From Pocillopora damicornis (taxonomy: Eukaryota), in assembly GCF_003704095.1 (NCBI RefSeq), contig NW_020846747.1, positions 62,142 through 126,000 on the forward strand: a stretch of 63,859 nucleotides of DNA, in the 5' to 3' direction. Shown piece after piece: positions 1 through 63,859 of this stretch. The position numbers and the translations under genes were made by a program. The notes beneath the pieces are model-generated. The model searched no databases. It was given only the letters and a program-made list of their open reading frames with translations, and was not told where the DNA came from. Positions within the stretch are counted from its first letter, which is position 1; every line of letters begins with the position of its first letter.

Positions 1-1099
1 ATTTCTCATTAGTATTAAAGTCACTGTTAAGGTGAACGCTACATCAAGGCGAATAAATTGATGTGGGAGACGATCAGTTCTACTTCAGCTCTAAATAATT
101 TATTTTTCAATCATCTTGCCAGCTAAAAATCACACTTGAGAGAACTAATTTATTGTAGAAGTGCATTTATAATGAAAAAAGGGCTTTTGTGTTTCTTATA
201 AGTATTGAAANNNNNNNNNNNNNNNNNNNNNNNNNNNNNNNNNNNNNNNNNNNNNNNNNNNNNNNNNNNNNNNNNNNNNNNNNNNNNNNNNNNNNNNNNN
301 NNNNNNNNNNTAGCACACGAACATTTTGAACCATACACAGCAAATTCAAAAGTTTTGAACCACTGAACAACAGCATATTTCATTATTAGATTTTGATAAA
401 TCGTCTTACCTCACGTCAACTGCATGCTTTGCGAAAAATCATTTTTATTAGTCCTCAGTTAAATATCCACAGCGGGAAGAGTTTAATTGGTAAATGCTTT
501 CTATAAAATTTTTGTCTCCAAGCTAATAAGCTTGTTAATTATAATCCATGCTGGAACAAAAGGCGTATTTCGTAGTTTTGGTTTATTCAAGTTTTACAGT
601 TCAAAATGACAAAAGGGGTATTATTTGAGGCGTTTTGAGTGTTAGCAATTAAAAAAAACTGCTACGTCCGCTTAACACTTTGCAATTAACTCAAAGAGGA
701 TATGTTTTTTAAAATTTTGTTTCAATGTATTGTTGATGAAAAATAATTGGCTTTCGCTTGGTTTAATAAGACATCAACATCAAACCCTCCATTTTTAACA
801 ATACATAATTATCATTATTTGTGTCTGGACTTGAACTTATGTGGTCTCCATCCAAAGATAGACGATTGCATTCAATTCATGCATTAGAGAGAATAAGTAA
901 TATGAGGAGAGATGTCATAATGGTTAAATTTCTTCTGAGATGCGTTCATCTATTGTTAAGGTGTTCAGCATAATGACTAAGTTCTAATTATAACAACTCA
1001 ACAATCTGGTTTACTTTTGAAAGTAACTAAAACATGAACACATCCCCATTAATATTTATAATAGCTACTTACAATAGAGACCACACGATTTTTGAATAC

Positions 1100-1290
1100 A
1101 GAAGCGATCCTCGCAGTTATGAACACCACTGAACTAGTAGTTAAATTGAATTTTTTTAATTGGCCTGAATTGGCCTGAATTGGCCTGAATTGGCTTGAAA
1201 TTTTTTCAGGCCTTGTTTCAACTACTACTTAGTTTTGTTCATAACTGCGTGGGTGGCTTCTATATTCGTTTCTTTAACTGCAGTGCACAA
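1100..1290. mobile_element. Palindromic MITE-like dispersed repeat containing an AATTGGCCTG x4 tandem
   Basis: gaagcgatcctcgcagttatgaac at the left end is the inverted partner of gttcataactgcgtgggtggcttc at the right end. Related copies lie at ~25300-25450, 54600-54760, 59340-59490 and 60350-60500. Confidence 0.65.
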
Positions 1291-3808
1291 TGATTTTCAT
1301 ATATTTACAGTTGTTACACACGATTTTCGTTACATACGTTCATTTTACTTGTCACTCCAAGTTTAGTACGCTGTACTAATAATGAGTACTCTGAATCGAA
1401 TTTTGCGCACGAATATATTTGCCAGTTATTATGTTCTTTGTATTTTTAGGCTTCAAATTTCAATACGCTGTCTTCAGTTCCAACGCCATGTCAAGAACAT
1501 TATGTAGGCGTTGAAAGACTGGGATAATCTGCAAACATATTCGAAAAATTCAAGAGAACTACAGATAGTTTTGGGGCTAATTAAGAGAACATGTATAGCC
1601 ATTCTAATGCAAAGCAATCTTACTTACTGGTTTATGTAATGTTCTGCAAACGGACCAGCCTGTTTTAATTTCGCATATTTCAACCGAGAACGTGTGCATC
1701 TGTTCGTTAAGAACGTAAGTTCAACACGCTTTGTTGTTTTGAGCTACTTTTTAGTTTGGAAAAGGTGAGTGTATCCTGATGAAGAGGTTGACATCAAGAC
1801 AGATTGTTCAATTTTCACTAAGTAAGTTCGTGATAAACTCAGAAACGCTAATATGGGTGTGTAAAATTTAGAGAGACATCAACTTTTCTTTCAGTTTTCA
1901 GCAAGTAAAATATAGAAATTGCGATTATTCTCCTGTACCAGAAATAAGTTCACTCTGGATAATGATGTTCAAAGGCAAATGGCTACTTTAAAATATTATA
2001 ACAACAGAACAGCTTGAATCGACATAGTGCGCTTCAGTACTCAATCTTGAAATATAAGAAGGTTGACTTGCAGAGGTCAGTAAGAATGTGATTTTTTTTT
2101 TCTTGTGCATCACTTTTATTTCATTTTATCAGGTATGGAAACTTGAGGAAAGGTATTTTTATTAGCTTAAATTCCGTGCCAACAGCATGTCGAGCTGTAG
2201 AATGTAATTGTCTCTGGTATGGAAATTCGAAATTAATTAATGGCTTTTGTCCTTCTGGTATTTTCCGTCAGCTAAGGGATAATGAGTTGACACTGACATT
2301 TAAAGGTACTTGCGTGACTCTCGTCAAAATTCGAAATCTGTCTATGAAAGGGTTACTTCATTACTTGAAGTGCACATACATGCAAGACACTACTCGCATA
2401 ACAGAGCTGTCTTCTTTTGATGTCCAAATATTTTGTTCCATCAACCGCTTTAAAAATCTTTTGCAAATAACTCGTGGTGAAATATAAGCGAAAAAGAAAA
2501 TAAAAATTGTAAGACTTTGGCTGGTTTTCAAGTTTTTTTTTCTTCGTAATATGTTCTTGACATGTCACTTATTCTACGTTCATGAATCGTCGATGATCCT
2601 TATCCGCTGTAAGTGACTGTAAAATTTTAGCCGTGAAATCATTTTGGAGCTGCAACGGAAAGTGGAGATCAACAAGTTATAATTGATGGAAAACATTTTG
2701 GCTGTGTTTGAGATCGCTACTGAAAGGTAATAACAAAAAGGAGGAGCTCCAGGAAACTACAAATTACCATAAAATTAAAAACTATTGAGCGTTTTTCGCT
2801 CGGGCCGGAGTTTAAACGCTATTTCTGTCATGTTTCTGAAATGGCATAACGTAAGGCGAAAGGGAGAAATCTATGGTCCGGTGTCTTTAATTTAAGTATC
2901 AATTTTCTATAGCAGCAGAGAATTTGGGTGGTCACTGAAACAAAGAGCTGTCTTCAGCTGTTGCCAAGCAAACAAAGCTGACACAACTTGGATTAATACA
3001 CCTGAGGTATGAATGGTAGTACGTTATCAATCTTGTTTTAATCTCAGTGAAATATGTCACAAAAATCTGGGTCCGGCATCCTAAGCAGCAACATTTTCCT
3101 TGCCACATGAGTTTTAGATGTATTTGGATATCAAACCAAGTAGGTAGGATGTTTAAAGCAGACCTTGATGGTCGAAGGTAAAATGTGCAAACGAAAGTAA
3201 CTTCTTGTCCGAGCATAATATATCATGGCCTGAAATGTTTTCAGCATATGTATATTTCATGTGCCAAGTGCTTGGCCAGACCATAGCGCATGAAACGCAG
3301 ATTGGATCACACTGCATTAACCAAATGAATTTAACATTGTTCCGAGCAGTAAACGTCGAAAATTGAAAGGGAGGAGAATATGATATACTCCAAGTGAGCA
3401 TACTGCATGTGAAACAGCACTCGCGCAAAAATGAATGCAGGGACGGCAACATTCATATGACAGTTTCCCTCACTATTCTCTTTTAATCACAAGATAAATT
3501 TTCCACCTATCTCTTCGGCAGATTATCTAGACTTTTGTGTATACTCCAGGGTCTTCTAAGCTTACTTTTACGGGAGTTACCATGTTATACCTGATAAACG
3601 TATATGCTACCGCTTGGTACACAGGTGTACATTGCACGTGGGTGGTTCACTTTCAAGAACCTTGACATGTACCATGTAATGATAGCGTGCTAACTTCTTT
3701 GACTTAGGTTTCAGTGGTATCAGATATGTCATTCATCTAGTGAATAAAGAAATCCACGAAACAAATCATAAATTATAACTGCGCTTCTACAATAAATTTA
3801 TCCAACAG

Positions 3809-4146
3809 TGATTTCCAGCGGGCGAGATAACTGAAAAAATAAATTGATTGGAGCTGAAACAACCTAACTGTATCTCACATAAATTCTTTCTTTTTAAGGT
3901 AGCCTTCATCTTCAACAGTGATTTCGATACGTATAAGAAACACGAAAGCCCTCGTTTCATCATTAAGCGCTTCCAAATTAGCTCTTTCAACCGTAATTTC
4001 CAGCTAGCGAGATAATTGAAAAGATAAATTATTTAGAGCTAGAGTAGACTTGATCGTCTCTCGCATCAATATATTCTCTTTAATGTAGCGTTCATCTTCA
4101 TCAGTGACTTTAATACTAATGAGAAATACGAAAGCTCTTTTTTCAT
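3809..4146. repeat. Diverged ~185-bp tandem duplication
   Basis: 3809-3962 (gtgatttccagcgggcgagataactg...gaaagccctcgtttcat) aligns by eye with 3993-4146 (gtaatttccagctagcgagataattg...gaaagctcttttttcat). Confidence 0.7.
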
Positions 4147-5049
4147 TTGAAGAATAAAATATCAAAGTCTTTATCACAGCTGGCCAAGCAACACTGTTTG
4201 AGTCGATTGATATTCATTTGTTTCTACACGTATCATGTATTCGAGTCTCTGAAAGTCTCAAAAATCTTTAAATATCTAAACTACGTATTACCTGGCATCC
4301 CCTAAATTGAAAACGCATCAAATTTTCATAACTTTTTCTTGGCATTTCACTCCACTCAATCATGTTTGCCGTTACGTACCTCTCTAGGCTCCGAACTGTA
4401 ACGAATTGTAAGATTCATGAGACAAAAGCGAATATTTCCCCGATTGTTCTCTTAGTAATCCGTTAATTAATTAAACTACCTCAACATTTAAACCCATAAT
4501 TTTAGTTCCACCCCCTTTTTTACGATACAAATGTTTTCATTTATTTGCCCCCAAGTGAGTACATTGCATGAGCATTCGCAATGACAGTTGGGCAGATTGG
4601 CGCAAAGAACAGACATAAAAGTTGGAAGTTAAACATTCAGCCAAGTTCCTACTTCATTTCACGCAGGCTTTATTTTAATGAAAACGACTTCGACTTGTGA
4701 TGCGAGCTGGTTGAGAATATTGGTGGTATATGTTTGATCTTCACATATTTGTTTTCAGCGCACAATACCTAATCAGATAAGTACAAGTACGCGACATTGT
4801 TCAATCTAAATGAAATCTGAACAAGAACTTGGAGACTGGTATTTTGACGGTCGGTCAGATATAAATTGAGAATTTTCTCTTGCTTGATATTATATTCAAA
4901 TTTATATATATAGATCATTTTCTCTTGCTTTATAATATATATATCTTTGGTCGACGCCTAAAAATGCTTACTTAAGACATCATGATGGTCATGCGCCTTC
5001 TTTTCACCTCAACAGCTTTAAATTAAAACAGCAACCTGAAAGGAGGAAC

Positions 5050-6084
5050 ATGCAGACAGAGAACTTCATTACCAAAGTTGTCCACTCTTCGCTGGTGCTG
5101 ACAGCTTTGCTGGGCAATCTTTTGGTTTGTCTTACCATCTTGAAAAACACGATATTAAGGACACCAGTGAATTATCTTCTAATGAATCTCGCCATAAGTG
5201 ATATGATAATCGTGATAGCTTTCACTCCTAGACATATACTCGAAGGACTATACCATCATCCTCGAGGTTTGCAAGGAACCATCTTATGTAAAACAATCAC
5301 TTCTGATACATTCACCTGGGTTGGAGCGGTGTCTTCAGCGACAACGTTGGTAGTATTGGCTTACGAGCGATACGCTGCCATTACTTTTCCTCTTGAAACA
5401 CGATCAAAGCTAAGCCGCAGAAAACTTAAGATTTTAGTTGGCCTCGGTTGGTTTCTTTCCGCTATCTTCAACATCCCACTGTTTTACGTCAGAAGCCTCA
5501 ATCAACAGCGTGGAATTTGCGAAAGCCATTGGCCAAATGTGACATTTGCAAAAAGTTACAATATCGCTTGGTTAATTTTGATTGGAATAGCACCGTTCTG
5601 CTTTATGGCATTTTTCTACGGGAAAGTTATACTGCATTTAAGACGAGAGATATTACCGAGGCAACATAGATCATTAGCCACGAGGAAATCGAGACAGAAA
5701 GTCACCAAAATGCTTTTGACAATAACAATAATCTACGGAATTTGCTGGATTCCAAACTTGATTCTTTATGTTGTGTGGTACTATGTATTAGAAGCAGAAA
5801 TAATGTACACGATAAATAAGGTTCTTCTTTTTTTAATATTATTAAATTCGTGTACAAATCCCTTTGTTTATGCCGCACAGAGTCGAATATTTCGAAGAAG
5901 CATGAAAAACATCATATGCCCGGGCAAGAATTGGTCAGAAAATCGAATGAATATTTCCTTGCCTTTAACAAGGTCACTGAAGACCTTAGAGAACGTGCAG
6001 TTGAAAGGCTTTGCGCCCCTAGATAGCCATGCAAAGAAATTAGAATTTCAAAACTTAGGATGGCACTCTTGGAGAAATTTTTAA
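5050..6084 (+). CDS. Class A (rhodopsin-like) GPCR, peptide-receptor-like, single coding ORF
   Basis: 344 aa with seven hydrophobic segments and the canonical motifs GN (TM1), LAISD (TM2), YERY (TM3), an ECL2 Cys, CWIP (TM6) and NPFVY (TM7). Confidence 0.95.
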   Translation: MQTENFITKVVHSSLVLTALLGNLLVCLTILKNTILRTPVNYLLMNLAISDMIIVIAFTPRHILEGLYHHPRGLQGTILCKTITSDTFTWVGAVSSATTLVVLAYERYAAITFPLETRSKLSRRKLKILVGLGWFLSAIFNIPLFYVRSLNQQRGICESHWPNVTFAKSYNIAWLILIGIAPFCFMAFFYGKVILHLRREILPRQHRSLATRKSRQKVTKMLLTITIIYGICWIPNLILYVVWYYVLEAEIMYTINKVLLFLILLNSCTNPFVYAAQSRIFRRSMKNIICPGKNWSENRMNISLPLTRSLKTLENVQLKGFAPLDSHAKKLEFQNLGWHSWRNF

Positions 6085-6720
6085 GTTGAGTCTCGGAGCT
6101 AATTTATTACTTCGATCGTGGTATACTAAACTTAGTGGTTTGTTACCAAACGCGTGAAAGTATATAATATAAAATTCAGGACTGGGGAACGAAGAAAATA
6201 ATTTAAGCAATCAGACATTAACTGTATTATACCCACTGTTTATTCAATTCTTCATTAATTTTCTCACTTCATAAACGCTGATTCACTAATGTATATCTGC
6301 TAAAATGTGTTGACTATGGATACGAACAGGTAAAATTAGTTATGTTATTTGGAATCCGGTTAACTGTATTAGTGGTCACTAGATGTAGAAAAATCCTACT
6401 GCGCAAAAGTCGATAAAAGAAGCGTAAAGAAGCTCTTGCACATACACTAGTGAAACAAGGGCTACTAAGTTAACAGTTTCTCTTTTGTATCAATTTTAAA
6501 GCTAGTTCATTTTAAACCTCTTGAAATTTCTTAAGATTTTCGCCAGAAAATAATATTAGTTTAGTCCATCATGAGATAGCAAGTTAGACCAGATGAATTA
6601 GGGATAATTACAGTGCTTATGCAAATATATATTCATAAATTGATTGATTAACACTTTCTTTGCCTATTGATGTATTTGCCCAATTGCCCACTAAAAGGAC
6701 TGCGTGAAGAGTTTCAAAAT

Positions 6721-8374
6721 TCACTTCTGAACTAGACTCATAGCCCCTCCTGGATTATAAATACTTCCCTCGATCACAATCTTCCTCTGCTTGCTGCTGA
6801 CCTCCTCCACAGCAATCGCTTCACCAACGTTTTCTTGAGAGCAGTTAGAGGGAGTAGTGCGGTAGTTTAAAACTTTTTTCTTTATCAATACTGGCGCCCA
6901 ATAAACTTGAAAAGTTTTGTCACCGCTGGTGCCAGTTTTCCTGAAACTGCCTCTGTAAACGCTTTTACCAAATCTTGATTGTAAGTAAGTGTTAAAAACT
7001 TTGCTCGAGCTGGTATAAGCTGACTTGACGCGCAAATCAGCTTTGTTAATGGCTGGCAGTGCATCTTCGTACCAGTCTCCATGGTGACGTTCTTTCTTGC
7101 CGTCGATTACAATACCGGGAATTGGTTTTCTTGCAAGATTATCAATGTTGTTGTTTATGATTCTTTTTGGGTGAGTTTTCGGCAATTCTTGATTCTTATC
7201 ATGGGCATCTGGTGAAATACCCGTCCTCCTCGCGGATCCAAGCTTTTTACCCTCCACGAAGAGCGCTTTAATTGGGTGCTCGCCGTTGATTGACAATGCT
7301 TGTAGATCGGGAATGCAAGGAAGTCGAAACTTTTGTTTAGTTACTTTCGCCCGCTTGTAGGAACAATTCGGTGCCGAACTTGAACGCTTTAACATAAAAA
7401 TTTCGCTCTCGATCTTTCTGGTCTTTCCATCTCCCTTGCCTATCGCAATCAGCGACGAAGAGTTCGCTGATACTGGCGAAATCATCATAGACTTTCCCTT
7501 ACTTCTTTCCTTTGTTGGAAATCGCCAGTCATTACTTCCTGTCACTGGCTTATAACTTTCGTCTTCTTGCTTGATTTCCTTGTCATTATTTGCTTTTGCT
7601 TTTAAATCTTTCGAGCTAAAATTTCCTTCTTCATGTTCGATTCCGTGCGGTTGAGTTGTTTTGTCTTCTAAACACTCTTTAGAATCCAGATAAACTGTTT
7701 TGACTGACAAGAAACTCATTAAAACGGCGTCCTGCCAAAATAAATACATACAATTTCGGATTTGCGGTTAGGCGGCTTCTAACTGCAGCCAGTTGAATAT
7801 GACAAACTTTATGTCTCAGACGAAAAGAGTACTTGATTATTTCGCTTTGAATAAAGTGACATTTATTTTAATTTTTCAAAAAAATAAAAAGAAAAGAAAA
7901 ACAAATGGGAAGTATAAACTTTAATTTTTAAGTAGATTTTAGGCCAGTAAAGTGCATTCGATTTTTTTTTAATTCGTAAATGCATTGACCTAGAGATGTT
8001 CTTGGTTAGGACAAGCATTTGGTATTTGTCCAGAAAAAAAAAATTGTGAAAATATATATTTTCTTTTGCACTCAATTATCATTTTGTAGAAAAGCAGTTT
8101 CAAAATGTATTTTGTTTTTCCGTGGAATATTATGGAAAATTATTCATGTATCTATCTTGACATTTCTCAGCTGGGAAGACCTCTGAGCATAAAATCCTGG
8201 CTGCGTGCACTTGATTTCAGTGAGTATTATACATCAGTTTACCTTCGAAATGATATTCTTGAAATCTTCAATACCAACAATATTAAAGACTGTTTCTCTT
8301 CCGCTCTTGTACGCTTGAGAAAGACACTCGAGGCAAGACTTAACTGGGATTACCCATGGCTCCAAAAATTCTTC
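6721..8374 (-). CDS. Uncharacterised hydrophilic, Lys/Ser-rich protein; 3' exons only (about 8242-8374 and 6721-7731)
   Basis: A 1-kb open frame begins after an acceptor (ttttggcag|GAC). An upstream exon reading EFLEPWVIPVKSCLECL...KNIISK ends at a phase-0 donor (aag|gtaaac). No domain was recognised and the start is unresolved. Confidence 0.55.
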
Positions 8375-10245
8375 TGAGGAACTACCTTACGATTTTTCGA
8401 GCAATCCTTTTATAATGTGTTGACGGCAATGTTGAGATCTTCGTGGCTACATTTAAGTACAAACACTGACCGTCGTCCAGCAAACCAAATGAGCATTTAT
8501 CCAGGTGTATCTCATTAAGTTCATTAAAATTGTTTTTCCATATGAATACAACTATCGTCACTTCCAAATGAAGTATCACCAAAATTAAACTTCCTCTCAT
8601 TATTTCTACGGATTTCTAATACACACAGGAATGGAAGGAATTAGTTTAAATTTGAAAATTGCTTTTTAACTTCCCTTACGCGAAAATTTAAAGGGTAAAG
8701 GAGGTTATTTCAAACGCACTGATCATATAAGAGATCTATTAACTTCATTTTGTCCTCAGAGGGTTCGAGAAAGCCTTTTGAAATAACCTCGTTACTAGAG
8801 TTTCTATTTTAAAGTTTTAACTGGCAGGTGGTGTTGCTTTTAATTTTATTGGCTACGAACTTATGAAGTGGGGGACGTAGTTAGTATTAGACAATAAACA
8901 AGTACTTTAGGCGGGGAAATGTTCATGTTGAGTGACAGAACGGCAAACTTCAAAGTGGAATCAAATTGGCAAAAGACAAATGCATTCAGTATCATTTGTT
9001 TGCTCTGGGCGGTGTTTTCTGTTAAACTACGACAAAAAAAAAATCAAAAGACAGATACCTTTCTTTGAGCTAAATACATCGATTTCTAGGATCAAAAACA
9101 GTGGTGAATTGAGGGATAATTTATCGTTAGATTGCTTGTAATTCCTTTTCGAGAGTCCGCCCTCATAAAAAAATTTAACAGTAGAAATAAGTATAAACAG
9201 AAATAATTGACATTCGTTCCGAAGTAACCTAGCAAAAATGACAATTCAAAAACCAAATATTCTGAATTACTTTTGTATGGTGTAATTTACGAATAATTTT
9301 TTTCGCTCTGAACTTCATTTAGAGTTAAAAGACGTAAGGAATATTTTCTTTTAACAATGTTCGGGCGACCTTTGAAACAATTTGAATAAATGAAAATTCA
9401 TGTATGTGTGAGTGGCAAACAAAAACGACATACGATATGATTTCTGCCTCATATTTGAGATGACATGAAATATATCAATATGTTTCATGCCCTCATACAT
9501 TACATTTAAGCTTTAAAAGTACATGTATCTCACAGAAATTATGTACTCATAACACTTACTACCAAATCTCTATTGTTTATATAAATTTGGTGAAATCAGT
9601 AAGATTAGGAAAGATATATTTTATTATGGTTTTATCAACTTCAATTAAGACTGAAAAACAGCGCAATGCTCTAAATAAACTAGAGGGGAAATTTCATGAA
9701 CAACGCTGCAAGAGGAAATGAAAATGCTTTAAACAATGTAACTGATATTATAAACCAAGTGTTATATTTTCTTATTTTAAAATTTTTTTTCTTTTCAATT
9801 ACTGAAATTATTATTTTTGGACTGGTGAGTCCAAATATAATTTTTCTTATGTTGAAATATTGTTATACAAATATGATGGTCTACCACGTCTTATAACTAC
9901 AAAAAAAATTAATAATCTATCAAAATAATGAAAAAGATAAAGCAGTATGGCTCTGGTTGATTAATACATTTTTTTTCGCTTGTTGACTTTTCAAGAATTT
10001 CAGAGAACGCACACTTCATAAAATCGGATTTGTTTAGCTCGTAAGAAGCTTTTAATAGCTACTGTTTCAACGTTATTTTATCATGGGTCCATCGAAGCAT
10101 AGTTTAAAACGTATGTAGTTCATTCTTTTCCTTGCTGCAAGAGAGAGGCGGGAAATTGATCCCCAAAGCCAGCTCGCCCTTGTGTTCGCGTCTGCGCAAG
10201 AATGGCTCGACCCACTTCTTCTTCTTTTAAAAATCTTCAGAGATT

Positions 10246-12866
10246 CTAATAAAGTTTTAGTGAAGGTAGAAGCAGCCTTTCAAAATCTGTACGCGGATAA
10301 ACAAATGAATATGTGAATGAATGTTTTGAGTGAAGGCCAGTAATATTTTGTAGATGAAAGCGGCCAAAAGATATTGTCAAACACCTAGTCATCATGAAAA
10401 CTTGAAAATGCAAGCCAAAAAGGATATGTTGAAGTCAAAGAGACAATATGGTCCTTCAACTTTGGCGTACTCGGGGGCAAACTGCTTGAACATAACTTCC
10501 TGAGATTTTAAATTTTGCTGGTTCTCCTCCAGCAATAAATAAGGAAAAAAAATCCCAAACTTTCAGTACCAGTTTTTAAATTTTTCCTCATTCATCGCTA
10601 TCATTTTGCAACATTGGCAACTTTATCATTTAAAATGTTCGTCTCGCACCTTGTTCTCTACAAAAACCGTTATTCTCTTCGTCTGCAAAAGTAAGTATTC
10701 CCGTTACTTCTTCCTCGGTTATTTTTTGCCCGTACAATGTGCTCAGAGCATCATGTATTTCACAGAGAGCCACACGACCCTTCTGTTCTGGGTCGAACAC
10801 GCTGTAAACAGAATGCACTTCATTTAACTCCTTCTGCTCTGCTGTGACTTCTTCCAGTAACTGTATCACTTCATTCAGAGTTATCATTCGCTTGTCTGAA
10901 ACGACATCGAAAATGGAGATCTTGAATAAGTTAGTGAAGTAAATACATCAGATCTTGTAACTTCGATGAGAATGTACTTATCGCAGATAGATACTTTTCT
11001 CGACTGTGGCATAAAAATTTGAATAACAAATTAACATCCTATGTGTGTGACGTTAATTGTTTTCAGCTCAGCGTTGTTTGAACATTCCAATGGAAGTGTA
11101 TCACATTTTGTCCAATTCCTTGAGATATCAAATAGGATATCTCAGTGTTAAAGGAATGTTATCAATAGACAGTATAACTTTTGTTTTTACGTCTTTTTTT
11201 CGAAAATCACGTGACAAACCTGATAATTCCAATTTATTCATGTAGTACCAAGCTTGTTCTTTGTGAACGTTGTAGCCTAAGTCTCGGAGTAGCGGAAAAA
11301 AGTGTTTATAATGAATCACCCCAGAACCATTCGCGTCAAACATAGAGAACGCTTCTTCGAAGACTGCAAGAACAAAAACAAATAAATGAACATAAATTTA
11401 CAGTATTCAAACTGTAACTATTGTTTCTTTTTGCGATAAGATTATAGTTAGACAAGAAAGATATTGGAGATGGTCATCACTATCTCATTTTTTTTTTGAC
11501 AGGAGATATAACGCAAAAACAGACCAGTACGTTGCTTTAGTGAATGCGTTGATGCATTAGAGTTAATTAATTAGAGAGTAATACATGGGCGCAAGTAGCT
11601 ATGGAATTTCTATTTGAGTTTTCAAGTCGATATTTCACGGGTGCACGCGGTGAACAAATGAAATATCGAGTTGAACACGAGCAACGTATATCATATTAAC
11701 ATTATAGGCCTTTACTGACATGTTTGTTATTCATTCATCAACCTAGCAGAGTGGCGCAAAAGGCGATTAACGAGTTTGTAGCTGGTTGGCGATATTTAAA
11801 TCAAAAATCATCATAATTTTACTTTCGTACATTTACGGATCCTCACACCTGTAAATCCTTGTCAAGCAAGTTAGTTTTTTTTTTCTCTTTATTTAAAATA
11901 ATCATAATAAAAATAATAAAAATAACAATAATAATGATTATAATAAATGATTGTATCGACCACCTCTGTCATAAAAAAAAAACAGCGTATTTAGGATGAA
12001 TTATACTAAGCATAAGAAGATTTCGATTTGTTGTAACAAAGAGTAAAATGCATTCTCCAATCAGATACCTTCTTTCGGGCATTTCTCTCGGGCGCAGGGA
12101 AAAAAATCTCCTACCTTCCACCTGTTCCTTACTGAATACAAATGGCTTTTCTCTATCTTCATCGTCGCAGTACATTGAAAATGCTTCGTTGACCCTTTGC
12201 TGAAAGATATTACAGGTCATCTGAATGAAAATTGCCGTTAACATGGGCCATATACTGCGCGAAAGCTTTTATGAATGTAGATATTTTTAGATCCTTCCTT
12301 TTCTTAAATCAACGTTCCTGTGCATTTTCCACCATGAAGTCTATTATCGCTTATGACGATTTATACATGGGCGGATACGTACCTTATTCTCACCGAGAAC
12401 CGAAAAAAAAAATTCGCTGATTATTTTGCCATTCTTAAAAAAGTCTGAAGTTGGTGCTAGGTTAAGATAGCAGCTTTACCATATAATTACATTGGTACTG
12501 TATGATTTTTCAATTATCACTAAACGTTTCCCGGAACCTTGTTCTCTTATATTTTTTAAATTTTGTCCGTATTTCAGATAGTTTAAGAAGTTACATACCA
12601 ATCAATCTTGGGTGTGTAACTTTTGAAACATACCTCTCTAAGTTGGGCTCTCTTGACTGAGATTGTCAAATGACCCTCTGCTCGCTTCATAGCATGCATC
12701 GCTTCCATTGCGTACTTTACAGATACTTTTCCCAGGTAAACATCGTTGATCTAAATGGAAAAGGATTACTTTTCTGTTTCTTTTCCCTTTTTTTAATAAT
12801 TATTATTTTCCCTATTTCATAAATATCTTTTCTTTTCTTTGTTTTTCTGTTTTTTTTTTCTGCTTT

Positions 12867-12902
<36 letters not shown>

Positions 12903-25750: not shown

Positions 25751-25988
25751 TGAACAGATTTACACCATTTGCGCAGTACAAAATGTCAGCAAATCTGGTC
25801 CAAAGCCGTCGCAAATGTGGTGCAAATGGGGTAAATGCTACATTTGCTTTAGATTTGCACCGGGGTTGCAAATCGTGGTGCAAATGTGGCATTTACCCCA
25901 TTTGCACCACATTTGCTACAGTTTTGGACCAGATTTGCTCACATTTTCACTGCGCAAATATGGTGTAAATCCGTTTTTTCGTTCAGTG
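25751..25988. mobile_element. Near-perfect palindromic (foldback) MITE
   Basis: ~100-bp arms, gatttacaccatttgcgcagt...ggtaaatg and catttacc...actgcgcaaatatggtgtaaatc. The right end is ...CAGTG. The element is absent from the paralogous introns at ~55035, ~59040 and ~60085. Confidence 0.85.
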
Positions 25989-26089
25989 AATTTAAAGTTT
26001 CACAAGATGAATGATTATTAAGCCTGCTAGCAAGAATAGGTTGCTCTTCTAGATACATAAACTATACTTTCTCTTTGCTTAATTTTTAG

Positions 26090-28256
26090 AACACCGTCGG
26101 AAAGTGGAGATGAACCCCGCAAAGCAGGACTTCATTCTCGAGAAACACGTTTTCAAAATGATGGAGATTGAGACAGCCAGCGCATGTGAAGTGAATTGCT
26201 TCATGGAAGCTGACTGTGTTTCCTACAATCTAAAACCACAACAGAATGGAAAACTTTTGTGCGAATTGAGTGATTCAGCTCACGCAAATAATCGACAGGA
26301 TCTAAGATACAAAGAAGGGACTGTTTACAAATCATTTAAGGTGAAATGACTTATTCTCATTAGTAATTCCGTTAAGTTTTCGTCGATGAAATTATCATGT
26401 ATCTTAAATGAACGAAAAGATAAAATCAAATCAAATCACAATAAGAGATATTTGAATTTTTTTGAACACCATACGTTCAAACTTTCTTTCCTGTAGAAGG
26501 AAAAGAGGATGCTTAGGATAGATGAATACATGAATGCATGCATGCATTCGTACATGTGTGAGTTGATAGATGTATGCGTGCATCTTGAAATTTATTAATG
26601 TAAAAAAGGGGTGAATCGGTATGGATGAATTAGCTGGACGAAGGTAAGAAGCTGGGTACTGGAGCAAAAGATTCTATAAATATTTTCATATCTTCGCAGA
26701 ACCGCTGTTCCAGTATGCTTTGTCCATCAACAAAGCGATGCCAAACTGGGTTCACCAGGAAGGGTTATCGTTGTGTTTGCGCAAATGGACTACTGGGAGA
26801 AAACTGCACCGAAGGTATGATTGATTTTAGATCACACATGTACTTACAGGTATCCGTGCCTGAAATAACATAATCAATTGAGCTTCTGGGGTGCATTGGC
26901 GTTATCATTGACAATAATCATGCACGTTTCTCTGAGAAGTCGTAAGTTTGGATGATCCTTGAATTTAAATAAATGAGAAATTTTTAAGATATAAGGTATA
27001 TTTTTAACGATTTTTAATGAAGTCTTAAATGGCTTTTGTGGTCTTAAATCGCTGGTATGGACATAAAATTCCTGTAGAAGACCTCTTATTTCCCCTTGCC
27101 TATAGTGATCGACTGGTCTAACGTAAAATGGAACTGACTGCATAAAATTCTTCGCCTTAGGACGACAGTTGCTATCAGATCTTGAATAAAATAGAGGATA
27201 GTCTTGATCGATACACTAATGAGACTATTTACGTTATTCCCATGGAATTCCAGTTAGGTCCAAAGTGGAGTTTTGCTCTGTCGTGTGGTCCCATAACAAG
27301 CAAAAAATATAATGAAGTTGGAACGAATACAGCGTTGAGCAGCTAAATTTATTCTGAAAACCACTGATGAATGCCAGCAAAGAGAAAAGCTCAACTTGCA
27401 ATCCTTAGAACAAAGGAGGTTTTTGCTTGATGTTTTATTCCTTTACAAAGCTTTAAATGGCCATATAAACATTAACTTATCCAGTTATGCCCAGTTTTTC
27501 ATAGAATCCGAATACATGCTACGAAGAAAAAGATGAGTGTATACTTAAGAAGAACTATAGAAGAACTAATACTTTTAAATATAGCTTCTTTAACAGGATT
27601 GTAGACATGTGGAATTCCCTGCAATACTAAGTTCGTCAGGCACCTTGTATTGATATTTCTTAAGAGGAGTGTCAGGGATATTCTGATCAGGCGCCAGTGA
27701 ATTTTGCCAAATATTATGTTTTATTGTAATCCTATATATTATCATAATTATATATTATCTATTTAATTATATTTGGACTGGTGTTTCTATCCTGGTGTAA
27801 TTATATACTTTCCATTGTAGTGTAATTATAGATATTAGAAGGGTGGTCTATCTTGTATGGGGTCTCTGACCCTTTTATAGACATTCCCTGGCACCATACT
27901 CATCGATAGTTTTCCTACATATTGTTATACTTTAAGTTTTCTCTGCCAAACTGCAATAAATGGCTTATTATCATTTTGGTGTTCTAGGACCGCATTTGGT
28001 GCAAGTTATTCCCGACATAACTGAAACTGTAGAGTTTAGGAACATTACTGCAATGTGTAAAGTGACAGGTAATCCTAAACCAGACAGGATAATATGGAAA
28101 AGGTCTGATGGAATTCTTTCAAGCGCAAGGACCATGGTTAGTAAAGGAAATCTCACCATACTAAATACCACTACACAAGGCAACGGCTTTTACGTTTGTA
28201 CCGCAGCAAACTCCTGGGGTACGAAATCATCGTCAGTTGTCCTTCATGTCTATTGA
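26090..28256 (+). pseudogene. PAN-EGF-Ig copy C1, truncated after Ig1 (exons 26090-26340, 26700-26814, 27988-28256)
   Basis: PAN/Apple motif CEVNCFMEADCVSYN...CELSDS, EGF motif NRCSSMLCP...YRCVC...NC, and an I-set Ig. TGA replaces the TCA of the paralogs, and the sequence then jumps to the family 3' UTR because Ig2 and the fibrinogen-like domain are deleted. Confidence 0.85.
27246..27959 (+). mobile_element. LINE (CR1/L2-group) 3' fragment inserted in the C1 intron
   Basis: Degenerate RT C-terminus: SVVWS..KLERIQR*AAKFIL..LQSLEQRRFLLDVLFLYKALNG..FKYSFFNRIVDMWNSL. It ends in aataa, is flanked by ATGG on both sides, and the paralogs show the empty site ttcccATGGcttaatatc. Confidence 0.85.
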
Positions 28257-29049
28257 AGTCTCAAATTTTTCAGTAAGAAAATATAGATGTATAATTCAAA
28301 ACTCGGAGCAGAGTCGTAACAAATCATATGTTAACCATAACCAATCACTTCGTCTTCTGATAATCGGTTTAGAACACAACAGGTAATCATCCTCTGCATA
28401 ACTTAAAAGTTGGAAAACCTAAAAATAGTCGCAATGAACTTTCTTCCCGAATGTTCTGTCGCTTGAAAAAGAATTATTGAAAAAAATTGTTCTCTGCATA
28501 CAAATAAGCTAAGTTTACATTGCATTTTCAAATACTACAGTGGATTTTAAACACTAAAAAGTACTAATGCAGTTAAGATGTAGTATTCCAACTATAATCG
28601 CATCGTATCAGGGCTGTAAAATTTCTTTCAATAGAACTTTCATAAACTTTTTAAATGTTCTTTTGGTGGCTGTAATCTTTTCTTTTCGAAAGATGCTCAA
28701 CCTCCAGGTAATTGTTTTGACCATTTTCAAGCCTTCTTGAGACGCGATCATGAAAAATTAGAATCAAAGAAACTGTATCCTCACTTAGAAAAACACTTTC
28801 AGATAAAGTGTTCTATTTTGTTTTTCCCTTCTTTCACTGGTTTTTCCCATTGATTTAATTGTCGTCAGTAGAATCACATAAAAATCAATACATCTTAGGG
28901 TCCAGTACCTAGACTTATTTCAGGAGGAATCACATGACTTTTAGGAGGAAAGAAGGGACGAGCTGTCGTTGACAATGGAGAATAAAGGGGGTACTATAGA
29001 ATTGACTGTCAAATCGACTGCCAATGAGGGGGATCATAAGAATGTTATT

Positions 29050-29230
29050 AGAATACAATGAAAAAGAAGGTGGTCGGACATTCTCTGTAAGAGCAGTCAA
29101 GAAATGGAACATGTTAGATGTGGACCTGAAACAGAGTAGAAGCGCAAAAACTTTTAAGCGTTCACTTTTTAAATCAATTCTAGACAATCAAATGCTTGAG
29201 AACTCTCTTAATGTAAATTACTTTGACATA
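29050..29230 (+). mobile_element. LINE RT C-terminal remnant, also present at ~43470-43630 (-) and ~50475-50600 (+)
   Basis: Encodes EGGRTFSVRAVKKWNMLDVDLKQSRSAKTFKRSL and is carried within the duplicated cassette. Confidence 0.7.
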
Positions 29231-29699
29231 GTTTTTAATAATTTTTAGTAATCAAAGTTTCACCTCTGAATATTGCATTTCTAGTGTTCTGATTGGTTCT
29301 CTATAAGCAGGTTATCAGGAAATGCATTCGCCAACTGTTGCAGAGCCGAAAAATGGCTGTAAGTATCCAAACATTAAGGACTTAATGAAATCTAATAAAA
29401 TAATTATTCATTCGAGATAGGTTATAGCCAACTCATATCCAACGCGCACTCGTGTTTTATGGTAAATATACGTATCATCAGTTTTATATTTTTCAAAATG
29501 CATAGCTTCATATTCTATTTCAATTTTATCATTCTTTCTATTACTAGTGCTATTTTATTTCGATGGCCATTTATTGTAGCGGCCACGAGTTTTTTTGTAC
29601 AATTGAAAGCTGGCTAATGTTACTCTCGTTATATACTTCTATTTGCTAACTTTATTACTGGTGAATTGCTCCCTGGGGTTCAAGTTTCCCATTCTTTCT

Positions 29700-31869
29700 T
29701 CATTTTTTCTGTGGTGCTTGTTTCCTAAGGATTTTGAAAAAATTGCTTTTGTACAACTCCAACGCCTTCCCAGTTGCAGCAAAGGACAGGAAGATAAAGA
29801 AACCTTGGAGAAAGGCAAATAATTTAACTGTTAAAAGTAGAATCTCTTGAAAAGACGTCATGTTTAGTAATTCATCCTCATAGAGTTCTGGTGCCAATCA
29901 AGTCATGTTAAATAACTTAACCAAGGAAAAGGCTATATCGTAATCATTCGATGGAAAACACTGCGAAATGCAAGGAAATCTGAATATATTGCATACTCTT
30001 ATCTAGGAGTAAGTAATAGCTTCGTTACATCAATCGAAACAGATTTTACTATAATTGCCATAGTAACTATTTATTATGATCAACCAACAATTATCACAAT
30101 GATCAGCTAACACATCTGAATACTTATTTCTGGTGATTCCAATCAAGAAAGCGTTCCATCCTTTCTCCGACCCAAACCAGCTTTGTTACCCTGAGGGGTA
30201 CTTACCTTGAAGGCTGTTTAGAACAACGTACGGGTACCAAAGGAATGAAAGAGCCTGTAGGTTCGCAGCAATCCCAAGGATCCATGTCACACCCATCACT
30301 GAGGCCATTTTAACACAGATCAAAGCCACGTTAGAGCTTTGTTGTTGCTTAGTCACTTGTCTGGCCCTCTAAAATGATCAAAATGTGAATAAACCTGCTT
30401 TTAAAGTTCAGATTTGTTTTCGGCGTTCTCTTGGTCATGCAAGCCGTTCGGAGCAATAGGTAACGAGGCAAAGCGCGGAGACAGACACTTCGACAGTGGA
30501 ATTTTGATGTCCTTAGTTTAAAAAAAGCATCGAGATATTGTACCCACCTTTCGAGTTCTGACGATATGAAAGCTTGTGTGTCCCAGAGCAAAGAGGTTGA
30601 AAATCAGAATCAGTCCAACAGGCAAAATGAATGAGAAGATCTTTGCTTTTTTTTCTGATATGAAACAGTTCTCTTTTCCAAGGCCTGTTTAGTCAGCAAC
30701 ATATGGAATTAGTTGAGGTATTTTGCCATATCAACATCGCTGAAAGTCAACTATGTTTTTCTCGTGGTTCAATGACAAGCACTTAACACACCGTTTTATG
30801 ATAGATACTAACCGTATCCTATCGCTCCTTCCTTAAGCTGGTCAACTGTAACACAGGAAAGGACTACAATAGCAGGGCCTTCCCAGGCGTACAGGGAATA
30901 ACACATCAAACGTATTTTGAGGTCCTCTCGTCGGTTTGCCGCCGGACCTAATTGGAATAATAATGAGTGACTAAAGTTTACAAAATCTTAAGTGATAGTT
31001 CTCTGAAGTATTTTTGTTGACATGGATTCTGTGCGAAGTGCCTCCACAAGTCCTTAAATCAGATAAACTGAATCATGAATAAAGCAGTATGCAGTCGAGA
31101 TTGTGATCAACACTAGAATTTACTAAATTGTGATACAAAAATTTACTCTTCATTACAAGTAGATTCACCACAATCAACAGTCGCTACCCTTTTCATGAAT
31201 CGTGTATATCAGAGATGCATTTCTGTAACGAAGAGATTTCTAAGATTTAGACAGAATATCTAAACAAAGTTCTAGATTGATAACGATCCTAAATCACTAA
31301 TTAAAAATGTCAACTTACCCGAGACTTCTGTGAAAGTGCGATGCACATCATATGCCATGACGTTCATCCACGTAAAGGAAGAGAGGGCGAAGAGGTGAAA
31401 AAGAACTGCGACTACAAGACAGACCAACTGATGGTCCTTTTTGCCAGCTGAGAGGAATACACTTTCATACAGCAACAGAGAGATCGTCAAATTTAACATA
31501 ATTTTCCCAGGTAAGTTACGGAGCTCAGCAAATAAGACGTAAGCCACTAACAGTAAAACCAGCGAAACGATGGACACCACTGACCCAATAAAGCTGAGAT
31601 GCTGAAGAAATTTATTTTTTCTTAAAATTTCTCTGGTTTTATTGAAATTTTTTGAAAAATTTCCACATGCTTCATCGTGAACATAGTTGGTGGGACGATC
31701 TTCTGATCTTTTCGGTTGGTCTACTACTTTGATAAATTTAAACTGAATCGTCAAGTCAGGGGGTTTTATTATTGAATCAGGCGGATCAAGGTTGTCATCT
31801 CGCACGGAAATTTCTAAATCCACGAGCTCAATCCCATAGCAAAAGGCACACTGAGGGTTACGAAACGTT
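29700..31869 (-). CDS. Family-B (adhesion/Methuselah-like) GPCR copy B, with the 5' part lost in a gap (exons <31869-31319, 30947-30813, 30684-30548, 30368-30206, 29803-29700)
   Basis: Phase-consistent GT-AG exons with no stops. Secretin-type 7TM motifs: LRNLPGK, LSSFTWMNVMAYDVHRTF, YSLYAW, CFI, MGVTWILG and LNSLQGFFIF. Confidence 0.85.
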
Positions 31870-32308
31870 NNNNNNNNNNNNNNNNNNNNNNNNNNNNNNN
31901 NNNNNNNNNNNNNNNNNNNNNNNNNNNNNNNNNNNNNNNNNNNNNNNNNNNNNNNNNNNNNNNNNNNNNGGTGCCAATCAAATGATATTAAATTGCGTAG
32001 CCAAGAAAAAAGGCTATATCACAATCATTCGATGGAAAACACTGCGAAATGCAAGAAAATCTGAATATGTTGCAGATTCTTATCTAGGAGTAAGTAATCG
32101 CTTCGTTACATCAATCGAGATAGATTTTACTCTCATTGCCATAGGAACTATTTAATATGATCAACCAACTATTATCACAATGAGACGGCTTTCTCTAATT
32201 TAAGGTCAGCTACCACAACGGAATAATTGTTTCTGGTGCTTCCAATCAAGAAAGTGTTCCATTCTTTCTCCGGCCCAAACCAGCTTTGTTAAGCTGAAGG
32301 ACATTTAC

Positions 32309-34641
32309 CTTGAAGACTGTTTAGAACAACATACGGGTACCACAGGAATGAAAGAGCCTTTACGTTCGCAGCAATCCCAAGAATCCATGTCACACCCATC
32401 ACTGAGGCCATTTTAACACAGATTAAAGCCACGTTAGAGCTTTGTTGTTGCTTAGTCACTTTTCTGGCCGTCTGAAACAATACAAATGTGAATAACCCTG
32501 GTTTTAAAATTCAGATTTCCTTGTGATGTTCTATTGGTCATGCAAGGCGTCGGACAAATGGTTAACGTGGCAAAGCACAGAAAGACAGACACTGCGACAG
32601 TGGAACTCTGATTTTCTTTGTTTAAAAACACGTAGAAATATTGTACCCACCTTTCTGGTTTTGAGGATACGAAAGCTAGTGTGTCCCAGAGCAAAGAGGT
32701 TGAAAATCAGAATCAGTCCAACAGGAAAAATGAATGAGAATATCTTTGCTCTATTCTCTGATATGAAACAGCCCTCTTTTCCAAGGCCTGTTTAGTCAGC
32801 AACACATGGTATTAGTTGAGGTATTTTGCAATATCAACATCACTTACCCGAAGTTAGAGTAATCTATGCTTTTCTCATGGTTCAATGACAAACACTGAAT
32901 ACACCTTTTTATGTTAGGCACTTACCATATCCAATCACTCCTTCCCTAAGCTGGTCAACTGTAACACAGGAAAGGACTACAATAGCAGGACCTCCCCAGG
33001 CGTACAGGGAGTAACACATCAAACGTTTATTGGAGTCCTCTTGTCGGTTTGCCGCCGGATCTAATTGGAATGATAATGAGCAACTCATACTTAATGATCG
33101 TCCTCTCAAGTACTTTTGTTAATATGGATTCTATGGGAACTGCCTCCTCAAGTCCTCAAATCAATTGAACTGAACCATGAATGAAGCAGTATGCAGTCGA
33201 GATTTTGATCAAAACTGGAAGTTACTAAATTGCGATACAGACGTTTATACTTCTTGACAAGTAGATTCACCATAATCAACAATATCTAATATGACTTACT
33301 GAAACAAAGAGATTTCTAAGATTTAAAGGAAATGACGTAAGTTCTAGATTGATAACGATCCTAAATCACTAAATTAACAATGTCAACTTACCCGGGACTT
33401 TTGCGAAAGCGCGATGCACATCATATGCCATAACGTTCATCCACGTGAAGGAAGAAAGGGCGAAGAGGTGAAAAAGAGCGGCGACCACAAGGCAGATCAA
33501 CTGATCGTCATTTTTGCCAGCTGAGAGGAATACACTTTCATACAGCAACAAAGAGATCACCAAGTTTAACATGATTTTCCCTGGTAAGTTACGGAGCTCA
33601 ACAAATAAGACGTAAGTCACTAACAATAAAACCAGAGAAACGATGGACACGACTGCCCCAATAAAGCTGAAAAGCTGAAGAAATTTGTAGTTTTCTTTGT
33701 GCTCAAATGAAATACTTCTAGTTCCGGGGGAAGTTTTTGAAAAATTAACGCACAGTAACAATTTTTCACCACAAATCTTATAAGAAACGTTACTGTAATA
33801 TTTCCCATGGGCCTTCAAAAATACGAGATCATTGGGAACGAGTTCATAATCCGTTTTGTTGTACGCTACAAAGGTGCAGTTAAGTTTACATGTTTTGATT
33901 TCCTTTCGATGTACAGAGTCATGCGCTTCATCGTGTAGACAGGTAGTAGGATGATCTTCTGATCTTTTGTGTTGGTCTGCTGTTTTGATACAAAACTTAG
34001 ATGTGGAGGTAAATTCAAACAGAATTGTTAGGGCAGGGGGTGTATTGAAGGAATGTGGCGGAGAAGAGTTGTCATCTTGCACCAAAAAAACTATATCACT
34101 GAGCTCAATTCCATTGCAAAAGGCACAGTGAGGGTTACGAAACAATTTCGATCTACTCCTGGAGACTACTAATAGAGCGTAACTCAGACATTCTGCTTTG
34201 CAAAGGGTATTACCCATCGTTGGATCGCTTTTGATCGGAAGCCGAAGCCATGGGATGCATCTTTTCAAGGAATCATCAACTGGCATTTTCTGAAGATAAC
34301 ACCGATCTCGCAAAAGTCTCAAGTCTTTGCTTAGACTAAGGTTGGAAACATCGAACCACTTAAAACACTGGAAACTGACTTTCCAGAATGCTGTGTGCAA
34401 TGCTCCATTGCACCTGGCGCAGTAAATATTTTTGTATGTCACGTTACTGTATTTGTCATACACTGGCACAGGGTTCAAACCAATCTCATCTTCATCGTTG
34501 CCTTGACATTTTTGCTTTGTATTCTCATCTGTAAAGTTCTTCGGGCATGAGCTCCAAACTGCGCGACCAATCAACCGATCCGGGACCCAATAGTTATATT
34601 CTCTGACACATGTTTCCATCGATACTTGAGGTACTATACAC
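32309..34641 (-). CDS. Family-B (adhesion/Methuselah-like) GPCR copy A with a Cys-rich ectodomain (exons 34641-33392, 33060-32926, 32787-32651, 32471-32309; the last exon presumably lies in the gap)
   Basis: Ectodomain motifs PVYDKYSNVTYKNIYCARCNG and FRNPHCAFCNG. The 7TM exons have the same lengths as copy B (135, 137 and 163 bp). The 5' exons are unclear. Confidence 0.88.
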
Positions 34642-35237
34642 CTGTTCAAAAACAACAAAGGAAAAAAAACGGGTCATCAATGTTCTTTGGTACATAGGCC
34701 CTTAAAAATGGTAAAACGGGCCAATGAGAGGTGGGAAAGGGTAAGAGCTGTTAGTTGAAACCAGGTTTCGTGTAAGGCGTTACGGTGAATCTAAACTGCA
34801 CTTTTAAATTATTATTTTCCCTTTATGTCCTTGACTGAACCAATTTTCATTCAATACTACAATTTTGGTACAGTTTGAGGAACGCCAACATCTGTTAATC
34901 ATAGAGTCCCCTTTCAAAAGAAAATCAGCGATATCTGGTGGACTCTTTTATAAGCTCGATGAGTAGGCCATGATTGGGTATGTGTGGTGACTGACCTCAG
35001 AAGATTAGGGACCTTCAATAAGAGCACTTACCGGAGCCCTTTTACGATGTTCTCGCAAACGAACCCAATGTACTTAATGTTTCAAATTAACTAGTCAAGC
35101 TTCGAAGGCGAGAGCCAAAACCAGAACTTTGGGAAAGTTCCAAGGTATGGTCATTAGACGACCCAAGCACGACCACTATAGTGGTAGTAATTACTTGAGG
35201 GCAGGAGATTATAAACAGTTTATAATTTCTTGCTTAA

Positions 35238-35950
35238 AGCCGGCGACACACCCGGCGATTTTATACGCCGATCGCGGCGAATTCGATCGCCGTCGAAAAT
35301 CGTTAGCCATTTTCGCCACAGATCGCTGGGACACACTTTGCAGACAATGTGGCATTCAGCCTTGATCCCAGGTTCCATCGGGTGACTTATAAAAGTTGTG
35401 CGAACCAATGTAAACAAAGGGAGTGACAACAGCGAAGCCGAAAAAATTGTTGGCTGCTGCCATAATTTTGCAACTAAAGCGCTCCAGGAAGCGTTCTGAA
35501 AAGTGGGATAATAGAAATATATGGTCGAAGACGTGGATTTATTGAAACGCAGAGTCTTTCTTGAGACGATTACTGTAGCCACTGGGCAGTACATCAAATA
35601 AGCATGGCTTTTCTGACCACAGTATGATCAAATTGATTTCTTTTTCTTCGGTTCAGAAACAATTGTCGATGCCTTCCGCCATTTTGAAAAGTCATTGTCA
35701 TAATACCGCCCAACTTGATTGGTTAATTTTACCGGCGACTCGCAGAAGAAAGGAGAGGAAATCGCGGGGACGGGCAGATTTGGCGAATGCCGGCGAATTT
35801 AATCGCCGATATCTGGTGGATCAGATATCGGCAATTTTAATCGCCAGTCGCGGCGATCGGCGAAAATCGCAATCGCCGTACTGGGCACACCTGGCGATTT
35901 TCGCCAATCGCCGCGATCGTCGTATAAAATCGCTAGGTGTGTCAACGGCT
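35238..35950. mobile_element. Non-autonomous DNA transposon (PIF/Harbinger-like MITE), 713 bp
   Basis: ~43-bp TIRs: agccggcgacacacccggcgattttatacgccgatcgcggcga at the left, and agccgttgacacacctagcgattttatacgacgatcgcggcga as the reverse complement of the right. Flanked by TAA and TTA. The termini are CpG-rich. Confidence 0.9.
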
Positions 35951-36265
35951 TTAGGATTAACCACAGGACCAACCACATGGGTCACAGGGACTATAAAAAG
36001 TGGAATGAATCGACTCGTAGAAGACACTGTCAGAATTGGGAACTCCGCGTCAAGGCAGAGCCTTGAACAACAGCAAATTAGGATCAAGCTGAAGTGATAT
36101 CACAGTGTCAAAAAGAAAAGTTAAAGATAGCTAGTGAGTCGTGAGAAAAGAAAGTCTTACTTAGATTTATCTTAAAGTGGTTAATATTTGAATATATTCG
36201 AAAAGATTAAAAACATCTGTATAAGATATATTTGATCTTGAACTGTGTGGGAAACAAATACTCAC

Positions 36266-36332
36266 AATTCATCGAAGTCAAAACAGCAATCACCAAAGCT
36301 TTTACAAAATCCATCACAAAAGCAACCCTCAT
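36266..36332 (-). CDS. Candidate signal-peptide exon of GPCR copy A (MRVAFVMDFVKALVIAVLTSMN)
   Basis: ATG, hydrophobic stretch and a phase-1 gtgagt donor. Confidence 0.45.
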
Positions 36333-37203
36333 TTGAATCATGACGCCTTCGTTTCCTTCCACACCGCCTTCTGCAACTTAATTTTTCCATTTGATTGGCC
36401 GTTAGGGGCTTCACTAGGGTCTCGATCTGCTCCTTCCACTGCGACTCTGAGGAATGAGAAAATATAGAGGTTAGATTCTATACAAAAATCCCCAAAGCTT
36501 AGGCTGAAATCGAAATCAAAGGAAGCAGCAACTGATATTTCCATTTGGAATTCCAGCTGTTAATATTGAAAGCTTCCTACTGCATTCTTTCTCTACAAGG
36601 TCCAACCTTTTTTTTCAGAAATACAATAACTACTCAGTAAATTTACACGTAAAAGCATGTATAACGTCACATTGTATGAAAATACTGTATCATTGAAAAA
36701 AAAAAAAAAAATTTTAATTTCACTTAATGTGCTACCTCTGCCAGGGACACTGCAGGGTTTTACAACTCTGCTCATTCTCGGATTTTACTTAAATTGCTAA
36801 TATGTATATCTCCTAGAAATGCAGGAGTAGATCTCTTAAACATACCATTGATGAACACAAGACGTGAGCCGAAGTCAGGTCTTAAAGTTCTCAAGAGGAA
36901 GGATTCCAAAGCCATTTTAGCACTCGTGCTTTTATCTGCATCTAAACGAAAAAAAGCTATGTGCTAGGACAGTTGAATTTTAAAATAAGAACCTTCAGTG
37001 ATAATGAAATCTGTCCACAGGACTTATTTTTCTCCTGAACGGCCTTTACATCATTTCCTTTATAAGGAATATATATATTCATAAAGGAATAAAGCATATT
37101 AAGTGATTTCTTTAGCGGATAGAACATCATGTGTCGCATTGAAGGGGCTGCATAGAACGAAGTTAAACTGGAAACAACAATCTAACGAAGGCATTAGACC
37201 TAC

Positions 37204-37285
37204 CTGTTATCTTTCCCGAGATAACCGTTAACGTATTGAATAAAAATACGATTTGTAGGCACCAGAAGACAAGCGATAAAAACAT
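37204..37285 (-). CDS. Signal-peptide-like exon (MFLSLVFWCLQIVFLFNTLTVISGKIT) upstream of GPCR copy A
   Basis: Paralog of 23546-23627 with a phase-1 donor. Confidence 0.6.
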
Positions 37286-39226
37286 TCTATGGATGAACCT
37301 GAAAAACGAATTCTGGTATTGAGATAGTCGGAGTAGACAATGAGTTTTGGCGAAATGAAATCCGTTGTTAAGCAGAAAAAGCATAGAACCTAACTACTCG
37401 GTTAACTTGGACCCACGTTAACTCGAATAAGATCCGATTTGCTTTGGAACTGACCCCATTTTGTTATCAATTTTCCATCAGCGTATTCGAACCCGGTGAA
37501 CTCCAACACCCTCAAAGTCAAACTTATTTTAATTTCTCGATTCGCTCAAATCGTAGCACTAAAATTTTTTTTTTCTAGTTTTACCACTCCTGCTCAATGT
37601 GTGGTATTTTCTAAAAAAACATGTAAGGCTATATATATGATTTAATATGTAGTCCTCATTATGCTTATAGGAAGTACCTACTTTAATTAGGATATTTTTG
37701 CCGTGTTGCAGTCTCCCGTCTTTTTCTTGTTGTAGAGACGTTTCGATCAGTCAGTTGGTGGGTAAACCATGAACATATATCTTTTTTTCAATAAATATAG
37801 GGTGATGTTGAACCTTTAAGTTTCATTCGCGTGCACCAGTGTCTAAAAATGGTTTGCATTCTATTTTTCAATGCTTTTAGAGAGCATGAATCATCTTTTA
37901 TTCATCAAAATTATCATCAAAATTGTTATATTTTCAATGGTCACTAAACACCTGCATCTCGGTCCTTGGCGATGAAAAAAGAAACAAAACAAAACAAAAC
38001 GAAACAAAACAAAAATAGTAGTATTCTCTTTGTGAATACTTGCTTCCTTTATTCCCAAAAAAAAGGGAGGAAAACTAAAGACTTTAGCGAGTCGCTAGAG
38101 AGATTCGTTAAAAGTAGATAAGACCCGCAGAGAGAAATTCGTCAAAAGCAAGTAAGACCCACTTACAGAAATATTATGCGTCCAAACTATCGTTAACTCA
38201 GACAGTAGCCCATTTGAATAATTAAAACTGCTGTTTCAGCAGGTACTGATGACAAAATAGTTCGTTCGTTAGCGACCGGTACTAAGTGATATTCATGTGA
38301 GGCTAATGTGTTGTCTATTTTTCTGAAGTATCACGTACCTATCCAACAGGCGATATTAAAGTATTTGGTATTAGCGGCAACATGTCATCAGTATTCATGA
38401 AAATATTTTTATTTCCATAGACTATCGTCTTGAACTCTTGTGATGGCACCTCGTCGGTAATCACTCCTCAGCGAAAATCGTCCGCAGGAAGTAGAATCCA
38501 TAACTATGACATGCATAGAGTTTTGAGTTGGCTGAGACAGAAGCCGGGTCGAATAAAAACTGCTGTGCCAAGTGCTTCCTTGCAAGTTGAAACATATTTC
38601 GTTCCTTAGCTATCAGTGTGAAAGGAATGAAGCAGGAATCTAATAAGCGATATTAAAGCATGTTGCTTTGGCAACGGCCTGTTAACACTATGAAGGCAAC
38701 CTTCATATTTATAGACTGCCGTCGCCATTTCTCGTATTTCTCATTTGATACTGGCACCACGCCATCGGATAACATAACACATATTAAGCGTTTAATATTT
38801 GACGTCAAGAGAAACAGTGAGTTTTACCTTTTACCGAGGGCCGGACGACTCAAAATCAGAACAATGACCAAAGCAAAAGAATGTTTCGATCGCCATAAAA
38901 AATAAGCCTAGATGCGAAGTATTCTCTTAACGATGACGATGGATCACTGAAATGAAAGAGAACCTACAGACAATAACGACCAATAATCAACCTGTCAGCG
39001 AGTTATACGATCTATTATAATCGTTAAAGAGGCACTGCACGGATATGTGCGGTCTAAAATAAAATGTTTTATCCCATTTCGTCACCAATATAATTACATC
39101 TAAGCTTACCAAATGGGAAATTCCAATATTGTCCTTCAACATGACAGACTTGTTGACTTTCTTAAGCAGGAATACGATATTATATAATTTAGAATCATCC
39201 AAAATATTGGTATACCTGTTTGTAAT

Positions 39227-42069
39227 ATGGGTATCAACACATTTCGTATTTTCTTCTTTTCAGTGTAGGGGGGGGGGGGGGGGGTGTATTTATCTTTATC
39301 TTGTATCTTAATTAGACTAAGTACAGGTGCTGAAGTCCTGTTGACAAGAACTGGTAACCAAATTTGATTTCCTTAGGGTTTATTTTCGAACCTTTTCTTT
39401 TTTATTGAAAGATAACTCGTACGTGATGAAAATATCAACACGCAATGCATTTAATAAGCACCAAAGTTTATTGAAATTCTGCTCAAAAATAGCAATTAAA
39501 GCCTGAAGCAAGGAAAGTATGATAATCAGCTTCTCTTTGCAAACAGTTTGACGTAATTGATTCTTTCCAGTCTTGTTGATGTCTCAGTTGAGTAACTTCC
39601 ATTACACTTAAAATCCCTTTCTTTTTCAGAAAAAATAAATAAATTCCCTATAAAGTGGAGGTAAATGATTTTCATCTCTTACCTTAAGAAACTATATAAC
39701 TTTTGTAAACGGAAATCCCCGTGTCTGAAGAGGAAATGAAGTTGAGAGGGAAAACGGTCTGCAGTTTCGAGATATATTAAAGTCTTTGTAAATCGATATA
39801 TAAACACTGTTTTCAGTATTATATTCAATATAGCCACTATGCCACCCCCTTGCGTTTTTCCAATACTGTTCCATTAAAAATTTAAACTTAGTTATTTGNN
39901 NNNNNNNNNNNNNNNNNNNNNNNNNNNNNNNNNNNNNNNNNNNNNNNNNNNNNNNNNNNNNNNNNNNNNNNNNNNNNNNNNNNNNNNNNNNNNNNNNNAA
40001 TTTAGAAATAGGTTGCCCTTCTACGTAGACACGTAAACTATACTCTCATTTTGCTTAATTTTAAGAAAACTGTCGGCAAGTAGAGTGGAACCCTGCAAAA
40101 CAGGACTTTATCTTCGAGAAACACGTTTTCAAAATGGTGAGGATTGAGACAGCCAGCGCATGTGAAGTCAAATGTTTCCTGGAAGCTGATTGTGCTTCCT
40201 ACAATCTAGAACCACAACAGAATGGAAAACCTTTGTGCGAATTGAGTGCTTCAGATGACGCAAATAATCAACATGATCTAAGGTACAAAGGAGGGACTGT
40301 TTACAAATCATTTAAGGTGAGTTGACTTATTCTCACATGTAATTCCATGAAGTGGGCATGGAAGAAAGGAGGGGGAAGGGTACCAGACCAAAAAGTTTTA
40401 TAAATATCTTTATATCTTCACAGAACCGCTGTTCTAGTACGCTTTGTCCATCGAAAAAGCGATTCCAAACTGGCTTCACCAGGAAGGGTTATCGCTGTGT
40501 TTGCACAAATGGATTACTGGGAAAAAACTGCACTGAAGGTATGTTGATTTGATTGGTCATTGACAATAATCGTGTATTTCTCTTTGAGAAGTCGTTAAAT
40601 TTGGAGGATCTTTGGATTTAAATAAATGAGAAATTTTTTTAGGTGTCAGAAGGAAAATAGGGGCGTGAGGGAGAAAGCTATACCTCATGATGATATGTGA
40701 GGTCTTAAATGGCTTTTGTGATCTTAAATTGCTGAGATGGACAAGGAGTTCCTACAAACGACCTCTCTTGACCTTTTGCCTATAGTGATCGACTGGTGGC
40801 AGGTCTAGCTTAAAATGGAGCTGACTGCAGAAAAGTCGTCGCCTAAGAACGGTGGTTACTATCAGATCTCGAATAAAGTAAACAATGGTCTTGATCGATA
40901 CAGTAGTGAGATTATTTACGTTATTCCCATGGGTTATCATTTTGGTGTTCTAGGACCGCCTTTGGTGCAAGTTGTTCCCGACGTAATTGAAACTGTGGAG
41001 GGTAGGAACGTTACTGTAATGTGTAACGTGACAGCGAATCCTAAACCAAACAGGATCATATGGAAAAAGCCTGATGGAATTCTTTCCAGCGCGAGGACCA
41101 TTGTTATTGAAGGAAATCTCACTATAAAAAAATGTCACTACACAAGAAAACGGCTCCAACGTGTGAACTGCGACAAACCCCTGCAGTACCAAATCATCGT
41201 CAGTTCTCCTTCGTGTCTTTTCAGCTCTCAAATTTGTCATCAGGCCTCCGTCAAATGTGACAGTGATGGCGCATGAAGCTGTCATTCTGCGTTGCTGTGC
41301 TTCAAGCCACCTGAAGCCAGCCATACTATGGATGTATGATGGAACTTTTTCCTTTTCTTCAGGAGCGACTGTTGACTCCTTGAATGTTTTGACCATTTTA
41401 TCTGCTAACATATCTCATTCTGGTTCCTACACTTGCAATGTGGCTGATGCATTCAGCTCAAGTCAAACAAGGGTCACCGTTCATGTAAAATACCCTGAAA
41501 CCTGCAGCAAAGTAAAGACAAGCATCAGCGAGGTCAGTGGTGATTACCTCATCGATCCTGACGGTGTTCTTGGCGAGGATCCATTTCCTGTATACTGTAA
41601 CATGACTGGCAAAGGAGGCGTTGGAGTGACAGTCGTCGGTCACGACAGTGAAAACAGAACGCAGGTGATAGGATACGAAAAGTGCGGTGAATATTTCGTT
41701 GATATTCATTACAGATCTGCCAGCATATCTCAGTTAAAAGCTCTGACGGAAGCCTCTGATAACTGTCGACAGTTCATACAATACGAGTGTTTCCACGCCA
41801 CTTTAATTAAAGATGGATATTCATGGTGGGTTTCACGTGACGGCCAGAACATGATGTACTGGGGGGGAGCAAACTTAACAACTGGTAGCTGCATATGTAG
41901 TTTAACTAGATCGTGTGATCAAAATGATCAAAAGTGGCGGGAAGACAGCGGTTTTCTCACCATCAAGTTCCACCTTCCCGTCAAACAGCTAAGATTTGGT
42001 GACACGGGAGGACGACATGAAAAAGGATACCACACCTTAGGAAAACTAGAGTGCTATGGCCTGACTTAG
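39227..42069 (+). pseudogene. PAN-EGF-Ig-Ig-fibrinogen-like (CASPR/neurexin-IV type) copy C2 (damaged leader ~39227-39351; exons 40066-40316, 40424-40538, 40954-42069)
   Basis: The full domain series is present. Lesions: +1 A at ~41127-41130, an Ig1 Cys TGT>TGA at ~41164, an EGF Cys>Phe, and deletion of the KCNC segment. Motifs YLIDPDG, VYCNMT, QFIQYEC, WWVSRDG and LPVKQLRFGDTG. Confidence 0.88.
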
Positions 42070-42414
42070 GTGCAGAAAAAATTGAAAACATGAAAATTCT
42101 GACCATAATCGAAACAAATCATATGTAAAACTATAACCAATCACCACTGGGTCGCTTGATATAATTCCTGCACTTAAGGTTTTTTTGCATGGTTATACAC
42201 CGTACTCATTATTTTTCTTATTACGCCTCGTTGGTGCTACGCAATCTAAAAATATAAAAAAAGCAAAAAACTGTCCAAAGGGCTTCCATTTAGAAAATTT
42301 TGAAATTATTGAAANNNNNNNNNNNNNNNNNNNNNNNNNNNNNNNNNNNNNNNNNNNNNNNNNNNNNNNNNNNNNNNNNNNNNNNNNNNNNNNNNNNNNN
42401 NNNNNNNNNNNNNN

Positions 42415-42620
42415 AAACAATAGTGGCCGGTACAAAATTTTCCACCTTAGTGGCCAATTTGGGTCTTTGGACCCTAGTGTCCGATATGTGATTTTGGACA
42501 CTAATTGACGATTTGTGAGGGAGCAAAGATCTCATTTTGTTTTCCTGTTGGACTCATTCTGAGTTTCAAACTCTTTTCTTTGGGAGACACTAGCTTTTAT
42601 ATCATCAAAATTCGAAAGGT
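42415..42620 (+). pseudogene. 27-bp minisatellite (reverse orientation) fused to a degenerate GPCR TM5 exon
   Basis: Repeat units at 42420-42518 are followed by gggagcaaagatct...tttcctgttggactcattctg...cgaaag|gtga. The junction is the same as at 63110-63120. Confidence 0.75.
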
Positions 42621-45055
42621 GAACACAATATATGCTATCCTTTTGTAATCAAAGGGCAATAAAAGCCAACAGTCTGTCTGCGCTTCGCCTATTCAACTGT
42701 TTGTTCGACGTCTTCCAAGACCTACAGAACACCGCAAGGAAATATGAATTTTAAAAGCAGGNNNNNNNNNNNNNNNNNNNNNNNNNNNNNNNNNNNNNNN
42801 NNNNNNNNNNNNNNNNNNNNNNNNNNNNNNNNNNNNNNNNNNNNNNNNNNNNNNNNNNNNNNNNNNNNNNNNNNNNNNNNNNNNNNNNNNNNNNNNNNNN
42901 NNNNNNNNNNNNNNNNNNNNNNNNNNNNNNNNNNNNNNNNNNNNNNNNNNNNNNNNNNNNNNNNNNNNNNNNNNNNNNNNNNNNNNNNNNNNNNNNNNNN
43001 NNNNNNNNNNNNNNNNNNNNNNNNNNNNNNNNNNNNNNNNNNNNNNNNNNNNNNNNNNNNNNNNNNNNNNNNNNNNNNNNNNNNNNNNNNNNNNNNNNNN
43101 NNNNNNNNNNNNNNNNNNNNNNNNNNNNNNNNNNNNNNNCTGCAATATATTCAGATTTTCGTTAATTTCAAAATTTTCTAAATGGAAGCCCTTTGGACAG
43201 TTTTTTGCTTTTTTATATTTTTAGAGTGTGTAGCACCAACGAGGCGCTACACGCATCGATAGCTATAACCAATCTCGAATGAATAACTGTTTTATTAGAT
43301 TTCATTAGATCCTGAATGTCTCGATATTTACAGCCATTGTTCGGCTCCGTAACAGTTGGTGCTATCCATTTCCTGATAATCTGCTTACAGAGAACCAATC
43401 AGAACACCAGAAACGCAATATTCAGAACTAAAACTTTGAGAACTAAAAATTTAAAGACTTTATGAAAGTAATTTACATTAGGAGAGTGCGTAAGCATTTG
43501 ATTGTTTAAAAGTGATTTAAAAAGTGAACGCGTACAAATTTTGACGTTACTACTCTGTTTCAGGTCCACATTTAGCATGTTCCGTTTCTTGACTGCTCTT
43601 ACACAGAATGTCCGACCACCTTCCTTTTTCTCTTTTATTGTATTCTAATAACATTCTTATGATCTTCCTCATTGGCAGTCGATTTGACAATCAATTCTAT
43701 GGTACCCCCTTTATTCTCCTTTTCAACGACAGCTCATCCCTCCTTTCCTCCTGAAAGTCATGTGATTCCTCCTAAAATAAAACTAGGGACTGGACCCTAA
43801 GATGTATTGATTTATATGTGATTCTACTGACGAGAATGAAATCAATCGGAAACACCAGTGAAAGAAAGGGAAAACAAAATAAAACATTTTATCTGAAAGC
43901 GTTTTTCCTCAAGAAGGCTTGAAGATGGTCAAAACAATTACCTGATGGTTGAGCATTTTTCAAAAGAGGGAAGATAACATTCACTTAAATAGCATCTAAA
44001 GACTTTATAATAGTTCTATTGAACGACATTTTGCAGTCCAGACATAATGCAACATTAAAAATGCAGTTGGAAAATTGTATCTATACTTTTTAGTACTGAT
44101 TTAGTGCTAAAAGTCCAGTTAGCAATATAAGCTTAGCTTATTTGGGTGCAGAGAACATTTTTTTCTAATTTTTTATTTTTTGGTCAAGCGACAGAACATT
44201 TAGAAGGTAAATTCAATTCGACTTTCTTTAGGTTCCAAACCTCGAGTTATGCAGAGAGTGATTAACCTGTTCTGTTCTAAACCGATATTCAAAAGACGTT
44301 GTAAATATGGGGAATCCTTTGGTAGAAGAAGCTATTGCTTTGGTGATGACGACAGTCGGATGAAAACAACGCCATTGTTCTTTAGATAAACAAATCTCTT
44401 AATTTCCCTTGATCGTCACTCTTTTGACGATTTTCCAGTAACTCCTTATTTTCCTCTCCCTCCCCTCAGCCACCGTATCTGCTCTTTTAGTACGGCAAAA
44501 TTTCAGTGTTAACGATATACAATGGCCATTTAAGTCGTCTTAAGTCATACATGAAAATCACCGGCTTATGGAACCATACTTCATTGACTCAGTAATGATT
44601 GCAATGTATTGTGTAACCTTAATGTCATGCATTGCCCTACGTCACCACAGTAAGGACATTTCTGTTACTGAATTGCATTGTGATATCGAGAAACAAACTA
44701 ATTGTTTATGTGTTAAATAACATACTGACTCTATTGCTGAATTAAGTTTCTCGATTTACAGCTTTTAAGCTGTAATATTTAAAATTATTGAATGAATCAT
44801 TTGATGCGGGGGTAGAATAGATTAGAGAGCTCTTCCATTAAGTATCGCATTTCCACAAATCAAATGAATCAACAATCAAACAGAAAAGAGGTGGAAAACA
44901 TAATGAGAAAAATAATGAGTGCTGTGCGTAACCATGCAAAAAAAGCCTCAAGCGCAGGATTCACATCAAGCGACCCAGTGGTGATTGGTTATAGTTTTAC
45001 ATATGATTTGTTGCGACTATGGTCCAAGTTTTCATGTTTTCAATTTTGTCTGCAC

Positions 45056-48000
45056 CTAGGTCAGACCATAGCACTCTAGTTTTCCTAAGGTGTGGTATCC
45101 TTCTTCATCAAAATATGGATCTCCCGTGTCACCAAATCTTAGCTGTTTGACGGGAAGGTGGGACTTCATGGTAAGAAAACCGCTGTCTTCCCGCCAATTC
45201 TTATCATTTTTATCACAGTTACACTTCAGTGATTCGTCATCGGCGCACGATCCAGTTAAACCACATGCACAGCCACCAGTTGATAAGTTTGCTCCCCCCC
45301 AGTATGTCATCTTCTGGCCGTCACGTGAAACCCACCATAAATATCCACGTTTAATTAATTCGGCGTGAAAACATTCGTATTTGATGAACTGTTGACAATT
45401 ATCAGAGACTTCCGTCAGAATTTTTAATTGAGATATGGTGGCAGATCTGTAATGAACATAAAGGGAATATTCACCATGCCCGTCGTATCCTATCACCTGC
45501 GTTCTATTTTCACTGTCGTGACTGACGACTGTCACTCCAACGCCTCCTTTGTCAGTCATGTTACAATAAACTGGAAATGGTCCTCGCCATGGACACCGTC
45601 AGGATCGATGAGGTAATCATCACGGACGTCGCTGATGATTGCTTTCACTTTGCTGCAGGTTTCATGGTATTTGACAAGAACGGTGACACTTGTTCGAATT
45701 GAGCTGAATGCATCAGTCGCATTGCAAGTGTAAGTACCAGAATGAGACATGTTAGCAGATAAAATGATCAAAGCACTCAAGGAGTCGACAGCCGCCCCTG
45801 AAGGTAGGGAAAACTTTCCATCATACATCCATAGGATGGTTGGCTTCAGTTCGCTTAAAGCAGAGCAACGCAGAATGACAGCTTCATAAGCCATCACTGT
45901 CACATTGGACGGAGGCTTTATGACAAATTTGAGAGCTGAATAGACATGAAGGTGAACTAACGATGATTTGGTACCCCAGGGGTTTGTCGCAGTACACACG
46001 TAAGAGCCGTTGTCTTGTGTGGTGACATTCAGTATGGTAAGATTTCCTTCGCTAACAATGGTCGTCGCGCCGGATAGAATTCTATTAGACTTTTTCCATA
46101 TGATCCTGTCTGGTTTAGGATTAGCTGTAACGTTACATATTACAGTAATGTCCCTACCCTCCACAGTTTCAATTATGTCGGGAACAACTTGCACCAAAGG
46201 CGGTCCTAGAACACCAAAATGATAATGAGCCATGGGAATAACGTAAATAGTCTCATTACTGCATCGATCAAGACCATTGTTTACTTTATTCAAGATCTGA
46301 TAGTAACCGCTGTTCTGAGGCGATGACTTTTCTGCAGTCAGCTCCATTTTAAGTTAGACCCGTCACCAGTCGGGTGACACTATATCGAAGGCGTTCGTCG
46401 AGGGCAAGAGTACACGGTAATTTTGGTCAGCGGGAAAATTATGAAACCCGCGAATATTGGGAAAGCCCACGAAAGGATGACATCTAAAAACTGAAGACAA
46501 TTTTTGATAAGGACACTAGAATGCGTAATGATGGTGGCGACTAATCATTCTTTTGTAAATAAATCGGCGATCGACTTCCTCAAGGAAAACTTTGAAAATT
46601 GTTCTGTTGAAAACCAGTACTTCTTGGGTTATTTCGACGGGAAAAGAGACGAGTTCGAGGATATGCTCGAGAGGTTTCTTCTTATTAGTTCCACATGCTT
46701 TGTAAAGAAGGCCTTGCACTCAAAGGAGCTAAATTACAAGAGGTTTTCCAAAAATGGTAGGCAGTTTCTTTTATTTTTAGCTGATTTTTTTGCCCTTATC
46801 AATTCGGTGTGAGCCTTGTAGAGACTTGATCTTTTGCCGCAATTTTGTAAAAACTTACGCAATGCACCGGGCGTAAAATTGTTGAAATATTTAAAAGTAT
46901 TTCATATATAGGAAAGCCCTTGGAAAACACTCTAAGTGCGTAATCTAGTATACCTAAATACTTCTTCAAATTATGCATTTGTACCGTCTCCCGTCTTTGA
47001 ACACAATGGTGGTAATGTACCGATCCAATTTTTTGGCAAACCGTATACCATTGTAAGCAATGAAACTCGGCATTGCCTCCACGGATCAACAAAGGTGAGA
47101 ATTCCTTTTGAAAACAGAGTTTGAAATATAATGAAACGTACCAGTGGTATTCGATTTTTGCATAACCCGCGAAACTGTTTTAATTTTTCTAGGTATTTTA
47201 GTGGCGGATTCCATCGAGCTTTTCGCAAACTGAGGAAACAAAATCGGGAAGGTCATTTACACCACATACTTCAGAATTCCCCATAAACGTAGGGTGAAGA
47301 ATTCTTTCAGAGTGTATGCGTGTTGTTTTGGTAAATAACACTGTAATGTATTTCAACTTGTTTGTGAGCCCTTTTAAGCAACACGATATGTCTGTAATGA
47401 CTAGAGTGCCAAACTTTATTCTTTAATTTTGATCTTCTCCACACTGTGGTTATGGTTCATGACCAGATATTTCAACGAAAATTATCGCGAAGGCGCCTTC
47501 CCATCACCTTTGTTTACTTTGTTAGTCACGCAAGCGTGCAAGCGTTACTACCGATCACGTTTACGCAACGTTTTAGGACAACTCGGCATCTATTGTCCAT
47601 TCAGTTTTTATGAAAACCTGAAATCCTCAAGATGTCGGTGGATGAAAGCTACAGATATGCCCGCGGGTTTGAGGCAATCGGTGACCTCATTGGTGTATAA
47701 ACTATACACTGATATGCTTTTTTAGCTCGATTAACGGCTGCATTTTGAGAATTCTTTCGTACAAATTGGTGAATTTTGATACGCAAACAAAGGTCTAAGA
47801 GAAGGCTCTCCTCTGATCACGCTTGTATGAAAAATATTTCAGCTGAAGTTTCCATATTTTGTTTGCTAATCGAAGGCACCTTTTAACTTGTAGCAAGATA
47901 GAATTCCATGAGCTATATTATTTCAGTCGGTGCGCGCTGGACAAAATCTGTGAAATTTACACTTTCGATCGCTGTCCACACGGTTGTACTGGCCAAAAAT

Positions 48001-48833
48001 CATTTTTGGCTTGTAGCGACGAAAAAAAAGGGAATTGGAGAACAACTAAACTATTTTTGAAACATGTGTCCTAAACCCTTTTCATGGGCAAAAAATAAAG
48101 TTTTCCGTCGGGAAGTCGAGAGGACCGCTCTGAGCGAGAGCGGCACTTAAGACCTTACATATATGCATGTGGTATAGCTTTCTCCTTCACGCCCTTATTT
48201 TCCTTCTGATACCTAAACAAATTTTTCATTTATTTAAATTCAAAGGTCCTCCAAGTTGAACGACTTCTAAAAGAGAAATGCACGATTATTGTCGATGACC
48301 AATCAACTCAACATACCTTCAGTGCAGTTTTGTCCCAGTAGTCCATTTGCGCAAACACAGCGATAACCCTTCCTGGTGAAGCCAGTTTGGCATCGCTTTA
48401 TCAATGGACAAAGCGTACTGGAACAGAGGTTCTGTGAAGATATAAAGATATTTATAGAATTTATTGCTCTGGTACCCTTCCTCCTCCCTTTCTTCCAGCT
48501 AATTCATCCATACCGATCCACCTATTTACTTATTTATTAATTTCAAAATGCACGCAGACATCCATCAATTCATTCACGTACAAATGCACTCATGCATTTA
48601 CGCATTCATGCATTCATCCATCTTATGTATCCTATGAATTTAAAATATATGATCGTTTTATCCACGAAAACTTCACGGAATTGTATGTGAGAATAAGTCA
48701 GCTCACCTTAAATGATTTGTAAACAGTCCCTTTTTTGTATCTTAGATCCTGTTGATTATTTGCGTGATCTGAATCACTTAATTCGCACAAAAGTTTTCCA
48801 TTCTGTTGCGGTTTTAGATTGTAGGAAACACAG
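45056..48833 (-). pseudogene. PAN-EGF-Ig-Ig-fibrinogen-like copy C3 (exons <48833-48707, 48431-48317, 46205-45056) with a single frameshift
   Basis: Intact except for a 1-bp deletion at ~45580 (gaggaccattt versus gaggatccattt), which splits ORFs 45556-46347 and 45056-45559. Confidence 0.85.
46373..48148. mobile_element. ~1.8-kb transposon-like insertion in the C3 intron
   Basis: Absent from the paralogous introns. One end abuts a host TTAA (...gagagcggcac|ttaagacc). About 100 bp of host intron is missing at the other end. It contains coding-like fragments at 46530-47094. Confidence 0.7.
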
Positions 48834-48933
48834 NNNNNNNNNNNNNNNNNNNNNNNNNNNNNNNNNNNNNNNNNNNNNNNNNNNNNNNNNNNNNNNNNNN
48901 NNNNNNNNNNNNNNNNNNNNNNNNNNNNNNNNN

Positions 48934-49837
48934 CATATTTGTCATAAAGCCTCCGTCGAATGTGACAGTGATGGCGTATGAAGCTGTCGATCTGCGTTGT
49001 TCTGCTTCAAGCGAACTGAAGTCAGCCATCCTATGGATGCATGATGGAACTTTTTCCTTACCTTCAGGGGCGTCTGTTGACTCCTTGAATGCTTTGATGA
49101 TTTTATCTGCTAACATATCTCATTCTGGTACCTACACTTGCAATGCAACTGATGCATTCAGCTCAATTCAAACAAGTGTCACCGTTCATGTCAAATACCC
49201 TGAAACCTGCTCCAAAGTGAAGGCAAACATCATCGACATTAGTGGTGATTATTTGATCGATCCTGACGGTGTTCTTGGGGAGGATCCATTTCCTGTTTAC
49301 TGTAACATGACTGACAAAGGAAGCGTTGGAGTGACAGTCGTCGGTCACGACAGTGAAAATAGAACGCAGGTGATGGGATACGAAAGGCCTGGTAAATATT
49401 CCCTTGATGTTCATTATAGATCTGCCAGTATATCTTAATTAAAAGCTCTGACGGAAGCCTCCGATAACTGTCAACAGTTAATCAAATACGAGTGTTTTAA
49501 CGCCAGATTAATTGGAGGTGGAAATTCATGGTGGGTTTCGCGTGACGGCCAAAAAATGACGTACTGGGGGGGAGCAAACTTAACAACTGGTGGCTGTGCA
49601 TGTGGTTTAACTAGATCGTGCGCCATTGATACCGATGACAGATCACTGAAGTGTAACTGTGATAAAAATGATAACAATTGGCGAGAAGACAGCGGTTTTC
49701 TTACCATCAAGTCCCACCTTCCCGTCAAACAGTTAAGATTTGGTGACACGGGGCATGAAAAGGAAAAAGGATACCACACCTTAGGAAAACTGGAGTGCTA
49801 TGGCCTGACCCAGGTGCAGACAAAATTGAAAACATGA
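48934..49837 (+). pseudogene. Ig2-fibrinogen-like copy C4 (5' part lost in a gap)
   Basis: A premature TAA at 49436-49438 replaces a Gln codon. The family stop TAG has mutated to CAG. Confidence 0.85.
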
Positions 49838-50624
49838 AAACTCGGTAACCAGTCACTACGTATATTAAATATCGGTTTNNNNNNNNNNNNNNNNNNNNNN
49901 NNNNNNNNNNNNNNNNNNNNNNNNNNNNNNCTATACCAGATTTTTAACACTAGATCAGTACTAATGCTGTAAAAATGTAGTATTCCTAATGCATTTTTAC
50001 TGTTGCATTATATGGCGACTGCAAAATGTCGTTCAATAGAACTTTCATAGACTTTTCCAATGTAATTTTAGTGAGTGTAAATACTTCCATTTTCAAAAGA
50101 CGCTCAACCATCAGATAATTGTTTTAACCATTTTCAAGCCTTCTTGAGTCGAGATTATGAAAAGTAAGAATCAAAGAAATTGTATACAGACTGAGAAAAT
50201 CGCTACACGGTAAAATGTTTTATTTTGTTTTCCCTTTCTTTCACTGGTGTTTCCGATTTATTTAATTGTCGTCTGTAGAATGAAATGTTCATCAATACAT
50301 CTTAGGATCCAGTCCCTAGTTTTATTTCAGGAGCAGTCGCATGATTTTCAAGACGGAAGAAGGGATGAGCTGTCATTGACAACGGAGAACAAAGGGGGTA
50401 CCGTAGAATTGATTGTCAAATCGACTGCCAACGAGGGGGATCATAAGAATATTATTAGAATACAATAATAAAGAAAAACGAAGGTGATCGAACATTCTTT
50501 GTAAGAGCAGTCAAGAAGTGGAACATGCTAAATGTGCACCTAAAACGGAGTAGTAACGCCAAAAATTTTAACAATCAAATGCTTACGCACTCACTGAATT
50601 TAAATTACTTTTACAAATAATACC

Positions 50625-51786
50625 CAGTTTTAGCAAAGGACAGGTAAATGAAAAGAACGCGAAGAAAGGCAAATAATTAACCGATAAAAGTAGAATTTCT
50701 TGAAAAGACGTCATGTTAAGTAATTCATCCTCACAGAGTTCTGGTGCCAATCAAATCATATTAAATGGTGTAGCCAAGGAAAAAGGCTTTATGGCAATCA
50801 CTCCATGGAGAACACTGCGAAATACATGAAAATCCGAATATATTGCAGACTATATTAAAGTTCAGACTGCAGACTGCAGACTCTTACAGACTCTTATTTT
50901 GAAGTAAATAATCGCTCCGTTACGTTAATCGTCGCTCCGTTACGTTAATCGAGACCAAGTTTTGCTCCTAAATTCATTAACATTTTATCTGGTAGACATT
51001 TCAACACTTTTTTTGGGGGTGGCATCAAGCCTAGCAGTCTTGTTGGAAACAAATCCATACATTTTCCTAGGTTATATACTGGGGTAGTTAACCCTAAAAC
51101 TTAAGACACAACTCGAAATTTCGATTGCGTCTATTTTTTACACTTCACTTTGTTAAATGTTGAAAAAAGTTCATTTCTTTGTATTTTTTCCATCCAGTAG
51201 TTTTTGCTTGTGACAGATTTCAGTGTCATTGCCATAGGAACTATTTAATGTGATCAACCAACAATTATTACAGTGAGACTGCTACATTGGAAAACTTGTT
51301 TCTGTTGATTCCAATGAAGAAAGCGTCCCATTCTTTCTCCGGCCCCAACCAGCTTTGTTAGGCTGAAGGGCACTTACCTTAAAGACTGTTTAGGACAACG
51401 TATGGGTACCACAGGCATGAAAGAGCCTTTAGGTTCGCAGCAATCCCAAAAATCCATGACACACCCATCACTGAGGCCATTTTAACAAAGATCAAAGCCA
51501 CGTTAGAGCTTTGCTGTGGCTAGGTCACTTGTCTGGCTCTCTGAAATAACCAAAATGTGAATAGCCCTTGTTTTAAAATTCAGATTTGTTTGCGGTGTTT
51601 TGTAGGTCATGCAAGCCGTCGGACAAACGGTTGAATAGGCAAAGCGCAGACAGACAGACGGTTGGCTTTCAATGCCCTTTGTTTAAATAAGCATAGTATA
51701 TATTGTACTCACCTTTCGAATTCTAATGATATGAAAGCTAGTGTATCCCAGAGAAAAGAAGTTGAAAATCAGAATTAGTCCAACAG
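50625..51786 (-). pseudogene. Family-B GPCR copy with nonsense codons (exons ~51786-51712, 51540-51378 and a last-exon remnant at ~50630)
   Basis: The TM6-7 exon has AAG>TAG and CAA>TAA. The introns are homologous to copies A and B. Confidence 0.85.
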
Positions 51787-51886
51787 NNNNNNNNNNNNNN
51801 NNNNNNNNNNNNNNNNNNNNNNNNNNNNNNNNNNNNNNNNNNNNNNNNNNNNNNNNNNNNNNNNNNNNNNNNNNNNNNNNNNNNNN

Positions 51887-52118
51887 AAACTTAAAAACTG
51901 ATGGCTGCGCATGTGGTTTAACTGGATCGTGCGCCGATAACCGATTGAAGTGTAACTGTGATAAAAATGATCAAAAGTGGCGGGAAGACAGCGGTTTCCT
52001 TACCAATAAGTCCCACCTTCCCGTCAAACAGCTAAGGTTTGGTGACACGGGAGATGCAGATCTCAATGAAGAAGGATACCACACCTTAGGAAAACTAGAG
52101 TGCTATGGCATGACCTAG
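51887..52118 (+). CDS. 3' end of fibrinogen-like copy C5 (the rest lies in a gap)
   Basis: GCACGLTGSCADNRLKCNCDKND...GKLECYGMT* is open throughout the visible part. Confidence 0.75.
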
Positions 52119-52487
52119 GTGCATACAAAATTGTAAACATGAAAACTCGGACCAACAAATCATATGTAAGACTATAATCAATCTTTACTGGGTCGCTTGA
52201 CATAATTCCTGCGCGTGAGGTTTTTTTTGCATGGTTATACACAGCACTCATTATTTCTCTCATTATGTTTTGCACTTTTTTTCTGTTTGATTGTTGATTC
52301 ATTTGATTTTTGGTTACGCGACACTCATTAAAAGAGCTCTCTAGTCTAGTGTCCCCCGCATTAAATGATTCCCTTAATAATTAAGCTGTACATCGAGAAA
52401 CTTAATTCAGCAATAGAGTCAGTATGTTATTAAACACAAATACAGTTAGATTGTTTCTCTTTTAACCTGGAACGTGATATCACAAAG

Positions 52488-52770
52488 CGGCCACTAGGGT
52501 CCAAAATCACAGATCGGCCACTAGGGTCCAAAATCACAGATCGGCCACTAGTGTCCAAAATCACAAATCAGCCTCTAGGGTCCAAGATCACAAATGGGTC
52601 ACTAAGGTCCAAAATCACAAATGGGTCAAAATCAAAATCGGCCAGCAGGGTCCAAAATCACAAATCAGCCACTAGGGTTGAAAATAACACATTGACCACC
52701 AGTCTCCAAAATCACAAATCGGCCACTATTGTCAAAAATCACGAATCGGCCTCTAGGGTCCAAAATCATA
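52488..52770. repeat. 27-bp minisatellite, consensus CGGCCACTAGGGTCCAAAATCACAAAT
   Basis: About 10 head-to-tail units with no spacers. Confidence 0.9.
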
Positions 52771-53565
52771 AGCTTTTTTTTGTAAATATGTTAACGTCGT
52801 TAAGCTCTTTCTTTGCTTTTAATTAATTAATTTTTTTGAGGAACGCATTTTTAAAAATAAAAACAATACATCACTCATTTATAAGTCAATGTAGCGCCTG
52901 TCAATTGTGTGGCTTTCACACGACATGAAAGTTTTCAAGCTACAAAATTATCGGGGGAACAACCATACGGACTGATCATGTTGCGAAAGAAATCACCACC
53001 GCTAGACCGATGTTGTAAACTTTGCGTATCTTCATGTATTTGCCACACGAAGCATTTTTATAGACAGCTGAATTATAATCATGTTCAACAACTCTTTTTT
53101 TCAAAGCTTTTTAATATTTTAGAGAAAATTACTAGGAACAAAAACAAAAAATTCAAGAAAAGTTTTTTTGGTCAGTTTAGAATGCCAAACTCGTCGCAAT
53201 TCAGTCATGAAAAAAAGTTTGAAGGCTGTTGTGTTGTGATCGCTATAAAGCTCCAATAGATGTAAAGCATTCTGGTAACGATGACGATGCATCGCCGAAA
53301 TGAAGGTGAACCTGCAGACAATGACGACCAATAATAAACCTGTCATCTTATTCTACGATCTGTGATAATTATTATAATTATTAAAGAGGCGCTACGCGAA
53401 TACGTGTGGTTTAAATAAAATATTTAACCTCATTTCGTCACCAATATTATTATATGTGAACTGACCAATGTTGTACTTCAAAAAGACAAACTTGTTGACT
53501 TTCTTAAGCAGGAATACCATATTACATAATTTAGAATCACCCAAAAGATGGTCTACCTGTTTGTA

Positions 53566-56500
53566 ATGGAGGCATCAACACATACTTCGTATTTTCTCCT
53601 TTTCAGAGTAGGGAGGGTGTATTTATTTTTATCTTGTATCTTAATAAGGCTGACCACAAGCATAAAGCCTCGTTGAGAGGAACAGATAACCAAATTTGAT
53701 TCCCTTAGAGTCAAGTGTCTAGCTTTTTCCTTAAAGGTAACTCCGACGTGATGAAAATATCAACACCCAATGCATTTGATAAGCACCAAAGTTCATTGAA
53801 ATTCTGCTCATAAATAGCAATTAAGGCCTGAAACATACAAAATATGATAATTAGCTTCTCTATGCAAACAGTTTGACGCAATTAATCATTTCTGGTCTTG
53901 TTGATGCCTCAGTTACGCAACTTTCATTATACTTAAAATCCCTTTCTTTTCCAGAAAAAATTCCTTTTAAATTGGACATATAATTTTCTTCTCTTACCTT
54001 AAGAAACTATATAACGTTTATAAACGGAAACCCTCACATAGCCCTTGACTGCAGAGGAACTTAAAGTTACTTACTGTATTCAAATTGTAACCAATGTGAC
54101 ACCTGCTATGTGCGAAGCAACACAACTTACAAGTATTTTTTCTCGAAATAAAAAAAGGGAAACAATTTCAATTGCAGAGATTAATAAAGATAATATCACC
54201 ATAACGACCAAGAGGGAAAACGGTCTGCAGTTTCGAGAAATAGAAAAATCTATGTAAATCGATATGCAAACTCTTTCATCCGGCCTCACTGTTTGTGGAG
54301 TATTAAATTTAATAAAGCCGCTCTGTCATCCCCTTTTGTTTCTCCAATACTGTTCCATTAAAAATTTAAACTTAGCTATTTGTCGCAAAAAACACACTGA
54401 GGTAAGCAGCCGTATTCTAAACGGAAAGTAGACGTTACTCTTTCATTCACCATCTCGCTCGTAAAGTAACAAAGAAAACAAACAAGTTAGCGATGAAATC
54501 GTCAGGATTCTTACTATTCTTTTTCCTGATTGGTATTTGCAACGGTGAAGAGCAAGGTGAGTTTTAAAGCTAACTGGTGTAACTTTTGACAATAAATATA
54601 TAAAAATCATATATGCGAACTGCGGATAAAGAAAGGAATATGGAAGCGATCTTCGCAGTTATGAAAACTACTTAAGCAGTCGTGAAAAATAGGACCTTAA
54701 AATAATTCAGGCCTGCACGGGAAGTAGTACTCGTTACCGCGAAGATCGCTTGCATATTCTTGGGCGTACATTTTATCACATGAATCTTTCAAAACCTTTC
54801 TTCTCTTTTCTTTCAAACACTTTATTTTAAATACTCACTCACGCTAGTGCTGGCTTCAATTGGGTAACCTCTGCGATTTTGCGGGATTAAAGATCATTGA
54901 TCAAAATCGCAAAGAACATAGTGTCTTTCTGAATTGATGAATTGTTAAAACAAGTGTTCATCCATTATCACAATATCAAGACGAAAGTAACGGTAAAAAC
55001 TTTATGGAAATTAATTTTTTCAGTCTCGATTATTATAGATAAAAAGGAAAGTTTCAGAAAACGAACGATTTGAAGTGTGCTTACAAGAAACAGGTTCATT
55101 TTAGGAATAGGTTGCTCTTCTAGATACATAAATTATAGTTTCAATTTTCTTAATGTTTAGAAAACTGTCGGAAAGTAGAGATGAACCCGGCAAAGCAGGA
55201 CTTCATCCTCGAGAAACACGTTTTCAAAATGGTGGAGATTGAGACAGCCAGCGCATGTGAAGTGAACTGCTTCATGGAAGCTGACTGTGTTTCCTACAAT
55301 CTAAAACCGCAACAGAATGGAAAACTTTTGTGCGAATTGAGTGATTCAGATCACGCAAATAATCAACAGGATCTAAGATACAGAGAAGGGACTGTTTATA
55401 AATCATTTAAGGTAAGTTAAATCCGTTAAGTTTTTGTCGATAAAACGGTCATATATTTTAAATGCACGAACAGAGAAAACCAAAACAAAACAAAATGAAA
55501 GAAATATGGTAATTTTTTTTCACTTGTCATGTTGTCTGGTGAAGGAAATCATACGTTCAAACTTTTTTTCTTGGATTTTTTCCTGCATTCGCACATCTAT
55601 GAACTGATAGATGAATACGTGCATCTTGAAATGTATTAATAAATAAATGGGTGCATCAGTATGAATGGATTAGCTGGAAGAAGGGAGGAAACTGGGTACC
55701 GGAACGATAGATTCTATAAATATTTTTATATCTTCGCAGAACCGCTGTTCCAGTATGCTTTGTCCATCAACAAAGCGATGCCAAACTGGCTTCACCAGGA
55801 AGGGTTATCGTTGTGTTTGCGCAAATGGACTACTGGGAGAAAGCTGCACTGAAGGTATGTTGAGTAAATAAGAAATTTTTAAGGTATCAGGAGGACAATG
55901 GAGGTTTGAGGGAGACAGCTTTACCGCATGGTTATGTACGAGGTTTAAATGGCTTTTGTGGTCTTAAATTGCTTGGATGGACAAGAAATTCCTGGAGGAC
56001 CTCTCTTGGCCTCTTGCCCATAACGATCGTTTGGTAATAGGTCTGACGTAAAATGGAGCTGACTGCATAAAAGTCGTCGCCTCAGAACTGCGGTTACCAT
56101 CAGATCTTGAAGAAAGTAAACAATGGTCTTGATCGATGCTTTAATGAGACTATTTACGTTATTCCCATGGCTTAATATCATTTTGGTGTTCTAGGACCGC
56201 CTTTGGTGCAGGTTGTTCCCGACATAATTGAAACTGTGGAGGGTAGGAACGTTACTATAATGTGTAACGTAACAGCTAATCCTAAACCAGACAGGAACAT
56301 ATGGACAAGGTCTGATGGGATTCTTTCCAGCGCGAGGACCACTGTTAGTGAAGGAAATCTGACCATACTCAATATCACTTTTCAAGACGACGGCTCCTAC
56401 GTGTGTACTGCCACAAACCCCTGGGGTACCAAATCATCGTCAGTTCACCTTCGTGTCTACTCAGCTCTCAAACTCTGCACCGAAGGTATGTTGAGTTGAT

Positions 56501-58274
56501 CGATTTTATTATTATTGGCGTACAATTAAAGATCATGAGTGGGCATACAGGAAAAATCAGGGCATTGGCTTGGATATCTTGATATCAGTAAAGTTATATT
56601 GAGCTTGGGGTGGAAAGCATTGAAGTTTCCTAATGTAATTTCTTTTGCATGGGACAGTTTGGTATTAAAAGAACTAATCTCATGGTTGTTCTCCTATAAT
56701 CAGTCTTACCCATAGGCGATCAATGCTCACTGAAAGAGTACGGATCTCTTTCATTTTTGGTCATTTTCCGTGAGCAAAATGACATATGCGTAAGGAAAAA
56801 GAAGGGTGACATGTGCACGTAATTTAGCGAAACGTAACTGTCGTTTAGCAGCACATAAAATTATTTTGTTACAACTGCTTCTATTTCATGAAGGTTTGTA
56901 CAGGAAAAAATGATTCCTTATGTTTAGTGTGTCTGAAAATTTTGCTATCCTTTGCTTTATCTATGTAACTGTCACTAGTATCTAAACCTAATTTTCACTA
57001 ATTAGTCATACATGGCGTAGACCAGAAGCCTTCTTCGCTCTCTCCCCCCCCCCCCCCCCCCCCCATCTCTTGTGTATACGCATGCATGTTACAATGTCCA
57101 GAAGTACTTTGCTAGTCGAGCTTTATGTGAACATTGTCGTTGTCATTGACATGACTCATGCAGCGCTCTTTTCTTTGCATTATTCCTTTAGGATAAGAGA
57201 TTATGCAAACTTTAAGGTGATTCCTCAGAAAAAGTGTTATTACGACTTTTTTTTTAAATTTCTTTTCAAATACTCCCTGCCATTGTCTGTTTCAAAAAGT
57301 ACATGGAAAAGATAGGTCACCGTGCTCGTTTAAGAGATACGACAGGAAGAACATACCCGATTTATGCTAGCACTGGTCACGCGCGGTATTTCATCGGTTC
57401 ACAGTACATTTCGGTGGCTAAAAGCAAGGGTTTTAAAGTAACACCAAAGAAAAAAAACTTGATAGGTATAAAGTCTCTCGAGCGCATGGAAAAGTTTGAC
57501 ATATAGCCTGACGAAAAAACATCCAGTTTTAAACAAGATCGACTCAAAACGTACCTCGAGTCGTTGTTTTCAAGGTCATGATTGCATCATTGAGTAACGG
57601 GCTTAGTGCATTGTTTTAGCTATATTTTTTTCCTTTTGATGAATTTTTTTTAATTTCTCCAATTTTTAATGAGATAACTTGTATACCAAAGTTATTCGAT
57701 AAAAAATATAGGTTACCCATCATGCTCGTTTAAGGACAATAACACGTTCTCAGAATGCGCGCGCTTATTCTCCTGATTACGTGATATTTATGCCCAATAC
57801 AGGATGCGCAGTTCATTGCTGAGGAATCAACTTAAATTAATAAGAAGGGAGAGAGGGAGGAGCTGAGGCACCTGCAAACATGACTTTCTTTGATGGGATA
57901 AAAAGTGAATTCCCAAGAAGGACCCCTTGCAACCTCATGTTTACACCAGACCTGTTGACGAGCATAGTCTTTAAATGAGTCGATTGGTAACTGGAGTTTA
58001 CTGTTAAATCATTTTTACCTTGAGATGGCGTTTTTTATCAACTCTCTTATAAAACGAGATGTGGCCATAATCGATGCTTTAACGAGACTATTTACGTTAT
58101 TCCCATGCCTTAATATCATTTTGGTATTCTAGGACCGCCTTTGGTGGAAGTTATTCCCGACATAATTGAAACTGTGGAGGGTAGGAACGTTACTATAATG
58201 TGTAACGTGACAGCTAATCATAAACCAGGTGGGATCATATGGAAAAAGTCTGATGGGATTCTTTCCAGCGCGAG
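53566..58274 (+). pseudogene. Chimeric PAN-EGF-Ig-Ig copy C6/C7 (damaged leader ~53566-53685; exons 55161-55411, 55740-55854, 56195-56485, 58133->58274)
   Basis: The internal exons are open and phase-compatible. The Ig1 exon ends in an EGF-exon tail (CTE|gtatgt). The leader MEASTHTSYFLLFRVGRVYLFLSCILIRLTT is frameshifted and its donor is mutated. Confidence 0.7.
56501..58068. mobile_element. ~1.6-kb unclassified insertion replacing part of the EGF-Ig intron
   Basis: No counterpart in the paralogous introns. It contains an internal repeat (ataggt..c...tgctcgtttaag at 57312 and 57708) and a poly-C run at 57043-57064. Confidence 0.5.
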
Positions 58275-58687
58275 NNNNNNNNNNNNNNNNNNNNNNNNNN
58301 NNNNNNNNNNNNNNNNNNNNNNNNNNNNNNNNNNNNNNNNNNNNNNNNNNNNNNNNNNNNNNNNNNNNNNNNNNTTCTTCCAGCTAATCCATCTATACCG
58401 ATGCACCCATTTATTTATTAATAAATTTCAAGGTTCATGCATACATTCACCATTTCATACATGTGCGAATGCATGCATGCATTTACGCATTCATGCATCC
58501 TCTTTTCCATCTACAGAAAAGAAAGTTTGAACGTATGGTCTTCTTCACCAGACAACATGAAAAGTGAAAAAAACTCACGTATCTCTTTCATTTTTGATTT
58601 GATTTTCTCTTTACATACATTTAAGATGCATGATAATTTTATCGACGAAAACTTAACGGAATTACTGATGAGAATAGGTCAACTCAC

Positions 58688-58938
58688 TTTAAATGATTTG
58701 TAAACAGTCCCTTCTTTGTATCTTAGATCCTGTCGATTATTTGCGTGATCTGAATCACTCAATTCGCACAAAAGTTTTCCATTCTGTTGCGGTTTTAGAT
58801 TGTAGGAAACACAGTCAGCTTCCATGAAGCAGTTCACTTCACATGCGCTGGCTGTCTCAATCTCCATCATTTTGAAAACGTGTTTCTCGAGGATGAAGTC
58901 CTGCTTGGCGGGGTTCATCTCTACTTGCCGAAAGTTTT
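58688..58938 (-). CDS. PAN/Apple exon, copy C8
   Basis: 251-bp exon nearly identical to C1 and C6, with AG/GT boundaries intact. Confidence 0.8.
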
Positions 58939-59954
58939 CTAAAAATTAGGCAAAATGAAAGTATGGTTTATGTATCTAGAAGAGCAACCTATTCTTGCTT
59001 GCACGCTTCAAAATCGTTCGTCTTATGAAAATTTCTTTTTTAATATAATAACATCTGAGACTTAAAAAACTAATTTCCCTAAAGCTGTAACCATTATTTC
59101 TATCTTGATTTTGTGATGATGGATGAACACCTGTTCCGAAAAAAATTGTTGTAGCAATTTATCAAGGTAAACGATAGAAACTATGTTCTTAGCGATTTTG
59201 ATCGATGATTTTTAATCCGGCCAAATCGCAGAAGTTACCCTATTGAAGCCACACTATCGTGAGTGAGTATTTCAAATAAAGAGTTTAAAAGAAGAGAAAA
59301 GAAAAGTTTTGAAAAATTGATGTAATAAAATGTACGCCAATGAATATGGAAGCAATCTTTGCAGTTATAAGCACTACTTCCCATTCAGGCCTGAATTATA
59401 TCCAGGTCTTATTTTTCACTTCTGCTTAAGTAGTTTCTCGTAATTGCGAAGATCGCTTTCATATTCGTTTCTGTATCTGCAGTTCGCATATATTATTTCC
59501 ATATATTCATGGTCATAAGCTACGCCAGGTGGCTTTAATACTCACCTAGCTCTTTACCGCTGCAAATAGCAACCAGAAATGAAAAGAGTAACAATCCTGA
59601 CCATTTCATCGCTAACTTGTCTGTTTTCTTTGTTACTTTACGAGCGAGATGGCGAATGAAAGAGTAACTTCTACTTTCCGTTTAAAATACGGCTGCTTAC
59701 CCAAGTGTGTGTTTTGCCACAAAATAAGTAAGTTTAAATTTTTAATGGAACAGTATCGGACCAACAATAGGCGATGTCATAACAGTTTCATACTCAATTT
59801 GATACGACAAAACTTTGAAGCCGGATGAAAGAATTTACATATCGATTTACAGAGNNNNNNNNNNNNNNNNNNNNNNNNNNNNNNNNNNNNNNNNNNNNNN
59901 NNNNNNNNNNNNNNNNNNNNNNNNNNNNNNNNNNNNNNNNNNNNNNNNNNNNNN

Positions 59955-61735
59955 GGGTTCATCTCTACTTGCCGACAGTTTTCTAAAAATTAAGCAAAAT
60001 GAAACTATAGTTTATGTATCTAGAAGAGCAACCTATTCTTGCTTGCACGCTTCAAAATCGTTCATCTTGTGAAATTTTCTTTTTTAATATAATAATATCT
60101 GTGACTTAAAAACTAATTTCCATAAAGCTTTAACCATTACTTCCATCTTGATATTGTGATGATGGATGAACACTTGTTCCGAAAAAACTATGTTCTTAGC
60201 GATTTTGATCGATGATTTTTAATCCGGCCAAATCGCCGAAGTTGCCCTATGGAAGCCAGCACTAGCGTGAGTGAGTATTTCAAATAAAGTGTTTAAAAGA
60301 AGAGAAAAGAAAGGTTTTGAAAAATTGATGTAATAAAATGTATGTCAATGAATATGGAAGCAATATTCTTAGTTATAAGCACTACTTCCCGTTCAGGCCT
60401 GAATTATATTCAGGTCTTATTTTTCACTTCTGCTTAATAAAGTAGTTTTCGTAATTGCGAAGATCGCTTTCATATTCATTTCTGTATCTGCAGCTCGCAT
60501 ATATTATTTCCATATATTCACGGTTAAAAGCTACGCCAGGTGGCTTTAATACTCACCTAGCTCTTTACCGCTGCAAATAGCAACCAGAAATGAAAAGAGT
60601 AACAATCCTGACCATTTCATCGCTAACTTGTCTGTTTTCTTTGTTACTTTACGATCGAGATGGCGAATGAAAGAGTAACGTCTACTTTCCGTTTAAAATA
60701 CGGCTGCTTACCCAAGTGTGTGTTTTGCCAAAAAATAACTAAGTTTAAATTTTTAATGGAACAGTATTGGACCGACAATAGGCGATGTCATAACAGTTAC
60801 ATGATTAAATTTGATACGGCAAAACTTTGAAGCCAGATGATAGAATTTACATATCGATTTACAGAGATTTTCCTATTTCTCAAAACTGTAGACCGTTTCT
60901 CTCTAGGTCGCTGTGATGATATTAACTTAATTAATCTCTACAATCGAAATTGCTTCCCCCTTCTTTATAATTTAACGAAAAATCTTTTAGGTTGTGTTGC
61001 TTCTGAACACTCAACAGCGGCCACAATTGGTTACAATTTGATTTCATCTTCAGTTCCTCTTCAGACAAGTGACGATTTCCGTTTAACAAAGTTATGCACG
61101 TTCTAAAGATAGAAGAAGAAAATTATATCCCTCCGCTTCAAAAGGAATCAAATTTTTTTTTCTGAAAAAAGCCGGGATTTAAAGTGTAGGGGACGTTGCC
61201 AAACTCAGACATCAACAAGAGTGGAAGAGCTTAATTACGTCAAACTGTTTGCAAAGAGAACCTGATTATCATATTTCGAGCGCTTCAGGCCTTATTTCCT
61301 ATTGTTGAGCAGAAATTTCAAGAAATATTGGTGATATCAAATGCATTGAGCGTTGATATTTTTATTATGTATGATCTACCTCTGAATAAAAAGGAAAATG
61401 TAAGAAACTAAAATGTAGGGAATTCAAATTTGGTTCCCTTTTCATGTCAATGGGGCTTCAGCACCTGCAGTCAGTCTTATAAAGACTAATTAAGTCAAGA
61501 TAAACAAACCCCCATACACTGGAAAGGAGAAAATACGATGTGTTGATACTCCTACATACAGGTATACCATTTTTTGGGTGATTCTAAACTATGTAATATC
61601 GTATTCCTGCTTAAGAAAGTCAATAGGTCTGTCTTGTTGAAGAACAACATTGAAATTTCCTAGTTGCTGAGTTTACATATATAATTAGGTATTTAATGTC
61701 AAACCGCACGTATCCGCGCAGTGCCTCTTTAATAA
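59955..61735 (-). pseudogene. Copy C9: upstream region, decayed leader (~61440-61560), first intron and start of the PAN exon (59982-59955)
   Basis: 59955-60865 closely duplicates 58911-59854. 60870-61735 is an inverted homolog of ~53375-54240 and ~39020-39780. Confidence 0.7.
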
Positions 61736-62269
61736 CTATAATGGATGCAAAACTCGCTGGCANNNNNNNNNNNNNNNNNNNNNNNNNNNNNNNNNNNNNN
61801 NNNNNNNNNNNNNNNNNNNNNNNNNNNNNNNNNNNNNNNNNNNNNNNNNNNNNNNNNNNNNNGCTAAATTTATATTGCTGTTATTGAAATAGTTTAACCC
61901 TTGCTTATCCAACTGCACTCTAAAAATCTAAATCAAGCAGAAAATACACCTATAAAAGTGAAGTTTTTGCGAAACTGTCCAAAGGGCTTCTATTTCACAA
62001 GCAAAGAAAGATTTGATTACTTAAAAAACTCCACCTATAAGGAACATTCGAAGTCCTTTGACCACCCAAAATGCACGGCTCAAATAAGACCCTGCGGCAA
62101 TAACCGACATTAAGTCTTTGACTCTGTGTTTCTCTTTTTCCCAGAATATTGGCGAATTTGCTTCTGCGTCTCTTGAATCAGCGACACTGCTTCACTTGCG
62201 TGATATAGGTTTCCTAGCTTTCAGCCTCGAGGCAGAAGCATTGCTCGCTGGGGTTCAATTTTCCCATTC

Positions 62270-63116
62270 TTTCTTCATTTGTCTGTGGTGCTTGCTTCCT
62301 AAGGACTTTGGAAAATTGGCTTTTCTCCAAGCCAATAGCAACAAAGGACAGGAAGATGAATTAAGCCTAACAGTCTTGTTGGCAACAATCCATTAATCCA
62401 TATTCTTTTCTAGGTTATACGCTGGGATAGTTAACCCTAAAATTTAAGACACAGCTCAAAGTTTCGAATATCTATTTGTTCCCCTAAACTTTATTGGCTG
62501 TTGAAAAAAGTTCATCCCTTTTTATTTATTCTGTCCAGACGTCTTACTTGTGACAGATTTTAGCGTCATTGCTATGGGAACGATTTAATGTGATCAACCA
62601 AAAATTATTACAACGAGACTGTTTTCTCTAATTTAAGGTCAGCTACCACATCGGGATACTTATTTCTGGTGATTCCAAAGAAGAAAACGTTCCATTCTTT
62701 CTCCGGCCCAAACCAGCTTTGTAACACTGAAGAAAACTTACCTTATCCCAAAAATTCATGTCTTACCCATCACTAAGGCAATTTCATGATAGATGAAAGC
62801 CAAGTTTGGGCTCTGCTGTTTTTTGGTCACTCGTCTGGCTCTCTGAATTAATTAAAGTAAGATTAACCTTGGTTTTAAAATTCAGATTTCCTTGCGGTGT
62901 TCTGTAGGTCGTACAAGCCGTCGCACAAACGATTGAATAGGCAAGGCGCAGACAGACAGACAGTTGGCTTTTGATACCCTTTGTTTACAAAAGCGTAGTA
63001 TATATTGTGCTCACCTTTCGAATTCTGATGATATGAAAGCTGGTGTGTTGCAGAGCAAAGAGGTTGAAAATCAGAATCAGTGCAACAGGCAAATGAATGA
63101 GAAGACCTTTGCTCCC
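62270..63116 (-). pseudogene. Strongly decayed family-B GPCR 3' half
   Basis: Remnants of the TM5 exon (63013-63116), an internally deleted TM6-7 exon (~62740-62842) and the last exon (FIFLSFVA, ~62275-62360). Confidence 0.8.
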
Positions 63117-63859
63117 TCACAAATCGTCTAGCTACTAATGTCCAAAATAAAAAAACTGGCCTCTAGCGTCCAAACTCACAAACCGGCCTCTGGGGTCCAA
63201 AATCACAAATTGGCTACTTGAGTCCGGAATTCCCATCGGCCACTAGTGTTCAAAATTACAAATTGGCCACTAGGGTGCAAAGTCACAAACCAGCCACTAG
63301 GATCTACAATCACAATTTGGACTGTAGGGTCCAAAGTCCCAAATTGGCCACTAGGGTGCAACATTTCATACCGGCCACTAATGCTCACAAATTAGACTTC
63401 TGCGTCCAAAGTCACAAATAGTTCTGCAGGTTCCAAAATTACAAATAGTCCAGCAGGGTCCAAAATTACAAATAGCTCAGCAGGGTCCAGAGTCACAAAT
63501 AGTCCACTAGGGTTCAAAATCGCTAATCGGCCTTTAGGGTCTAAAATCACAAGTCGGTCATTATTCTCCAAAATCATATGTAGCTAGTCCACCAGGGTTC
63601 AAAATCACTAATCAGCCATTAGGGTCCAAAATCACAAATCGGCTATTAGTGTGTAAAATCACAAATCGCCCAATAGGGTCCGAAATAAAAAAAATTGGGC
63701 ACTAGTGTCCAAACTCACAAATCGGCCAAGAGGGTCCATAATCACAAATCGGTCACTACGGTTCGAAATTTCAAATCGGCCTCTAGGGTCCAAAATCACA
63801 AATTGGCCACTAGTATGCATGATCAGAAATCGGCCTCTGTTTTGAATCAGAAATCAGCC
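63117..63859. repeat. 27-bp minisatellite array running off the window end
   Basis: Roughly 27 diverged units of ggccactagggtccaaaatcacaaatc. Confidence 0.92.

Follow-up and report, generated by a model that had tools for sequence, protein, structure and literature searches.

Probable, uneven diversifying selection on four loops of a predicted collagen C-propeptide-like domain in a duplicated gene family of pocilloporid corals

Background

Although they lack antibodies, reef corals discriminate among symbionts, microbes and neighbouring colonies, and to our knowledge few of the molecules behind this discrimination are known. The FREPs of Biomphalaria are secreted lectins that combine immunoglobulin superfamily (IgSF) domains with a fibrinogen-related domain and form a large, diversified and recombining invertebrate family. 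Like FREPs, the coral proteins described here are putatively secreted, carry IgSF domains on the N-terminal side and a globular recognition-type domain at the C-terminus, and belong to a large recombining family. Unlike in FREPs, the C-terminal domain is COLFI-like rather than Fibrinogen_C, PAN and EGF domains lie upstream, and the diversity that we mapped falls in the C-terminal domain, with no excess in the Ig domains.

Among cnidarians, CniFL proteins combine collagen (PF01391), Ig and Fibrinogen_C (PF00147) domains, often with a transmembrane segment; they vary in copy number and have been proposed to be pattern-recognition receptors (PMC5094078). The coral family resembles them in joining Ig domains to a C-terminal globular domain, but in our Pfam searches of the coral proteins only the Ig part of this architecture was present, a collagen repeat not being found and Fibrinogen_C remaining below threshold. 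The Alr genes of Hydractinia also form a cnidarian cluster and encode IgSF proteins that are highly polymorphic in their extracellular portions (PMC9546547). However, Alr proteins are membrane proteins in which an Ig-like part varies (PMC9546547), whereas the Ig domains of the coral proteins are not the part that varies and no anchor was seen in these proteins.

The procollagen C-propeptide (COLFI, PF01410) is similar to the coral domain in its fold, base motif, first intrachain disulfide pair and petal-located variable segments. It comes with a triple helix, a stalk coiled coil and inter-chain cysteines, all three of which the coral domain lacks. The coral domain also has an extra cysteine-rich insert around its third loop and follows Ig domains in a non-collagen protein. 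In procollagen, the chain-recognition sequence makes up a large part of the interface between chains in the type III C-propeptide, but its contribution in the type I homotrimer is very small (PMC5353611). A full-text literature search returned only papers on CniFL, tachylectin-2, Hydractinia Alr and procollagen and no description of the coral family.

Here we analyse a 63,859-nt stretch of a Pocillopora damicornis contig (NW_020846747.1; hereafter the window), in which an earlier note had pointed to four hypervariable loops (L1 to L4) in several copies of a domain that it took to be fibrinogen-like. In our main reading, to which we assign a probability of about 0.6, copies C2 to C5 belong to a gene subfamily that has been duplicated both in tandem and in inverted orientation in a pocilloporid coral and that undergoes recombination; in this subfamily the loops are under diversifying selection, and the copies in the window are disabled or truncated.

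Results and discussion

Gene structure and family size

The gene product consists, in order, of a signal peptide, a PAN/Apple domain, an EGF domain, two or, in some cases, three Ig domains and, at the C-terminus, a COLFI-like domain of ~205 residues. This architecture was assembled from the exon map, Tara contigs and full-length Oculina RefSeq models, exons being searched singly rather than as a spliced model. The full-length Oculina models have a signal peptide and lack a transmembrane segment; the proteins appear to be secreted, without a membrane anchor. The genome from which the window is taken contains 64 matches to the family, and database relatives exceed 3000 proteins. About 47 intact proteins share 80–92% identity with P0012, an intact C3-like member, and Pocillopora-type Tara Pacific assemblies contain more than 47 intact relatives. 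As weak evidence of expression, low-depth contigs of three RNA libraries map to C3, but also to some non-genic stretches, and they may represent DNA carry-over.

The features of the cluster are listed in Table 1. The window carries 12 assembly gaps, which were left unfilled; five are near C2–C5, none of which breaks a loop or coding stretch used in the analysis. The two sides of the gap in front of C4 do not belong to one gene, because it is flanked by the Ig2 of C4 on the plus strand and by a PAN exon that belongs to the C3 gene on the minus strand; this gap hides the 5' part of C4.

Table 1. Positions in the window of gene copies C2 to C6, their loops and nearby assembly gaps
Feature	Position	Strand	Remarks
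C2 PAN/Apple exon	40065..40322	+	84% identity to PAN exon of Tara contig L031 (tblastn)
C2 EGF-like exon	40400..40540	+	Limits approximate; Cys->Phe change within 40457-40477
C2 terminal exon (Ig1-Ig2-COLFI-like)	40952..42069	+	Begins after AG acceptor
C2 COLFI-like domain	41488..42066	+	L1 41677-41694, L2 41794-41823, L4 42010-42024; L3 lost
Gap	42315-42414		Between C2 and C3, outside genes
Gap	42762-43139		Between C2 and C3, outside genes
C3 terminal exon (Ig1-Ig2-COLFI-like)	45056..46206	-	
C3 COLFI-like domain	45059..45672	-	L1 45467-45484, L2 45338-45367, L3 45224-45241, L4 45101-45121
EGF-like exon upstream of C3	48315..48449	-	
PAN exon upstream of C3	48701..48832	-	Cut by gap at 48834
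Gap	48834-48933		Between PAN exon (C3 gene) and Ig2 of C4
C4 (Ig2 + COLFI-like)	48934..49837	+	Begins at gap
C4 COLFI-like domain	49193..49810	+	L1 49382-49399, L2 49499-49528, L3 49625-49651, L4 49754-49768
Gap	49879-49930		41 nt past extended stop of C4
Gap	51787-51886		Cuts C5, which begins mid-domain
C5, last 76 codons of COLFI-like domain	51887..52118	+	Begins at gap; L3 51936-51950, L4 52053-52073
C6, gene of intact Tara type	55160..58274	+	PAN 55160-55417, EGF 55722-55856, extra Ig exon 56206-56496
C6 terminal exon	starts 58144	+	Cut by gap at 58275

Identity of the C-terminal domain

The label "fibrinogen-like" given to this domain in the earlier note is not borne out by our searches. 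The Pfam profile Fibrinogen_C (PF00147) reached 15.9 bits (E = 0.012) against a cutoff of 22, over profile positions 3–48 only, and gave no match in a search with the isolated domain. COLFI (PF01410) was the sole Pfam family above threshold, with scores of 28.6 bits for C2 and 27.1 bits for the L037 domain that exceed the cutoff of 26.2 by a small margin and a match that spans only positions ~31–144 of the 233 in the profile. The AF2 model of the domain (pLDDT 92.3) had its best Foldseek matches among procollagen C-propeptides (5k31 and 4ae2, also 6fzv; E = 3e-9 to 1e-8, TMq 0.55–0.62), whereas FGL1, angiopoietin-like proteins, tenascin and fibrinogen chains gave TMq values of 0.27–0.32 over ~100–165 aligned columns. 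As modelled, the C-terminal domain has the fibrillar-collagen C-propeptide (COLFI) fold and is no true fibrinogen domain.

The PDB profile search used a domain-only alignment (A3), the Ig domains having swamped the search with A2. With 5k31, the HMM alignment spans CPI residues 59–169 and was extended by eye into the base using the CPI numbering of PMC5353611. The base motif Y-x-I-D-P-[DN] of COLFI and the equivalents of CPI Cys41–Cys73, the first intrachain disulfide pair, are retained, whereas in the alignment extended by eye no cysteine is found at the positions of the inter-chain CPI Cys47 and Cys64. The COLFI-like domain has no stalk ahead of it and directly follows Ig2 in one continuous exon, and the Pfam search gave no match to a collagen family. 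In the AF2 secondary structure, L1, L2 and L4 each lie between successive strands and L3 lies between two short helices (model residues 64–69, 103–112 and 185–191 for the former, 144–150 for the latter).

In Pocillopora verrucosa, Stylophora and Acropora, relatives have been automatically named contactin-associated proteins (Caspr/CNTNAP), names that derive from a local similarity in sequence to the "fibrinogen-like" region. Caspr proteins are made up of F5/8-C and laminin-G domains and a membrane anchor. None of these three elements was found in the coral proteins, and we regard the name as transferred by partial similarity.

Variability of the four loops

The motifs by which the loops had originally been recognised are all in place and in frame in C2, C3, C4 and C5, and the loop indels have lengths that are multiples of three, as had been claimed. 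The loops are indeed far more variable than the rest of the domain (amino-acid identity of 25–55% versus 82–90% in the framework), but the description of the framework as nearly identical or almost invariant was too strong, as 10–18% of its residues differ between copies. Comparison with non-coding DNA had been named beforehand as a point on which the idea of selection might fail. The loops lie above their flanking non-coding DNA rather than level with it, nucleotide divergence being 20–30% in the former and 7.6–11.9% in the latter, i.e. two to three times higher in the loops.

The entropy maxima coincide with the four loops. A total of 21, 20, 15 and 24 distinct variants of L1 to L4, respectively, occur among 47 proteins, in 44 combinations, whereas stretches of framework of the same length have 5–8 variants. 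The same hotspots recur in independent assemblies of ten samples.

Tests for selection

We compared 13 independent intact Tara copies, an out-of-sample set from other colonies that mixes paralogues with alleles and probably spans several Pocillopora species. Loop pN was 0.204 versus 0.050 in the framework, with pS values of 0.118 and 0.132, respectively, and none of 5000 random placements reached the loop pN. In six phylogenetically independent pairs, the ratio of nonsynonymous to synonymous differences was 66:8 in the loops versus 87:59 in the framework (p = 2e-6), and loop pN was 0.168 versus a pooled pS of 0.087 (p = 4e-6). Relative to pooled pS, L4 evolved at 3.9× (p = 3e-10) and L2 at 1.6× (p = 0.03), whereas L1 (1.2×) and L3 (1.05×) as whole loops were near the neutral rate.

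The site-model analysis of dN/dS suggested in the earlier note gave ω values of ~4–5 in 7–10% of sites, in a home-made codon test with fixed branch lengths. The likelihood-ratio statistic (LRT) was 39 when 11 intact copies were analysed and 82 when 16 copies were, ten of the 11 candidate sites fell inside the four loops and the Ig-domain control gave an LRT of 0. Data simulated under the null without recombination gave an LRT of at most 3.0. As judged from these sequence comparisons, diversifying selection on the loops is supported, but unevenly: it is indicated for L4 and L2 and for single sites in L1 and L3, but not for L1 and L3 as wholes.

Lesions and relaxed constraint

Every one of C2–C5 is damaged or truncated in the assembly. 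C2 has an extra A within the A-run near 41126-41130 that shifts the frame, a TGA at 41164-41166 that replaces an Ig1 cysteine, and a 39-nt deletion with its junction at 41913/41914. This deletion had been read as a variant of the third loop, but it takes out two cysteines conserved without exception in 86 relatives and is therefore a lesion. In C3, one nucleotide is deleted at 45580/45581, and the missing base is present in one RNA contig and one DNA contig from other samples or colonies. C4 has an in-frame TAA at 49436-49438 that is missing from its nearest relative in the protein database, and its normal stop has changed to CAG (49811-49813), so that the frame runs on to 49837. These lesions were read from the assembly, the best of the listed sequencing runs holding at most 54% of the sampled words, and those in C2–C4 were masked with X or NNN rather than repaired.

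Because all four copies are lesioned or cut by a gap, selection cannot act on them as assembled. The copies look disabled or misassembled, and thus the signal of selection belongs to the gene family and not to C2–C5 as working genes. C2–C5 are best explained as recent pseudogenes, as null alleles or as errors of assembly inside an otherwise intact, polymorphic family.

Alternatively, relaxed constraint alone might have produced the pattern, with unconstrained surface loops drifting and the window copies decaying as pseudogenes. Such relaxation would fit the presence of at least one disabling lesion in each window copy, the near-neutral rates of L1 and L3, and the indels that the same regions bear across distant paralogues, as is usual for surface loops. 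However, drift cannot pass the neutral rate, yet L4 and L2 do so, and the loops are also more diverged than flanking non-coding DNA. Moreover, the signal stands in intact copies alone, and dN/dS in the framework is 0.25–0.5, indicating that the copies evolved as working genes. We therefore reject pseudogene decay as a full explanation, and consider relaxed constraint in general to be unlikely.

Recombination among copies

The tree of the Ig part conflicts with that of the COLFI part, and copies T32a and T32b have an identical COLFI domain but different Ig domains. The excess in the loops might accordingly be an artefact of mutation or recombination in the absence of selection, whether from conversion tracts imported from diverged paralogues, from hypermutability or from collapsed or chimeric assembly. 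Besides this mosaic structure, the number of gaps in the window and the absence of the C3 frameshift from other samples are consistent with an artefact. Synonymous divergence is also raised in L4 (pS 0.20–0.29), and mutation or import by conversion could account for part of the L4 excess. The likelihood test is also inflated by recombination, simulations with extreme shuffling reaching an LRT of 22.

Nevertheless, both observed LRTs exceed those of all 16 recombination simulations, and the pair test is tree-free, hence independent of any single tree. If older tracts had been imported, they should have raised synonymous divergence as much as nonsynonymous divergence, but pooled loop pS (0.085–0.118) is not above framework pS and the excess in the pairs is nonsynonymous. 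For the same reason, the idea that the loops represent old divergence that escaped conversion is unsupported. The recurrence of the hotspots across independent assemblies also argues against an artefact, which we regard as improbable.

Possible roles of the loops

In our main reading, the N-terminal "base" and β-strand core of the COLFI-like domain are kept under purifying selection while the four loops, short connectors within the "petal", gather amino-acid replacements and in-frame indels. L4, L2 and single sites in L1 and L3 outpace synonymous and flanking non-coding sites, and recombination or gene conversion reshuffles loop variants between copies. Diversifying selection on a binding specificity carried by the four loops is the most likely reading of this pattern. 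We infer that the loops bind a ligand and that the protein acts in recognition, candidate partners being microbes, symbionts, glycans or tissue of conspecifics. The single ligand-binding face on which the earlier note placed the loops is putative. Because its variability is focused in a handful of loops within one domain, at least one of which changes at about four times the rate of silent sites, this large, tandemly arrayed, recombining and apparently secreted family is a concrete candidate for a role in coral discrimination. If so, the collagen C-propeptide fold would have been reused as a variable recognition module.

The loops might instead form a code for assembly or self-recognition, used in homophilic partner choice or allorecognition, and not a site that binds foreign ligands. 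The match to COLFI and the high, combinatorial diversity of the loops are compatible with such a code. In procollagen, the variable chain-recognition sequence sits in the petal region (PMC5353611), and L1 aligns just ahead of it, in a variable external petal loop. However, the domain lacks both the stalk coiled coil and the two inter-chain cysteines of COLFI, and the proteins show no sign of being held at a membrane; we consider this alternative highly unlikely. A homotrimer prediction with three copies of the domain scored 0.00, below the mark, but was made without control runs and weighs neither way on oligomerisation.

A broader and quite speculative possibility, to which we give little credence, is that the four loops constitute a combinatorial specificity code on the collagen C-propeptide fold and that the array is a partner-discrimination locus acting through isoform-specific association. 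The loops would then select partners as the procollagen chain-recognition sequence selects chains, these partners being conspecific tissue (histocompatibility), symbiont strains or pathogens, and the domain would be the first known case of a hypervariable recognition module with this fold.

Relatives of other copies in the window

C5 is most closely related to the 3' end of T31c, an intact Tara copy. The PAN exons of C1, C6 and C8, noted earlier as nearly identical, are each 95–100% identical to one Tara PAN exon.

Identity of the C-terminal domain and gene architecture

The C-terminal globular domain of these proteins had been described as fibrinogen-like, but in Pfam searches Fibrinogen_C remains under threshold and the families recovered are Ig families and COLFI, the latter only slightly over threshold. 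For the AF2 model of an intact C3-like domain from a Tara Pacific metagenome contig (L037:1168-1782; pLDDT 92.3), the top Foldseek matches are the C-propeptides of procollagens I and III (E 3e-9, TMq ~0.6), whereas fibrinogen-like domains reach a TMq of only ~0.3. The protein atlas likewise indicates COLFI and GON clusters. The HMM alignment to 5k31 spans residues 59-169 in procollagen I C-propeptide (CPI) numbering, and when its base part is extended by eye, with residues numbered as in PMC5353611, the first intrachain cysteine pair and the base motif are seen to be retained. Pfam and this alignment show no stalk, no collagen helix and neither of the two inter-chain cysteines, and loop 3, the third of the four hypervariable segments (L1-L4), is surrounded by a cysteine-rich insert. 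The coral domain has the fold of COLFI but not its collagen context, and by their membership tests the family belongs neither to the fibrinogen-related proteins nor to CniFL. The name 'contactin-associated protein-like' used in databases was rejected as a transfer via partial similarity. In the literature searched full-text we came across no account of this family.

The closest named relatives of the window proteins are from Pocillopora verrucosa, Stylophora pistillata, Oculina patagonica and Acropora. Tandem genes on Tara contigs are spaced ~6.2 kb apart, each with the exon order PAN, EGF-like, extra Ig and a terminal exon encoding Ig1-Ig2-COLFI-like; the extra Ig exon, between the EGF and terminal exons, is ~84% identical to Ig1 of the latter. 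Copies C1, C2, C3, C6 and C8 in the window have exons of the same type, and the near-identity that the earlier note reported for PAN in C1, C6 and C8 was borne out (95-100% identity to the Tara PAN exon). This architecture was read exon by exon. Full-length Oculina models carry a signal peptide and no membrane segment.

About 200 kb from the first, the contig carries a second tandem array (G000:C3382:326439-353301, loci L003-L007), whose five genes are intact, share this architecture and are ~60% identical to C2. In three Tara contigs the array end adjoins a gene with 7tm_2 and DUF8401 matches (416 aa), which might serve to anchor the locus in synteny comparisons.

Condition of the window copies

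Only four Ig-plus-globular-domain units are present in the window (C2, C3, C4 and C5). The window also contains 12 runs of N, which were left as N with nothing filled in; the loops and all coding stretches used are uninterrupted by any gap. Because the flanks of the gap between C3 and C4 are on opposite strands, they belong to different genes, and C4, which begins at this gap, was read from Ig2 onward.

Copies, gaps, lesions and associated exons and genes
Feature	Position	Strand	Remark
C2 terminal exon	40952-42069	+	
C3 terminal exon	46206-45056	-	
C4	48934-49837	+	
C5	51887-52118	+	
Gaps	42315-42414, 42762-43139		between C2 and C3
Gap	48834-48933		left, minus-strand PAN exon of C3 gene; right, plus-strand Ig2 of C4
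Gap	49879-49930		after C4 stop
Gap	51787-51886		truncates C5 mid-domain
C2 lesion	near 41126-41130		additional A within A-run
C2 lesion	41164-41166		TGA replacing Ig1 cysteine
C2 lesion			Cys to Phe in EGF exon
C2 lesion	41913/41914		39-nt deletion
C3 lesion	45580/45581		one base missing
C4 lesion	49436-49438		TAA
C4 lesion			normal stop now CAG
Extra Ig exon	56206-56496		also in Tara loci L031, L032, L034, L036, L040
7tm_2/DUF8401 gene	L032 20157-21140; L033 4851-6101; L039 4819-6069		Tara contigs

Every copy is damaged in the present assembly. The base missing from C3 is present in contigs of other samples over 43140-48833 (one RNA library and one DNA run), and P0126, a C4-like database protein, has Gln at the position of the C4 stop, so some lesions are private to the assembly or the individual. 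The third loop of C2, listed as deleted in the earlier note, was lost to the 39-nt lesion, which also takes out two cysteines invariant among 86 relatives. The same deletion occurs in P0121, a database relative representing 153 member sequences, and at least this lesion is therefore widespread. The copies in the window are family members that have either decayed or been misassembled.

Damaged members were also seen from other colonies: T33 (L033 1086-2255) has a frameshift in the domain's final strand, and T39 (L039 1070-2221) has its last cysteine changed to Tyr and a 3-residue deletion. C1 (window 26089-28277) is a truncated copy with PAN, EGF and Ig exons, the last interrupted by an in-frame stop; in the exon map of the window, the Ig2/COLFI part is absent downstream of that Ig exon.

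Divergence and probable selection in the loops

A six-frame motif search recovered in place and in frame all loop motifs quoted in the earlier note, and in the nucleotide alignment of the copies (A1) every loop indel has a length divisible by three. At the protein level the four loops share 25-55% identity from copy to copy; the framework, meaning the rest of the domain, is conserved at 82-90% identity but is not 'almost invariant' as had been proposed. Divergence no greater than in introns, together with dN/dS at or below 1, had been named as counting against selection; among window copies, loop nucleotides differ by 20-30% and non-coding flanks by 7.6-11.9%, the loops being the more divergent, as the earlier note had asked.

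By NG86, dN/dS in the framework of the window copies is 0.25-0.5, while in the loops dN is 0.37-0.41 and dS ~0.18. These loops had been picked post hoc, and their definitions were therefore retested in a codon alignment of 13 copies, all intact and independent, that came from ten Tara samples. In this set pN and pS were 0.204 and 0.118 in the loops and 0.050 and 0.132 in the framework, and when four segments matching the loops in length were placed at random 5000 times, the loop pN was never attained. Across six phylogenetically independent pairs, the loops had 66 nonsynonymous and 8 synonymous differences versus 87 and 59 in the framework (p 2e-6), and loop pN (0.168) exceeded pooled pS (0.087; p 4e-6). 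Tara-only pairs gave the same outcome (p 5e-7). Taken singly, L4 reached 3.9 times pooled pS (p 3e-10) and L2 1.6 times (p 0.03), although the pS of L4 was itself raised (0.20-0.29). The values for L1 (1.2 times) and L3 (1.05 times) were not significant; the proposed diversifying selection is supported for L4 and L2 but not for L1 and L3 as whole loops.

We also applied our own codon mixture test (an MG94-type model with a fixed ML tree and an omega grid). A class with omega >1 improved the fit for the COLFI-like domain in 16 sequences (LRT 82) and in the 11 intact Tara sequences (LRT 39), with omega of ~4-5 in 7-10% of sites, while the Ig1+Ig2 control gave no such signal (LRT 0). Posterior support exceeded 0.89 at 11 sites, 10 of them within the four loops and one between loops 2 and 3.

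Recombination among copies

Trees built from the Ig domains conflict with those built from the COLFI-like domain. On a single Tara contig, two adjacent tandem copies (L032 2814-3971 and 9980-11137) are identical in the COLFI-like domain but clearly different in Ig1, a pattern that points to a recent event of gene conversion or unequal crossing-over, if not to assembly collapse. The site-class test is inflated by recombination, since simulations under extreme recombination yielded LRTs of up to 22 (n = 16), compared with at most 3.0 in null simulations without recombination (n = 30), but both observed LRTs are greater than all simulated values.

A set of 47 intact proteins, each representing one 90%-identity cluster, has 21 variants of L1, 20 of L2, 15 of L3 and 24 of L4, in 44 combinations, versus 5-8 variants in framework windows of equal length. 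In distant paralogues from this genome, too, the indels fall in these four places.

The best-supported interpretation is diversifying selection on binding specificity, chiefly in loops 4 and 2 and, within loops 1 and 3, at individual sites. It would act in a secreted multi-domain protein family whose loop variants are reshuffled by recombination. The loops would be exposed and adjacent and would presumably bind a ligand. In this logic the coral family resembles the diversified recognition proteins of other invertebrates (FREPs, CniFL and VCBP-type families).

Repeats and duplications near the copies

A high-copy repeat within an intron of the C3 gene (window 46940-48270) has a summed contig depth of up to ~70,000 in a DNA run versus ~170 for adjoining single-copy DNA; RNA-library contigs also stack on it, and it is probably a transposable element. 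A direct 1.7-kb duplication of 84% identity (window 29890-31623 and 31970-33697) lies either side of the gap at 31870-31969. Minisatellite-like arrays with many staggered self-matches occur at window 52479-52771 and 63131-63838, one frame of which is a repetitive Ser/Lys/Thr/Asn-rich ORF, and Tara contig L031 has a similar repeat (4324-4458) on the 3' side of terminal exons.
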